NCBI GenBank assembly: GCA_946965045.2 | Contig: OX337239.1 | Span: 2,170,001-2,234,000 of the forward strand | Reading direction: 5' to 3' | Source: Epithemia pelagica | Taxonomy: Eukaryota > Protista > Bacillariophyta | Length of the DNA stretch: 64,000 bases | In this document: piece by piece, positions 1-64,000 of the stretch | How positions within the stretch are numbered: the first letter of the stretch is position 1 | Layout of the letters: each line of letters opens with the position of its first letter | Position numbers and translations under genes: made by a program | The notes under the pieces: generated by a model | The model's input: only the letters and a program-made list of their open reading frames with translations | Databases searched by the model: none | Told to the model about the DNA's origin: nothing

Positions 1-3
1 TAT

Positions 4-1186
4 GTGACAAGCGCTACCAACGAAACTCCACAGATGGGTATGAAACAAGGAGTGAGGATGTTTGGAGATCTGGGAGTCTCGGCAGTCAAGAAAGAAGTTC
101 TACAACTTCATGACCGAGACGTGATTCGAGCAATTCACAAAAGCCAACTTACAAAAGAACAAATACGCCAAGCCTTAGGACACTTGATGTTCCTAAAGAG
201 AAAAAGGAATGGGAAGATCAAAGGTCGTGGTTGTGCAGACGGTAGAAAGCAGCGGGGTCATATTGCAAAGGAAGACACAGTCTCACCAACAGTATCAACC
301 GAGGCGGTATTTATCACGGCAATAGTTGACGCGATGGAGAAGCGAGAGGTGGCAGTAGTTGACATCCCAGGTGCATTTATGCAAGTAATCATGGACAAGG
401 ACGTCTATATGCGCATAACGGGACTGATGGTCGACCTCTTGATCGAAATTGACAAAAGCTACGAACAATTTGTGGTTTATGAACGTGGAGAAAAAGTTAT
501 ATATGTGGAATTACTACGAGCTCTATACGGTACACTCAGAGCAGCAAGACTATTTTGGGAGAAGCTCACAAGTGTTGTGAAAAGCTGGGGCTTCGAGATT
601 AATCCATACGATTCTTGTGTGGCAAACAAAACAATCAACGGCCATCAGTGTACTCTTACCTGGCATGTGGACGATCTTAAGATCTCTCACAAAGATCCTG
701 CCGTGGTAACGCAAATCATTGAGGATTTGAACAGCACTTTTGCCACCCTTGGTGAACTGTCCATGTCACGTGACAAGCGTCATGATTATCTGGGAATGTG
801 GTTGGAGGAAGCGCCAAAGGAATTTCATGGCAAAGCCTTGACACCAGCAGCTAATCATCTCTTCATGGTGACAGAAGAGTCCCCAAAACTGAAACAAGAC
901 CAAGCCGACTATTTTCATAGTCTCACTATGCAGCTCATGTATTTGGCCCAACGGGCACGACCTGATTTGAGAGCAACTATGGCTTTCTTGAGTACTCGAG
1001 TTGCTGAGCCGACTGAGGAGGACTGGAGGAAACTCTCCCGACTAATGAAATACCTGCAGTCGACAAAAGACCTCCTGTTACGCCTCAACTGTGATGGGAG
1101 TGGCATTGTCAAATGGTGGATTGATGCGTCATACGCAATTCATCCAAATATGCGTGGACATACTGGAGCAGTCATGTCAATGGGAC
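4..1186 (+). pseudogene. Copia reverse transcriptase (outer element), disrupted at the RT/RNase H junction
   Basis: RVT_2-type motifs are present. The segment DYLGM-WLEEAP appears to lack the usual intervening stretch (inferred in-frame deletion). The ORF reads into the inserted LTR after 1186. Confidence 0.88.
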
Positions 1187-1944
1187 TGATAAACTTCTCT
1201 CGATTCAACAGGGGTTAGACAGATAGGTAGGATAGGTAAAAGGCTCGCTGAGCCGACAATCGAATCACCAACCGATACAACAATCCTCCACGGGTCAGAG
1301 AAGAGTTGCAAGTCGAAGTCCGCCGTGGGTGGGGGCAGTCCGTCCACTGATAAGAGGTTAGTCTTAAGATGAGTGTTAAAATGGTGATATTAATGATTGT
1401 GTGACGATTACTAACTAAGGTGGTTGATGGTGCCGAAGTCCTGGCTCTTGTATACGGCCATGGATCTGGTGTGATAGGTCCTCACTGGTTGGAGTAGACC
1501 GGCATTGGTGTATATTGAATGTATAGGGTGATGGATAACATGTATGGGATGCAACAGCTCTTGCTTTGTCGTGGTATAAGTCTTGTCCTGGACGCGTTGC
1601 TGTTTGCATTCTTGGATTTGTGGGAACAGAGATATGGTCTCGCGTGATCGTGATTCGTGCTTTGATTACATAGACCGTTAGGTCGAATCGTGGATGCGCG
1701 TACTCGGATAGTAGAGGCGCGCACTTGATAGTTTTGGGCGCGCACGTGTTGGGCCATAGTTAATATCCGAGCGGTCGCCGATAACGCGTGCAATGCGAGC
1801 ATGCCTTGGCCAAATTTATAGTTTCGCAAGCATGCCGACATTCTTTTCTCACTTTTAGGAAAATGTCATCGGATGCCATAAAATACTAGCATCATTCGAT
1901 GAGTTGTAGGTTTCGCCACCTAGTTTTCGGTGGGAATCCTAACA
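1187..1944 (-). repeat. 3' LTR of the inner copia
   Basis: Direct repeat of 8607-9364 (offset 7420). Differences seen at 1569/8989, 1592/9012, 1828/9248 and 1936/9356. Confidence 0.97.
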
Positions 1945-4900
1945 CTCCCCACAATTCGTCGAATGAGGATTGTCAATTCCCTCATCACTTTCCTGGATTT
2001 TTCCTCTCCAGAATAACAAAGATCTGAGCATGGGCCAAACTGCGGCGAATTCCCAATGTTTACTGAGAATATCAGCTGGGTTTGTCTTTCCATCTTTCCA
2101 GTAGAATGCGACGTACTTTGCAGCGATAGCTTCACGGACTCGGTGATAGGATAGGAGATGGTGCCTCTTGGAGATGATTGAGTGTGGTGCGGTGCTATTG
2201 ATAACGACAGAGCGGTTATCTCCAAACATGTAACTCTTCTCTCACAGAGGGACTCCCAAGTATCGGAGTGTAAGGCGTAGCTCCGTGATCTGATCAACTG
2301 CAGTCCTTGCGGCAACAAATTCAGATCCATACGTGGCTGTTTCCACTGTGGCTTGTCGCTTACTGTACCAGTCCACGGGTGTACCATTTACAAAATGCAG
2401 GATGGCTGTAACTGCTTTCCCAGTAACCATATCATGCATGAGATTTGCGTCGACATAATGTATAGTTGTCACAAAACGCCCAAGTGGGGTTGGACAGTCC
2501 TCAGGGATACGTTCCTTGGCGTCCATGTATACGGTACGACTCCAATTGTATTCTTGGATAGGTAAAGCTGATAAATCTGGCTCCCCAGTGCGGAATCTGA
2601 TAGACCCATCAGGAAATGACATGAGGTATCCATAGATGCGTTTAGCTCGCTTCAAATGACCAATCCTTGGAGCAGCTCTGAACCTTGATAGAGTCATGGT
2701 AGCAGGAAAGACATCAAAACGGCCAATGGTAATTAGCCATTGCAGTTGTCCAATAAGAGTCTGGAAATGCTGGGTCCCTTCTTCATCTAAGAGCTCAGAG
2801 TCATCGAGTTCAGGATGATCGTTAGCAATGACTGGCGGCTTTGCTTTCTTGGGTTTCTCATTGAACAATCGTTCATAGGTATCCATCATCTTCTCGATGT
2901 ACCTTCGTGGGTCAGACACAAGTGTACCGTCTGGATCTTTGGTATAACGACACCCCAAATGATACTCGATAGGTCCGACTCCTTTGAGTTTGAAGTTGTA
3001 TTTTTCTGTAAAGATCTTGCAGACAGCTTCAGGGTCCATGGCAACGATAGCTAAGTCATCAACATATACAGCGATATATTCATAACAGTCTTCTCCAGGA
3101 GCCTTCTTCATCCAAATATCAGGGTCAGCCTTGCTTGGAGAAAATCCCATATCAATGAGGACATCAAACAGTTTGTCATGCCAGCGAGCACCTGAGGATT
3201 TGAGACCATATAATGCCTTGTAGATGATCAAGATATGTCCTTCTAACTCCTTGAACTCTGGTCCTGCAATGATGAAAATCTTCTCTCCTGTCAATGCTTC
3301 TAGGTATGCGTTCCCAATATCTGCTCCCCATATTTCCATGTCGTTCATGGTTCCAAGAAATATGGCAATGCGAAGGTTGCGAATGGAGACAACCCCTGAA
3401 TAGATGGTCTCAACGGGTTCCTTGGTGAGATGTCCATCTGCGACAAGTCGTGCCTTGTGCCTTCCGTCATGCTTGACATCAAAGACCAGATGTACTCTTA
3501 TCTTATGATATCCTTCTGGTGCATTGGCCAATTTCCCATTAATGAACTTGGCTTTTCCATGGTCCTTGAAAGTGTTATACGATTGGATCTGTGAGAGTTC
3601 CAATTCTGTTGCGTCTTGCCATTTCGTGTTCCCAAATTGCTTGTCTAGTTCCACTGCTTCTTCATAGGTGCGAGGTACTTGGAAACCAAACTTGTACTTG
3701 ATAGAGCGACAAACTTGTTTGATCCTGGATTGTTTAGCTGCTCGAATGAGTCTTTTGCTTGTCTTGACGTATCGCTTGAGATGTTTCCATCCAGGTAGAT
3801 CCAGCAAACCATTTTTCTTGGCATAGATGGCGACTGTGATGGGGTCATCATTTGCAATAAGAGATAGAGGTTCGTATGTCGTCTCCCCAGTCTCCCAATC
3901 AACAAGGACATTATATTTACTCCCTTTATAGTCTGGGTCGCTTGAGTTCAAAGGTCCTTGGTGTGCAATAACGTCTCTGAATCGGAAGAGACTATCCCCT
4001 GTCGTTTGGGCTTGATTATCCCTTTCAATGTATTCCATGAGCTGGTTGTAGGAGATCATCACATCAACATTGGAGTTAGACTTGCGAAAGATATATTTGA
4101 GTCGATCTTCTTGTTTGGTTGCATCTTGTTCCAGGTCGACAACTCGTTTGATTACTCGTGCTCGGTGGCGCTCCCCATTCTCTTCAGTGTCACAAAGGAA
4201 TGTGCGTCCAACTAAATCGTCGTAGTCAATTGTTGGCATAGGTGTGGATGGGTCTTCACTTCTGCTGCGAATAAAGACAGTGTCACCTTGCTTGTCAGTG
4301 GGTTTATGCGGCGACTCCTCCCCTGAAGAGATATCCACACGAAGGTTGGGGGTAGTGGAGGCAACGCGACGGACAGCGGAACGGTAGATGATGACGTTGT
4401 CGGCAGTGAGGATCTTCCAAGTAAAGGCATCACCAACATTGTGGGCAAAACCAACCCAGTGGCCAAGCTTCTCGTCGGGAGACGATGGGTAAGAACCAGA
4501 GGTAGGTTCAGAAGGATCGACACGATAGTAGACCTCATCCCAGAAAGGAAAGAAAAGGAGATGGGTAATGTCGGGTGGGGTACCGGTAAGAGCCTCAAGA
4601 GGGGTGCGGCCAGAGTGGGTGGGAGAGGAAGTGTGATTGAGGAGGTCACACACATATTCTAAACAAAGTAACCATGCAGAAGCAGGGCAACCAGAGGCAT
4701 GCATGATAGCATTGGTCATACGCTTAACGGTCTGGTAGCGGTTCTCAGCTTTGTTCTGGTGTTGATGATAGGGCTCGGAACGGTATTCACCAATCAGAAG
4801 GGTGCGAAGAATATCCTTGACCTTGTGGGAAATAAGTGACGAACCACCATCACTGATCAAAGTCTCCATGACACCACGTGTACGAATGTTATCCTGGAGG

Positions 4901-7620
4901 GTATTGACGAATTGCTTGGTAGACTTGATACCATAAATGTCAGTAACCAAAGTATCACGACCAACAAAAATCTGAGCAATCTTGCCACCATGGTTAACAG
5001 CCGGGGTGTCGGAGAAGATGGAGTCAGTGGCAACGGGTTCATGCCGTCGTGGTAGGTTAAGGATAGGATTCCGGGCCTTAAAATGTTTCTTCAAGGTATC
5101 CTGGTCAAAGGAAATGTGTCAATGACGAGTTGTATGTTTGAACGTATCGGCGATTACGTCTTCCGATTGCCACCCAAAGAAAGGGCGAAATTTCTTCCAG
5201 TCGTATTGTTCCTTGTAGAGTTTGTGGACAGACGCATGAAGTGTGGGGTCGTTGCCATCTTGATCAGCATAGATGGAAAAGAAGGAAGGTGTATCGGGGC
5301 CATGATCATATGGGAGATCAAGGAGGAGATTCAAAGTGCATACAACGCGATCGGTATACTCCCCATATTGGTCATAGGGGTACGTTTCCATACTACCATC
5401 AGTCTCCACAGATGTCCAGTTCGGTGCAGGGTCTTGATGGGGGTCTGGATGGGTATGGTCAAGTACAGAAGGATCCCAGATATGGGGTGAAGTGAACACA
5501 ATATGCGGATATTTATCCATATCGTCATCAGAAGGGATTCCCAGAGATTGAATGTATGCAAGGCCATCCTTGATTCGTAAGGGCAATGCACGTCCATCAA
5601 GGGTAGTAATGCGTTGTTTGCCATCAACCTTGACGGATCGTTCGTCGACAGATAGGCCGAAATGTTCAAATTGCGCTGGGGCATGGATAGATAAACCCTT
5701 TCCATAGTGGGCATACTCATTGAAGATACCAATAATGGGTCCATCACTTGTATCAAACTTGGCAGCACAGGTAACAACTGGAAGGCCAGTCAATTCATGA
5801 TTGTCAATACCTACGATGGTAATATGACGTCCGGTTTTGGCAAGGACGCGCATGTCAGATCCTGCAAGGCCTCCATTGGCACCTCGATCGATGAGTTGAT
5901 TACCAGAAAAGGTGGATTTGCGGGAGAATAGATATCGTGACATATGAACCTTTTGCTTGTGATCGGCAGAAGACTTGAACTTGACTTTAGGACTTGACTT
6001 TGTCGTAGAAGTTGACAAGATGTTGCTGAGGTCAGATGCTGGATGATTGATATCTGTCGATGCAATAGCCTGGTGTACGAACTGGGTAACCGTATCAGAG
6101 GATGTATCGAATGGATCTTGTTCTGGTGCATCTTGATGGGTATCACCAATGTTGTTGGCATCAGGATCAGGGTCCGGTTCAGGATCAATGTCAACAGAAT
6201 GTGTTTGGACCTTGCGTGGAGTTGTCGGGGGATCTTGGACGGATTTCTTGAAGTCGACAATGGTTTGCCGATCCTCTTCAGAGAGTTTAAACCATACATC
6301 TCTTGGAAGGCTGATTTTCGACGAAGTTGGGGACTTTTCGGATTGGATATTTGTGTTGTTGATCTGGTAGTCAGGGGGCTCCACTGGTTCAAAAGGTTCA
6401 TCCAACTGAAATTCATGTTGCTTTACATGACGACGGCGGTTAGACGCAGAAGTTCGGGTAGCTTGGTCATGGTCAAAAGCAGCATCAAGAAGCAGGCGGA
6501 AATATGATTGATAACAGAGAGACTTGGCTCCAGATTTTGTGTTGACAACGTTATCCAAGATCTTGACTCGTCTTAAATCAGGTACCTTTTCAACAGCTTG
6601 CATAAGGAAGGTCATCCTTGTATGGTCATGGATACGATCCGACAGTGGTACAAGGTTATCCAGAAGTCGTAGCTGTTCTTGAAAATGTAGGAGAAACTGA
6701 CGAGTTGTACCACGCCAAGAGTCATCCAGTCGAAGATTCGAAATGTAGCTTGTTAGGCGTAACACTTCTCGCTTAGCTAGATCAGATTCAGTGTGTAGAA
6801 CATGGAGTTTCTTCAAGACGGCTCTTGCATCTTCATCATGTTCATGTTCTCGAACATATGCTCTTCCTTGGTCGGTTTGGATAATACGTACAAGTACAGA
6901 ATAGACAAAGACTTGTTGTTCTCGGAAAAGTAACTCTGCGCATTCGTCATCCTTGGGTACCTTGTAATCGAAATCAAGAACATTCGACAATCCTTGTGCT
7001 TTCGCAGTTGATTTGAATACACGCCAAAACGAATCAAAGTATCGTTCGTCTTTGAATGATTCAAATGCTGTTGCATCTCTTTTGGTTCCTTTCTTGAAAG
7101 CAGAGAGATCTAACATGGATTGAGATGTTGTAGAGGATGTAGTGGGAGATCGGGATGATACGGAGTGTGCAGGTGATTTCAGAGGAGAAACTGGGTCTTG
7201 GTTCATACCAGACTTGGTAAAGTCGGTGTTGATCCTCCAATCGTCATATTGGTCCCTCGTGAGGTTCATCCATGTAGCACGGGGTAGTTTTCCATGTTGG
7301 AGTTGCCGTTGTTGTAGTAACCAATATGCCATTAGTTTGAGTTGTAATCTTGTACTTGTCTGTAGGTCGTTGACTTGTTTTCCAACCTTGTATTGCATGA
7401 GATCCTTGAGTGTCTCCTCGGGATCAGTTGCAACATGGTCGAGGACATGAAGGATATGTTCAAAACCATGATGTCGCATCCACTTTTGAAGTGATTGGGC
7501 TCGTTCATCATTACAACCAAAGATGCCTTTAGTTATATGGTCGAAGAGATCTTGGTTGGTTATATGACTTGACTTGTCCTCAGGAGGAGTAAACGGTGTC
7601 TTGGGAGGTGTCGCTTCCAT
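1939..7620 (-). pseudogene. gag-pol polyprotein of the inner copia with two in-frame TGA codons (5119-5121 and 2242-2244)
   Basis: The three listed ORFs (5119-7620, 2242-5094, 1939-2229) share one frame. Motifs: protease LIDRGANGG; integrase D,D,E (ATDSIFSD, ISDGG, NKAENR); RT YVDD; RNase H VDANL, GSEFVAAR, MFGDN, NPADILSK. Confidence 0.9.
1945..1952 (-). other. Polypurine tract of the inner copia
   Basis: GTGGGGAG directly precedes the TGTTAGG start of the 3' LTR on the minus strand. Confidence 0.75.
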
Positions 7621-7703
7621 GATAGTACTTGTATGGTTCAGCTGTTATCACAGTGTGTAGCGTGATGTCCTTGCGAGAATTTTATTTAACCGGTGTGAAA
7701 AGA

Positions 7704-7763
7704 ACCCGGATGTGACACGTATGAAGGTACCCGGATGTGTGATGTGCTTGGAACCCGGATGTG
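7704..7763. repeat. Three copies of ACCCGGATGTG in the gag leader
   Basis: Copies at 7704, 7729 and 7753, plus a degenerate AACCGGTGTG at 7688. Confidence 0.85.
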
Positions 7764-7812
7764 CGGGACTTGGTTTTGTGTCTGGTTTGATGTAGAAACT
7801 ACTTAAAGTTAC

Positions 7813-8568
7813 TTATTCTTGGTCACTTTCGGCTCGGTACTGAAGACGAGATGCGGAATCGGTCACTGTAGTGGCTAGTTCTTCAACGTCGTCGTCTTCC
7901 AACAAGTGGTTCACGTGTTGAGTGAAGAGAGGGCAGATAGTCGCACGGAAATCCTGGCAGAGATGGATCTCGTGAACAAAGGAGACGTACTCGTCGAGAC
8001 GAGTAGTCGGGGTAGGTAGCGGATTCGTCGTCGAGTTGACGATCCAGATGGTGTGGAAGTAGTTGGTTGGACGTTCAAAGGAGATGAATCGAATACGGAT
8101 GGGTTCCACAGGGTTGCCCAACAGGGCTTGGACAATGAAACGGCGTCTCGAGCACTGGTACAAGAGGTCGAGAAGTCGTTGGATGTCCTCAAGGTCAGTC
8201 ACGGGTTGGACGGACTGGAAATCGATCTCGCGTTCGGTTGTGGAACGGATCACGTCCGGGTCGGTAGTCGACTCAGTCGGCTCGCGGAAGTGTCGGATAT
8301 GCGCAGTAAGAAGACGGCTCGTACGTCGGGTGCGGGTAGGGTTCAAACGGCGAGGCGGAGTCGAAGGGTGAGTCGGAATCGAAGGAGGCTGGACCACTTG
8401 GTCCGGGGTCTGGAAGGGATTCGGAGCACTGGCCTGAGTCGGGGTCTGTTTCGGAGTTTCAATCAAGGGCTCGCCCGGATGGGACACGGGTGGATGGAGT
8501 TCCTCCCCGCTTTGTTGGAAGGAATGAAAGATGTGTCGAACAGAGAGGTTGGAATCGTCGTGAGACAT
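7813..8568 (-). CDS. Extra sense ORF (ORF0, ~251 aa) between PBS and gag, function unknown
   Basis: Uninterrupted ORF from the ATG at 8568 (MSHDDSNL...). The N-half is Pro-rich and the C-half looks ordered. No recognisable motif. Confidence 0.55.
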   Translation of the reverse strand: MSHDDSNLSVRHIFHSFQQSGEELHPPVSHPGEPLIETPKQTPTQASAPNPFQTPDQVVQPPSIPTHPSTPPRRLNPTRTRRTSRLLTAHIRHFREPTESTTDPDVIRSTTEREIDFQSVQPVTDLEDIQRLLDLLYQCSRRRFIVQALLGNPVEPIRIRFISFERPTNYFHTIWIVNSTTNPLPTPTTRLDEYVSFVHEIHLCQDFRATICPLFTQHVNHLLEDDDVEELATTVTDSASRLQYRAESDQE

Positions 8569-8592
8569 CGAAAGCTTCTCGGAAATAAACGA

Positions 8593-8606
8593 TGAGACTG
8601 TTAATC
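8593..8606 (-). other. Primer-binding site complementary to a tRNA-Asn(GUU) anticodon arm
   Basis: GATTAACAGTCTCA abuts the 5' LTR. Its complement TGAGA-CTGTTAA-TC is a 5-bp stem half, a 7-nt loop with anticodon GTT, and 2 nt of the 3' stem. There is no TGG start. Confidence 0.7.
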
Positions 8607-9364
8607 TGATAAACTTCTCTCGATTCAACAGGGGTTAGACAGATAGGTAGGATAGGTAAAAGGCTCGCTGAGCCGACAATCGAATCACCAACCGATACAA
8701 CAATCCTCCACGGGTCAGAGAAGAGTTGCAAGTCGAAGTCCGCCGTGGGTGGGGGCAGTCCGTCCACTGATAAGAGGTTAGTCTTAAGATGAGTGTTAAA
8801 ATGGTGATATTAATGATTGTGTGACGATTACTAACTAAGGTGGTTGATGGTGCCGAAGTCCTGGCTCTTGTATACGGCCATGGATCTGGTGTGATAGGTC
8901 CTCACTGGTTGGAGTAGACCGGCATTGGTGTATATTGAATGTATAGGGTGATGGATAACATGTATGGGATGCAACAGCTCTTGCTTTGCCGTGGTATAAG
9001 TCTTGTCCTGGGCGCGTTGCTGTTTGCATTCTTGGATTTGTGGGAACAGAGATATGGTCTCGCGTGATCGTGATTCGTGCTTTGATTACATAGACCGTTA
9101 GGTCGAATCGTGGATGCGCGTACTCGGATAGTAGAGGCGCGCACTTGATAGTTTTGGGCGCGCACGTGTTGGGCCATAGTTAATATCCGAGCGGTCGCCG
9201 ATAACGCGTGCAATGCGAGCATGCCTTGGCCAAATTTATAGTTTCGCGAGCATGCCGACATTCTTTTCTCACTTTTAGGAAAATGTCATCGGATGCCATA
9301 AAATACTAGCATCATTCGATGAGTTGTAGGTTTCGCCACCTAGTTTTCGGTGGGATTCCTAACA
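8607..9364 (-). repeat. 5' LTR of the inner copia
   Basis: Direct repeat of 1187-1944, followed on the minus strand by the PBS. Confidence 0.97.
9235..9240 (-). promoter_or_regulatory. Possible TATA box in the 5' LTR
   Basis: TATAAA lies ~125 nt inside the LTR 5' end on the element strand. Motif match only. Confidence 0.3.
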
Positions 9365-9369
9365 GGGAC

Positions 9370-9944
9370 AAGGGGCCGCTCTGAGCATGTCAAGCAAGCA
9401 AAAATTAGTTGCCAGAAGTTCGACTGAAAGCGAACTAATTGGGGTCCACGATGGACTTCCATTGATCATGTGGAGTAAGCAATTTATGGAGGCCCAAGGC
9501 TATCCAATAAAGGACGTGATCTTGTATCAAGATAACAAGAGTACCATCTTGCTCGAGAAAAATGGACGTGCGTCAAGCAGCAAACGAACAAAACATATCA
9601 ACATCAGATATTTCTATATCAAGGATCGTGTTGACAAGAAAGACTTACGAATTGAATATTGCCCGACTGAAGAAATGATCGCTGACTTCCACACGAAGCC
9701 GTTGCAAGGATCCATCTTCTATACTTTTCGTGATGCCCTAATGAATATCCCGAGAACTAGTAAATACCATTCCTCGCGAAGGAGTGTGTTAGGACAAGTG
9801 GATGCGAGTAAGGCAAAGGAAACGAAAAGTGCGACTGAAGAGGAAAAGGCCCAATGGACTTTGGTGACACGTCAGAGTCATAGGCACAAGATCGAGGCGA
9901 AACAAACAAATGAGCCAAGGGGAGGCTCATTCTTTTTAAAATAA
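9370..9944 (+). pseudogene. Copia RNase H remainder (outer element)
   Basis: In frame with 4-1186 once the insert is removed. Contains copia RNase H motifs and runs into the putative LTR at RRSVL. Confidence 0.88.
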
Positions 9945-10000
9945 CACGAGATCATCTCTAGTGGTTACTTGTACGGTACGACCGGAGTTGTGTTTCAACA
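9787..10000 (+). repeat. Putative 3' LTR of the outer copia (~214 bp, TGTT...AACA)
   Basis: Purine-rich gaaggag(tg) immediately precedes TGTTAGG at 9787, and the segment ends TTTCAACA at 10000. The partner LTR lies outside the window, so the boundary is unconfirmed. Confidence 0.55.
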
Positions 10001-10088
10001 TAAACAAAAGACCTTGTGACTTGAGTGATCATTCTGAAAGCCCTTAGAATCTTCAGGATCTTGCCACTGTCAAAGAGAATCGTCTACA

Positions 10089-12169
10089 ATGGTTTCCTTG
10101 CTAGATAGACCCCGATATCATCATGCTGGTAACACGCAAAGATATGTGGTCGTGGCATTCATTATGTGTGCCGCTCTTTTGAGTACCACGTTCATACTTT
10201 ACATGACTCTCGGAAGCAGTCCTTTGCCTCAAAATGATCAACCCACCTTCATGAAACGAGGCGAAATGGATGAAAAAACCAGCACTCGATTGCTGCAGGG
10301 ACCAGCAGGCATATTTAGCACAAATCAGCTGATTGCCAAGTTCGATATTGCGCGTGCTCAGTTCCGAGAGAAGTTGAATGTTGACTACGGCAAAGAAGTT
10401 GTCGATAGCATCTTCTTCGGGACGGACGACGATACCAGCCGTTCTATGGTGCGGTCCGTGTTCAAGGGAAAAGAAGCTTCATGGGAAGGTATAAAAAACA
10501 AAATGGCACGAAAAATATTGGCAGTACAAATTACCGAAACACCACAGCCCTTTGTCTGGGCCACTGGAGGCCACTCCGCCTCGGCGGGTCATGGCAACTT
10601 TTTCAATGAATCCTACACTGCCACCATGGGGGTAGCGAGTGGTCCAATTTTTGAAGCCGTTGGACTCGACTTTTTGGCACGGAACTATGCCATGGGTGCT
10701 ACAGCGTGCGGCATGGAAATTGCAAGCTGTATGAAGGAAGTCTTTGGACATGATGTCGATATTTTGTCATGGGATTACGGAATGACAACTGGGGTACGTT
10801 GAAAAAAAAGCAAAAGAGAATAATTGTCCATCGCCTTGAACCTCACAAACTAAACCTCAATCTCGCACGATTTGTTTCGACGTAATACATCCATAGAGAG
10901 CCCAAGAAAAGGTTGAATTGTTCTTCCATCGAGGAGCTTTGCTTCCAAGCCGACCAGGCATTGTCAATATGGGAAATTCTGCAGGGGCCATCGACAGAAT
11001 GGAGTCTCTTGGTCCCCCCATATTCCGTATGGTAACCAACGCTGTGCTCCAGGCGATTCCCGACACGGCAGGGAAAACACAAGAGGAAATTGATGCCATG
11101 CCAAAATATGTTCGTGCTTTCCGTTGCGAAAAGCAGATTGAAAAAGGAGATCTTTGTCTTGGTACAAAGTACACGTATGCTGGAGGAGACGAGCCGTGCG
11201 ATAAGCGCAAATTCAGAGTTTCTTGGCACCCTGGTTGGTATGTTTCTGAACCACACTCTGTTGCACTTGTTCTGTGTCGTCCCTAAAGTTTGTTGATTTG
11301 TCCGTTTGTGCAGGAAGTGGCATGCATTCCATGGAAACTTTATGACCATGTTCTTGATTGAGATAATCAATGATGCTTTGATAATGATCAAGGAGAAAGG
11401 CTCGGACCCGCAAGTTCTTTTGCAAAACCTGAAGACGGAGGAGGACGTGGCGTATCAACCCATATTGAGCAAGAATATCAGCGATATTCGGTTTCCTGGA
11501 TCGTTAAAGGGTATCTCAGATATTCCCAATGATATCATTTACTGGAACCACAACTATTGCCATACGGCCCGACTTCCGGCCGAGATTCGCTTTATGGGCC
11601 TTTTGACGGAAACCAAACCAACACGAGAGAATGATCTCGACTATGATCATTACGATCGCGGCCAAGAGATAAAGGACATACGCAATTCAGAGAATGCCAA
11701 AATGGAACTAGGATGGGATCAACGTTTGTACGCAAACAGTTGCTCGACACACAAGCTACGTATTGACTACCCAGACTTTTTTATGGTCAATGGCGAAGCG
11801 TGGTCCACTCTCACTCTTCCCAATGAGGCAGAAAGTGAATATTACAATAGGGTTGCAAATTCACTTCCCTCTTCGAAACCAGAATCCATGGGCTTTATTG
11901 CTCTTTGTTTGGCGCAATGTGAACGAGTTTGTCCAAAAGATCTAGTGACCATGAACCGAGACTTGACCAACGTCACCGCGCCGCCCCGGGTTGCCATGAA
12001 AGTAAATGGGGAAAAGGTGCAAAAATTCACCCCATTTTCCGATTGTGCCTTTTTAAAACATGCTGGTGGACATCAGTGGACATCCAACAACGAGGGTCGC
12101 TATGAGATTAGCGCCAAAACAATGGATCCATCGGTTCACATGCGAGTTACCTCCATAACCATATGGTAA
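10089..12169 (+). CDS. Type II membrane protein with SGNH/GDSL-hydrolase-like motifs (3 exons: 10089-10793, 10897-11237, 11314-12169)
   Basis: N-terminal TM helix and motifs TGGHSASAGHGN, RNYAMG and SWDYGMT. GT-AG introns join the frames cleanly (...MTTG|RAQEKVELFF; WHPGW|KWHAF). Confidence 0.7.
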
Positions 12170-12337
12170 AAGATACTAACAATGCAATATCTATTTTCTG
12201 TCTAACTACCCGCTATGCCCTGTTGCCGGGGCAAAGCATCCGACAAAACGGCACCCCAAGACCAGAGAGTGATGGAAAGAAGATGACAATGGTGAAGACT
12301 TCGTATTGGATCCGGAGGAATCCTACTACCTATAGTA

Positions 12338-13431
12338 TTAGACATGGCGTGTTTTCTTCGTATTCCCAAACGGCGGTGGTGCGGGGGGAAGGGCGGCATA
12401 GAGTTCTCGTTTGCGCTTGGCCAATTCTTCCTCGGGAGCCACATCTTCAAACTCGCGCAACAAATCCAAATGCTCTCGCACTTCTTGCAACAATCGTCTC
12501 CGTTCATCGCTGGGATTACTTTGGACGGCCGCTTGTTGTGGGGTGCGGGCGGTGGTCCCTCCCTTGCCCGAGGCGGCGGCGTCCCCGTCGTAGGGCTTAT
12601 TCACCAGGACGGGACGAGGGGCCGATCCGGCATCCTTGTGTGGCATGGTGGCCGGAACGACAATGTTTTTGGGTGGAACCGGGTCTGGAAAGTCCGGGTC
12701 CAGCTGATCGCCTCGATAATAGAGGCGAAAACACAACAGAACGTGGTTATGTGCATGACCCCAATTGGGTGGTACCAGTTTGCCCGAGTTCGATTTGCCT
12801 TGATTGTCGCCGCTGGTTTCCTGCAATAGATCCGAGAATGCATTAGGACTTGGATGGGAGCCAGTCTTGGAACCGCCCACCAAACGGTACTTACAAACAA
12901 GTGCTGTTCCAAGAGATCCACCGATTCTTGATGACTTCGGACCGGCGCCAAAAAGGGTTTGATTTGCTCGGCCAGTCGATCGAGCTCTTTTTGAATCAAT
13001 TGAAACCGCTTCCAACAAATCTCCGGAGTGACCGTTTCCCGGGAGGTGGACGTCCGCCACAAAATCTCCGCCTTGTGATGGGGCAAACAAAAGTCGAGGA
13101 GATTCACCAAGGCCTGCGCCTGATCGACCAAGGCCACCTTGCGTTGAAAGGGACGCAGGTCGCCCACGCGAGGTTGAATGCAGCGTTTGGCTTCGTAGAT
13201 AATCAAGGTCTGGATGCTGCGACGCATACTGTGATCGTATCCGCGTGGTCCCAAAAGTGCCTTGACGCGATCCAACCACGGATTGGGCAGAGCGGGTTGT
13301 TGTTGTTGGGGTGGTTGTGGCTGAGACGACGGCGGTGTTCCCACACCCGTCTCCAGGAGGACACCGTTCGGTGGGGCCATGACGACACCCGACAAGGTGT
13401 TGGTGGTCAATGCAGCAGTTGGGGTAGACAT
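12338..13431 (-). CDS. Hypothetical protein, ~339 aa (2 exons: 13431-12895, 12820-12338)
   Basis: A GTAAGT...TGCAG intron (12894-12821) joins ORF 12601-13485 to the frame of ORF 12338-13279. The C-terminus is a charged helix (LLQEVREHLDLLREFE...KRKRELY). Confidence 0.7.
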
Positions 13432-14465
13432 GAATGATATCAGACTATTCGAGCCGTTCGTTGGATGGATCCTCTTCGACCGCAACTGACCACCGGCAGG
13501 AATGCCATTAGTTCAAGCACGCAGCGAAAGGTACAGAGAAAAAAGGTTGAGAGTTGAGAGGGACCATAGTTCATGCATTGGGGTGAATTGGAATGCAAGT
13601 AAGGAGACACGGAGGTCACAACCCATCAACCATCATTGGAACAGCCACAGAGGCATGATCCTCACGTCTTCCATGGAACTGCAAATGCCAGACACCGCCC
13701 CATCAGTATCAGTGTGAGTGTGATCCACTTACGAGTGTCTCTCTGTGTTCCTCCCGATTTCTCACCAACGGGCTTTGGATAAATTATTGTTGTGGTTCTC
13801 CAAAATCGGACGATATTTGAACGAAGTTACCGCTTTCCAAAGCCTGGATGATTTTCGAGAGCGGAAATGGGTTTTTTCTCTCTCTTTTCGCCCATTTGTT
13901 GAAGCAAAGGGTGATGCATGCCGTAGAAACCTGGTAGAAATTCTACTGAGAAACTCGGTCGAAGAAACACGAAATGCAACGGACGACTCCGAGAAAGATC
14001 ACCGCGCCGGCCAATAAAATTCCTATCGTGTGAGATTCGAATTGTTTTAATATTGGTCAAAGGGAAAATGCCTTCTCGCTTAGTATTTCGATGCAATGGC
14101 GCGAGGATTCGTCGCGCCCGTTTTTCGCCATGGAAAAAAGCGTGACGGATCGGAAATGTCGTTGCGACATTTTTATATTAGAAAGAAAAAAAATGATTCC
14201 ATCATCGACCCGAACTCGGAAATGGCCAAGGAGGAACGACAGATGATGATGATCGTACGAGCCGCAACGACAACGACCGCTACCAGGAAGGAGATGCATC
14301 CTGGTCCGACAGCCAACCAAAGCCGTGTGGTCCGAGAACCCTCGTTGTTGTCGTCGAACGACTCGAAGAATCTCCTCCAAGAGAAGCTGGAAGCCGTGTC
14401 GAGAGAATTGGAGTTCCAGTTGACAGAGTCTCCGTACGGTACGTGGACCGGAAGAATGGAACCGG

Positions 14466-17099
14466 ATGGAATCGCTCTCAATCGCTCCATACAATACACT
14501 AGAATACTCTGTTTCCCAAATCTCACACCTTTGGTGGTCCATTCGTTTAGATATTCCAGCGGCTCTCGAGTTTTTGGAGACGCAACAAGCACGAGTCGCA
14601 CAGGCCGAACAGGCCTTGTTGCAAGTGACACGAGAACTTTTGCCCCGGCCAAGCCTCTGCCCATTACTGACCACCATGGAAGTGGCACAAGTGTTACAAG
14701 AACTCTCTAGTATTTACCAACGACAACACCAACGATTGCGGCAACAGATTCCACCACGAAACAAACCACCCGAGCCCACAACACATGAGCCGTTCCAGCC
14801 TCCTCTGAATGGCACAGTGGATGCACAAAACAAGAAGGAATCCTTGCGACACCAAACTTTGGACTCGCTTCCTCGAAAATCACTTCTTGTTACTGAGGAT
14901 ACCTTCTGGTCGCCATGGAGCGATCCTTTGGATTCCCAACGTGACGACACTAGTATCCGTCGTCGTCCCAGTGACCCGGACACGGTCCTTCCGACGACGC
15001 CGTTTACCACGGCGACGCCCCAACCAACGTCGGCCCACCAACCCTTGACACCCTTTGTCCGGTTGGGACGGGTATTGTCCGATGTCGTGGAAGAGACCGA
15101 CCAGGAAACGGACGGCAGTACGAGTAGTGGGAGTCCGGTCTGCCCGGCGGCGCCATTGGGGAATCATCGACCCCATGCTGCCACCACCCGTGGAGCACGC
15201 GTCGATCCTCCTCCTTCTTTGCCTGCCACCAGGACACCAACGACTCCCAATCCGCCGTTGGGGTCGGCCCCAAAGATACGACAACAACAACAACAACACA
15301 AGGAGGAGGAACCCAAACAGTCCCCGTACAATAACAACCCGCCTTCCACGGGACGCAAGCGTCTAGATGCCTTTGCCCAGCTCGAACGCACCTTGCAACA
15401 CGATATTCACAAGGTCATTTTGTGGCCCTCCCAGGAGGTCGTGGACCAACCAACGGCTCGAACCGTCCGTCTCGCGAGTCCCCAGCCAACTGCCCATGCC
15501 AGTATTCTCTCCACCGCCCAACCGGACGACCAGACGTTGCAGGACGACGACGATTTGTCCTCCATTGTTCCATTCGCAGAGGACTTGCCAGATTCGTCAC
15601 CTCGCAGCAAGAGTCGGTCGTCCTTGGTCGTTCCGCCAGAGGAGGAGGAAGACTCTTGTACCACAATGGCGTTGGAACACTCCTTGGAAGAGGAGGACGA
15701 TTCGGCCTTGTACTGTGCCACCGTGTTGGCAAATCGCACCGATTCACCCAAACTTTGTCCGGAAGGACGGCAACCTCCTCCCCATCGACCATCCCAAGTT
15801 CAATTTGTGTTGAAACAGGACGACGACGACGACGAATCACCAACCGACCAGACAGTGTTGACCATGGACGATACCATGGAGTTGGAGCTCCACGACGAGC
15901 CATCAGTGGTTCGGAATCCGCAGCTCTTGCACCCCATTGACGAGACTCGTAGTGTCAATTCGGGAGAAGAATCCGCCGAAACTCCCATTCTCGACCGGTA
16001 TCGTTTGGTGGCCGACGAGACGGCACCGCACGGTGTCGTGGTGGTCCCCAACGAACGACGTGCACATCGACCAACTCGTCGTCCTGCCGACCAGTATCCA
16101 CACAGGAAACACGCTCCAAAAGCAGGACACTCGAAAAATGGCGAACCGACCATGGATAAGATTAGTGAGGTCGTACCCTCCAATTCACTGTCGTCACCAG
16201 TTTCCGTACGACCCAAGTTTCGGAAAACGCCTCATCCCCACAAACAAGGAACTGGTTACGGTCCCTTGAGAACGACCCTACATGAAAATGCTCCTCTCAA
16301 CACCCTGGAGGATGACGTTACACCAACGGCCAACAACTGTACCACCACGGCTAATACCATGTGGGCCACACCCACTGAGGGTCCCCCGTCCACCACCACC
16401 ACGACAAGGTCGTCTCGGAGTCCCTTGCAGTCCATTCTCTGGGCCAGTGCCGGCAGCAGTCGTGGAAATATGTCTCTTCTCACCTCGCCCGCGACACGGC
16501 CAGTGGCCCTCAAGACAACCACCACCAGTGTGGCTGCTGCTACCAACACTTGGACCGAACAATCTCCCGACGCTGGTTTCCAAACCACCCCCTTCCACGA
16601 AGAGGAAACCCAACACGTTTCACGGCCTCCTGTGGATGGAACTGCAGAGCGTGACTCACCACACTTGAAGGAAACTGCTTTGGCGGCATCATCAGATCTC
16701 CAACAATCGTACCTCCCCCAAATCAAGCAAATTACCAATGCGGAATATGAAAGTGCTCCCCGTATTGTCAAGATGCAACTATCCATGGAAAAAGTTCAAG
16801 CGGCAGTGGTGGCCTTGAACCATGCCCTGAGTTTGTCGCCCATTCTGTTGGAGGAGGATGATAGGGGTATGGTACGCAAGCCAGACGTGGAACTGAGCCA
16901 GGGCGATTTACAGGATATTTTGGCACCCCTCTCCCACCGAGAGTGTAAGAGCGTTGCCATGTCCTTGTGTCACTGGCGACGATTGTTGTTGCGGCGGCGG
17001 GAACGAACATGTAGTCCAAGGCAGTTGGACCACCTCAACAGTACCGGGAAGGAAGAACCAACTGAAAAAGAAATGGTCTTTGCTGTTTTACTACATTAG
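14466..17099 (+). CDS. 877-aa protein with an N-terminal coiled coil, a long disordered middle and a C-terminal SKA1-like microtubule-binding domain
   Basis: C-terminal ITNAEYESAPRIVKMQLSMEKVQAAV...SLCHWRRL resembles the SKA1 MTBD pattern I..EF..VP.YM..RL.....N......LRH.RRL. Recognised by eye; the start codon is uncertain. Confidence 0.55.
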   Translation: MESLSIAPYNTLEYSVSQISHLWWSIRLDIPAALEFLETQQARVAQAEQALLQVTRELLPRPSLCPLLTTMEVAQVLQELSSIYQRQHQRLRQQIPPRNKPPEPTTHEPFQPPLNGTVDAQNKKESLRHQTLDSLPRKSLLVTEDTFWSPWSDPLDSQRDDTSIRRRPSDPDTVLPTTPFTTATPQPTSAHQPLTPFVRLGRVLSDVVEETDQETDGSTSSGSPVCPAAPLGNHRPHAATTRGARVDPPPSLPATRTPTTPNPPLGSAPKIRQQQQQHKEEEPKQSPYNNNPPSTGRKRLDAFAQLERTLQHDIHKVILWPSQEVVDQPTARTVRLASPQPTAHASILSTAQPDDQTLQDDDDLSSIVPFAEDLPDSSPRSKSRSSLVVPPEEEEDSCTTMALEHSLEEEDDSALYCATVLANRTDSPKLCPEGRQPPPHRPSQVQFVLKQDDDDDESPTDQTVLTMDDTMELELHDEPSVVRNPQLLHPIDETRSVNSGEESAETPILDRYRLVADETAPHGVVVVPNERRAHRPTRRPADQYPHRKHAPKAGHSKNGEPTMDKISEVVPSNSLSSPVSVRPKFRKTPHPHKQGTGYGPLRTTLHENAPLNTLEDDVTPTANNCTTTANTMWATPTEGPPSTTTTTRSSRSPLQSILWASAGSSRGNMSLLTSPATRPVALKTTTTSVAAATNTWTEQSPDAGFQTTPFHEEETQHVSRPPVDGTAERDSPHLKETALAASSDLQQSYLPQIKQITNAEYESAPRIVKMQLSMEKVQAAVVALNHALSLSPILLEEDDRGMVRKPDVELSQGDLQDILAPLSHRECKSVAMSLCHWRRLLLRRRERTCSPRQLDHLNSTGKEEPTEKEMVFAVLLH

Positions 17100-17295
17100 C
17101 CAGTTAATCCGGGATCAATCGAATGATAGGGACTACTCTTGATCTTCACTGTACCAACGCTTGTTGTCGTCATCCGTATCCCACTCTTGTCATCCACGAT
17201 CCAGCTATGTTTGGTTGGATGCGCATTACCACACCCTTGTGCTTGCCATGATTCTCAGAGAATTCTTAGGAAAACTGTTGGTAGCCCCGCAGTCG

Positions 17296-20200
17296 TCAAG
17301 ATTCTCCTTCCTGACTGGACACACCATGGATGCCACTGGTGGAGTGATGAAGGACTGCAATTTCGTTCATCGCGTGACAACTGATGATTCGTAGGGCTCT
17401 CTGACGGTCACTCCGATCTTTGAGCACCTGAATAATATCGCGAACCCTCATGCCACTGACAGGTAGTTCGTCAATGGCAATCAATATATCACTGGGGAAA
17501 ATCCAGTCATGCAACGGGCTGTCTGGTGCAACGTCACTCACCATGGCATGACCTCGGAATTCCACAAACGTGACACCAATTCGCCCTGCCGGTGCAGAAA
17601 CAACTCGATGATAGGGTTGATCTTCGTCCAGTTCTGCAGCAGCAGAGGGCGGCGTTGCCATTTGCGGTTGCGTCACATGTGGTGTATAGGTGTTGGCCAT
17701 TGAAGCTGACGACAAAAGGTGATGGTGATGATCATATGGTGAATCCAGATCCTCTGTAGCATTGGAAGGCGTCAGGAATGCCCCGCGATTTCGGGTCAAG
17801 AATCCTCCCAAAGCACCACCCAAGGCACTCATTAATCCTGTATTCGGCACGTGCTCTTCCATGTCTTCCGCCATTTCGTCATACATGAGATGCTGTTGCG
17901 CTTTGGGAGTTACATGGATGTTTGTATGGTCCACCAAAGAAGTTCCTTCGTTTGTGTCGGTCCCAGCGGTTGCATTCATCACAAAAGCACGTGCTCCACC
18001 ATTACCCATGAGCGTGGTTGAGGTACTATGGGTGACACTGTTGGGGCCACAACCAACATCGGATCGAGCGGCAATGGTTTCCAAGTGTCGCCTCATGTCA
18101 AAGTCTCCAGGAAGTGAAGGACGGTCTACAGACACGGCGATGTCATACGTCGTTCGACGGTGGGCTCGTGACTTGACATTCAGGAGAATGTCCTTGCGAC
18201 GCAATAGGAGCGGTAACACATGCAAAATAAAACCATCTTTTACTTGATGATCCAAATTCGAGATTGTCAAAGGCGGAATGGATTGTGGGTCCGCATGGTT
18301 GGTCAAAACTTGATCCATCCAAGACAACATGGATTCATGAAGGCCTTGGTCTTCTGTCCATGATTCCAAAACAGCTTGCACCATGGGAGACCGCAAAGTA
18401 TGGTCAGGCGGAGGGGGCAATGGGGACAAGTCATCCCAATCTGTCACAAAGTTTTCGCTATCTAACATGTGAACGTGAATTGTGTCTTCGTCTTTGTTTC
18501 CTGGGCTAAGTCGTTGCTTGTCTGTTGAATGTTCCCCCATACGTTCGTTCCGTTCCCCTTGTGTCTTGCTTTCCCCTTGATTATTGAATTGATTTTCATT
18601 CACAAACACAAACGGAGGGTTTTCAGGCACTGCTCTTTCACTGGTATCATGCTCGCCAGTGCTTCCAGAATCCGTTCCAGTTTTCAAAGTACTGTGAAGT
18701 TTCTCGATTACCGAGTTTGCTTCCTCCAAGGCCTTTCTGTACATTATGAGCATGTCTCCATTCCGGTCCTCGTCAAACAATGGATTGCTGGGAAATGACT
18801 GATCCACGGCGGGGTCTTGGTCTGCATCGTTTTCGTTGACAACATCTTCGCCTAATGACACATCCTCGCTTTCGTCCAGTATAGATCGATTTGGTGGTTG
18901 AAAAGCCGCTGCAATCGCAACTTGTTTTTCACTCTTGAGCCGTCCGATTTCTGCGCGACAATTTGCCAATTCTTCGTTGAGTTGTTGAAGCTGTATTGCA
19001 TTGCCAGCCAGTTTATCTTCGGCCGCGTGTAAACGAGCCTTGGTCGTTAACAGATCAATACTGCGAGGAGAAGAGCTGGAGCTTTCCATCATTTCGGGTA
19101 TTTGTTGTAGCTGAACTTTGTGCCTCCAGCGATTACGATGATCTCTTTCAACAAAATCGTCTCGCTTCTTCTCACTGCCATCTTCCTCATCGTCTGCAGT
19201 CGCTGTCCCTCCAGGCGAATCATGCTGCCGACCGATAGATTTGAGCCAAGAACACGCTGATTGTGCTGCTCGACTCATTTCTAATGCGTACACATGAGAT
19301 TTCACCAATTCATCAATCAGATGCAGGCTCGCTGCCCGCTTATCTGAGTTTTCTTCTGTTTCCGCCAAGGCCTTCAAGTCCTGTACTATCGGACCAATGG
19401 CATCCGTTTGATCAAACCCCTGAGAGATCGATGGTGGTGGGACAGAAGCAGAATCTTCCACCGTTTTCACGGATAAGTTTGTTGTTGGAGGCGTCACATC
19501 GGTGCTTTCTACTGTGGAATCAGGCGCGATTTGGTCAGGGCTCGAAGCAGGATAAGGTGTTAATGGTGCGACTGACTGGTGCAATGATACTCCACGTTCT
19601 ACTAGACACGCCAAGATATCAATGGCATCTTCCCGTTCAATTTCGATTCGTTGAGGGGTTTTAAGTTCCTCGGCCATACCATTGTTTGGGTTCAGCATCA
19701 AGGGACTGAAATCATTTGGTGCCAGTGGTGGTTGATCTGTACCATGACCATTGTTTTTCCCGAATCCCAGAGTTCGTTTAAAACTTCGATCCTGACTAAC
19801 GTTGGCAGCAGCCATCTGGGAGGAAGTGTCATGTAGGGGCTGTTCGCCGACGTCACCGTTAACCGTAGCAGCTGCGTTGTTGATTCTCCGAGAGGAGGAG
19901 GACACCGATGGATTCACGAAACCTGGTCTTTCTGCAAAAATGCTCCAGTAGTTGCTGTTTCGTGATCTATTTGTTCCAGAATCGTCACGTGGCCATCGAT
20001 GAGAGGAGTCCAGCGCACTCTGGAACGAGCTTTTGCCGGCACCCACCACATCGGCTGCCCTTTGCTCGGTTGTCGTCGACGACATGAGATCCCAGCTTAG
20101 ACTCGTTGTTCCCACCATAGCCTCTGCGCCCAGTGACACTTGAGTACTTCCCGCCTGGCTGGACGCACTCCATTCATGCTTTGATTTACTTCTTCCCCAT

Positions 20201-23200
20201 GTCTTGATTGGCGTAGGGCGTGAAGAGGACAACTGCCCTCGTCGTCGCAAAAAAGATGACCCAACGCTCTGCCCTTCGTCAAACGAAAAACAAGACCGTG
20301 GAATTCTCATGGGGCTGATCAATACTCTATCGGTCTCAGATTGCTCTTTCCCATTTTCATCTTCTGTCGGCAGGGTGTCCTCCACGTTTTGCCGGTTTGG
20401 TGATGCCTTTTCCACTGGCTCTTGGACTACAATGAGTTGGACCAAGGATGAGGCCGATTTCTCTTCCCCTTCCGTTCTACTGCTGCTACTCCTATAAACA
20501 GAGCTGCTGTCATCGTGAGAAGGACCATGTCCCTTTCGTTCGTTCCAAATGGCACGGATCGATCGTCGTCCATGATTCCTCTTTTTCTTCTTTTTTTGAG
20601 AACTTGCGGCCAAATACGCAGTGGAACCCGGAGAACGTAACAAAAACGAGACGGGTGGATGTTGTGAATGTGCGGATTGGTTTCCGACATTGGAGTCAGA
20701 TTCATAGCCCGGTTGAAACGATGATTGAGCAGTGCCTCCCGCCCATCCGTCATGGTTGTCCTTGGCGGGGGTACCAAACACTGGAGACAAGGTAACCTCA
20801 ATGCCTTCCCCTTCACTCCATGAAAATGCCTGAGGAATAATGGGACGTGGTTGCAGAGACGATTTGTTCTTGGAACCAAGTCGAGGTGTCACCGGGGAAG
20901 AGTCTGTTGGAGGTGGTACCGAAGCATGACTCGCTCGATCCTGCTCTTTGAAAAGGTGATGATGATGACCACCAATACTTGAGGAGAAACGTCGTTCCTG
21001 TTGATGTTCCTGTTGGCGTCGCAAGAGGCGTTGTCCTACCGTTCCATGTTCACCATCCTGTTGTTGCTGCTGCTGATGTTTCTTGGCCGCCATGGTTTTG
21101 CGCACCGCCAAGGAAAGCCGTTGTTTGGTCGATAACAGCCTGGGAGACGAATTGTCCTCAACATTGTTTCTAGATCTGACAGTGTCTTGTTGTATTACGT
21201 CATTCTGTTTGTCGACTCGGACCGTATCATCTGGACCACTTTCACCGCGATTGCCAAAGTGCATCTCGTCTTCTTCATCATCATTCATTTGTTGCGTCGG
21301 TTCCGGCTGAGCCAACAATCCGGTTGGATCGTCCTTGGGTGTGGAAAAGAGCAATTCCTTTTGTACTTGTGGATACAGAGGTGTTGTAGTTGGGTGTTGT
21401 TGGTCCTTGTCCATGGCACCACTGTCATTTTCTTTGGATCGTTCGTCCTGATAATAGAGGGCTGGACGATGGCGCAACTGCGTGACCGCTTCGTCGTCGT
21501 CGTCATGAGTTTCATGGTCAGGAGGGTGTTGTGCGTTGTCGGAACCGACCAGGGGGTTGAGTTCTCCGGGCAAGTTGGATCGCCGAAACCGACGCGGAGA
21601 CAAGCGAAATCCAGTTGTTGCTGGCTCCGTATGCTGCTGCTCATTATTATTATTGTTGTTGTGTTCCTGATAAAAGTCCCGGTCGTCGTCCAACTCGGCG
21701 AGACGATCCAATTGAGCAGTTGCATTAATGACGGTTCCCATTTCCGAAGCCGTGGACAAGACTGTTTCCGACAACAAGTCCTCTTCTTCTTCCTCCTCTT
21801 CATGGTCGTCATCATCCATTCGATGGACCGATCCTCGAATCATGGCTTCACTTCGACGAAAGGATGACGATGGTAAGAGGGGTAGAGGAAGTGGCAATCC
21901 CAAATGGGCCAAACTTTGTTCATCCTCCTCCCGATGGTCCTCCTTGTCGTCGTCCTCCTCGTTGTCACTGGCCGTGGTGTGGTGTTCGTGGAATGACGAT
22001 GAGGATGATTGATGAAATTCTTGCAAGGCTTTTAAATTCTCTCTTCGTAATTCCGACAGGGTCGAAACCAACGGAAGGGGTACCCCCAGTCGTTCTTGCT
22101 CATTCCTTCCACTCGTATCAGCATTATCCTTGTCGTCGTCATTCTTTGTCGTGTCGTCGTCGTCATCCTGTTTCGGTTCGGGATGCTCGGCCGCACTCTT
22201 GTCGTTGCCATTGGCCATTGGAGATGACACGTCGTGCTGTAATGGATCATTCTCTCGTGTCGAATCTTGCATTCGGAGGAATGCTTCGTCCTCGTCCAAT
22301 TCGGCCATTCGTTGTTCCATTTGAATCACGGTTCCGAGTTCCGACGCAGTCGACAAGATGCTTTCGGACGATTCATTCGTCGTATTCGTATTCGTAGTAT
22401 TTGGAGGGTGGTCCTCCAGCGGAGTGGTGGTTTCGGTACTGCTCGTACGGAGTCCCACCCGCGGTGGTCGCCGGGCCAAGAGCAATTGTTTGGCAAAGGC
22501 GGTTTGCGCCGGTGTCGCTTCTTCTTCCCATTCGATTGGGTCTGCGGTTGCGGCTGCTGGGTCCTCCCGAACCAGACGCGTCTCCTGATCCAAAACTAAT
22601 GACGGTTCCAGTTTGGGTTGGGAGGGAGGGTCCACCGTGGGGGATGGATCGTGCGGGTGGTCCCTCTTCGTGTCGTCGTCATTGTTGTCATGTTTATTGG
22701 GTTCGGATGGGGTCGATGATGGTACCAATGTTGTCGTTGTGGTTGTCGTCGTGGTGGAAGGAACCACGTGAGACACTCGTGCCACCATGGGAGGCGATGG
22801 GACTGGCATTATGGCAGCATGTGGATACGGCTGCCGAGACGAACAAGGATTGGAGGGTGGTGGTTTGGGTTTGGTGGAAGCAAACAAGGGTGGCAAATGA
22901 TGGTGATGATGATTGTTGTTGTTGGCATGTTGTAGATTGGAATGGGGAGATGCTGCCAATGAGTGATGATGGTTATTATTGGTATGGGAGGAGACGCCCA
23001 CATAGGATCGAACATGCGACGGAGATCGATGCAAATGAGAATAGGGTGACACATAGGGCGTCGTCGTTTGCGAGGAAGATGCTGCGGCCGAAGGGTGTTG
23101 CGGAGACGACAATTGTTGTGGTTGATGGGCCAAGACTCGTAAATTAACGTGTGGTTTGGGAAGACGAGGTTGTCGATTGTCATGCAATTCCGTTTCCGCT

Positions 23201-23535
23201 TGCGACCAACAAACACTACTGGCCGCTTCTTCTTCTTCGTCGTCCAAACCGGAAAAGCAACAACTGCTGCTCGTGGTGGTACTTTCGTCCAAAATCGATG
23301 CCGTTTGACGTTCCAACGGATAGTCGGACAAGGGTGGTGGTTCTTGCGCAGTGGTGGTGGACGACTCGTGAAGTGCCATCTCTTGGTGTTGTTTGACGAC
23401 GACACGAGCCGGATCGATTGGTTCGATTCCCCCAGCAGTGCGGTGGTTGTGGTCTCCCTCCACCAACGTGTCTTGGGTTGGTTCCATTCGACGAGTGGGA
23501 GATGGTTCTTCCACCTGGTCGGCCAACTGCTCCAT
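17296..23535 (-). CDS. Large (~2080 aa) low-complexity protein with a coiled coil and a C-terminal PDZ domain
   Basis: Single 6.2-kb ORF with ATG at 23535. PDZ signature APAGRIGVTF...VSDVAPDSPL...IFPSDILIAIDE. Confidence 0.85.
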   Translation of the reverse strand: MEQLADQVEEPSPTRRMEPTQDTLVEGDHNHRTAGGIEPIDPARVVVKQHQEMALHESSTTTAQEPPPLSDYPLERQTASILDESTTTSSSCCFSGLDDEEEEAASSVCWSQAETELHDNRQPRLPKPHVNLRVLAHQPQQLSSPQHPSAAASSSQTTTPYVSPYSHLHRSPSHVRSYVGVSSHTNNNHHHSLAASPHSNLQHANNNNHHHHHLPPLFASTKPKPPPSNPCSSRQPYPHAAIMPVPSPPMVARVSHVVPSTTTTTTTTTLVPSSTPSEPNKHDNNDDDTKRDHPHDPSPTVDPPSQPKLEPSLVLDQETRLVREDPAAATADPIEWEEEATPAQTAFAKQLLLARRPPRVGLRTSSTETTTPLEDHPPNTTNTNTTNESSESILSTASELGTVIQMEQRMAELDEDEAFLRMQDSTRENDPLQHDVSSPMANGNDKSAAEHPEPKQDDDDDTTKNDDDKDNADTSGRNEQERLGVPLPLVSTLSELRRENLKALQEFHQSSSSSFHEHHTTASDNEEDDDKEDHREEDEQSLAHLGLPLPLPLLPSSSFRRSEAMIRGSVHRMDDDDHEEEEEEEDLLSETVLSTASEMGTVINATAQLDRLAELDDDRDFYQEHNNNNNNEQQHTEPATTGFRLSPRRFRRSNLPGELNPLVGSDNAQHPPDHETHDDDDEAVTQLRHRPALYYQDERSKENDSGAMDKDQQHPTTTPLYPQVQKELLFSTPKDDPTGLLAQPEPTQQMNDDEEDEMHFGNRGESGPDDTVRVDKQNDVIQQDTVRSRNNVEDNSSPRLLSTKQRLSLAVRKTMAAKKHQQQQQQDGEHGTVGQRLLRRQQEHQQERRFSSSIGGHHHHLFKEQDRASHASVPPPTDSSPVTPRLGSKNKSSLQPRPIIPQAFSWSEGEGIEVTLSPVFGTPAKDNHDGWAGGTAQSSFQPGYESDSNVGNQSAHSQHPPVSFLLRSPGSTAYLAASSQKKKKKRNHGRRSIRAIWNERKGHGPSHDDSSSVYRSSSSRTEGEEKSASSLVQLIVVQEPVEKASPNRQNVEDTLPTEDENGKEQSETDRVLISPMRIPRSCFSFDEGQSVGSSFLRRRGQLSSSRPTPIKTWGRSKSKHEWSASSQAGSTQVSLGAEAMVGTTSLSWDLMSSTTTEQRAADVVGAGKSSFQSALDSSHRWPRDDSGTNRSRNSNYWSIFAERPGFVNPSVSSSSRRINNAAATVNGDVGEQPLHDTSSQMAAANVSQDRSFKRTLGFGKNNGHGTDQPPLAPNDFSPLMLNPNNGMAEELKTPQRIEIEREDAIDILACLVERGVSLHQSVAPLTPYPASSPDQIAPDSTVESTDVTPPTTNLSVKTVEDSASVPPPSISQGFDQTDAIGPIVQDLKALAETEENSDKRAASLHLIDELVKSHVYALEMSRAAQSACSWLKSIGRQHDSPGGTATADDEEDGSEKKRDDFVERDHRNRWRHKVQLQQIPEMMESSSSSPRSIDLLTTKARLHAAEDKLAGNAIQLQQLNEELANCRAEIGRLKSEKQVAIAAAFQPPNRSILDESEDVSLGEDVVNENDADQDPAVDQSFPSNPLFDEDRNGDMLIMYRKALEEANSVIEKLHSTLKTGTDSGSTGEHDTSERAVPENPPFVFVNENQFNNQGESKTQGERNERMGEHSTDKQRLSPGNKDEDTIHVHMLDSENFVTDWDDLSPLPPPPDHTLRSPMVQAVLESWTEDQGLHESMLSWMDQVLTNHADPQSIPPLTISNLDHQVKDGFILHVLPLLLRRKDILLNVKSRAHRRTTYDIAVSVDRPSLPGDFDMRRHLETIAARSDVGCGPNSVTHSTSTTLMGNGGARAFVMNATAGTDTNEGTSLVDHTNIHVTPKAQQHLMYDEMAEDMEEHVPNTGLMSALGGALGGFLTRNRGAFLTPSNATEDLDSPYDHHHHLLSSASMANTYTPHVTQPQMATPPSAAAELDEDQPYHRVVSAPAGRIGVTFVEFRGHAMVSDVAPDSPLHDWIFPSDILIAIDELPVSGMRVRDIIQVLKDRSDRQRALRIISCHAMNEIAVLHHSTSGIHGVSSQEGES

Positions 23536-23554
23536 GGTCAATACTACAAGTAAT

Positions 23555-25290
23555 ACGGTGATGGAAGAGAACAGAGGTGTCCACTCCAATGTTCACAACG
23601 GTAGTCTGCACCAGTCGACCAATGCCTTTCTCTCTCTTTTTCTCCCTTTTCTTTCAGAGACTGTGGCAATGACAAAATGAAATAGTAGAATCGATGAGCA
23701 TCTACTACTACCCCCCGGTTCGGGTCGTCGCCTTACATACTCTAACCTTTTCTATAAGGGATGTCGCCTCGTTCGTTTCTATTATGCATAATATTATACA
23801 AACAAAGAGTATTTGCTTGTCTGTTGAGGACGACGAGATTGGACCTTGGATGCGTCCGTGCGCGCCCCAACAATAGATGAGGAGGAGGTCTTCGATTCGT
23901 GGAAGCAGTCCCAAACCTTTGTTCGCTAGCGTTGTCTTTGTCTCCGCTTTTGAGTACCGCGGAATGATCAGGGAACGGAAACGCTTGGAATTTATAGATC
24001 AATGCCACGCGAAATCCGAAATCAGACTCAACGGACAGGATCGCGCGAGGGGACCTGTACTTTGGTTGGACCGACATGGATCGCCTCCACTTTCTGTTGT
24101 CTCTTGTCAGATCCAAGCGCCCCCGAGGAAGTATATACGGATACCTTACTCGTGGTCTCCATCCAGCGCAGTTCGGAATGGTTGCTGGGGACTCGGCACC
24201 GCATCCTGTCTACAAAGGGAGGACTTCCGACCGTGGATCGTTGCCTCGCTTGTACCGGAATATATATACTTGTGTGTTTGTGTGTTTGGATCACGAGAAG
24301 CGGATCCAGCTTACCTACCTACTATTGGCTGGGCAACCAGGATAGGGGACAGGCCACGATCTATAGAATGCAACCATATGCCCGTCCTCTCGGACCTAGC
24401 AAACGACACAAGAAGAGGAGTTTTGCTGGATACCAATGCCTCCATCAAAATCTCCGGTTCTGATAGACTATATAGGACATGACACTACTACACCCGGAAC
24501 CATTGGAGGGAAGCTCTTGGTACCATGCGCATGTTGATAAAACGCAACTGTTTCGCACTGGAACCGCAGATAGTTCGCACTGAATAGATTGTTCCAATGG
24601 AATGCTTCTGGGGATGGGCCCACGGTGATGGAGGAGCGAACAAGTGTCCACTCAAATGTTCACAACGATATTCTGCCCCAGTCGACCAATGCCTCTTTCT
24701 CTCTCTCTCTTCTTTCTCTCTTATTTTCCAGAGACTGGCAATGACAAAATGAAATAGTATCGATGAGCATCTACAATACTACCCCCCGGTTCGGGTCGTC
24801 GCCTTACATACTCTAACCTTTTCTATAGAAGGAATGTCGCCTCGTTCGTTTCTGTTTTATGCATATATTATACAAACAAGTCTGTTGAGGACGACGAGAT
24901 TGGACCTTGGATGCGCCCCAACAAAAGATGAGTCGATTCGTGGAAGCAATCCCAAACCTTTGTTCGCTCGAGTTGTGTCCTCTTTCGAGTACAGTGAAAT
25001 GATCAGGGAACGGAAACGCCTGGGAGTTTCAGAATCAATGCCACGCGAAATCCGAAATCAGACTCAACGGACAGGATCGCGCGAGGGGACCTGTACTTTG
25101 GATGGATCGTCTCCACTTTCTGTTGTCTCTTGTCATCCAAGCGTCCGAGGAAGTAATGGATTATTCGTGGTGTCCATCCAGCGCAGTTCGGAATGGTTGC
25201 TGGGACTCGGCACCGCATCCTGTCTACGAACGAAGGACTTCCGAAGGGCGACGCCGTGGATCGTTGCCTCGCTTGTACCGGAATATATAC

Positions 25291-25349
<59 letters not shown>

Positions 25350-25657
25350 GATCACGAGACGCGGATGCAGCTTACCTACCTACTATTGGCTTGGCCACCA
25401 GGATAGGGGACAGGCCACGATATATTATAGAATGCAAGCAATGTGCCTGTCCTCTCGAACCTAGCAACTATACAAAAAGAGGAGTTTTGCTGGGTTCTGG
25501 TAGACTCTAGGACATGACACTACTACACCCGGAACCATTGGAGAGGGAAGCTCTTGGTACCATGCGCATTCTGATACAACGCAACTGTTTTGCACTGCAA
25601 ACGCCGATAGTTCGCACTGAATATAGTTTGTTCCAATGGATTGCTTCTGGTCATGGG
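23555..25657. repeat. Diverged tandem duplication of a ~1.05-kb non-coding unit (23555-24621 and 24622-25657)
   Basis: Both copies start ACGGTGATGGA and share long blocks, e.g. CCCCCCGGTTCGGGTCGTCGCCTTACATACTCTAACC and ATGCCACGCGAAATCCGAAATCAGACTCAACGGACAGGATCGCGCGAGGGGACC. Confidence 0.92.
25292..25345. repeat. (TG)27 microsatellite
   Basis: Direct read. Confidence 0.97.
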
Positions 25658-25863
25658 ACAATGGTTGGACCAGGGTAGTGAATGCCAACGTTGCCCTTTG
25701 AGTTTCTTCTTCCTGGTCCCGTTCCGGAGTACCCCATACCAAAGGAAATTTGTGCGTTGCAAGGTGTGTGTTACGAGCTCGATGCTGGCCTTTTTGTCCT
25801 TGGCCCCGCTTTACCTGCCTCCATACCACCAGTATCTATTGGATCCCTCCATGCTCGCTCGAC

Positions 25864-27231
25864 TCAGTCTTGACTTGGATCCGACTGCTTTTGTGATTGA
25901 TAGCTGTGGGGATCGGGCCACCAGCTTTCTGGAAAGCCCGCAAAGACCATGTTGTTGCGGACGCCTGCTAGAAACCGGACGGCCGACTCATCTCGTTCTT
26001 CTTCCATTGCCTGAATGGCACGAAATGCCTGTTCCGATGCTGGTAGCTCGGGTTGGATTCGTGGTCCACTTCCAGGCTCCCAGAGAGACTTGATGACGCG
26101 ATGAATGTACGCCGTGGAGTGTCCTCCCGTTAACCAGCAATACCCATCCACATGCTCCATCAGTTCCAGTTGATAGTCACCGTAGGGTAGTGTGTCGTCG
26201 TCGGGATGTGGTTCAATCAAGCCGTCGAGTGGCAAGGAAACGTCGGTGGTAATGACAAGGGTCCCCGGTTGGCATTGTCGACCAATGGCTTGGGAGAGCG
26301 ACTCGAGAATGGAGTCGGACATGCAACTGGAGAAGCAAAAGACACAGTCCACATCGGCAAAATACAGGTAGGGATCTTCAAACGAACCACAAACAAATTC
26401 AATAGGAGCCAGAGGGAGTCGCTGATTGTCGTCAATCGCCAAGCTGTATATCTTATTGTCGTCACTTTTGTGGCTCCTGTCGTGTTTCTCGGGCTCGTTT
26501 TCGGGGGTTTCTCTCTTGATCAAAAGACCGTGTTCATTCTCCACCCAGTCATCTTGGTCGTCATCGTCATCGTCATCATTATCGGCTTGGGACGCTTCTC
26601 GGACGGAATGGCTGGCAGCACTCTCGTGACACTCTTGCAGCTTTTCATTCGCCACGTTGGATATGCCTGGTAATATTTCAATGCCTCGACAAAGTTTCCA
26701 ATTCGGATGGAAAGCAGCGGCCGCCAACACGAGACGACCCGTGCCACTGCCAATATCACAGAACACCTTGTCCTTCCACCCATCTTTTGTTGTTGTTGTG
26801 GAGTGTTGGTTCACTCGATCGAGCAACTGGGCAAAGAATCCCACATCAAATTCTCCATAGGTAAAGTGTTGGGGTGGGTCGTGTCCCCGTTGGACAAAGG
26901 GCCAGTATCCGTCCGTGCGGGACGCGGCGTTTCGCTCCTCCAACGATTCGGGTGGGTACAGGTGCTTCAATCCCTGCACTACGTGGCGGTAGGCGACTCC
27001 CGATATGGAGTGCTGGTTGACATCGATATCGGGGTTTTCTTCGTGAGGTACCAGGGGATCTTCCGATGGAATGATGAGGGTCGAGAAACGTGTTGTTGTG
27101 GTGGTGCGATGGTGGTGCCATGGCGGCGGATGGACCCACGAAATCACCGGAAGCGCTACCCAGAGAGCCGCCGTGGCCAATGTCAGCATGAGCATTGGAT
27201 GCTGGTATCGGGGAGAACTTGCCATGGCCAT
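25864..27231 (-). CDS. DOT1-like SAM-dependent methyltransferase with an N-terminal signal/targeting peptide
   Basis: FTYGEF and FCDIGSGTGRLV motifs. Hydrophobic LMLTLATAALWVALPVISW is followed by a Thr/His/Arg-rich segment. The start ATG is uncertain (27231 chosen). Confidence 0.7.
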   Translation of the reverse strand: MAMASSPRYQHPMLMLTLATAALWVALPVISWVHPPPWHHHRTTTTTRFSTLIIPSEDPLVPHEENPDIDVNQHSISGVAYRHVVQGLKHLYPPESLEERNAASRTDGYWPFVQRGHDPPQHFTYGEFDVGFFAQLLDRVNQHSTTTTKDGWKDKVFCDIGSGTGRLVLAAAAFHPNWKLCRGIEILPGISNVANEKLQECHESAASHSVREASQADNDDDDDDDQDDWVENEHGLLIKRETPENEPEKHDRSHKSDDNKIYSLAIDDNQRLPLAPIEFVCGSFEDPYLYFADVDCVFCFSSCMSDSILESLSQAIGRQCQPGTLVITTDVSLPLDGLIEPHPDDDTLPYGDYQLELMEHVDGYCWLTGGHSTAYIHRVIKSLWEPGSGPRIQPELPASEQAFRAIQAMEEERDESAVRFLAGVRNNMVFAGFPESWWPDPHSYQSQKQSDPSQD

Positions 27232-27862
27232 GTGGTTCTGGTTGTGAAGTGAGAGCATGTCAAATTCCAATGTCCCTCTGTCATCCACTGATTTCGAGAC
27301 ATCCATCAGAATTTGATGCCGACGACTGACGTATGTTCCTCCACTATGGACCATTTTTATTTTTTATGAAATTTTATCGACACAAAAAATACAAGAAATA
27401 CGCAATACCCGCCGACCGGTCAATCGTCAATCCCATGAACAAGTCTTGTTTCGCGTTTCTCATAAGTATTGGGTACAAACCCGAGCGAGAGCGAGATTAC
27501 CGAGAAGACGTTCCCCACATGACAAAAGGATGATACGCTTTTCTATAACGATTGATAGTACGATGTGCGCCGGCGGCACGCCTTGCGTGGGTTTGTATCG
27601 TGGAGTTTCATCTTTCATCATGGCTCGTCCCTTTCTCTTTATGGGGAATACCTTGTCGTCGTCGCCGTCACCTCTATCATCTTTCGATTCCTACCAGCAA
27701 CAAGCCTTGAGGGAGAGCATTTTGGGACGCAAGGCTACGATATTGAACGCAAAACAACGTATCTGAATTCTCGCGCCGCGTCACAACTTTTGGTGTTTGG
27801 CGTGTGTTCCAAACGAAACGTTACAGTAGTACAACCACCCAACAAGAAGATTGCTCGGAACC

Positions 27863-28656
27863 ATGCCTCCCGCGCACGGTGGAACCTTTCAACCCTTGCT
27901 GCATCGTAGCGGTACACTTCGGGAACGATTGCATTCCTACACAAAACGAACACTCGGTGCAGGGGGAAGTATCAATGAGGCGGTACGTACACCGCGTCGT
28001 TCGGAACAATGGCAAAACCGTGGCTTTGGAACCCAAACTCATGTGGTGTGTCTCCAAAATCGTTTTGTGTGCTAATGGTCCAATATATTTAGGTGGCCTT
28101 GCCTCCCGGCGAATCCTGTGCCGCATGGGTGGCTGTGCACGCAATTGACTTTTACAATGACGTGAGTACGATTTGGGCCGTCATGTCAACGGATCCCTAT
28201 CTCAACAGTTTCCGACCGGGCGAAGGCTTTCCGAGTGGAGTCGAATATCGATGGTCCGATTCCAGCTCCAGTGTCGCCGTCAGTGTGTCGGCACCTGTCT
28301 ACATTGACAAGGTATTGGGTTGGATTGCCGATCAAATGAATGACGAAACCAAGTTTCCTGACGACGACGACGAACAAGTGGCCCTCCGGGTTTTTCAAAC
28401 ACCGCAGTTTGCCGCATTGTGTGGACAAATCTTTCGACGTCTCTTTCGGGTCTATGGCATTATTTATTCCAGCTTCTTTGGGACATTGGAAGCCTTGGAA
28501 ATGGCTCCGCATTTGAATTCCTGCTTTAAGCACTTTATGTTCTTTTGTACCGAATTTGGTCTCTTGCCGGAACGAGAAATTGAACCCTTGGAAGTGTTGG
28601 TACGACCGATTCGAAAACAATATTACAATGCCAAACAAGGGATTACTGCCAAATGA
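27863..28656 (+). CDS. MOB1: MOB kinase activator family (Mob1/phocein) protein, with an intron at 27983-28092
   Basis: GTFQP...RTLGAGGSINEA|VALPPGESCAAWVAVHAIDFYN...FRRLFRVYGIIY...HLNSCFKHFMFFCTEFGLL matches the MOB fold. The 5' end is uncertain. Confidence 0.88.
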
Positions 28657-28967
28657 TGATGAGGCACCGTATCTTGGTAGACACCCTGAAATGCCGTCCA
28701 TACCGACGTGCATGAAATCATTCTTGGGAGGCAGACACGGCCCAATCGACAGAACTTGTGTAAGCCCTCCCCCTACGCAGACCACCTTCCGACGTACGAT
28801 TCGGTTGTTGGATGTAGACAGTAAGTTATTCCCCCCTTAGCGCTTTGTATTTCTCGATGAGTAAGGATAGTTTGTGCGGTTCATGTCATTATTGGCTATA
28901 TATACTAAGGTTACACGAATAACATTGAAAAGTACGACGGAGATGACAGTGCGTTTCTTTCACAGTT

Positions 28968-31900
28968 CTATTGCTTCTGTGTATCACCACGTCGGAACCA
29001 ACTGTTCCATGTACGTGTTGTTTTGCGAGCGGCAGTTTCCAAGGCACCCAACACTGGATTCTTTTTGTCGTATTGACGCGCCTTGTTGCGATTCTTCATC
29101 TTTTTCTGGTGCTTTTGCTGGGATTGGGTTTGATGAAATTGATGAATCGTTTCCGTATTGTTCAAAAAGGAGGGAAGCAACAAGGCACAATGACATCCTC
29201 CTTGATCGGGATCGGTCAAGGTACTTTCTCCGCTCGATGTGCTACCCACCAAGGTTGGTGGAGAAGCGGATTGGTTGTCATCACCTGGAACGATTGCCTG
29301 GTCTTCAAAGGTTGGATTCAAGACAATCGCATCCTTGCCGCCGTTCATGGGATCATCCACAAGGATATGATCGTCATGAGTCAACATGGTATCTCCACCA
29401 CCCTTGATTGGTGATGGTTGTTCGCCTTGAAATAAAACTCGATCAAAGCTATGTTCCGAATGCAGTCCATCTGTGGACATGATTCGACGAGGTCCATGTC
29501 GTTGATGCGATGAAGATGGTGACGCCAAACCGTTCTGCTGAGAACGAGATGAAGTTGTTCGAATCACTCGATAAGGCAACGGTTGGGTAAGAGCATTCAA
29601 GCCAATGCTGTCTTCTTCTTCCTCGTCTCCCGTCACATCTTCATCCGTCTCTTTGGTCAGGGTTGAAACCTCCAAACCTCCAAAGAGATCTTCACTGTGC
29701 TTAATCCCAGCAGGCAAGACACCAGGTTTCTCACCTGGAGAATCTTCCGCACCTGGTCTTTGTAGACCATCAGATCGATGCCGTCGTGGTTGACCATGTT
29801 GAGGAGGACGACCACCATGGTCTCTGACTTGTTCCTCTCCGTCACTGGCCTGTCGTTTCATGGGGTAAATACCCATGCCTTGAATTTCAAGTGTTCCTGG
29901 GGTTAGACTGCTCTCTATGCTTCTGGAAATGGTGGAAACCTCGTCTCTCGAGTTGGATTTCGATGACCCTATTCCGGGATACATCTGACGGCCACCGCGT
30001 CCGTGCATGGGAGAATGAGGCACATTGGCAGGACTTGCACTGGCCATGGTATCAAAAATTTGATTTCGAATGTTTGCTACCGTCGACTTGGCATCCGGGG
30101 CGGCGGCTCTGTCCCTGCTACTGCCACTTTGGTCACGAGAAGGTGTCCCGGATGGCGTGGGAATCGATATTTCTCGGACAGGTCGAGGATCTTGCCTTCC
30201 ACCGCCATCACCAGACACCCAGGTTAACTCATTGGAATCATGATCTAGTGACGATGACGTGGTGCCATCGGCTAACATTGGTTTCAAGGCTGCACAATTT
30301 GGAGTTCTTTTCAGTGCAGCAGGTTTGTTCAAGGAGGATTTTCGGCCCCCCGTATCGGACGAACTCAAAAGGGGCGGAAGTGGCTGAAACGGTTCGGAGG
30401 ATTCCATTGCTTTTCTCGTCGTGTTGGTGGTGCGTGGTGTTACCTTTAGCTCTTCGGCGGAAGGAGCAGGAACGACGGCACGGCTGCTGCTCGTGCTCCT
30501 TTGAAGAGGCGACACCAAATTGGACGAATTGGTTGATTGCGTCCGAGGAGAGAGCAAAGGAGGAGGCTGCTGGGTCTCATAGTGTTTGCGTGGTACATTG
30601 TACAATTGGGCGGAATCTCCTTCGTCATCCATATACTTTGAATCATCCATCAGTCCTTGTGGCATAGTGTCTTGTTCTTCTTCCTCCTCCGCAGACTTGG
30701 AAGCGAGCAAGTCAACGACTCTTCGTCTTCGACCGGATTGATGTGATGAAGGCGGTGGAGGTTCTTTCATGATAGAACGATTTCGTTGTAAGAATCTTCG
30801 TTTCATGATTTCGGGTAAGTTCCTTCGACTCTTGACATTTGGGTTTTCGGTGGATTTTACGTCTGCTGTTCCTGTAGCATTTGCATCTTTGCCCTTCCCC
30901 GTTGGCTGTACGTGTTGCTGTCGTTTCTCTTTGTTCTTTGCCTTGTTGTTGTTGTTCTTGTTGGCACCACCCCATCGGTGATGTTGTTTGGATGTCTTTT
31001 TCGGTTCCGTAACCCCATCGGATTGCTTCAAATCATCGCCCAATGATGATTTCTCCCCTGTTGGACGATCCCCTGCTGCACCCCCGAAAATACCGGCCAA
31101 ATCGGCCACGACTACATGACTTGCCGCAGAAAGGTCTGGTCGCTGTGAATCATCTTTCAATGGGGAACCAAAGCCCATATCTTGAAAGGATAAAAAGACG
31201 GAATCATTCACTTTTTCGGTACGAAGACTAGTGTCTTGAAGAGGGAACGGCTCTTTTTGTTGCTGTTGAAAAAAGATGACTTCAGTACCCTCGTCCTGGT
31301 GGTCGTTCTTGTGGCGGGTTCCTCGCGCCGCAGGAGTGAGAAATTTCGAGTCGTTCGGTGGTGGACCTCCTCCTCCTCCAAAGAAGGATTGTCTCAATGG
31401 TGATTGGTATGACATGGCAGATTGCGACATCGTTCTTCGATGTTCCAACTCTTCTTCCTCTTCTTCTACCACAGCCGTTTGAGGATCCCATTGGTATCGC
31501 TTGGAAGAACTGGTTGAGCGGTTACGCAAATTCAACAGGGAGACTTCTTCTTCCTCCTCATCATCTTCCTTTACGGCCAAAAGAGAGGGAGGCTGATGTG
31601 GTATCCATGAAGGTTGTTGTTGATGATGCTGCAGTTGTTGGGAATTATCTGATTGAGCCATGTACGTGACTCGAAGAATTTCTCCTTCGGGTAGTCCATC
31701 ATCGTATTCCAATCCTCCTTCCGAAAAATCAACCGTTTCTTCGGCTGTACTGGGAGTTTGACCGGATGTATCCGTTTGGGAATTTCGTTTCCACGATGAC
31801 AGTCTTCGTTGCTTGAGTTGCGAGGACGACGATGTGGTGGTGGTGGAATTACGGTCCTCGAGGTGATAGGTTTGAATTGGACCGCTTTGACTTTGGGAAC

Positions 31901-32609
31901 TATTGCCCCTAATACGACCAATAGGGTTCGACAGACCTTTATTGGATGAAGGATCGATAGTCGACGTTTTCGTAGGGACACGGCGGTGATCGTCTCCACT
32001 GGAGCAGAGTTCGAGTTCCCATAGCGATTGAGAAGACATGGATGTGTTGGTGGAAAAGGAATGATGATGGTGACCCACACGACATTGTGAGGGATGTCCA
32101 CCCGAACGATGTCGATGAATAATGGACCCTGTTTCTTCATTGAGTTCATAGTGCGATAAAAAACTTTGTCCCAATACTTGATCCTCCTGCTTTGGCTGTT
32201 GATTGAGTGGATCAACGCCTACCTCAACTCCTTCCGTGACATGCAAGGCGGGGGCTGCATCGTCGTGGTCCTCCTCCGGTCTCAAAGAATCGTCGGCTAC
32301 GGTGTAAGAATTCTTTAGCCGTTGTTTGGCGTGTTTCCCGGAATTGGTTCGTCCCAGGGCGCAGACTGGCAATTTTTGGGTCGAGTCGGAATTCGATGTG
32401 GTTGTTTTGGTGGGTTCCTGCAATGGCTTTTTTAACAAGGGAGAGGATCCTGGGATAGACTCACTTTTTTGGGATTGAATCTTCTTCTTTGAAGTATTAT
32501 TGTTGGAGTGACCTTGAAACAACCCTCGAAAGGGTCGAAACCCTCCCGAATGGTTCCCTTGACTGCGGGATGCCGCTTTCTCTGCCCCACCGCTGTTTCG
32601 AGGTCTCAT
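28968..32609 (-). CDS. Hypothetical 1213-aa low-complexity (Ser/Gln/Glu-rich) protein
   Basis: Single 3.6-kb ATG-initiated ORF with no recognisable domain. Confidence 0.7.
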   Translation of the reverse strand: MRPRNSGGAEKAASRSQGNHSGGFRPFRGLFQGHSNNNTSKKKIQSQKSESIPGSSPLLKKPLQEPTKTTTSNSDSTQKLPVCALGRTNSGKHAKQRLKNSYTVADDSLRPEEDHDDAAPALHVTEGVEVGVDPLNQQPKQEDQVLGQSFLSHYELNEETGSIIHRHRSGGHPSQCRVGHHHHSFSTNTSMSSQSLWELELCSSGDDHRRVPTKTSTIDPSSNKGLSNPIGRIRGNSSQSQSGPIQTYHLEDRNSTTTTSSSSQLKQRRLSSWKRNSQTDTSGQTPSTAEETVDFSEGGLEYDDGLPEGEILRVTYMAQSDNSQQLQHHQQQPSWIPHQPPSLLAVKEDDEEEEEVSLLNLRNRSTSSSKRYQWDPQTAVVEEEEEELEHRRTMSQSAMSYQSPLRQSFFGGGGGPPPNDSKFLTPAARGTRHKNDHQDEGTEVIFFQQQQKEPFPLQDTSLRTEKVNDSVFLSFQDMGFGSPLKDDSQRPDLSAASHVVVADLAGIFGGAAGDRPTGEKSSLGDDLKQSDGVTEPKKTSKQHHRWGGANKNNNNKAKNKEKRQQHVQPTGKGKDANATGTADVKSTENPNVKSRRNLPEIMKRRFLQRNRSIMKEPPPPSSHQSGRRRRVVDLLASKSAEEEEEQDTMPQGLMDDSKYMDDEGDSAQLYNVPRKHYETQQPPPLLSPRTQSTNSSNLVSPLQRSTSSSRAVVPAPSAEELKVTPRTTNTTRKAMESSEPFQPLPPLLSSSDTGGRKSSLNKPAALKRTPNCAALKPMLADGTTSSSLDHDSNELTWVSGDGGGRQDPRPVREISIPTPSGTPSRDQSGSSRDRAAAPDAKSTVANIRNQIFDTMASASPANVPHSPMHGRGGRQMYPGIGSSKSNSRDEVSTISRSIESSLTPGTLEIQGMGIYPMKRQASDGEEQVRDHGGRPPQHGQPRRHRSDGLQRPGAEDSPGEKPGVLPAGIKHSEDLFGGLEVSTLTKETDEDVTGDEEEEDSIGLNALTQPLPYRVIRTTSSRSQQNGLASPSSSHQRHGPRRIMSTDGLHSEHSFDRVLFQGEQPSPIKGGGDTMLTHDDHILVDDPMNGGKDAIVLNPTFEDQAIVPGDDNQSASPPTLVGSTSSGESTLTDPDQGGCHCALLLPSFLNNTETIHQFHQTQSQQKHQKKMKNRNKARQYDKKNPVLGALETAARKTTRTWNSWFRRGDTQKQ

Positions 32610-34925
32610 GTTCCGAATTGTTGTTGATATATGTGTATGAGTTTCTCACGTTTGAATGATGGAGAAGTCTCTCAATACGCAAGAAGAAGGAACCTTGTTG
32701 GTTGCAAGAAATGTTGTTGCAATTGTTTTGGCAGCGGTGATTGCGTAATGCAACCACAACAACTATCTCTCGACAAAGAGAAGAGACAACGACCACCAGA
32801 GGAGAACCGTGTGAATTTAAAGGATGATGCGAACAATCCAACGCGGAGAGGGACGACGTGAAACACGCTTAAGTTTGGTTCAAAGTCTTTTTTTGACCTT
32901 GATACTCGTTCTACTCCAACGGGTTGAATCGTAGACGCAACTGCTCGGCTTGTTGTCGCTGTTGTTCTGGTTCGACAATGTAGTATTTGGAAACTCCACT
33001 CACTTGTTTCGTACTGGATTGCACCGCCACTGCTGTTGCGCCATGTCTCTCTAATCTCCTCTCTCCTCCAGACTCCAGTATTGAATAATAGAATACACCT
33101 TTCCTTAGTATTGGCCCACAGGGAACGTTCTTCTCCACCGCGCTCACATTTTGCTGCCGTTGATAGCGTTGCCTCACGCCGGTCAGCATAGAAATATCTC
33201 AAAATACACATGAAATCAGTCCGATGACATCCAATATCCGATCAAACTTAGAGTACCGGCGCGCCGGTCTGCCCCTTCCCAGTGCACTTGCAGGACTACT
33301 TACAAAAGTTTAAATTAGAGAAGTACGGCAGTGACCAACGGTCCCCCCAACGAGCCCGAATGTCTGTTCAGGTCCCCCAACGACTCGTTTGGGAAGTGTT
33401 GGGAAAAGCGTTATGTTTCCGAGTACAATCTATCAACCGCACACGTTTCTGTGAGTCATTTCGAATATCTAAGAGAAAGAGAAGTCGCGCAGGACCAGCC
33501 CGTAAAAATTACAGCAGAATCCCCCATTGGGAACACGCCGGGTGAGGCGTCGTGGGAGCAGTGGGACACACACAAGACTGGGTACTGGACGACACCACCC
33601 CATAAACCATCCTGTGGCGCAACCCTAACCGATTGCTCCCGTCGTTTTCCCCACGGCATCTCGCTCTCATCATGGGACTGACAGGAGATCGACGAGGCAT
33701 TGTACACTCGGATTCGGAACTCCAGAACAAGAAGAAAGCAAGAGTCTGATTCGACTACTACAAACGAAAAGCAATAGTCTGATTCGATGGTCATGTTTTG
33801 GATGAGACTCTCCACACTCCACAGACCACCGATAAATAATGCTACTCCTTTCTCTGCATTATCAATTCTAACAAGCTTCATAGACACGATACCTTCACTG
33901 TCTAGCGGTGTAGAAAATAGTGTAGAAATAACAATCTATCAAGCTTCAAGACAACTCTGGTGAGTATCCAAGGGAACCGTTCCACATGGCAAGCTTTTTC
34001 GAATGATTGCAATCCTTTACGAGATCCTGAAGAATACAGTCATGCTTTGGGAACAAGTAATTACGTGGACCGCTGCTTATCTTATACAAGAAAATACTGG
34101 TTTTGAGGCACTCTGGTGAAGATGCAAACTACCAGTCTTTGTCTTTTCCCTTTGCCGTGGAGGGACGAGTTCGATTTTCTTTGACAAGAGGTCTCTTTGG
34201 AGTCAAAGCGGATTCGGTTCCTTTCCATTGGGTCGGCATGAATAATCCACATCGTTGACAGCGAAAGCGCCTCTCTACGTTGAGGGATGACTGTTGCTCG
34301 GATCATTCGAGAGTCGAGAGTTCCAAGCAACAGATTTTCCTCCCATCCTTAGAGCTTCATCTCCATGATTGCCATTGCATAGACTTTTGAAGAAGCGAGT
34401 GAATGGAACAAGACTTCTACCGTTTACGACCGTTAAAGTCTCTCCTAGATGGAACGACCCGGATATATAGACAAATTTTGAACGCGCAATAGCTGTTCTT
34501 CCATTCAAAATCTGAATCCTGTTCGGATACATACAGCGAGTCGCGCAGGACCCCCTCGGGAATGCGCCGGGTGAGTCGTCGTAGAAGCATCCAACCGCAA
34601 GACCAAACGGACCGACTGCATCCGATGGAACGGAAAGTTCCCGTTCTCAATCTATACGAGCTATATACGAGTGCCATTGATCACAATAACTGCATTCGAC
34701 GATTCGCTATCGTGTGGCGGGGTGGTGTACCAAAGGAAAAAACACAAGATTCCTTACACGGCCCATCACACTTTCCCTTTTGCTTCATTCTACGAAACGA
34801 AAGTCCACCAAAGGCTTTCCATTTTTAGATCTCTTGCACTCGTTGCTTCTCCTATTGTTTTGTGGTGCTTCTCTTTTCGGATACCAATATTGCGAGACAA
34901 CAAGAAACCTTGTTCTTCTCGAACC

Positions 34926-36965
34926 ATGCCGACTCACGACCATCAAGAAATGCACTCTCTTCCGGTGCCGGAAGAGGTGAAGACGGACAGTATCATTACG
35001 GCCATTCAGCGACAAGAAGAAGAAGACAGTCGCGCGGCCTTCAAAAAGACTCGTCGCCGCTCGCTCATTCTCATGGGTGTGGCGGTGGTTGCCTTTGTGG
35101 CCGTAGTGGGTTTTATGGTGGCCTTTTTCACACAAGGCGAACGAACGGAAAAATCCGTCGCTCGTGCCACGGATCAAGGACGGCAAAGTGACGTGGATCC
35201 CTCGGCTTGGGATCGAGTGATTCAGTTACTCAAAACCTATACACCCGAGGAGCAGCTTCATACATCGGGAACACCTCAAAATGCGGCTGCCAATTGGATG
35301 ACTCGACAAGTCACGAACAATGGGTTGGATGTGCCTTCGTCGGCTTCCTACGATGATGCCTTTGGATTTGTTCAACGCTATGTCTTGGCAACCTTTTACA
35401 TTGCCTTGGACGGAGACAACTGGAAATACAAGTTGAGTTTCCTCGATGTGGAAAAGTCGGTTTGCGATTGGAATGAAAGGCTCAACGTCGTACCCGGTAC
35501 ATTTGCTATGGTACCAGCCAATGATGGAGAAGAAGAAACGGGAGGATACCAGGGAGACTTTAGCAAAGAAATACTTGCCACGATTGGTGTCAAGTGTAAT
35601 GACCTGAACGAGGTTGAGTACATTTATCTTCGTAAGTCAACTGACAAGCTTGTTACCATCACGTGTGTAAGGATTCTCTAACTTTTTTCTGCCTGCATGA
35701 CCTCTCCAGCGGACAACAACCTAAACGGTGAAATCCCTCCTGAAACTGGTCTTTTGGAAGCCATGAGACACTTTTCCGTCTACTCCAATTCCATTGGCGG
35801 AACCCTGCCCAGCTCTCTCATGGAATGGAACGATTTGGAAGTCATGATTGTTGAACACAATCAGTTGACCGGAAACTTCCCGCCCTACATTAGTCAATGG
35901 TCCAACTTGCTGACAATTTCATTTGCCAACAACAAGTTTAGGGGAGACTTGCCCTCGTTTGAAGCCCTTACTCAGCTCAAGTCGGTCGCTCTCAATGGCA
36001 ACAATTTTACCGGTCCCATTGATGTCTTTAACCAAAACACACAATTGGACATCTTGTTCCTTCAAGACAATGAATTCTCGGGTGAATTCAATCCAACTCT
36101 CTTGAGTAATGTGGAACTCCAGGTCATGGATTGTTCCAATAACAAGATTACAGGAGAGCTTACGTCCGATTGGTATTCCGTCCGCATCCTGGACGTGCAC
36201 AACAACTTACTTTCGGGAAACCTCCCTGAAGTTGACGATGATGCGGAAACCGTTTACTTGTCGTTGTATGGTAATGGCCTTACTGGTGAGATTCCTGAGA
36301 GCATCGGCAACTTGTACGATTTGTACCACTTGGATCTGTCAAACAATAAGTTTACTGGTGCCATCCCCGCGACCTTGAACATGTTGACTAGTTTGGAGTA
36401 CCTGTACCTCGGCAATAACAACTTTGATCCTCAAGTGTTTCCCTATTTGGGCGAATGCGGTGATTTACAAGAGCTCTCCCTCCGATCTTGTAATTTGATT
36501 AAAGCGATGCCTCATTATATTGGCCGTCTGTTGAGACAGTTAGTCTTGTTGGATGTCTCCAACAATAGACTGGAAGGAGAAATTCGGGAAAACTTGGCGC
36601 ACGCATCCGACATGCGTTTCTTGCTTTTGGCCAACAACAACTTTACAGGAAGTGTCCCGGAACAATTTGTTTACCTGGAAAGTCTTTCTGTCTTTACCGT
36701 CGATCACAATCCCTTGTTGAGTGGATCCATGGGAGATATTTGTGACCAGGATGTGGGACCTCAAGAATTGCAACATGTTTTGACCGATTGTTCGGTGGAC
36801 TGTCCTTGTTGCGATGTATGCTGCACTGAGCAGGACACGGGTTGTGGTTCCGAAACAGTGACACCCAATCTGGGAGGGGATGGCACCTACGAACGCGTAT
36901 CCTACATCTTCAATGAAGAATTGGTCTTTTCGATCGACAATACGGAAGAGGATGGCGATGACTAG
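34926..36965 (+). CDS. Leucine-rich-repeat membrane protein (2 exons; intron 35632-35709)
   Basis: N-terminal TM helix, the diatom-type QRYVLATFYIALDG.NW...C.W cap, and plant-like LRRs (LxxLxLxxNxLxGxIP). A GT-AG intron joins the frames. Confidence 0.88.
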
Positions 36966-37461
36966 GTGGTAAAGGAACAGAAACAAGGGATAATGATGTT
37001 CATGAAAGATGTGCCATTTACGCCAACGTGAAGCGTTCCGAATTCCGCAGCCAAGGATGATCTTGATTTCAACCATCATCCTAATCCCAGGTACTATTAT
37101 TTTCAGATAAAAACAATACATGATGAAGGAAAAGTAGAGAACATAACACCAATAGCGTCTATTTGTTTTGTATGGTTCTTAATGGTTGGTCCTTCTTTAC
37201 TACCTCGGTTTTTCGTATTGTTGATTCAGATGAAGACAACTCGATGCGTCCCCGCAGGCTTGGACAGGACCTCATGAGTGCTAACGACTGTGCCAGAGAA
37301 TATTTGTCAAAAGAACAGTGACAAACCGTATCTGCTGTTATGTCAACAGGGAAATCTCAAGGGCTCAGGGTGGTGATACTGCGAATCAACAACAGGTACC
37401 GGTCACCAAACCAAAACGTCCAAACTTGGAAAACAAAAGCAAGTTTTAACATCGTTCGTTT

Positions 37462-38637
37462 TTAGCTATATTTTTGTTTCGAAGAGGTCGTATCGCCAAC
37501 AATATTGCTCTTGCCTCCATTGTCATTGCGGCTGTCCTTCGGAAGAGGTCGGTCTCGATGGACAACAATGGGGAGAGTTTCCGGTTCCAATTGGAGCGAG
37601 GGAAGCGACCCATCTTCGTCAAGGGGCCAACTGGGATTAAGACATGACGCCTTGTCGGATGGGCGATGAACCAAAGCTAACCTCAAAACGTTTACATAGG
37701 TATAACAGCTGAACACGACAAACAATCGACGATACCATACAAACTGAGATGCATGAGCAGCCATGGCCCGCCAATTCCAGCGCAATGGTTGCTGCAATCG
37801 AAACCACCATCTGGTGTCTAGAAAAGTATCAGGAGAAACTTGATTTGACTCTGTCCATGATGCTTTCGTGTCATCTCGCTTCCTTGAACGCGAGGACAAG
37901 AAGGAGGAAAAGTGTGGTACGGCTCCAAGCCACGTCAACATCAACAGAAACCAACAATAGAAGGGAAGATATTTGGCTACAACATTTGTTTCGGTTTCGA
38001 GGGTCCACACATGAGTTATGAAAATGGGCGGTAGACTCACTGTTTGGGCCGTGGATTTGTGGTAAGTAGTGTCGTCATTGTCTCTTCTACGTTGCTGGGT
38101 TTGCTTTTTATGTGAAGAAAACAAGTACTTGACTGCTGTACACGTATCGTGATGATTCACGTGTCCAGAAACACCCCCTTCATCAAAAGTGATGAACTGA
38201 ATTTCGATTGTCGTGTCCTTTTCTCTTGGATTCTGTCCAAACGACTTCTGCAGTCCTTGATGGAGGGCATACCGAATGCATTCCGCTACATGCGGTATCT
38301 TCCATGAGTTTTGGGGATGATCCAATGGCCACTGGTTGGCTACGCTACTATCTTCACCACGTACTAGGAGGAGTTTGTCAATCATGGGCAAGACAACAGT
38401 GTTCGTCCTACCATCACCAAAACACTGCCCTTCCAATTCCGTTTGTCGAGTGCTTCCCAATCCATCGTAATTTCCGGTTGTGAGACAGAGCAACCATATT
38501 TGAAAGGATTGATTCGGGGATCTTGTTTGTTGCCGCTTCTGCTGCTGCCACAATCCATACAAGGTAGGAAGAAAGAACAGACTTTCGTCATCGGGATGCG
38601 CCGTTACCAAAACATGGATTGTATTCCTGCATGTCAT
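37462..38637 (-). CDS. PIGL: N-acetylglucosaminyl-phosphatidylinositol de-N-acetylase (PIG-L family)
   Basis: TAHPDDESLFF, CLTTGNYDGLG..R..EL, ITFDEGGVSGHVNH and WFRRL-like WYRRLFVVFSCYTYVN motifs. Confidence 0.9.
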   Translation of the reverse strand: MTCRNTIHVLVTAHPDDESLFFLPTLYGLWQQQKRQQTRSPNQSFQIWLLCLTTGNYDGLGSTRQTELEGQCFGDGRTNTVVLPMIDKLLLVRGEDSSVANQWPLDHPQNSWKIPHVAECIRYALHQGLQKSFGQNPREKDTTIEIQFITFDEGGVSGHVNHHDTCTAVKYLFSSHKKQTQQRRRDNDDTTYHKSTAQTVSLPPIFITHVWTLETETNVVAKYLPFYCWFLLMLTWLGAVPHFSSFLSSRSRKRDDTKASWTESNQVSPDTFLDTRWWFRLQQPLRWNWRAMAAHASQFVWYRRLFVVFSCYTYVNVLRLALVHRPSDKASCLNPSWPLDEDGSLPSLQLEPETLPIVVHRDRPLPKDSRNDNGGKSNIVGDTTSSKQKYS

Positions 38638-39446
38638 TGTCAGTCAGTAGTCAGCCCGAACAGACAGAAGGTAAACGGACCGACAGATAGATCGACAGAC
38701 AGACGGATGGTGTGAGTGTGACATCGACGTGCGTCACACAAACTTAGCATACACGATCATTCCCGCGCAGAGGAAATTTCCTGTCAGCAAGCATGGTCAG
38801 GTCATCATTTTCGTGCATAATACAACGGATATATTTTTACCTAAGTATCAGTGTTCACTGGACCAGTTGAGTTTCTTGGCGATCGATATATTTATAAGAT
38901 TCGCCAATCTGAACGTATGTCGACTCCCATGAGCCAGGAATTTGTTTATCAACGGACATTTCGTGCTCAAATAACGGATGAGATAAAACCGTTGGCTTAA
39001 ATACCATCCATAAATCTGATGGCACGCCGGACGACGCATCGGGACGAGGCCCTGCCACTGAATCTTTTTGCACCTTCGTGACAGGTCCCCCATTTTAGCG
39101 ATGTTCCCTCATTCATATCGAGCAACGTTGTTACTCACAAAAAGCTGCTCTAAACGCAAAGAACCGCCTATCAATAGCGTCGACAAACCGGACGGGGGTA
39201 CTCGCCACTGGAAGGATTGTCTCGCTACCTCAAAAAGATCAAGATCAGCCATTTGTCATACAACAAGATAAAAGCCTTACAAACTTGTATCCCGGTGCAT
39301 TTCCGCCATCGATCGGCTCAAACCTGATTGACGATTGATTGTGACCTGAACGACGGTCTCAATACCGTATCTACAAAGCCATTGACACCTGACGGTCCAG
39401 TTCGATTCGGTTCATTCATAATCAATTCATTATTCACAACATAAAA

Positions 39447-42400
39447 ATGAAGCTGTCAGCTATTACATTTGTTCTGGCCGCTCTCGGGAACCATCATGTT
39501 GCATATGCTAGCAATCCAAAGAAGCATGGAGAGTATCGACAGCAAGATTTCTCCCAATCTCAGCGACAAGATATGGAGCAACTTCCAACGACGCAACTTG
39601 ATTCTTCCAGCGCACACGAGGGTGGCAACGAAGATGATGCCCAGTTTTGGGACCGCTTTCTCCAGGACTTCAATATCAACGGATACATAAAAAACAAACA
39701 GCCAGACCCCTGGAGCAAGAAAATGAGTCTAAGTTTCAGTCCAGCCCCTACCGATCCACCCACTGAGCCTCCTAGTAGAAATCCGAGTGAATCACCAAGC
39801 GAACGTCCAAGCGCAAGCCCAAGTGAACCACCGAGTGAGGCTCCATCAGAAGCTCCATCCAATCCACCCACGAACTTTCCCTGTGACGTTAATGTAACGA
39901 CGATTTGTGAGGACATTGATGGAACTCTTTGCGAAGACATCCCCCCGCCAAATGGAACCTGTTTTAGCGTTGCGAACCAAGCCATTGAAGTTCTCTCCTT
40001 CACGTACCTACCCGGCAATGACTGTTCCATGAGCCGTAATCAGCAATATGGAATAGCACAGTGCCAGGATCTTGCGGCGAATATTCCTGATGTCCCAGTC
40101 GAGCTCATCTGTGAGGATAATCTAGGAAACGGTATGAACGTTACTGAACAGAATATCACAGTGGATGGAGAAACGTTGTTTACAGTCACTCCGGTTGGTG
40201 GTGGGTCATTTCCTGAAGCTATCAACTGTACCATTAACAACGAAATCAATGGCCAGCCTCTTCAGTGGAACTTCATCAATACATCTGGCGCAGAACTGAA
40301 TCTGAAGGAAGCCTATGGTGCCCTTCAATTGGAATCGTGTGACGATCAAGTTTGTCTTCAAGAGGTATTTTTCCGAAGTTTCCTCGACAACATTGGAGGT
40401 GCCGATATGAACGTGACATTGGTCAACATTACCATTCCTGGACAAGATCCATATGACTTAGCCTTTTTGGTGGACAATCCGTTGGTCCCTGGAGAGCAGT
40501 TTACAGTTGTGGATATTGTGTTTTTGGATTACTGCGAGACGCAGAATATTTCGTATTGTGTCGATGTTGAGGCGGATCCACCTGTTGGAGCACCATGCTT
40601 TGATGAAGACAAGGTTGAGTTTCCAATTCTTGTTTCATGCTCTATTGAGCTCAATCTTACATGTGTCGAAGAGTCGAGTGGTTTGCCATGTGACGAAATC
40701 CCTGTAATTTCCAACCCTCAATGTGAATGTCCAGAAGGATGTTCTACCGAGTTGGAGTTTCGTTTCACGGGTAACGCTTGTGTTGACGATCCTACTTACG
40801 ACTGCACCTTTGATGGGACGATTAATCAGAGCGGTGGAACCGTTAGTGTGGCGACAGACCCGAACTTTGTAGCTGGCAGTGTTCTTTTCAACGAAATTGT
40901 TGGACCTGGCGGCAGGGTGTCCGTCTTCAACAACCTTCTTTGCATTGAAGATACATTGTACATCAATGTTTTTACAACAACGGGAAATCAGCGGATGACG
41001 CTACGAACAGATTGTACCAGTGGAGCAGGTCTCCCCTTGGCGCAACCTGTTGGGGCTCTAGACTTTGTTGGATTCACGTGTGATAACACTCTTGAAATTG
41101 ATTGCTTCTCGAATGTTGTCCTGGATACTTGTGCCATCAACCAAGGAACAGATGACCTTTTCTTGACGCTCTTCACAGTTGGAATCAGAGGCCAAGAAGC
41201 TTTCAATCTTTTGAATCCGCCTGTGTTGCTGGAACCTGGCGACGCAACGTGTGAGCAAGCCATCACAGAAATTTTCAAGTGTAACGACACTGAGTATGTA
41301 GTCGAGGCCATTGTTGAGGCTAACGATACCTCGGCTACGGGATGTGAGGATACCGCGCTACTTCCTTTTACTATTGCATCAGGTACTGTGGCTCCAAGTT
41401 CAAGTCCCAGTGACCAACCGACCGAAGTTCCATCTGAAGCTCCATCCATTCCACCCACGAACTTTCCCTGTGACGTTAATGTAACGACGATTTGTGAGGA
41501 CATTGATGGAACTCTTTGCGAAGACATCCCCCCGCCAAATGGAACCTGTTTTAGCGTTGCGAACCAAGCCATTGAAGTTCTCTCCTTCACGTACCTACCC
41601 GGCAATGACTGTTCCATGAGCCGTAATCAGCAATATGGAATAGCACAGTGCCAGGATCTTGCGGCGAATCTTCCTGATGTCCCAGTCGAGCTCATCTGTG
41701 AGGATAATCTAGGAAACGGTATGAACGTTACTGAACAGAATATCACAGTGGATGGAGAAACGTTGTTTACAGTCACTCCGGTTGGTGGTGGGTCATTTCC
41801 TGAAGCTATCAACTGTACCATTAACAACGAAATCAATGGCCAGCCTCTTCAGTGGAACTTCATCAATACATCTGGCGCAGAACTGAATCTGAAGGAAGCC
41901 TATGGTGCCCTTCAATTGGAATCGTGTGACGATCAAGTTTGTCTTCAAGAGGTATTTTTCCGAAGTTTCCTCGACAACATTGGAGGTGCCGATATGAACG
42001 TGACATTGGTCAACATTACCATTCCTGGACAAGATCCATATGACTTAGCCTTTTTGGTGGACAATCCGTTGGTCCCTGGAGAGCAGTTTACAGTTGTGGA
42101 TATTGTGTTTTTGGATTACTGCGAGACGCAGAATATTTCGTATTGTGTCGATGTTGAGGCGGATCCACCTGTTGGAGCACCATGCTTTGATGAAGACAAG
42201 GTTGAGTTTCCAATTCTTGTTTCATGCTCTATTGAGCTCAATCTTACATGTGTCGAAGAGTCGAGTGGTTTGCCATGTGACGAAATCCCTGTAATTTCCA
42301 ACCCTCAATGTGAATGTCCAGAAGGATGTTCTACCGAGTTGGAGTTTCGTTTCACGGGTAACGCTTGTGTTGACGATCCTACTTACGACTGCAGTACACA

Positions 42401-45400
42401 GGGGACGATTGATACGGATGGTGGAACTGTTGTTGTGGCAACAGATCCCACTTTTCAGAATGTTCTTTTCAACCAAGCTGTCACGACAGGTACTCCGATA
42501 TCCGTTGCCAACCCCAGCTGTGTTCCTGATGACTTATATATCAATGTTACGTTTACCGCGGGAAGTCAAAGCATTGTATTGCGTACAGCATGTTCCAGTG
42601 GAGCAGGTCTCCCCTTGGCGCAACCTGTTGGGGCTCTAGACTTTGTTGGATTCACGTGTGATAACACTCTTGAAATTGATTGCTTCTCGAATGTTGTCCT
42701 GGATACTTGTGCCATCAACCAAGGAACAGATGACCTTTTCTTGACGCTCTTCACAGTTGGAATCAGAGGCCAAGAAGTTTTCAATCTTTTGAATCCGCCT
42801 TTTTTGCTGGAACCCGGCGACGCAACGTGTGAGCAAGCCATCACAGAAATTTTCAAGTGTAACGACACTGAGTATGTAGTCGAGGCCATTGTTGAGGCTA
42901 ACGATACCTCGGCTACGGGATGTGAGGACACCGCGCTACTTCCTTTTACTATTGCATCAGGTACTGTGGCTCCAAGTTCAAGTCCCAGTGACCAACCGAC
43001 CGAAGTTCCATCTGAAACTCCATCTGATCAACCAAGCGAACCGCCCTCTGATGTTCCGTCTTTATCTCCCAGTTTAAGTCCAAGTGATCCACCGAGCGAG
43101 GTTCCGTCTGTTTCTCCATCCAATCAACCAAGTGATCCTCCGAGTGAGAGTCCATCGGATGCTCCAACGGCTCCTCCTACCGGGTTTTGTCTTGTTGACG
43201 TTGACATCGTTTGCGATGTAACAAGTGATGGAACAATTACCTGTGCAGGACTTACACCTCCTTCCACCGCACGTTGTTCCAATGGAGAGAGAATCGATAC
43301 AGTGTCATTCAAGTATCTTGGGGCATCTGGCTCGACTTGTCAAGACAGTCGAAATCAACAAGAGGCGAATTGTGAGTCTGTCTGCGTTGATTTTGGACTT
43401 CTTGTGGATACACCTGTCGATATTGAATGCTTTGACTTGATTGAGACCCCTTTGATTGTTGAACCTACATCGGTTCTTCCTGGAGAGATTTTCACCGTCA
43501 CTGAGAATCCGTCGAGTGGAGGACCACCTTTGATGCAAAAGATCAATTGTACAATTTCCTCAGGTGGAACAATTCTGCAGTACAATGTGATGGACGTGTC
43601 GGGTGACGTTGAGTTGGACCTACAAGAACAATACGGTGGTTTGGAACTTGAGAAATGTGATGGACTGACATGCTTCCAAATTGTCGACCTCGTGACTACA
43701 ATTAACAATACTGGGGCGATTGAAATGAACATTACAGTTGCGGATGAAACACTGCTTGGCGTCACCACAAGCGTTCTCGCTAATCTTACTGGTCCATGGG
43801 GTGATAATCCGTATCTCCTACAACCTGGAGAAAGTGCCGAGCTTCAAAGAGATGATTTGGTTGTTGATCTTTGTGAAACAGGAGACTTTGTGTATCAGCT
43901 CGACGCCGAGGCTGACCCACCTAACGGAGTGGAGTGCAATGACACAGATTTGATCACGCTTTCTTTCGCACCACAGTGTATTGTCGACACCAACCTCACA
44001 TGTACCTACCTCGAGACTGGCGGTGACTGTAACTCCATCCCAGATTTCAACTCCCCGGACTGTGATTGTGATGGAAGCTGTGCAACGGAAATGTTGTTCC
44101 GATATGTGCCACGCACATGTGACCAGTCTCCACCAGACAGTGCATTTGCGGTCGAATGTACACAGTTGTTGGACCAAATGCCAACCAATCCAAATATTTT
44201 GGTTGTCTTCAACGCAACGTTGGCTTATTACGAAGGCACCAATGTCACCTCAGAAACAAATATTTTCTTACGTGCACCGGATGGCGGTTGCATTGCCGAG
44301 CCTGTGAACGTGTTGATCCAAAACGAGATCGGAGTTCCGGCACAGGTGTTCACACTGACACCAGGCTGCAGCAACAACGATGAACGGTCAATTGGATTGA
44401 CAGATAGCTACGCGTCTTTTGATTTTTTCGGTTTCACCTGCCAAAACAGTCCTCCTCAAAACTGTTTCACGGACATTGAGTTTGAGCAATGCGCCATCAA
44501 CAATGGTGTGATCAATCTCACTCTGACCCAGCTCGATTTGACGTTTGAAGGTTCCGTGAATAACCTTCTCGATGATCCAACTGTAGTGCGTGATCTCGAA
44601 CCAGGACAAGCCACCTGTGCAAGTCCAGTCGGCTATGAGATTTATCTGTGTGACGGAGGAACATACACGGCCAATGGGTTCGTGGAAGCGAACGATACAT
44701 CAGGTAGCACCTGTTTTGGAGATGCTGAACTTACCAATATCGATCCCAATCGTCCGACCTTCCCACCAACGCTCTTCCCAACAGAAGTTCCCAGTCCCAC
44801 TCCGTCCATGGCTCCGTCAATGGTTCCCTCTACGTCGCCCACTGAGAATTGTGACTTGGTCATTGACTTGAACTGTACAGGATGTGATATCAACGTGACG
44901 AATCTTCCTAATTGTACCGATCGGCCGTTTTTGGTTGGAATGCTTTTCCGAGGAGGCGACTGTTCCGAGAACAACTTTACACAACCAATTGACCGAGTGA
45001 CATGTGGCGATTTCCCTCAGAATGGAGAAGTTCCCAAACTTGGAAGTAACGAAACCGTATTCATCAGAGCCAACGCAGATCCGAAAGACGAGATCGGCGG
45101 CACTGGAGGAGATGACGAAACATTGCTTTTTGAGGGCCTGGTGACTGAGGGAAGTGTGTACTTTCTTTACGATAATGGTGAAGATATGCCTGCGGACACA
45201 CAGATCCGAATTTATCCAGCAGAGGGTCCACAAAACCCTTCAACCATTTTACAAGATGTTCGCTTCCATGCGTCTTGTTCACAACCTCTTTTGTTGAAGA
45301 ATGTGTTTGGATCTCATCAGTTGGTCCAGTTTGAGAATGTTCCGCAAGGCAATGTGTCTTGCTTTGCAAGTATCACTTCCGACTACAGAATTACAATTCC

Positions 45401-45761
45401 CATCAATGGCCTTCCGACGGGAGATGATGTCCTGGAGATTACTCGTGCAACGATTCGTACCAACTACACAAATCCTGCCTTTACCTTTCTTACTTGTTTG
45501 GAGGGTCAAGTGATTTGTTCGGAAGAGGTGGCACAGAATATTAGCAATCCGACGTGCAACACAAGTACATTGGAAGTTGAGTTTGAAACAACATTGAGCC
45601 TGAACGAGGCACAAGGCTATTCCCAAGAGATTAATATTTTCGCGCGAGGATTGACAACGGGACAACGATGCCGAGGAAGAGGTGTTGAAGAGTTCTGTGC
45701 TCCGTTGAACGATCCTGTTTGTCAAGGACAAGACGGCGGTGGCGGAGGTTCACCTCTCTAA
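39447..45761 (+). CDS. Giant secreted Cys-rich modular glycoprotein A (2104 aa), putative adhesin/extracellular-matrix protein
   Basis: Signal peptide, Pro/Ser/Thr linkers (PSxxPS), tandem ~529-aa Cys-rich modules and many NxS/T sequons. No TM or evident GPI tail. Confidence 0.85.
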   Translation: MKLSAITFVLAALGNHHVAYASNPKKHGEYRQQDFSQSQRQDMEQLPTTQLDSSSAHEGGNEDDAQFWDRFLQDFNINGYIKNKQPDPWSKKMSLSFSPAPTDPPTEPPSRNPSESPSERPSASPSEPPSEAPSEAPSNPPTNFPCDVNVTTICEDIDGTLCEDIPPPNGTCFSVANQAIEVLSFTYLPGNDCSMSRNQQYGIAQCQDLAANIPDVPVELICEDNLGNGMNVTEQNITVDGETLFTVTPVGGGSFPEAINCTINNEINGQPLQWNFINTSGAELNLKEAYGALQLESCDDQVCLQEVFFRSFLDNIGGADMNVTLVNITIPGQDPYDLAFLVDNPLVPGEQFTVVDIVFLDYCETQNISYCVDVEADPPVGAPCFDEDKVEFPILVSCSIELNLTCVEESSGLPCDEIPVISNPQCECPEGCSTELEFRFTGNACVDDPTYDCTFDGTINQSGGTVSVATDPNFVAGSVLFNEIVGPGGRVSVFNNLLCIEDTLYINVFTTTGNQRMTLRTDCTSGAGLPLAQPVGALDFVGFTCDNTLEIDCFSNVVLDTCAINQGTDDLFLTLFTVGIRGQEAFNLLNPPVLLEPGDATCEQAITEIFKCNDTEYVVEAIVEANDTSATGCEDTALLPFTIASGTVAPSSSPSDQPTEVPSEAPSIPPTNFPCDVNVTTICEDIDGTLCEDIPPPNGTCFSVANQAIEVLSFTYLPGNDCSMSRNQQYGIAQCQDLAANLPDVPVELICEDNLGNGMNVTEQNITVDGETLFTVTPVGGGSFPEAINCTINNEINGQPLQWNFINTSGAELNLKEAYGALQLESCDDQVCLQEVFFRSFLDNIGGADMNVTLVNITIPGQDPYDLAFLVDNPLVPGEQFTVVDIVFLDYCETQNISYCVDVEADPPVGAPCFDEDKVEFPILVSCSIELNLTCVEESSGLPCDEIPVISNPQCECPEGCSTELEFRFTGNACVDDPTYDCSTQGTIDTDGGTVVVATDPTFQNVLFNQAVTTGTPISVANPSCVPDDLYINVTFTAGSQSIVLRTACSSGAGLPLAQPVGALDFVGFTCDNTLEIDCFSNVVLDTCAINQGTDDLFLTLFTVGIRGQEVFNLLNPPFLLEPGDATCEQAITEIFKCNDTEYVVEAIVEANDTSATGCEDTALLPFTIASGTVAPSSSPSDQPTEVPSETPSDQPSEPPSDVPSLSPSLSPSDPPSEVPSVSPSNQPSDPPSESPSDAPTAPPTGFCLVDVDIVCDVTSDGTITCAGLTPPSTARCSNGERIDTVSFKYLGASGSTCQDSRNQQEANCESVCVDFGLLVDTPVDIECFDLIETPLIVEPTSVLPGEIFTVTENPSSGGPPLMQKINCTISSGGTILQYNVMDVSGDVELDLQEQYGGLELEKCDGLTCFQIVDLVTTINNTGAIEMNITVADETLLGVTTSVLANLTGPWGDNPYLLQPGESAELQRDDLVVDLCETGDFVYQLDAEADPPNGVECNDTDLITLSFAPQCIVDTNLTCTYLETGGDCNSIPDFNSPDCDCDGSCATEMLFRYVPRTCDQSPPDSAFAVECTQLLDQMPTNPNILVVFNATLAYYEGTNVTSETNIFLRAPDGGCIAEPVNVLIQNEIGVPAQVFTLTPGCSNNDERSIGLTDSYASFDFFGFTCQNSPPQNCFTDIEFEQCAINNGVINLTLTQLDLTFEGSVNNLLDDPTVVRDLEPGQATCASPVGYEIYLCDGGTYTANGFVEANDTSGSTCFGDAELTNIDPNRPTFPPTLFPTEVPSPTPSMAPSMVPSTSPTENCDLVIDLNCTGCDINVTNLPNCTDRPFLVGMLFRGGDCSENNFTQPIDRVTCGDFPQNGEVPKLGSNETVFIRANADPKDEIGGTGGDDETLLFEGLVTEGSVYFLYDNGEDMPADTQIRIYPAEGPQNPSTILQDVRFHASCSQPLLLKNVFGSHQLVQFENVPQGNVSCFASITSDYRITIPINGLPTGDDVLEITRATIRTNYTNPAFTFLTCLEGQVICSEEVAQNISNPTCNTSTLEVEFETTLSLNEAQGYSQEINIFARGLTTGQRCRGRGVEEFCAPLNDPVCQGQDGGGGGSPL
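39843..43018 (+). repeat. Two tandem ~1.58-kb intragenic modules in gene A
   Basis: Offset 1587 before and 1578 after a divergent window. The shadow ORFs of the two copies are identical or nearly so. Confidence 0.95.
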
Positions 45762-47284
45762 AGGAAAAACCACTCTCGCTCGAAAGATGTGTCCTAGTCA
45801 TCACTTCATTATTATATATATAATTATTAATAGTAATATATTTCCATTTGGTTTATCGAACTGATGACGTGCAAGGTCTTGATAACGCATGTGAGCAAGA
45901 GACAATTGGTCTTAGTCTATTGTTAGGGCAGTCGACGCTGAAAGAAAGAACAACAGACATTACGATCGATTGAGGAGGGGCATCGGAGAGACTTACAAAA
46001 ATGAACGAGGTCGTCTTGTTGACCAGAGCTCATCATGTCTGGAAAACCCCTTACCTCGGAAACAAATCATTTTCGCGATGACAGAAATGCCGCTTCTTCC
46101 GTTTTTGTTACAAGGATCGATTTCAACAGTAGATGACTCTTCGGTGATACCACTCCTGTTTCATCATGGAGTTGGAAATCTTGATGTGCCAGCGTCGAAT
46201 CGACTTTTCCCTTCTGGGTCACGAGGTAAGGATGAAAGAACAACGGCCGCAATCGATTGCCCGAGTGCCTTAGATTTCAAAGCTTGTCGTACTTGAATGA
46301 TGATCCATAAAGCAAATCCATTACAACAAACACCCGAAAGTGCGAGGTGATCGAGTCGCTGGATTTATCGTAGTATGGATACTCTCTAGAGATGGCTTTG
46401 TGAAGCTTTGTTCTCAGCTACTCCTTTGTTGTCGTTTTTCTCTGTCTCAAGCTGAATGGAGCAAGGTTGGATTCATGACGGCGTGACCCACATCTCCGAG
46501 CTCTGTTGGTTCGAACACCATGACATCCAAGACCTTGCCGACTTACTGACAATTTGAAACAAACCAATTTCGCACGAAACAGGACAAAAGATATGGAACG
46601 GTTGTCTCCTCTCGTCATGAATCAAGCGTCGACAAGCTAAGCGTCATGGAATCGACTAGAGGTATGTTCGGGTTGGTCAAAATTGTGAGCACCCGGAACC
46701 TGGAACCCGGAATCGTCCCCATCTCGAAGAGGAGGCAGACAGACACATATAATCTATTTAATATCTGGATGGCGAGGGAGGTATTTAGAAAATTTAGTCT
46801 TGGTAATTGAGAAATGGACGTTGGCCGTCCCTCCCAGGACTAAATTGGACCTCAGTCAGAACCCTGGTCTTCTCTAAATTCTTCTAACGGCTAGCTAAAT
46901 TGCTAAGAAATAGAGACCGAATATCGCTCAGTATCCGTTCGAAAGTGGTACTTAGGAGAATTGGCACGCCCGGCGGGAAGATCCTTTTCTCATCCGCATC
47001 ACCTGGCACATAGTATTCCAAATCATCTTTCGATCCAGTTCCGTCTCTCACATTCCATACTTCCACACATCCATACAGCTGAATCCCTTACAAAAACGGA
47101 TTGTGGCCAATCCCTTTCACAAAATCAACTGTACTCAGTGAGGAGGAAGACCAGCAAAGAGAATCCAAGCTAGAAGAGCACTCGCTATAAACCTTTGGAC
47201 TGAACCGTGAGCTCGTCGTTCCTCGGTCTAAGCCGTAAGCAGCTTGCGACTCAACAATACGGCTGAAGCTAGTACTCCGGAAAA

Positions 47285-50200
47285 ATGAGGGTGACAGTCG
47301 TTGTTGTTGGTTGGTTGCTGACGAATGCGTTCGCAAGCGCCATCGAATCAAGCCATAGTGATGGACCGGAAGGACATGGACCAGAACAACCTGGGGAAGA
47401 CGATGAAAAGTTCTGGGAGCGATACCTTGGTACTTTTGATTTCAAGCAATTCAAGTCTCCCTGGGAAAAGAAAATGAGTCTCAGTATGAGCGAAGCCCCG
47501 ACCACGCCTCCCAGCGATCGTCCGAGTAACAACCCCAGCAGTCTTCCAACCACTTCGCCAAGTACATCTCCGAGTGAAACACCGACGGATGAGCCAAGTC
47601 AATCGCCATCCACTTCACCAAGCGCGTCACCTTCGACTTCACCAAGTGATTCACCTAGTGAAACTCCTACCGAAGTCCCAAGCAACTCTCCATCTGCCTC
47701 ACCAAGTGAATCTCCGACAAACACGCCCAGTGAAAGTCCCAGTTCATCACCAAGTGTGCCTCCAACCCTTACTCCAAGTCTATCCCCCAGTGATCAGCCG
47801 TCTAGTCGGCCTACGAACTTTGCTTGTGGCGTCAATGTTACAACGATTTGTGAGGACTTTGAAGAAACCCGTTGTGAAGACATTCCACCACCCGATGGAA
47901 CCTGTTTCAGTGTTGGAAACCAAGCTATTGAAGTACTCTCCTTCACCTATCTACCGGGCAACGACTGTTCAACAAGTCGCAACCAGCAGTACGAAACATC
48001 ACAATGCGAGGATGTAGGTACGTTGGTGGATGAACCTGTCGACTTGATGTGTGTTGACGTAGAAAACACTGTCCTGATGACGGTGACGGAACAGAATATC
48101 ACGGTTGACGGCGAAGTGTTGTTCACTGTGATGCCCATGGGAACGGGACCTAGAGAGTTTCCGGATGCCATTAACTGTACCATTGTCTTGGCGTCGACCG
48201 GGGAGCCCCTTCAATGGAACGTCATTGATACATCCGGTAGATCAGAGTTGAATCTCAAGGAGACATACGGCGCGATGCAATTGGAGTCTTGTGATGATCA
48301 AGTTTGTATCCAAGAAGTCTTTTTTCGAAGCTTCCTTGACAATATTGGAAGTGCCAACATGAACGTTACACTGGTCAACATTACTATTCCTGGACAAGAT
48401 CCATACGACTTGGCCTTTTTGGTGGACAATCCGTTGGCCCCAGGAGAACAGTTTACAGTTGTGGATATTATCTTTTTGGATTATTGTGAGACGCAGAATA
48501 TTTCTTATTGTGTCGATGTTCAGGCGGATCCTCCTGTGGGCGAACCATGCTTTGACGAAGACAAGGTTGAGTTCCCTATCCTTGTTGAATGTGCCATTGA
48601 GCTTAACCTTACATGTGTCGAAGAATCAAGTGGACTGGCATGTGACCAAATCCCTCCTATTTCCAATCCTCAGTGTGAATGTCGAGAAGGATGTTCCACA
48701 GAGCTACAGTTTCGTTTTACGGCCGCATCATGCGGAGATGATCGTGAAGGTTTCACATGCGAACAAGACGGAACAATGCATGAGGCCGGAGGATCCCTAC
48801 TTGTGTTTATTGATGCCGATGCACAAACAGTCCTATACAATGAATCTATTGTCCCAGATACTCCAATTGTAATCTTCGACTCTATGGAGTGTCTCCCCGA
48901 TATGCTGTATCTCCTTATATTCACTGACACGGGACGGCAGCGCATTGCCCTCAATACTGGATGTCAGACTGGTAGTGGTATTATTCTTGCAGAGGCGGTT
49001 GGTGCGTTGAATTTCGTTGGATATGCATGCGACAACAGTCCGACGGTCAAATGTTATTCCAATGTGGCTGTTGATACATGTGCCATCAACCAAGGAACGG
49101 ACGACCTTTTCTTGACTCTCTTTACTGTTGGAATTGTGGGGCAGTCGACGTTTAACTTGCTTGGAGAAGAGCCCGTTTTGTTGCAACCTGGAGAAGCCAC
49201 CTGTGATGATGTATCCACGGAAATTTACAAATGCAATGAAACGTTATATACTGTGGTTGCTCGGGTTGAAGCTAACGAAACATCGAACATCGGATGTGAG
49301 GACGAGGAGTCAATTCAGTTCTTTATATCTGAAGACACCCTGGTCCCGAGTTCGTCCCCAAGTGAACCCCCGACGTCGGTTCCAAGTGATGAACCCAGTC
49401 TTTCCCCAAGTGAACCTCCTTCATTGTCCCCCAGTGACCCTCCTTCACTGTCCCCCAGTACCTCTCCAAGTGAACCTCCCACCCTTTTGCCGAGTTCACC
49501 ACCAAGTGACGTTCCCTCAACTCCACCCACAAATTTGCCTTGTGACGTCAACGTAACAGTTATTTGTGAAGACATTTTGGGAAGGAACTGTGAGGACATT
49601 CCTTCGCCAAATGGAACGTGTTTCACTAACTCAAATCGTGCTATCGAGGTTCTTTCATTCACTTATGTGCCATTCGGTGATTGCTCTACAAGTCGTAACC
49701 AGCAATATGACACTTCGGAATGTCAAGATCTAGCCACATTGGTGGATGAACCGGTGAACATGGTTTGTGTTGGGGCTGGCGACACGCCCATGGTTGTTAC
49801 CGAGCAGAATATCACCGTAGACGGAGAAACGCTTTTCACGGTCTCACGTCCAGACAATAGTCCGTTCCCGTCGTCTATCAATTGTACGATCGAACTGGAG
49901 TCGACCGGGGAGCCCCTTCAATGGAACGTCATTGGTACGACACCATCTACAGAGCTCAATCTCAAGGAGACGTATGGAGCCATGCAATTGGAGTCATGCG
50001 ATGACCAGGTTTGTCTCCAACAGGTATTCTTCCGCAATTTCCTTGATAATATTGGAGGTGCCGACATGAATGTGACACTGGTCAACATCACCATACCTGG
50101 ACAAGATCCATATGACTTAGCCTTTTTGGTGGACAATCCGTTGGCCCCTGGAGAACAGTTTACAGTTGTGGATATCATCTTTTTGGATTACTGCGAGACG

Positions 50201-53200
50201 CATAACATTTCGTATTGTGTCGATGTTGAGGCGGATCCACCTGTTGGAGCACCATGCTTTGATGAAGACAAGGTCGAGTTTTCCATTGAACCACCCTGTG
50301 GTATTGAGGTCAATCTTACATGTATCGAGGCGGAAACTGGAATTCGTTGCAACCAGATTCCTTCCATAATTAACCCTCAGTGTGAATGCATCGGCCCCGG
50401 TGACTGCTTGCAAGTCATAGAGTTCCGATACACAGCATCACCCTGCCAACCCCCACAAGACCAGGAAGGCTTTACATGCTCGCCACAAGGTGGACCATTG
50501 ACTGAATCCGGAGGGACACTCATTGTTTCGTCTAACCCAGATGGATCCGATGTGATCTTTGAGTCTTTAATTGAACTTGACCGCAGTGTTAGGGTGCAGA
50601 ACGGTACATGTCTCCCCGACACCCTGTACATGGAAGTCATTACGAACGATGGAAGCCAAAATATAGCGCTGACACCTGGTTGCTCAACTGGATCTGGAAT
50701 TGATCTGGCCCTGTCAGCTGGGTCGTTGGATTTTGTTGCATACAGCTGTGCTCAAGGCGACGAGAGAGACTGCTTCGCCGATATTCTCCTCGATACTTGT
50801 GCAATTAACCAGGGGCCAATAAACCTGACGTTGACGAGCTTCACGGTTGGCCTCGAAGGGGAACCACAAACCAGTCTTCTTGATCCGAATGTTGAGATTA
50901 TTTTGCAACCAGGAGATGAATACTGTGGTAATGGCACATCAGAAGTCTTCAAATGCAACGGAACAACATACACGGCAGTCTCTGTTGTTACGGCAAACGA
51001 CACTTCGGCAATTGGTTGCGAGGACGAAGAGATCCTTCAATTCTTTGTTCCTCCTCCGGGAACGCAGGTTCCTAGCTCATCTCCGAGTGATCCTCCAAGC
51101 GACATTCCTAGTACCAGTCCAAGTGAACCACCGACCACTACTCCCTCTTTAGCTCCTAGTACCAATCCCAGTGAATCTCCGAGTGAAGTGCCAACGACAA
51201 GTCCAAGTGATTCACCGAGTGAGTCTCCGAGTGAATCTCCGAGTGAAGTGCCAACGACAAGTCCTTCCCGCTCTCCGTCAACCTCTCCGAGTGAGTCCCC
51301 AAGCGAGTCACCGAGTGCACCTCCCAGCGACCAACCCTCAAGAACGCCGACAACGACGCCCAGTAGCTCCCCAAGCGAACCACCGACATCGAATCCAAGC
51401 GAACCACCAACTGAACTCCCGAGTGACGTTCCAAGTGAACCCCCGAGTCGTTCCCCGTCCACTTCTCCAAGTGAAAACCCCAGTGCTCCTCCCAGCAATT
51501 CTCCAAGTGAAAACCCCAGTGCTCCTCCCAGCAATACACCAAGCACTACCCCCACCGATGTTCCGTCGTTGTCACCAAGTGATCCTCCGAGTCAGACTCC
51601 ATCGGATGTTCCATCGTCTCCTCCTACCGGGGTTTGTCTTGTTGACGTTGACATCGTTTGCGATGTAACAAGTGATGGAACAATTACCTGTGCAGGACTT
51701 ACACCTCCTTCCACCGCACGTTGTTCCAATGGAGAGAGAATCGATACAGTGTCATTCAAGTATCTTGGGGCATCTGGCTCGACTTGTCAAGACAGTCGAA
51801 ATCAACAAGAGGCGGATTGTGAGTCTGTCTGCGTTGATTTTGGACTTCTTGTGGATACACCTGTCGATATTGAATGCTTTGACTTGATTGAGACCCCTTT
51901 GTTTGTTGAACCAACAACGGTCCTTCCTGGAGAGATCTTTACCGTCACTGGAGACCCGTCGGGTGGAGGACCACCTTTGATGCAAAAGATCAATTGTACA
52001 ATTTCATCCGGGGGAAACATTCTGCAGTACAATGTGATGGACGTGTCGGGTAACGTTGAGTTGGATCTACAAGAACAATACGGTGGTTTGGAACTTGAGA
52101 AATGCGATGGACTGACGTGCTTCCAAACTGTCGACCTCGTGACTACAATTAACAATACTGGGGCGATTGAAATGAACATTACAGTTGCGGATGAAACACT
52201 GCTTGGCGTCACCACAAGCGTTCTCGCTAATCTTACTGGTCCATGGGGTGATAATCCGTATCTCCTACAACCTGGAGAAAGTGCCGAGCTTCAAAGAGAT
52301 GATTTGGTCGTTGATCTTTGTGAAACAGGAGACTTTGTGTATCAGCTCGACGCCGAGGCCGACCCTCCTAACGGAGTGGAGTGCAATGACACAGATTTGA
52401 TCACGCTTTCTTTCGCACCACAGTGTATTGTCGACACCAACCTTACATGTACCTACCTCGAGACTGGCGGTGACTGTAACTCCATCCCAGATTTCAACTC
52501 CCCGGACTGTGATTGTGATGGAAGCTGTGCAACGGAAATGTTGTTCCGATATGTTCCACGCACCTGTGACCAGTCTCCACCAGACAGTGCATTTGCGGTC
52601 GAATGTACACAGTTGTTGGACCAAATGCCGACCAATCCAAATATTTTGGTTGTCTTCGACGCAACGACGGCTTATTACGAAGGCACCAACGTCACCTCAG
52701 AAACAAACATTGTCTTACGTGCACCGGATGGCGGTTGCATTGCCGAGCCTGTGAACGTGTTGATCCAGAACGAGATCGGAGTTCCGGCACAGGTGTTCAC
52801 ACTGACACCAGGCTGCAGTAACAACGATGAACGGTCAATTGGGTTGACAGACAGCTACGCGTCTTTTGACTTTTTCGGTTTCACCTGTCAAAACAGTCCT
52901 CCTCAAAACTGTTTCACGGACATTGAGTTTGAGCAATGCGCCATCAACAATGGTGTCATCAATCTCACTCTGACCCAGCTCGATTTGACGTTTGAAGGTT
53001 CCGTGAATAATCTTCTCGATGATCCAACTGTAGTACGGGATCTCGAATCAGGACAAGCAACCTGTGCAAGTCCAGTCGGCTATGAGATTTATCTGTGTGA
53101 CGGAGGAACATACACGGCCAATGCGTTCGTAGAAGCGAACGATACATCAGGTAGCACCTGTTTTGGAGATGCTGAACTTACCAATATCGATCCCAATCGT

Positions 53201-54220
53201 CCGACCTTCCCACCAACGCTCTTCCCAACAGAAGTTCCCAGCCCCACTCCGTCCATGGCTCCGTCAATGGTTCCCTCTACGTCGCCCACTGAGAATTGTG
53301 ACTTGGTCATTGACTTGAACTGTACAGGATGTGATATCAACGTGACGAATCTTCCTAATTGTACCGATCGACCGTTTTTGGTTGGAATGCTTTTCCGAGG
53401 AGGAGACTGTTCCGAGAACAACTTTACACAACCAATTGACCGAGTGACATGTGGCGATTTCCCTCAGAATGGAGAGGTTCCCAAACTCGGAAGTAATGAA
53501 ACCGTATTCATCAGAGCTAACGCAGATCCGAAAGACGAGATCGGCGGCACTGGAGGAGATGGCGAAACATTGCTTTTTGAGGGCCTGGTGACTGAGGGAA
53601 GTGTGTACTTTCTTTACGATAATGGTGAAGATATGCCTGCGGACACACAGATCCGAATTTATCCAGCAGAGGGTCCACAAAACCCTTCAACCATTCTACA
53701 AGATGTTCGCTTCCATGCGTCTTGTTCACAACCTCTTTTGTTGAAGAATGTGTTTGGATCTCATCAGTTGGTCCAGTTTGAGAATGTTCCGCAAGGCAAT
53801 GTGTCTTGCTTTGCAAGTATCACTTCCGACTACAGAATTACAATTCCCATCAATGGCCTTCCGACGGGAGATGATGTCCTGGAGATTACTCGTGCAACGA
53901 TTCGTACCAACTACACAAATCCTGCCTTTACCTTTCTTACTTGTTTGGAGGGTCAAGTGATTTGTTCGGAAGAGGTGGCACAGAATATTAGCAATCCGAC
54001 GTGCAACACAAGTACATTGGAAGTTGAGTTTGAAACAACATTGAGCCTGAACGAGGCACAAGGCTATTCCCAAGAGATTAATATTTTCGCGCGAGGATTG
54101 ACAACGGGACAACGATGCCGAGGAAGAGGTGTTGAAGAGTTCTGTGCTCCGTTGAACGATCCTGTTTGTCAAGGACAAGGCAGTGGTGGGGGAGGAGGCG
54201 GAGGAGGTTCACCCCTCTAA
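47285..54220 (+). CDS. Giant secreted Cys-rich modular glycoprotein B (2311 aa), tandem paralog of gene A
   Basis: Same architecture as gene A with longer PS-rich linkers. The 3' ~2.6 kb is almost identical to gene A. Confidence 0.85.
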   Translation: MRVTVVVVGWLLTNAFASAIESSHSDGPEGHGPEQPGEDDEKFWERYLGTFDFKQFKSPWEKKMSLSMSEAPTTPPSDRPSNNPSSLPTTSPSTSPSETPTDEPSQSPSTSPSASPSTSPSDSPSETPTEVPSNSPSASPSESPTNTPSESPSSSPSVPPTLTPSLSPSDQPSSRPTNFACGVNVTTICEDFEETRCEDIPPPDGTCFSVGNQAIEVLSFTYLPGNDCSTSRNQQYETSQCEDVGTLVDEPVDLMCVDVENTVLMTVTEQNITVDGEVLFTVMPMGTGPREFPDAINCTIVLASTGEPLQWNVIDTSGRSELNLKETYGAMQLESCDDQVCIQEVFFRSFLDNIGSANMNVTLVNITIPGQDPYDLAFLVDNPLAPGEQFTVVDIIFLDYCETQNISYCVDVQADPPVGEPCFDEDKVEFPILVECAIELNLTCVEESSGLACDQIPPISNPQCECREGCSTELQFRFTAASCGDDREGFTCEQDGTMHEAGGSLLVFIDADAQTVLYNESIVPDTPIVIFDSMECLPDMLYLLIFTDTGRQRIALNTGCQTGSGIILAEAVGALNFVGYACDNSPTVKCYSNVAVDTCAINQGTDDLFLTLFTVGIVGQSTFNLLGEEPVLLQPGEATCDDVSTEIYKCNETLYTVVARVEANETSNIGCEDEESIQFFISEDTLVPSSSPSEPPTSVPSDEPSLSPSEPPSLSPSDPPSLSPSTSPSEPPTLLPSSPPSDVPSTPPTNLPCDVNVTVICEDILGRNCEDIPSPNGTCFTNSNRAIEVLSFTYVPFGDCSTSRNQQYDTSECQDLATLVDEPVNMVCVGAGDTPMVVTEQNITVDGETLFTVSRPDNSPFPSSINCTIELESTGEPLQWNVIGTTPSTELNLKETYGAMQLESCDDQVCLQQVFFRNFLDNIGGADMNVTLVNITIPGQDPYDLAFLVDNPLAPGEQFTVVDIIFLDYCETHNISYCVDVEADPPVGAPCFDEDKVEFSIEPPCGIEVNLTCIEAETGIRCNQIPSIINPQCECIGPGDCLQVIEFRYTASPCQPPQDQEGFTCSPQGGPLTESGGTLIVSSNPDGSDVIFESLIELDRSVRVQNGTCLPDTLYMEVITNDGSQNIALTPGCSTGSGIDLALSAGSLDFVAYSCAQGDERDCFADILLDTCAINQGPINLTLTSFTVGLEGEPQTSLLDPNVEIILQPGDEYCGNGTSEVFKCNGTTYTAVSVVTANDTSAIGCEDEEILQFFVPPPGTQVPSSSPSDPPSDIPSTSPSEPPTTTPSLAPSTNPSESPSEVPTTSPSDSPSESPSESPSEVPTTSPSRSPSTSPSESPSESPSAPPSDQPSRTPTTTPSSSPSEPPTSNPSEPPTELPSDVPSEPPSRSPSTSPSENPSAPPSNSPSENPSAPPSNTPSTTPTDVPSLSPSDPPSQTPSDVPSSPPTGVCLVDVDIVCDVTSDGTITCAGLTPPSTARCSNGERIDTVSFKYLGASGSTCQDSRNQQEADCESVCVDFGLLVDTPVDIECFDLIETPLFVEPTTVLPGEIFTVTGDPSGGGPPLMQKINCTISSGGNILQYNVMDVSGNVELDLQEQYGGLELEKCDGLTCFQTVDLVTTINNTGAIEMNITVADETLLGVTTSVLANLTGPWGDNPYLLQPGESAELQRDDLVVDLCETGDFVYQLDAEADPPNGVECNDTDLITLSFAPQCIVDTNLTCTYLETGGDCNSIPDFNSPDCDCDGSCATEMLFRYVPRTCDQSPPDSAFAVECTQLLDQMPTNPNILVVFDATTAYYEGTNVTSETNIVLRAPDGGCIAEPVNVLIQNEIGVPAQVFTLTPGCSNNDERSIGLTDSYASFDFFGFTCQNSPPQNCFTDIEFEQCAINNGVINLTLTQLDLTFEGSVNNLLDDPTVVRDLESGQATCASPVGYEIYLCDGGTYTANAFVEANDTSGSTCFGDAELTNIDPNRPTFPPTLFPTEVPSPTPSMAPSMVPSTSPTENCDLVIDLNCTGCDINVTNLPNCTDRPFLVGMLFRGGDCSENNFTQPIDRVTCGDFPQNGEVPKLGSNETVFIRANADPKDEIGGTGGDGETLLFEGLVTEGSVYFLYDNGEDMPADTQIRIYPAEGPQNPSTILQDVRFHASCSQPLLLKNVFGSHQLVQFENVPQGNVSCFASITSDYRITIPINGLPTGDDVLEITRATIRTNYTNPAFTFLTCLEGQVICSEEVAQNISNPTCNTSTLEVEFETTLSLNEAQGYSQEINIFARGLTTGQRCRGRGVEEFCAPLNDPVCQGQGSGGGGGGGGSPL
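51618..54180 (+). repeat. Near-identical copy of 43171-45733 (shared C-terminal block of genes A and B)
   Basis: Constant offset 8447 (e.g. shadow ORFs 43225/51672, 45279/53726) with only scattered substitutions. Confidence 0.95.
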
Positions 54221-54888
54221 GTCTTCTTTTATGAATCACACTCTTGATGATGATGATCATCATCATCAACAACAACGAAGCGGTAGTCTTTTGTCCAGGA
54301 TACCAACAACCCATTGCGAACCTGTCGCACACACACAAAAATACCAACGTTCCATGCCGTAAACTACACACGCCTACTTACCATACTTATGAAACAACAC
54401 AACTCCACACAAGCAACCACAACCAACTGCGGGCCAAGGTCGACATGACCTCATTTCACCGCCATATTTGCATATTCTCTGTTCATGTTCCGTATCACCC
54501 TTTTCTATTCATAACACTACTCATAACTATTTAGCAATGTTTTTAAGAATGAACCTTTCTCGTCATAGGTTTAAATGATATGCCGTATATGTGTGGCACT
54601 GCCCGGACACTTCTAGTATAAACCCAAACACCATGCTTTGTGGACCCAGTGCACTGCATTCGTCTACCAGCACAAACGTCGCAACTACCCATGTAGACCA
54701 ATGGTGTTTCTCTTCGACGACAGATAACGAGTCCACTTGTGCTACTACTAGGTAGTACACCGTTGTCCACGAAAAGAAGAAGGAGTGCTCTATCTCTGGT
54801 CGACCCAAACCGCAAGCAAGGAGTGACGAGGAAGGCTCCTTTCGATTCCTCGCACTGTGTGGACACGGACTCCAGACTGGTCGGAGAC

Positions 54889-55857
54889 TTAGGAAACGCT
54901 CAAATGCCAGCGATACAGGATTTTATAGAGCAGGACCGTCAAATATAGCAGCCCTTCCGTAACATAGGCTGGCAACCACAAATGAAGAGAATCCGGTGGT
55001 ATGACATAGACGTGATAGCCAAAGTAAAACCAATCGTGTTGCCACCATTCCAAAGCACCATTTTGCATATCCTGGCCTGGTTCCTCCGACGGGTCATTAT
55101 GATTGTGCCGACAATGCGCCCACGACCAGATGCGACTGAGTGCATAGGTGGCCACACACACGGACCACGTGGTGATGCTGTGCCAATCGTGACCCCGTCT
55201 CCAACAATACCGCCAATAATAGTACGTCAACAACGGATGTCCCACCAAATCCAAACCATGAGACAGCACTTTGATCACATCCGAACCAATCAAGGTCCCG
55301 AGTGACTCGGTTGTTGTGGTCGGCGTTGTCGTGAAGGAGGACCACCATGCCCAATGGTAAATGCGTGCCGCACCGTCCTTGGTATCCTGGATCATCATGA
55401 ATTGTTTCATACTATCCGGCATGTTGAGGTAGAGAATGTGAGCAAAGCGACCATGAAGGAACCATTCCGTCAACAAGGAGGCATACCAGCCAGCCGTGAT
55501 GCTGAATCCTTGAACGGCCAAAAAACGAGCAAACCAATCATCGTCACGGCAAAGCGGAAACAAGAGGGACAGTCCGTGAAACCACTGTGTATAACCTCGA
55601 TTGATGTACACTTGAGTAGGAAGAAATAGGAACAAAAGTGTAAAGAGCAACCATGCCGGAAGATATGGAAGAGTAAATTGAGAAACAAGCGTTTCCTCCT
55701 CCACGGTTTGCAGAGTCGTGTATGGTTTGGTCTTGGCAATGGTGCTGTGGTTGGCATCCATGGCATTGTTGTGTGCGGCCTTGTCATTGAATGTCGTGTG
55801 GGTTGGGGCAAGAGGAGGAGGAGGAGGAGGATAGGGCATGACGGGATCCATTGCCAT
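54889..55857 (-). CDS. Hypothetical multi-pass membrane protein
   Basis: Single ORF with several hydrophobic, Trp/His-rich segments. The ATG at 55857 was chosen as start. Confidence 0.65.
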   Translation of the reverse strand: MAMDPVMPYPPPPPPLAPTHTTFNDKAAHNNAMDANHSTIAKTKPYTTLQTVEEETLVSQFTLPYLPAWLLFTLLFLFLPTQVYINRGYTQWFHGLSLLFPLCRDDDWFARFLAVQGFSITAGWYASLLTEWFLHGRFAHILYLNMPDSMKQFMMIQDTKDGAARIYHWAWWSSFTTTPTTTTESLGTLIGSDVIKVLSHGLDLVGHPLLTYYYWRYCWRRGHDWHSITTWSVCVATYALSRIWSWAHCRHNHNDPSEEPGQDMQNGALEWWQHDWFYFGYHVYVIPPDSLHLWLPAYVTEGLLYLTVLLYKILYRWHLSVS

Positions 55858-56326
55858 TTGAGTGGGCACGCCAAGTCGCTGCAGCAAGAATGGGGAGCAA
55901 GGAGGCCAGAAACTACCCCCTAACATACTCGTAATGCACTCCGACGAGTTCTTCGCCCTGATGCTCTCATCGAGAATCTGTTTGGTTGTTTGGCCACTGA
56001 GTCAGTAGGCAGTGGGGCTATAAATGCAAGAGACTACACTGTTGACCATAGTTTCCAGAGAAAGTCATCCCCACAGCGACCGAGGTCGATGATCGGTCGC
56101 ATTATGTCGTCCTTTTTCTCACATGAGAGGCACAATCACAATGGCGTCTCTGGTCTCGCTGTCTTGTGTGCCCACATTTATTTCTTGCAGTTTGTGCGGA
56201 GAACACAAACCATGGGAGCGGGAGTATTCTGACCTTCACATACGGTGCGCCTCACCCCACCATGACACTCCAGTCGATCCGCTCTCGAACCATACACATT
56301 TGGCAACCGCCCAGGCCAGGAGATAA

Positions 56327-57600
56327 ATGACGCAAAAGTTCCTCCTTGGTGGTGGTCTTTTGGCACGGTGTCTGTTTGGAACCAGTTGCTTTGTTTCGCC
56401 CACCTCCATCCAGATACATTCTCTCGACTCGAACGACGTGGAACGCAAACTAATGATCCGTGCCACCCTCCAATCCAATGGCGAAATGATGGGTGACCAA
56501 GATGCATGGCGCCAACACATTTGTGATCGAGTTGGACCTTTTTCTTGTCCAACACGGTGCAGAACAGCAACAGCACCGACCGTCCATACTACGAATTACC
56601 CTTCCTCACGGACTGGACAGCCGGAACACAGCATGGAGTAGTGATGACAAGGAGTATATCAGTACAGTCTTTACGCAAGCAATTAATTGTCCCGAATCAA
56701 GGTCGTACTGCAACGATGGAGGGGCACCCATCCGCTGCGCACGAACGAAACGGAGTTGGAATCCGTTGTCGAATTCGGGGAACCAGAAAAACTCGGAGTG
56801 ATCACAAGGGTTTGTGGACGACTGTACAGCCGAAACACACCATGGAGTAGTGATGACAAGGAGTATATCAGTACAGTCTTTATGCAAGCCATTCATTGTC
56901 CCGAATCAAGGTCGTACTGCAACAATGGAGGGGCACCCATCCGCGCTGCACAGTCTACAGGACGAACGAAACGGATTTGGAATCCTTTGTCAAATTTTGG
57001 GAACCAGAAACTCGGAGTGATCACGAGGGTTTGTGGACGAGATTTGTGTCATTTTCATGGAATGGTGGAGCCTGTCGTTGATCCACGCGAGAAAAAGGAG
57101 TACCCAATCCACAGTCTTTGGATCACACAAATCATGCAATCAAGGGAACCGAAAGAACGGAACCCAAAGGAGTAACAGCGATGGATATCTCCATAAACAC
57201 GACAAAACCTTGTACATCTTGCCAGCCTTTGAACAGTTTCCGGTTAATGGCACCACGAGTGTCGAATGATATGACAACTCTACCCAAAGACTCAGAAGGA
57301 ACTCATGAATGCCGTTGAGCAAAAACGTGTTGATACCTTCCACACGGGTCGGAAACCAGCACATGGAGCAACAGACTTTTCCCACTGGTTTTCGCTGGCA
57401 GAATCCAAACATGAAGAAGTAATAGATGAGCCCTATTGGGTTCCTGTTCTTGCAAATAATTTAAACCCTATATGTGGTGGAGCGAAAAGACCACTGGCCT
57501 CTCTTTTTTCCCAGGGTATCGTGGCTTTGGATTCAACAAGCCAGTTGGTACTGTGTGTAACGACGAACCAGAGTTTTCGCATACCAACTGCCATACATGG
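56327..57600 (+). pseudogene. Decayed GT49 (LARGE/B4GAT1-like) glycosyltransferase
   Basis: Fragments occur in correct order but in different frames: TM-like start, SRIKVVLQRWRG, LYILPAFE (57210-57233), KELMNAV...FH...HGATDFSHW, KPY, GYRGFGFNK (57514-57540). Multiple stops and frameshifts. Confidence 0.55.
56612..57039. repeat. Tandem duplication of ~209/219 bp within the GT49-like pseudogene
   Basis: 56612-56820 vs 56821-57039 share CATGGAGTAGTGATGACAAGGAGTATATCAGTACAGTCTTTA and CTCGGAGTGATCAC.AGGGTTTGTGGACG. Confidence 0.93.
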
Positions 57601-57622
57601 AAAAAATGGAATTACCATAGCC

Positions 57623-58282
57623 TCACAATTCACGCAAGTTGAATTTCTTGGAACGCATGGCATGTCTTGTTTCTTCGTTCAACGCATTAAGGATACAAAC
57701 CTCCATGTCCTCTGGTCGAAAACCATCAATAGAACCAAGTCTATCCAACCATTCTTGTAGAGTCAGACTCTTGTTGCCATCCAGATTGCGTTTGTTCGCA
57801 GAGTTGCAACGATCCATGATCAACAGGGACAAAAATTGTCGGACAATATCCGTGTTTCCGGTCAGAGCAGCAAAGTAAATGGCAGGACGCTGCTCAATAC
57901 TTCGAGTGAACAAACAGTCAACAAACCGTCGGAACGAATTCCGCGCCTGATACTTTTGGTCCATCATTCCTTCAACAATGGCGAGAACAGAGAGGAGATT
58001 CCCACGTTTGACCTCGACTTTGAGATCTTTGGCATTGTGCTTCTCTCGAACTCTGGAAGCTCTGAGGGACCAAGAGCAGAGCAAGCAACCAAGATGGTGA
58101 AGATTCCACAAAGCTATCTCGGCTATTGCGTCGACGGCGTGCTTGTTCGAGTCCCTGTACATCAACGAAGCAGGACCTCTTCTGTGAAGCAGCTTTCGCT
58201 TTCCAAGGGTCTGGACAAGACGAGCAAGAAATCGGCGAAATCCATGTGTCTTGCTTCGAGTATTCCCAGATGACTTTGTGGT
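57623..58282 (-). CDS. Ankyrin-repeat-like protein fragment or exon
   Basis: PAIYFAALTGNTDIVRQFL is ankyrin-like and is followed by CILNALNEETR. The frame is open from 58282, but no ATG start or upstream exon was resolved. Confidence 0.4.
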   Translation of the reverse strand, partial: TTKSSGNTRSKTHGFRRFLARLVQTLGKRKLLHRRGPASLMYRDSNKHAVDAIAEIALWNLHHLGCLLCSWSLRASRVREKHNAKDLKVEVKRGNLLSVLAIVEGMMDQKYQARNSFRRFVDCLFTRSIEQRPAIYFAALTGNTDIVRQFLSLLIMDRCNSANKRNLDGNKSLTLQEWLDRLGSIDGFRPEDMEVCILNALNEETRHAMRSKKFNLREL

Positions 58283-59336
58283 TCACATGAATCATCCGTA
58301 TTCCGTATGGGAGACAGCGAACAACCAGCCTACCGTCACAAGACCAACTGTTTCTTCAACATATGAAGAACGCGTATGGGTTCAGACTGTACAATCGTTT
58401 GGTGGCACCTTGTACCAAAATTTGTCTTGATGAGGACGGTAGAAGGAAGCTACTAGTATCTCCATGAATGCGTAGACAACCAGAGCACCAACACTTGGCG
58501 TAGTAGGACAACCCAGTTGTACTCCATACTGTAGGGCAAAGCATCTGGTCATCGACGATATTCTTGTTACTATGAAGATGAAAGTGTCTGAACTCAGAGC
58601 TGTCGTCACCCATGTCCCCTCTCATGGCCTCCAGAGGCAATTCAGGTATCGTTATCCATGCCGTTCCAACTAGTCATTGGTATCGGAACCATTGCTACCG
58701 TCACTCGGTCGCAGGAGCATGCAGCCTGTTGCATGCAGCCTGTTACATTCGTATTGTCTCGCTGCATCTCGGTAAGCCCTTTTTGGCACAATGCTCACAT
58801 GTTTTCCATTTCATCTCGACCTTGGCACTACATCTGTTCCAGACAGCGTGTGGCGTCTGTGTGCCATTGCGACTATGGGCCATTGACAGGGCTCTGTATC
58901 AGGAAACTGCATTCTCTATTGTGTTATCCGAAAAGTTCAACGATTCATTCGAAAGATCAGCGATAGTTGGGACAACAGGTACCATGACACCTTTTCCCAA
59001 ACCAACGCAACCTTCCTGGAGCCCCGTGCTGGTCTTTCTACACCGAGTTTGAGAAAAAGAATGACGGTCCCAACGTTGTCTTTCAGATAACCACAAACAC
59101 CGGTTCATAACATACTCTTTTACCACAGACGGCACAAGCAACAAATCAAGCAAGGTCCGATGGTCGATTCGATCTCATACGATCAACCACCACAACTTGA
59201 GTCGTAGGAACAGACATGACGACAACACACGTCACACGCACAAGGCCTTCCTTCCTTTTGAAAGCGAAGAGCACAATGGTGACGACACCGACACATGCGC
59301 TGAATATATAGATAGGGCTGAGTAGATTCATTCCCT

Positions 59337-60955
59337 CTAGTCACTGACCCAGGTCTGCCTTGGAAGCCACATATGCCAAAAGAAATCTGGTTGTGGTATA
59401 GAAATGAACAAAAGGAACGTTGTGCAAAGTCAGCATCCAATCCATCCAACAACAACAAAACACAGTCGCAGTATCGAGTAGCTACTTACATCCGAATCGA
59501 TCTGCTTGGTGTACCACTCGTGACCGCGTTCCGTCGGCTTGGGTAAAAAAACCATGGATATCGGTCAAATTATAGGAGGTTCCAATCCAATTGTCCTTGG
59601 AGGCTCCCGGAAAAGGTCGTTTAGCTGACACTGCCTGCTCCAGACCTTCCTCATCCATGCCCTGTTGACGCCATTTATTGAACAAAAGACTACCTTCCAC
59701 ACCAGGTGTATTGATAATTCCTTCACGATGGGGGATGGAATGGGCAAAGGGGAGCTGACCGGTATAGTAGAGATAATTGTGAATGCTTTGGTCGTCGCCA
59801 TGCATGGGAAATCGACACTCGGGACGTTGGATCCAAATTTTCATTTCTCCGTACATGACTTCCAAGTACTTGAGCATGGCGGCTCGAGTTCCAATGGTAG
59901 TTCCCGAACAAAGCATGGGTTCTTGAAGCTCAAACCCATGTTTGCATTGTTTTACCGGACTTTTGAAGAGCCAATGCTGCGTTCTGTCAACAGTATAATA
60001 ATAATATCATGTGTAAGAGCGGGTCGGTTAGAAACCAGCATGAATCGAATGCCATGTGAGACAACACACGACGACTACGACGACAAGGCTCCTGGATCCT
60101 GGATCGCGACAACTCCCTCACACCACTACTGGGTGGGTCGAGTGGAAGGACTTACGTTTGACTGGGATGTTCTTGAAAGACTTGAAGGCCGGTAATGGGT
60201 GGGGAACCCGGTCCAAATGGATCTCGTTGAAAAAAGGAGTCTCGAACGTCCATGATCAACACGGGGCCGGTGCAAGTCGTACATTCTTGCAACCAATCAC
60301 GTTGCAAGGGAAATCGACTCCATCGGGTTTTAATGTCAGGGTAGGGATGCGCACATTGTTTACCCGAAAAGGGATCACCCTTTTCGTTATTACTTTTGCT
60401 ATACGTACACTTGACAAACTGTAAGATTTTGGGCGTCACATTGCGAGTTTTGAAATAGTCCAATACTTCAGGTTTGACATCCGGCGACACACCCAGAATG
60501 ATATGGCCTCGATAGCCAGTTTTTCGTAAGGAACCTACAAATCGCTTGTACACATCCAAGCCATAACCAACCGCCATGCCCATGACGGTAGCGGTCGACG
60601 AATCACCTCGGATATTGACTGTTTCATCCAAGGCTGGATCCGACACATCCACTCCACCCTCCGAAGTGGTTTTTCGTTCAGCAGCAGTCTTCTTGTCGGG
60701 GTTACTCAGGTGATGTTGTGCCCCAGAAAGTCGCTTCTTCTTGTACTTGGTGGTGGAATGCTGTTTGCTTTCGTCCAAAACCTGGGACAATAGTGTCCAA
60801 TCATTGGGTGTTGTTGTGTTCCATCCATGGAGGAGAAAGAGTGTGATTCCAGCTACCACCAAAGTCAGGGACATCTTGCCGATGGCACCACCGCAGGAAC
60901 TTGTTCCTCCTGCTTTGGAAGATCTATTGGTGGAAGAGGACTTGATCTTGACCAT
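59337..60955 (-). CDS. Type II membrane putative glycosyltransferase (DxD motif), 3 exons: 60955-60156, 59983-59490, 59386-59337
   Basis: N-terminal TM, VLIMDVRDSFFQRDPF, MLCSGTTIG and DDQSIHNYL motifs. Two GTAAGT...CAG introns join in frame. Confidence 0.75.
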
Positions 60956-61106
60956 GGCGGCACAAAAGAGATTAATCCAGTACTATAGTAAATGGCGTTG
61001 GCGTTGTCAAACGATCCTTTCGTCTCTTGCTGCCGAACAAAGATTGTGCTACCCCCTGACGAAACCGGGGGTGTAGCAAAAGCATCGGATCGATTGCGCT
61101 GTGTAA

Positions 61107-61891
61107 GGCTATCTCCACCCGGGCCCGCTAAAGGCCCCAAAACCGCTATCGAACTCCACCATCTCCTCTAACCGCTAAACAGCTCCGCCATCCGCTATTT
61201 TTGCCGCTATTTAGGGCCCCGAATAGGGGGGAAAATAGCGGATAGCGGAGCAAAATATAACCATCGGCATAAATAAATTAACGTCTGCTGCCAACAGTGA
61301 AACTTTGAATCTCTCGTGTCGAATTGATTGTGACGATCGCTTACCGTCTCTTTTTCCATTGTTGTGTTCCCTACTTCCTACATTGGGACAAGAACCATGC
61401 ACAGCAAGATGATTCGAGGATCACGGATCGGAAGGAATGCAACAATCAAACAAATGCATCATTCAAACTATTGATGAGTTCGATTATCAATTATCAGACA
61501 ATCAGTCGGAAATCGGACAGGGAATAGGAAGATTGGACTGCAACCTACAACCTACAACCTACATCTACATTGGCCATGAACAACAACATGATTCACCATG
61601 ACAGTCAACAATGAAGAGGGAGAACAACGGGTCCTCCATCTTTGGTTTATGCTTTGTGCTCTCGTTGATTGTCTTGTTTGAATTCCGCAACTTCCGCGGT
61701 CGCACCCCTTTTTAACCGAAACAAAAGAGGGCATATGCGCAATGCGTACGCGCAACGCGAGATAGCGGCGTTCTTTTAACGGAGATCGTGGAGTTTATTT
61801 CCCTTTGGCTCCGCTAATCCGCTATCCGGATAGCGAGGCCAATCAGAAAGCCCCAATACGTCAGCATAGCGGCGCTCGGGTGGAGATAGCC
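61107..61891. mobile_element. PIF/Harbinger-type MITE, 785 bp
   Basis: Perfect 15-bp TIR GGCTATCTCCACCCG (extends imperfectly to ~25 bp), TAA TSD at 61104-61106 and 61892-61894, many subterminal CCGCTA/TAGCGG motifs, and no coding capacity. Confidence 0.92.
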
Positions 61892-62967
61892 TAAGAATCG
61901 TCATGGGCTTTTACAATGTCCCCTGGTGTTCGAACAGATCCCTTTGGGCATTCCCAAGAGCTAGCTACCTCTACTAGGTAATGAAAGAGAAACAGTACCC
62001 TTCGGGATGGAACGTCTGAGTTCAACGATCACCCAAACATAAAAGGGCTCATAACCTACCACGCCAACCTGACCCACCCATACCTCCCATGACGGCTGGG
62101 GCTGGCGTCCGCAATAAATCACAACCACCTCACCACGTCGGTCCACGTCAAAACAAGACGTGGAAAGAGTAGATCAAAACAACCTGAAATCCACCCACTA
62201 TGAGATGGGAGTCTAAAGTTCCATAACAATCATGACTAGGAGAATAAATTAAATTTCAAGCGTAACATTATGCCATCCAAACCATACAGCAACACTCAAG
62301 ACCCCTGTCTACCCGCTCACATGACCAAATCAATTTAACGAAAGAAACACAACAATGGATGCCTTGCCACCAACTTGACCATCATTTCAACATCCAAGGA
62401 CAACTGCAAAACCGCCGTCCAATTCTCTCCATAAATCTTTTGGATCACCGCTGCATCGTCATCTAATTCCGCACTCTATCCCGACTTTTTAAGAATCATA
62501 AAAGTTGGATCGACCCCCAAAAACTTATACAACTCCGCTTTAACATGGCAAACCTTCCAATAATAGTTAATAATGACGGTGAACTCCCCTAATAATGCAT
62601 TCGTAGCCACACGACAAGACAGCCAATTAACCACATTTTCATGGAACGTGACCGGCCATTCGCGACCAGACGGAATGGAACAATCATACCCACGCTCCCA
62701 CTCATTCAACAGATCAACATACAAATATGGTGTTGAGACCATTGAGCTCACGTGTGTTCCGTGGACACACTCCCTTGAACCGCCAGCGATCCGACAGACC
62801 AACCTGAGCCTGAAATTCCACTGACTTATCGCTTGTCTCAAAATCACAACTATCCATGGACAATTCAATATAATGGCACATGATCTTGACTATTTAACCA
62901 ACAACCCAACAGAAATCTATCTCACAGAATTTATGAGACCAATGAAAGCCCGATTTGGCTGTCTGAT

Positions 62968-63164
62968 GACGGATGATAGAACCGGACTTCACGACTCAAA
63001 TTTCTGACGGAAATGGACTGTCAATCCAAAACCATCAATGCATGTTTGATTTGTACACAAACAATTGATTGGAACGGACAAGAAACGACGCAAGGCCGAC
63101 GGATGATAGAACTGGGCCTCACGAATCAAATTTTTGACGGAAATGTACTGGTGTCAATCCAAAA
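62968..63164. repeat. Diverged ~65-bp direct repeat with 130-bp period, just downstream of the helicase stop
   Basis: GACGGATGATAGAAC...TCAAATTT.TGACGGAAATG.ACTG..TCAATCCAAAA at 62968-63031 and 63098-63164. Confidence 0.88.
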
Positions 63165-63179
63165 ACATCGAAAGCGGTA

Positions 63180-64000
63180 CTATCCCCTTTCCTCCTCAAA
63201 CAGAACAACCTTTTCAGGTAGCTGTTTAGTCTCCCTGAACAACTCATAGAATCTCGCACACTCTTCCGAAATGCCTCTTGTTTTGTCCAAATTTAACGGC
63301 TGCCGCAAAAACAAACCATTCAAAGTAGCACAACGAGACAAACACACATACACCCAATTATCCGTATAGTCCCATGAACTAATCACCAAATGACGCAACG
63401 ACCTTCCCTGCAATTTATGTCCTGTTCGTGCATTTGATACATTAATCGGAAACTGCTTCAGCCTCATAGTCTTCTTTATCCTCACATTCCTACCAAATTC
63501 CGGCAGAAGAAACTGAACAGTCGCTGTAACTTTTGTAGCCTCCAAATTCACTACGAAACCTTCAACACCATCTTGCATTGTCACTCTCAAACTCTGAACT
63601 TGTGACACACTGACACACCAAACAAAGTAGCCATCAATACATATCTTCTCCATATCACCAACTGTAACTCCTGGCATCAACACAACTTCACGGAAAGTGC
63701 ACATTGCCCCATTAGCAACACACCTCTCAACATCGATATTGTCATTAATCATCAATGGACGACCATAGTAAAATTTCAACAATGGGTCGTAATGCTTATT
63801 ATCTTTACTCTTAACATGTCCTTCACCACAATACGCATATAACATGTCTTTACTGGCCGAATTAAAGTCCACATAGTCTCTTCTCGTCTTTGGCTTCTTC
63901 CAACGCAAGTCAGACGCACGAACGCAAATCGTATGCAAAGGGGGGTCCCTTTCCGGATCCTTTGAATGTGTTTCTGTTAAATGTTTGCAAAAGATGGCAT
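63180..64000 (-). mobile_element. C-terminal part of a PIF1-family SF1B helicase, probably a Helitron-like Rep/helicase (runs off the window)
   Basis: PLMINDNIDV...ANG, QFPINVSNARTGHKLQGRSL and WVYVCLSRCATLNGLFL correspond to PIF1 motifs IV-VI. A host PIF1 gene cannot be excluded from this fragment. Confidence 0.7.

Follow-up and report, generated by a model that had tools for sequence, protein, structure and literature searches.

Proteins of the diatom surface, mucilage and adhesive layers are known from a handful of species, and are mostly species-specific. Frustulins carry acidic Cys-rich (ACR) domains with the hexapeptide C-E/D-G-D-C-D/E, and the structure of the pleuralin PSCD domain is present in the PDB. 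CaFAP1 of Craspedostauros australis is a mucin-like, frustule-associated glycosylated protein of 1158 aa that coats the cell and is shed onto trails; it shows homology 'only across PTS rich regions' and was termed species-specific (bioRxiv 10.1101/2023.03.06.531300). Among prokaryotes, the CARDB/CLIPPER (DUF11, DUF7507) fibrillar adhesins are very long proteins of tandem Ig-like sandwiches that resist both force and proteolysis (PMC12617251). Within the pennate diatoms, the S. robusta family HOM02SEM000907 (Sro4_g003610 plus 20 paralogues) occurs in 11 of 32 pennate species and in 0 of 56 centric species (PMC7335047), being represented in 8 of 14 araphid versus 3 of 18 raphid MMETSP species with a raphid signature of -1.72 (PMC7335047 Source Data 6). 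This family is benthic-enriched, expanded and tandem-enriched in S. robusta, has been labelled automatically as 'external encapsulating structure', and is not enriched among the up-regulated genes of any S. robusta condition tested, including reproduction-induced and bacteria-induced genes (PMC7335047 source data). This lack of enrichment leaves no link from the family to adhesion, silica or sex.

Here we describe two genes, p1 and p2, within a window of 64,000 nucleotides (the whole stretch of DNA analysed) from Epithemia pelagica. Our preferred reading, with a probability of about 0.6, is that they are paralogues in tandem and belong to a pennate-diatom family of very large extracellular glycoproteins.

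Organization of the p1 and p2 genes

The locus lies on a 3.3-Mb diatom contig of a chromosome-scale assembly (23 contigs), with eukaryotic genes around p1 and p2. The two adjacent intronless ORFs described in the earlier note, together with their Pro/Ser/Thr (PTS) linkers, were found as claimed, both frames being open from end to end (Table 1). An in-frame stop is located 18 codons (p1) and 4 codons (p2) upstream of the first ATG. Both proteins are encoded on the same strand and have a common architecture, in the order of signal-peptide-like N-terminus, FW[ED]R[FY]L motif, PTS linkers, three modules (M1 to M3), terminal unit (T) and Gly tail. No ORF of 150 aa or longer was found in the spacer between the two genes, nor was conservation of spacer sequence detected between the flanks of p1 and p2.

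Table 1. Positions of the p1 and p2 genes and their features in the 64,000-nucleotide window.
Feature	Position	Strand	Description
p1 gene	39447..45761	+	Uninterrupted CDS, 2104 aa, ~223 kDa before glycosylation, pI 4.05, 101 Cys
p1 signal-peptide-like N-terminus	39447..39509	+	aa 1-21: basic residue, hydrophobic core, small-residue A-x-A site
p1 FW[ED]R[FY]L motif	39645..39662	+	aa 67-72; followed by PW.KKMSLS element ahead of first PTS linker
p1 module M1	39876-41390	+	Two units; DUF7467 at 39984-40340
p1 divergent cassette in M1	40809..41036	+	Core of second DUF7467 domain, aa 455-530
p1 module M2	41463-42968	+	Two units; DUF7467 at 41571-41927 and 42333-42650
p1 divergent cassette in M2	42396..42614	+	aa 984-1056
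p1 homogenised tract	43146..45761	+	~97% nt identical to p2 51593-54220
p1 module M3	43182-44756	+	Distant module type; DUF7467 at 43293-43655
p1 terminal unit T	44841-45758	+	Best DUF7467 match 44940-45332; second beta-sandwich; Gly tail
Intergenic spacer	45762..47284	.	1.5 kb, between p1 and p2 genes
p2 gene	47285..54220	+	Uninterrupted CDS, 2311 aa, ~244 kDa, pI 4.05, 101 Cys
p2 module M1	47819-49342	+	
p2 module M2	49535-51064	+	
p2 module M3	51629-53203	+	
p2 terminal unit T	53288-54217	+	Includes eight-Gly tail

The Cys-rich modules are present, three per protein, with a length of 502-525 aa rather than the ~530 aa previously assigned to two of them. Modules of the M1/M2 type are 60-93% identical among themselves and ~37% identical to M3, in agreement with the more distant third module noted before; in p1, M2 repeats M1 in tandem over 1587 bp. 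Every module consists of two copies of a unit of ~255 aa, having arisen by duplication within it, and both proteins close with a single unit T (306 aa), the terminal half-module of the earlier description, giving 7 units per protein, as many as the Pfam DUF7467 stretches and as the roughly seven repeats predicted. The PTS linkers are 24, 71 and 28 aa in p1 versus 64, 188 and 28 aa in p2. Each unit contains 13-16 Cys and, per ~250 aa, 0-3 Lys (one unit is devoid of Lys), Lys accounting for 0.9% of residues. With hhalign, no relation was detected between the two halves of a unit, DUF7467 and the domain that follows, indicating two domain types per protein rather than a single type in 14 copies.

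Assignment to the DUF7467 family

Pfam search identified 7 matches to DUF7467 (PF24269; gathering score, 27 bits) in each protein, with 220.6 bits (E 7.3e-66) for p1 and 232.9 bits (E 1.1e-69) for p2; single pieces scored up to 60.8 bits, and 10 of the 14 stretches were recovered individually in a six-frame search. The repeat, for which the earlier note had named no family, thus belongs to an already catalogued, though uncharacterised, Pfam family, which offers a name and not a function, and of which p1 and p2 are new members.

Relatives formed about 557 clusters at 50% identity (E<=1e-3); among the cluster members looked up, the named ones are two from E. clementina and one from S. robusta, the 27 others coming from metagenome or SRA assemblies. 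A word-based protein search returned 2 and 6 relatives, and no usable match was found in the ESM Atlas with a whole module or the terminal DUF7467 domain. The E. clementina proteins KAL7567993 and KAL7568000, encoded 46 kb apart on one contig, have the module order and terminal unit in common with p1 and p2, and one of their genes is likewise intronless. S. robusta Sro4_g003610 (P0041) matched the module profile with E 5.1e-66 in 4 stretches and contains five DUF7467 copies plus a C-terminal unit match that is weaker than in the E. clementina proteins. By homology to its S. robusta members, p1 and p2 fall into PLAZA Diatoms family HOM02SEM000907. All these relatives are homologous to p1 and p2, sharing DUF7467 units, PTS linkers and signal peptide, and their genes are also often tandem or linked; p1 and p2 are set apart by a copy number of their own (three modules and one T), by the homogenisation of their 3' half and by the persistence of a divergent cassette. 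The terminal unit also occurs alone, in small paralogues, behind an N-terminal hydrophobic segment (anchor). DUF7467 was not found in 14 control prokaryote genomes, and all inspected contigs of relatives were eukaryotic; on the basis of these two sets the family is taken as absent from prokaryotes, and it is apparently restricted to pennate diatoms.

Two database labels were not adopted: 'archaellum component FlaF' (JGI) on relative P0100, the contig of which also carries a eukaryotic inositol-polyphosphate kinase gene, and 'Hemolysin-type calcium-binding repeat' (NCBI) on the Seminavis protein, which Pfam search did not reproduce. Literature search found no main-text mention of DUF7467 or Sro4_g003610.

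Predicted secretion and glycosylation

The predicted signal peptide of each protein, in line with the earlier note, was assigned by eye and from the same N-terminal pattern kept in relatives. Just past it, 16 of the family sequences retrieved carry the FW[ED]R[FY]L motif: p1, p2 and 14 relatives, the two E. clementina proteins among them. No hydrophobic segment was found in p1 or p2 beyond the N-terminus; the C-terminus is not hydrophobic, and no membrane or GPI-type anchor was detected in the sequences, as had been proposed. The C-terminal tails consist of five or eight Gly followed by SPL, confirming the reported Gly-rich end (GGGGSPL), and are without the Lys-rich character found in some relatives. 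The dense NxS/T sites also stood up to analysis: N-glycosylation sequons number 45 in p1 and 41 in p2, against 18.4+-3.7 and 16.8+-3.7 expected from composition shuffles of the folded parts. In each protein 101 of 101 Cys are within folded parts. Taken together, these features suggest that p1 and p2 are secreted, glycosylated and extracellular, the PTS linkers being presumed sites of O-glycosylation. Plastid targeting of p2, considered for the A-F-A-S-A stretch (ASAFAP-like) after its signal peptide, was rejected since p1 and the orthologues are without this stretch, and a protein with 101 Cys and rich in sequons was judged unlike a plastid protein.

Predicted fold of the unit

AF2 modelling of one unit gave an all-beta structure of two sandwiches with pLDDT 91.4 and pTM 0.80, and the terminal unit was modelled with pLDDT 83.4. 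According to the models, the unit is composed of two disulfide-rich beta-sandwiches, DUF7467 and a second Ig-like domain. Structural neighbours formed a flat list of generic Ig-like sandwiches at Z 8-10, including ApaG (Z 10.0), CARDB 3idu (Z 8.2) and CLIPPER 9ifr (Z 8.2), together with factor XIII and TG2 barrels, macroglobulin domains, pilins and RbmA. The predicted DUF7467 fold is closest to ApaG-like folds, and the second domain appears to be Ig-like, of the CARDB/CLIPPER/macroglobulin type. Since these matches are generic, the fold tells no function. The segments between DUF7467 domains of one relative gave weak CARDB/CLIPPER_2 matches; no CARDB or CLIPPER sequence match was found for the second domain of the p1 and p2 units, and neither protein was seen to have a head domain of adhesive or carbohydrate-binding type.

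Purifying selection, gene conversion and a divergent cassette

Both genes are under purifying selection, with dN/dS of about 0.12 for M1, 0.14 for M3 and 0.04 for T. Between p1 and p2, dS is 1.88 for M1 and falls to 0.099 for M3 and 0.035 for T, within a homogenised tract that extends from just 5' of M3 to the stop codon and has flanks of ~60% identity. Inside p1, the cassettes of M1 and M2 share 58% aa identity versus 99% outside, with a cassette dS of 0.85 (dN/dS ~0.48) against 0.005-0.03 in the flanks. No third copy of the cassette was found elsewhere in the genome. This old cassette of ~230 bp within otherwise homogenised repeats is real, and the locus provides a clean example of gene conversion homogenising repeats with one old divergent cassette spared. 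When the M1/M2-type modules of both species are all compared, identity is lowest in the core of the second DUF7467 domain (24-46% versus 49-74% outside).

Comparison with known wall, mucin and adhesive proteins

The earlier note recognised neither frustulins, pleuralins, silaffins nor cingulins in p1 and p2, and the marks of each that were tested are indeed absent: the frustulin motifs C[ED]GDC[DE] and CxGDC, as judged by motif, do not occur; PSCD was not matched when a unit profile and whole p1 were searched against all PDB sequences, the only hits being a linker-composition match and weak matches at chance level; the Lys-rich clusters (KxxK or pentalysine) that mark silaffins and cingulins beside Ser-rich regions have no counterpart at 0.9% Lys, KxxK occurring 0 and 1 times; and W/Y-rich cingulin domains were not found, Trp representing 0.2-0.3% of residues. 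With gel-forming mucins, p1 and p2 have only the alternation of PTS linkers and Cys-rich parts in common, VWD-C8-TIL and the C-terminal cystine knot giving no Pfam match. The Trailins and GDPH/VWD trail proteins of raphid diatoms are likewise secreted, modular and PTS-containing, but p1 and p2 gave no match to CAA (pAdhesive_15, PF20597) at E<=1, lack the Pfam VWD domain and, as judged by motif only, the GDPH tetrapeptide, and belong to a family whose distribution is not raphid-specific; separate Trailin-type CAA-domain loci are located elsewhere in the E. pelagica genome.

Like the bacterial and archaeal fibrillar adhesins, p1 and p2 are long proteins of tandem Ig-like beta-sandwiches, a stalk arrangement found in the AF2 models with their generic, flat Z list. 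They differ in being eukaryotic, in the apparent use of disulfides for stabilisation instead of Lys isopeptide bonds (stalks of CLIPPER/CnaA-like type have a conserved Lys-Asn/Asp triad in each domain and a cell-wall anchor, against 0-3 Lys per unit here), in the absence of LPXTG, OmpA, T9SS anchor or recognised head, and in mucin-like linkers that interrupt the units. The closest working analogue is CaFAP1, which likewise has a signal peptide, lacks an anchor and is built from PTS-rich regions in alternation with Cys-rich ones; judging from its published description it stands apart from p1 and p2 and is apparently not homologous.

Discussion

We propose that p1 and p2 are probably cell-surface or matrix glycoproteins, with a possible structural or adhesive role. 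In each protein, the ~14 rigid N-glycosylated sandwich domains would make up rods, with extended, glycosylated linkers connecting one rod segment to the next, and the product would be a long, protease-resistant and strongly acidic filament on or in the external organic layer or mucilage of the cell. Its action would resemble that of a mucin or of a bacterial fibrillar adhesin stalk, with disulfides in place of isopeptide bonds for stability. A short acidic N-terminal piece with FW[ED]R[FY]L precedes the mucin-like PTS linkers, the conserved terminal unit is the best candidate for an interacting end, and in M1/M2-type modules a candidate variable surface is offered by the second DUF7467 domain, the core of which evolves fast. 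The beads-on-a-string architecture of the earlier note is well borne out by the secreted-type, anchorless, acidic, sequon-enriched and modular sequences. Among the locations it had offered (adhesive mucilage, gliding trail or wall layer), the trail is weakened by the more frequent occurrence of the family in araphid than in raphid species and by the separate CAA-domain loci of the genome, and the surface or matrix reading fits best.

Adhesive trail or traction proteins secreted from the raphe for gliding would be an improbable identity for p1 and p2, even though they are large, modular, PTS-containing and secreted like known trail proteins (bioRxiv 10.1101/2023.03.06.531300) and the host is of raphid type, as its nearest relatives are in Epithemia. 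Besides the araphid bias and the missing CAA, GDPH and VWD marks, their PTS linkers make up about 12-19% of the protein, whereas PTS repeats constitute ~50-70% of CaTrailin4 and Ca5609, the two largest trail proteins (bioRxiv 10.1101/2023.03.06.531300). Somewhat less unlikely, though still doubtful, is a role as recognition molecules (for mating or gamete pairing, self/non-self, bacteria or epiphyte substrates), in which a conserved scaffold shows a variable DUF7467 core. The poorly conserved core, the retention of two old cassette variants in p1 and the tandem-array expansion in S. robusta all speak for it, but dN/dS stays below 1, the cassette covers nearly the whole domain core and not loops, and the reproduction-induced and bacteria-induced genes of S. 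robusta are not enriched for the family.

Acquisition of bacterial fibrillar adhesin genes by horizontal transfer, or bacterial contamination, finds some support in the tandem beta-sandwich arrangement, which is reminiscent of CARDB/CLIPPER stalks (PMC12617251), and in the bacterial derivation of CAA, another diatom adhesive domain (bioRxiv 10.1101/2023.03.06.531300); it is very improbable given the eukaryotic gene neighbours on a diatom contig, the absence of DUF7467 in the control prokaryotes, the eukaryotic contigs of relatives, the lack of LPXTG and a Lys content too low for isopeptide chemistry. There is equally little chance that the locus is non-functional or mis-assembled: near-identical repeats of 1.6 kb and 2.6 kb can be collapsed or duplicated by assemblers, but the frames are open across 6.3 and 6.9 kb, dN/dS is 0.04-0.14, the module order recurs in the E. 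clementina relatives, one of them intronless, and the assembly is chromosome-scale.

The surface or matrix glycoproteins proposed here belong to a family that stands apart among diatom surface proteins, being large, pennate-restricted and benthic-enriched by published profiling, and tandem-expanded; to it the present study adds a fold model of high confidence and a definition of the repeating unit. More tentatively, pennates may have evolved a eukaryotic counterpart of the bacterial fibrillar adhesins, with disulfide-locked DUF7467/Ig-like rods on mucin linkers, a C-terminal unit docking to the cell surface and the fast-evolving DUF7467 core (its distinct old alleles retained within gene-converted repeats) as recognition surface. 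If so, the family would amount to a set of surface proteins that defines the pennate lineage and is missing in centrics, and the DUF7467 core would set the specificity for recognition of substrate, partner cell or bacteria. The family is a tractable candidate for a conserved surface or matrix component of pennate diatoms.

Architecture of the giant gene pair

The tandem genes for p1 and p2 are separated by a 1.5-kb spacer without a sizeable ORF, and the first ATG lies 18 codons (p1) or 4 codons (p2) downstream of an in-frame stop. The segment beginning at each ATG, with one basic residue, a hydrophobic core of 10-15 residues and small residues where cleavage is likely, is predicted to be a typical secretory leader. 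Beyond this leader, no 19-residue window of p1 or p2 was found to have transmembrane-like hydrophobicity, the sole other window at 1.6 (value 1.61) being within a folded unit of p2. The final 25 residues of both proteins are hydrophilic, indicating neither a transmembrane nor a GPI-type anchor. Sixteen of the fetched family sequences (14 relatives plus p1 and p2) carry the motif FW[ED]R[FY]L behind the signal peptide. The motif may be part of a pro-peptide or act as a signal for processing or sorting; many relatives have a Lys run (KK to KKKKK) between it and the first Pro/Ser/Thr (PTS) linker. The last residues of both p1 and p2 are SPL, preceded by a run of Gly. Gly/Lys-rich tails, with G and K runs and then a short basic end, were noticed in the relatives P0170, P0172, P0140, P0078 and P0106, whereas the tails of p1 and p2 are Gly only in the C-terminal alignment; the Gly/Lys tail may serve as a shared element that binds the wall or silica.

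Both proteins are acidic (pI 4.05, D+E 14.7%, K+R about 3%) and contain exactly 101 Cys each, every one within the folded parts. Each protein consists of three modules (M1, M2 and M3; 502-525 aa) and a terminal unit T of 306-310 aa, connected by linkers of 24, 71 and 28 aa in p1 and 64, 188 and 28 aa in p2, with a Pro/Ser/Thr content of 66-74%. Within each module, a unit of approximately 255 aa occurs twice through internal duplication, the a- and b-units aligning end to end, and thus each protein carries seven units. The Pfam domain DUF7467 (PF24269) was detected seven times in each protein (220.6 bits for p1 and 232.9 bits for p2; cut-off 27), spanning the first 120 or so residues of the unit behind a short Cys-rich lead-in. 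The other 95 or so residues of each unit gave no Pfam family match, and no sequence relation between the two halves was detected by hhalign. The number of Cys per module is odd (13 plus 16, or 29), so that at least one Cys is unable to pair inside its module; this could reflect inter-unit or intermolecular disulfides.

The earlier note had described two giant intronless ORFs with signal peptides, PTS linkers, Cys-rich modules and Gly tails, and was correct in every checkable point. Its dense N-glycosylation sites were also found, 45 sequons in p1 and 41 in p2 against 18.4±3.7 and 16.8±3.7 after composition-preserving shuffles of the folded parts, and the absence of a membrane anchor agrees with the hydrophobicity scan and the hydrophilic C-termini. 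Its three modules with a terminal piece, and its count of about seven repeats, likewise hold; only the module size, put at about 530 aa, was too large.

As to the surrounding genes, a functional link of the two upstream neighbours to the pair is not evident. The 2097-aa ORF of the window, with low-complexity acidic, His, Asn and Ser runs and no Pfam match, looks intracellular and unrelated to the pair.

Features of the window and related loci of the same genome (positions without prefix refer to the window; G000:Cn, contig n of the genome assembly; L, locus cut from it)
Feature	Position	Strand	Remarks
p1 ORF	39447-45761	+	2104 aa, uninterrupted
p2 ORF	47285-54220	+	2311 aa, uninterrupted
FW[ED]R[FY]L, p1	39645-39662	+	within acidic stretch just past signal peptide
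FW[ED]R[FY]L, p2	47411-47428	+	within acidic stretch just past signal peptide
Region of Cys count, p1	39876-45758		
Region of Cys count, p2	47819-54217		
Cassette, p1 M1	40809-41036	+	about 230 bp, core of second DUF7467 domain
Cassette, p1 M2	42396-42614	+	about 230 bp, core of second DUF7467 domain
Homogenized tract, p1	43146-45761		from just upstream of M3 to stop codon
Homogenized tract, p2	51593-54220		from just upstream of M3 to stop codon
Low-complexity ORF	17296-23589	-	2097 aa
Upstream neighbour	35697-36965	+	leucine-rich-repeat protein, LRR_1 92 bits
Upstream neighbour	37462-38637	-	PIG-L (GlcNAc-PI de-N-acetylase-like), 26.8 bits, weak, just below cut-off
Third giant protein	G000:C1:1213610-1222204	-	2864 aa; L001:1614-9998 covers most
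Small T-like paralogue	G000:C2:6238021-6238782 (L004:2381-3781)	-	about 420-470 aa
Small T-like paralogue	G000:C13:236266-237018 (L003:2111-3379)	-	about 420-470 aa
CAA/pAdhesive_15 (PF20597) match	G000:C3:1080980-1081810	-	Trailin-type
CAA/pAdhesive_15 (PF20597) match	G000:C3:1097809-1098639	-	Trailin-type
CAA/pAdhesive_15 (PF20597) match	G000:C13:839356-840060	-	Trailin-type

Homogenized 3′ halves and a divergent cassette

The 3′ halves of the two genes are about 97% identical in DNA sequence, and identity falls to background in the flanks of this tract. Between p1 and p2, dS and dN are 0.099 and 0.014 for M3 and 0.035 and 0.001 for T, whereas dS is saturated (1.88) for M1, with dN of 0.23, indicating that the 3′ halves were homogenized recently, which would most simply be explained by gene conversion. 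Judged from the sequence, all parts of both genes are under purifying selection, as working genes and not decaying copies.

M1 and M2 of p1 form a 1587-bp tandem repeat, about 100% identical outside a divergent stretch of about 230 bp, herein referred to as the cassette. The cassette, also pointed out beforehand, was borne out: dS is 0.85 inside it (dN 0.41, amino-acid identity 58%) as against 0.005-0.03 outside. Across M1/M2-type modules of both this species and E. clementina, conservation is lowest in this stretch (24-46% identity versus 49-74% outside), and no third copy was found in the genome. As read from these comparisons, the cassette is an old divergence spared by conversion and not the product of recent hypermutation.

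Fold of the unit and comparison with known surface proteins

The AlphaFold2 model of the unit, based on an alignment of 34 sequences (pLDDT 91.4, pTM 0.80), is all-beta with two consecutive beta-sandwiches, and the model of T (pLDDT 83.4) gives the same picture. Foldseek and a Foldseek-independent aligner returned only a flat list of generic Ig-like sandwiches, including ApaG (Z 10.0), CARDB 3idu (Z 8.2), the CLIPPER domain of a fibrillar adhesin, 9ifr (Z 8.2), factor XIII and transglutaminase barrels, macroglobulin domains of C3 and alpha-2-macroglobulin, Gram-positive pilins, RbmA and HAP2 domain III. The local Foldseek matches of probability 1.0 are ApaG-type domains, and the segments between DUF7467 domains of the metagenomic relative P0004 weakly match CARDB and CLIPPER_2. 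We conclude that each unit combines DUF7467, as an ApaG-like sandwich, with a CARDB/CLIPPER-like Ig sandwich, a fold class that is widespread in surface stalks and assigns no function alone.

The CAA domain of Trailins, the VWD and GDPH signatures, the frustulin ACR hexapeptide and silaffin-type Lys clusters are all absent from p1 and p2, and PDB sequences gave no match to p1 or to the unit profile beyond linker composition. Separate CAA-domain loci are present elsewhere in the same genome; all three PF20597 matches contain stop codons in six-frame reading, which could be introns or mark broken copies. As a working analogue, CaFAP1 of Craspedostauros australis comes closest: this cell-surface glycoprotein, in which PTS-rich stretches alternate with Cys-rich ones, is shed onto trails (bioRxiv 10.1101/2023.03.06.531300). 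Since its homologues, according to its authors, share the PTS regions only (bioRxiv 10.1101/2023.03.06.531300), CaFAP1 is analogous rather than related to p1 and p2. In architecture, the closest analogues are bacterial fibrillar adhesins with CARDB/CLIPPER stalks (PMC12617251); unlike these, p1 and p2 have no cell-wall anchor, and since each diatom unit has 13-16 Cys and only 0-3 Lys, disulfides, not isopeptide bonds, must stabilize it.

Paralogues and distribution of the family

The genome assembly searched (60.5 Mb, 23 contigs) contains more than 10 intact silicon-transporter genes, as expected of a diatom genome; a 60-Mbp chromosome-level assembly of Epithemia pelagica has been described (PMC12377750). 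A third giant protein encoded therein has a signal peptide, one DUF7467, PT repeats (PF04886, 300 bits; about 1.5-2 kb-equivalent) and a C-terminal VWA domain, and thus DUF7467 is also used singly, as the head of a mucin-like stalk. Two small paralogues consist of a Pro/Ser/Thr linker and a single module resembling the terminal unit (43-46% identity to T); the one on contig 2 has a strongly hydrophobic 24-residue segment directly after the first ATG, possibly serving as a signal anchor or as a long signal peptide.

A search of 1.84 billion representative proteins with a profile of the six modules of p1 and p2 yielded 557 clusters at E<=1e-3 and 151 at E<=1e-30, most relatives having one to three units and a few as many as eight, with the terminal unit at or near the C-terminus in many. 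The named relatives are E. clementina KAL7567993 and KAL7568000, the closest, and Seminavis robusta Sro4_g003610. Among 27 other relatives looked up, the three contigs inspected all carry eukaryotic genes (inositol-polyphosphate kinase, pepsin-type protease and LTR retroelement), and DUF7467 was absent from 14 control prokaryote genomes. The two E. clementina genes, one of them intronless, lie 46 kb apart on the same strand of one contig, and each product combines the N-terminal motif with one module of the M1/M2 type, one of the M3 type and a terminal unit that shares 64-66% identity with T. In the module tree, the M1/M2-type and M3-type clades (SH-aLRT 100 for both) each mix modules of the two species, so the module types are older than the species split; the four M1/M2 modules of the window form one group.

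Sro4_g003610 and its ten paralogues (family HOM02SEM000907) are among the high-pennate-signature genes of S. robusta (PMC7335047). Among MMETSP species, Sro4_g003610 matches 11 of 32 pennates and none of 56 centrics (signature 5.14, confirmed by genome data), 3 of 18 raphid versus 8 of 14 araphid species (raphid signature -1.72), and 5 of 8 benthic versus 5 of 73 planktonic species (benthic signature 3.02) (PMC7335047). The family (21 genes, expanded, tandem-enriched, age 'Diatom') bears the automatic label 'external encapsulating structure', and is not enriched among up-regulated genes in any condition tested in S. robusta (PMC7335047). The family thus appears to be a pennate innovation; it is not tied to the raphe. 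No mention of DUF7467 by name was found in the literature searched; the family is catalogued yet uncharacterized, and p1 and p2 are new members. Because DUF7467 was already catalogued, the pair is not a new kind of system.

Proposed function

We propose, with a probability of roughly 0.6, that p1 and p2 form secreted filaments of an external organic layer or mucilage. The proteins would enter the secretory pathway, receive N-glycans on the sandwich domains and O-glycans on the PTS linkers, and, once released, form long filaments in which rigid two-sandwich beads are strung on extended linkers; these acidic, protease-resistant filaments would join the external organic layer or mucilage. For an interacting or docking end, the conserved terminal unit is the best candidate, and the variable DUF7467 core is a candidate specificity surface. 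The earlier note had favoured an adhesion or matrix system; the observation itself is confirmed and its interpretation partly supported. Adhesion proper is perhaps a function of these filaments, albeit a doubtful one, and a role specifically in raphe trails is improbable because the family distribution is araphid-rich.

A pennate-only, benthic-enriched family of giant surface proteins is now provided with a confident fold model and a defined architecture, together with an unusual conversion-spared cassette, and the DUF7467 giant proteins offer a concrete target for diatom cell-surface biology.

Follow-up and report, generated by a model that had tools for sequence, protein, structure and literature searches.

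The window analysed here, 64,000 nucleotides of the Epithemia pelagica contig OX337239.1, carries two tandem paralogous genes on its forward strand. Gene A (39447–45761, +) is an intact open reading frame encoding a predicted secreted protein of 2104 residues, in which a signal peptide and PS/PT linkers are combined with the modules A1, A2, and A3 and a C-terminal domain. Gene B (47285–54220, +), the tandem paralogue of gene A, is likewise intact and encodes 2311 residues with the modules B1, B2, and B3, then a C-terminal domain. Both products matched the Pfam profile PF24269 (DUF7467) in 6 stretches each, two per module, with scores of 220.6 bits (E = 7e-66) for gene A and 232.9 bits (E = 1e-69) for gene B, both exceeding the curated 27-bit cut-off. 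A PT repeat was additionally matched in gene A. The 3' half of gene A, comprising A3 and the C-terminal domain (43127–45748, +), is 97.4% identical to positions 51574–54195 of gene B, and this similarity ends where the coding region ends. The signal peptide, the mucin-like PS/PT linkers, the many N-x-S/T sites and the Cys-rich Ig-like domains suggest that the gene A protein is extracellular. No literature on DUF7467 was found.

Module A1 (39882–41369, +; 496 residues) consists of two pairs of a DUF7467 unit and an Ig-like sandwich; module A2 (41469–42947, +) has 493 residues. The AlphaFold model of A1 was all beta with a mean pLDDT of 83. The structural matches of the module were adhesin extender repeats; a specific fold was not assigned, since Foldseek with the whole module returned only generic strings of Ig-like domains. 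In the case of the second DUF7467 domain, the best VIA-align Z value was 5.1 (7alt_B, rmsd 3.3 over 95 residues) and many C2 domains were found at 4.2–5.0, none of which reaches the noise level of 7–8 given for the tool. Signs of CARDB/DUF7507 in the Ig-like domains between the DUF7467 units were a PF24346 match in A3 (E = 0.11, 12.9 bits, below the cut-off of 27), precomputed matches on the distant relative P0005 and weak ESM Atlas leads; no profile match of these domains to CARDB/DUF7507 exceeded the cut-off.

The N-flank identity tract of A1 (39848–40806, +) differed from its partner at 41435–42393 in 2 of 959 nt, with an offset of 1587 nt. The mismatches were located at 39862 (N/I, in the linker) and 40083 (I/L), the latter being the one already noticed in the first-pass annotation. 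The two modules then diverge abruptly in a cassette, 40807–41017 (+) in A1 and 42394–42595 (+) in A2. The A1 cassette corresponds to module residues 309–379 and is part of the second DUF7467 domain, and that of A2 lies within the DUF7467 match 42333–42650. The cassettes differed at 91 of the 210 aligned positions and shared 53% of their amino acids. The A2 cassette is 9 nt shorter, and this net indel shifts the offset from 1587 to 1578 nt. Near-identity returns in the C-flank tract of A1 (41018–41438, +; partner 42596–43016) with 5 differences in 421 nt; the tract terminates in the linker, at the start of the A2 N-flank tract, and the first mismatch beyond it is 41439. The two-breakpoint maximum chi-square scan placed the edges of the cassette exactly at 40807 and 41017 (chi-square 535), with 91 of the 99 A1/A2 differences inside the 210 nt. 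The longest identical run was 723 nt, compared with a maximum of 213 in 10,000 permutations. Both edges coincide with invariant Cys codons. The pattern read by eye in the first-pass annotation, i.e. near-identity for ~960 bp, a break at these same coordinates with about half of the residues identical and a net 9-bp indel, and renewed near-identity for ~420 bp, was thus borne out.

The synonymous profile was a mosaic with the same statistically backed breakpoints. There were no synonymous differences in the 308 codons of the N-flank (dS 0), pS was 0.58 and dS ~1.1 in the cassette, and dS was 0.03 in the C-flank. The A1/A2 differences in the cassette occur at synonymous and non-synonymous sites alike and, with a dS of ~1.1 versus 0 and 0.03 in the flanks, represent an old divergence. 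The densities of differences in the flanks were themselves unequal, 2 in 950 nt (39850–40799) versus 6 in 420 nt (41020–41439; Fisher p = 0.012), and such unequal ages fit separate exchange events on each side. The dN/dS of the A1/A2 cassette was 0.42 and pN was significantly lower than pS (p = 0.0045), a test that has low power to show any other outcome when dS is near saturation. No overall positive selection on the A1/A2 cassette was detected by dN/dS or by the comparison of pN with pS, and the diversifying selection proposed earlier is not supported.

In the AlphaFold model, the A1 cassette contributes six beta strands, with pLDDT values of 82–92, to the second DUF7467 domain. The hydrophobic periodicity of the cassette is conserved, and the invariant Gly, Cys, and Gln columns of the family are kept in both cassettes, which are both in frame. 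An intron or an alternatively spliced segment was therefore dropped as an explanation. The anchors GG, C..D.LY, and G.Q...L...C pointed out in the first-pass annotation proved to be real conserved columns. Judged by the model and the conservation together, the cassette is the core of the second DUF7467 beta-sandwich domain of the module, and the term "surface patch" used previously is inexact for a six-strand core with a conserved hydrophobic pattern. The unstructured loop that had been named as a possible alternative is rejected in view of the six confident strands and the conserved hydrophobic periodicity. Residues that determine the fold are retained and most A1/A2 differences are at polar positions, so that the two modules would present two stable but different forms of this domain on a scaffold that is otherwise the same.

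A second public contig encodes a protein, P0007, with the same order of A1, cassette, A2, and cassette and with its own private differences from P0001; it is probably the other haplotype of gene A. This copy, like the E. clementina relatives described below, was compared at the protein level. None of the 139 cassette residues differed between the two gene copies, a zero without statistical significance (P(0) = 0.14) that lends nothing to diversifying selection, and 35 of the 37 paralogue-specific sites in this protein-level comparison were inside the cassette. At the flank module positions 86, 213, and 403, the residues of A1 and A2 were NN, VV, and TT in P0001 and TT, II, and NN in P0007. These three amino-acid positions, on which the evidence for concerted flank change rests, flank the cassette on either side, and A1 equals A2 within each copy; variants are thus common to the paralogues within a copy and different between copies at the protein level. 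The A1–A2 linker resembled the linker upstream of A1 in one gene copy and the linker downstream of A2 in the other. The parallel changes in the flanks of A1 and A2, the remodelled linker and the unchanged cassettes are direct evidence for an ongoing exchange from which the cassette is left out. Exchange between A1 and A2 is still active on either side of the island, without crossing it.

The second contig also bears on the reliability of the assembly. Repeats in tandem that match over 959 and 421 nt are notoriously difficult for short-read assembly, and the identical flanks could in principle have arisen from repeat collapse or mis-joining. Such an artefact is scarcely credible, because the same cassette order together with private differences was found in the second contig, the reading frame is unbroken over 2104 codons, and the 60.5 Mb of the assembly are contained in 23 contigs, which agrees with the chromosome-level E. 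pelagica assembly described in PMC12377750.

A donor copy of the cassette was searched for at the DNA and protein levels in the 60.5-Mb genome and none was detected; only A1, A2, B1, B2, A3, and B3 were retrieved. For the A2 domain, A1 came out closest, followed by B1 at 54%. This result weighs against a very recent tandem duplication after which a diverged donor, since lost or unassembled, replaced one cassette in a short conversion event. The duplication has some features in its favour. The identity tract is precisely one repeat period long, the A1 C-flank ends at 41438, within ~10 nt of the start of the A2 N-flank at 41435, in a 33-residue linker, as a duplication junction would, and each of the relatives P0003 and P0004 from E. 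clementina carries a single M1-type module. However, the flanks are of unequal age (p = 0.012), and both gene copies hold both cassettes, yet show later flank exchange and different linker junctions, which indicates that the A1/A2 junction is not a fixed scar. A recent duplication is thus improbable. Even less probable is the joining, by unequal crossing-over, of two long-lived cassette alleles of a single-module gene with subsequent fixation of the heterozygote. Duplications capturing balanced alleles are a known route, and one step would account for both the one-period identity and the old cassette. A dS of ~1.1 would nevertheless demand an extremely old trans-specific polymorphism, the tandem pair is already present in both gene copies, and the unequal ages of the flanks would be left unexplained.

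The equivalent cassettes of gene B were located at 48761–48967 (+) in B1 and 50480–50686 (+) in B2. They shared 35% of their amino acids compared with 73% and 51% in the flanks, in agreement with the earlier observation that this is the most divergent part of the gene B modules. The concerted evolution suggested in the first-pass annotation holds for the flanks of A1 and A2, from which the cassette is left out, but it is not general: between B1 and B2, synonymous sites have reached saturation everywhere but in a single older patch of exchange. This patch (40386–40600, +, in the coordinates of A1) is common to all four modules, with pS of 0.12–0.4 versus ~0.6–1.0 elsewhere, and is overlapped by the repeat family D1 (40291–40590, 41878–42177, 48243–48542, and 49950–50249). 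Along with the 97.4% identical 3' halves of genes A and B, it counts as a further tract of exchange at this locus and favours homogenisation by exchange.

The relatives ACA910_004571, ACA910_004579, and ACA910_004586 of Epithemia clementina have the same architecture (M1-M2-M3 or M1-M3 with a C-terminal domain) at 49–58% identity. In the N-flank tree, A1, A2, B1, and B2 grouped together (support 86/98) and so did M1 and M2 of E. clementina (100/100); the N-flanks thus cluster by species in both genomes, with paralogues closer than orthologues. Between M1 and M2 of E. clementina, N-flank identity was 77% and C-flank identity 59%; unlike A1 and A2, these modules had neither near-identity nor a sharply bounded island. 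The cassette tree was poorly resolved due to its 72 columns. The nearest relative of the B2 cassette was the M2 cassette of E. clementina P0002 (45% identity, weak support). The A2 cassette might have been the orthologue of the M2-type B2, left when A1 overwrote the flanks of A2. This reading was rejected because the quartet sites in the cassette favoured A1 with A2 (18 vs 5 vs 12) and the identity of these two to B2 was 34–37% vs 53% between A1 and A2; the identities to other M1/M2-type modules were 26–42%. No fragment-length relatives with further cassette variants were found.

The reading that we consider best, with a probability of roughly three in four, is that the tandem copies A1 and A2 are old and have their flanks homogenised by ectopic exchange while a 210-nt island remains unexchanged, with a slight lean towards selected persistence of the island. 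The two modules would have originated as copies of one ~1.59-kb unit, module plus linker, within gene A. Intragenic gene conversion or unequal crossing-over keeps both sides of the 210-nt stretch near-identical, and the stretch itself, with its edges on two invariant Cys codons, has escaped exchange for a time worth ~1.1 synonymous substitutions per site.

As to why the island persists, selection for two distinct versions appears marginally preferable to a purely mechanical block. The lean arises from the expectation that, if exchange is frequent, it should in time co-convert a 210-nt heterology embedded in near-perfect homology of 959 and 421 nt. A short stretch of heterology can be copied by double-strand-break repair when long tracts of perfect homology lie on either side. 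On the other hand, a heterology of ~43% with indels can itself halt the extension of heteroduplex, and the sharp edges are therefore explicable without selection. The same history could accordingly have a neutral island, in which the least constrained stretch drifted and acquired indels until heteroduplex rejection by mismatch repair stopped the tracts at its edges. No stretch evolves faster than the cassette in any of the comparisons, those of B1 with B2 and of the E. clementina modules included, the dN/dS of 0.42 is compatible with relaxed constraint, and the edges are located exactly where family-wide conservation returns. The absence of allelic differences in the cassette, although not significant, points the same way. 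However, the middle of the first DUF7467 domain is equally variable and has been fully homogenised between A1 and A2, and with exchange visible between the two gene copies, survival to a dS of ~1.1 would be unexpected without counter-selection. The neutral island is thus a serious possibility, to which we give less than even odds. In theory, a selected site is expected to show up as a divergence peak between converting duplicates (PMC3924837).

The pattern of A1 and A2 is concerted evolution by gene conversion with a divergence island, which is a known kind, in an uncharacterised protein family. Exon 5 of the human red and green opsins and RHCE/RHD (PMC3924837) similarly show short, sharply bounded divergence between homogenised sides with active exchange. 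In contrast to those separate genes, A1 and A2 are modules within one reading frame, and their island is a structural core of 70 residues, whereas the islands of the opsins and RHCE/RHD are a few known functional sites. The N-flanks of M1 and M2 in E. clementina are, as in E. pelagica, more alike within the species than between the species. Bacterial and fungal adhesin repeats share with gene A the tandem Ig-like modules, low-complexity linkers and near-identical DNA of neighbouring repeats. They are usually homogenised throughout, whereas gene A has only two recently homogenised modules, with one excluded segment. Of the features that might recall variable-domain adhesins, gene A showed a signal peptide, mucin-like linkers and Ig-like folds, and the adhesin role that the first-pass annotation hinted at is unsupported. 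Diversity-generating retroelements and silent-cassette antigenic variation also place a bounded variable segment in a constant scaffold. The A1 and A2 cassettes differ from such systems in having no genomic donor or template in the 60.5-Mb search, and cassette variation between haplotypes, characteristic of these systems, was absent from the two copies compared.

Whether selected or neutral, the island fits known mechanisms. A1 and A2 form an unusually clean divergence island, with base-precise edges, between sequences that still exchange DNA within a single diatom gene; to our knowledge, gene conversion has been little described in diatoms. If the island is neutral, it would be a textbook case of heterology limiting conversion tracts. 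If it is selected, it would mark the part of the DUF7467 domain that carries specificity and would provide a pair of natural variants that share one scaffold. More tentatively, and somewhat against the odds, the two cassettes may be recognition surfaces with different functions, in an extracellular protein restricted to Epithemia, with selection removing the conversions that make them alike. In that event, gene A would be an example of single-domain neofunctionalisation under continuous intragenic gene conversion and would give a handle on binding by DUF7467.

Genes A (2104 aa; 39447-45761, + strand) and B (2311 aa; 47285-54220) are tandem paralogues, gene A being the first of the two. Both proteins have an N-terminal signal-peptide-like segment, extended Pro/Ser/Thr linkers and numerous N-x-S/T sites and cysteines, and consist of three ~500-aa modules followed by a C-terminal domain. 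The modules were located at 39882-41369 (A1), 41469-42947 (A2), 43188-44738 (A3), 47825-49321 (B1), 49541-51043 (B2) and 51635-53185 (B3). In each protein, Pfam matched only the PT repeat and six stretches of DUF7467 (PF24269); each module contains two DUF7467 stretches with an Ig-like sandwich after each. Three Epithemia clementina proteins, 49-58% identical, were the only close relatives; their linkers, several hundred residues long, are built from near-perfect repeats. The C-terminal Gly run is GGGGG in A (45720-45761) and GSGGGGGGGG in B (54170-54220), with SPL and the stop directly after it in both. No exact match of the gene B protein was found in the public protein collection, and the word search that recovered gene A returned no full-length gene B homologue; the public model of gene B may be split or have another start.

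The near-identity of A1 and A2 on both sides of an abruptly divergent cassette (40807-41017 in A1, 42394-42595 in A2), described in the first-pass annotation, was confirmed to the base. A two-breakpoint maximum chi-square scan placed the breakpoints at 40807 and 41017, the coordinates given in that annotation. The N-flank (39848-40806, offset 1587 nt) contained mismatches only at 39862 and 40083. The C-flank (41018-41438, offset 1578 nt) contained five, at 41200, 41223, 41225, 41237 and 41351, and its end is marked by the first outside mismatch, 41439. In the cassette, 91 of 210 aligned positions differed, including a net 9-nt indel. The longest identical A1/A2 run was 723 nt, compared with a maximum of 213 in 10,000 permutations. 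The equivalent stretch was likewise the most divergent part of B1/B2, as had been claimed, with 35% amino-acid identity versus 73% upstream and 51% downstream.

The A1/A2 divergence was determined by Nei-Gojobori counts on a codon alignment. The cassette had a pS of 0.58 and a dS of about 1.1, whereas no synonymous differences were detected in the 308 codons of the N-flank and the dS of the C-flank was 0.03, which shows the cassette to be old. The value is comparable to the dS of 1.3-1.9 measured for the flanks when gene A is compared with gene B, and the cassette does not represent an amino-acid burst following a recent duplication. The proposed diversifying selection on the cassette was unsupported: its dN/dS was 0.42 and pN was significantly lower than pS (p=0.0045), which indicates that purifying selection is dominant there, although weaker than in the flanks (dN/dS 0.11 in A-B comparisons). 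The flanks differed at 2 of 950 nt (39850-40799) and 6 of 420 nt (41020-41439), respectively (Fisher p=0.012), and with such unequal ages separate exchange events on each side fit better than one event.

The nearest relative of each A cassette is the other one. Quartet sites supported the A1A2/B1B2 split 18 times, versus 5 and 12 for the alternatives, and A1/A2 identity was 53%, versus 26-42% with the other modules of the first (M1) and second (M2) type; the A2 cassette is therefore no M2-type relic. Recent duplication followed by import of the patch from a lost donor is a less likely explanation, and whole-genome DNA and protein searches of the assembly (60.5 Mb, 23 contigs, consistent with the 60-Mbp chromosome-level Epithemia pelagica assembly of PMC12377750) detected no further copy as a possible donor. 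A tandem pair formed from two captured balanced alleles is also considered less likely. Other DUF7467 matches in the genome, all on the - strand, were found at G000:C1:1221434-1221730, G000:C2:1777750-1778103, G000:C2:6238294-6238503 and G000:C13:236530-236805 (contigs 1, 2 and 13); one match on contig 1 sits within a 2921-aa open frame, which may be a further giant protein of the family. When the E. clementina modules were included, modules grouped by species in the N-flank tree (support 86/98 for A1, A2, B1 and B2 and 100/100 for E. clementina), as is classically seen under concerted evolution. For the cassette, the E. clementina M2 module was the closest to B2, at 45% identity and with weak support.

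The E. clementina genes and the second gene A copy were compared at the protein level only. The latter, P0007 (2124 aa), is the second sequence in the cluster formed at 90% identity around the gene A protein, is encoded on a separate public 662-kb contig and is presumably the other haplotype or from another isolate. This contig is independent support for the assembly, making mis-assembly a less likely cause of the pattern. Among the four modules compared, A1 and A2 of each copy, 35 of the 37 sites separating the paralogues in both copies lay within the cassette, and neither cassette differed between the copies (0/139 residues). Three flank positions, 86 and 213 upstream of the cassette and 403 downstream, were the same in A1 and A2 inside each copy and different between copies. 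The A1-A2 linker of P0007 resembled the one upstream of A1, that of the window copy the one downstream of A2. These parallel changes, together with the remodelled linker and the unchanged cassettes, imply that A1/A2 exchange continued on both cassette sides after the copies separated; the two copies have different tract ends, and none of the tracts crossed the cassette. The earlier suggestion of concerted evolution sparing the cassette is supported and extended. The inter-module linkers (41370-41468, 42948-43187, 49322-49540, 51044-51634) range widely in length, from 33 to about 197 aa, and differ between the two copies of gene A; these Pro/Ser/Thr linkers look like sites of unequal exchange.

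Two other exchange tracts were detected at the locus. At about 40386-40600, and in the counterparts in A2, B1 and B2, pS among the four modules was low (0.12-0.4), with its minimum in the comparison of A with B2. The patch, which repeat family D1 overlaps, reflects older exchange common to the four modules. The 3' 2.6 kb of the genes (43127-45748 in A, 51574-54195 in B), comprising module 3 and the C-terminal domain, were 97.4% identical with a dS of about 0.09-0.13, whereas the 5' halves were saturated at synonymous sites. The similarity ends where the coding sequence ends and the intergenic DNA is unrelated, which looks like inter-gene conversion restricted to coding sequence. In P0007, a 20-aa B-like insertion at the 5' edge of this tract carries the B-like sequence that much deeper into the linker.

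Module A1 was all beta in its AlphaFold model, which was built from an 11-row alignment and had a mean pLDDT of 83. The cassette corresponds to module residues 309-379, starts directly after one invariant Cys and ends at another, and was modelled as six strands with block pLDDT of 82-92. Eight M1/M2-type modules retained its GG, C, G and Q anchors together with its alternation of hydrophobic columns, and 24 of the 32 A1/A2 substitutions were at residues polar in A1. These features identify the cassette as the core of a folded domain whose surface has changed, and its interpretation as a loop is ruled out by the strands, their pLDDT and the conserved columns. Fold searches gave only generic matches to strings of Ig-like domains, bacterial adhesin extender repeats among them, and provided no hint of function; matches to C2-like sandwiches had Z of at most 5.1, under the noise level of the tool. 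An adhesin role of the gene A protein is unsupported.

Taken together, the results demonstrate an old duplicate within gene A whose flanks are homogenised by ectopic exchange that is still running, and a sharply bounded island that has stayed unconverted. The persistence of the island may be due to the heterology itself acting as a neutral barrier, and indel-bearing heterology is a real obstacle to heteroduplex extension. However, a brief heterology amid long perfect homologies ought eventually to be co-converted, and for this reason selection is slightly favoured over the neutral barrier, at about 55:45. Theory and earlier cases interpret a peak of this kind as indicating that divergence is favoured at the site (PMC3924837). 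The pattern is of a known kind, and the locus provides a new example of it within an uncharacterised diatom protein family.
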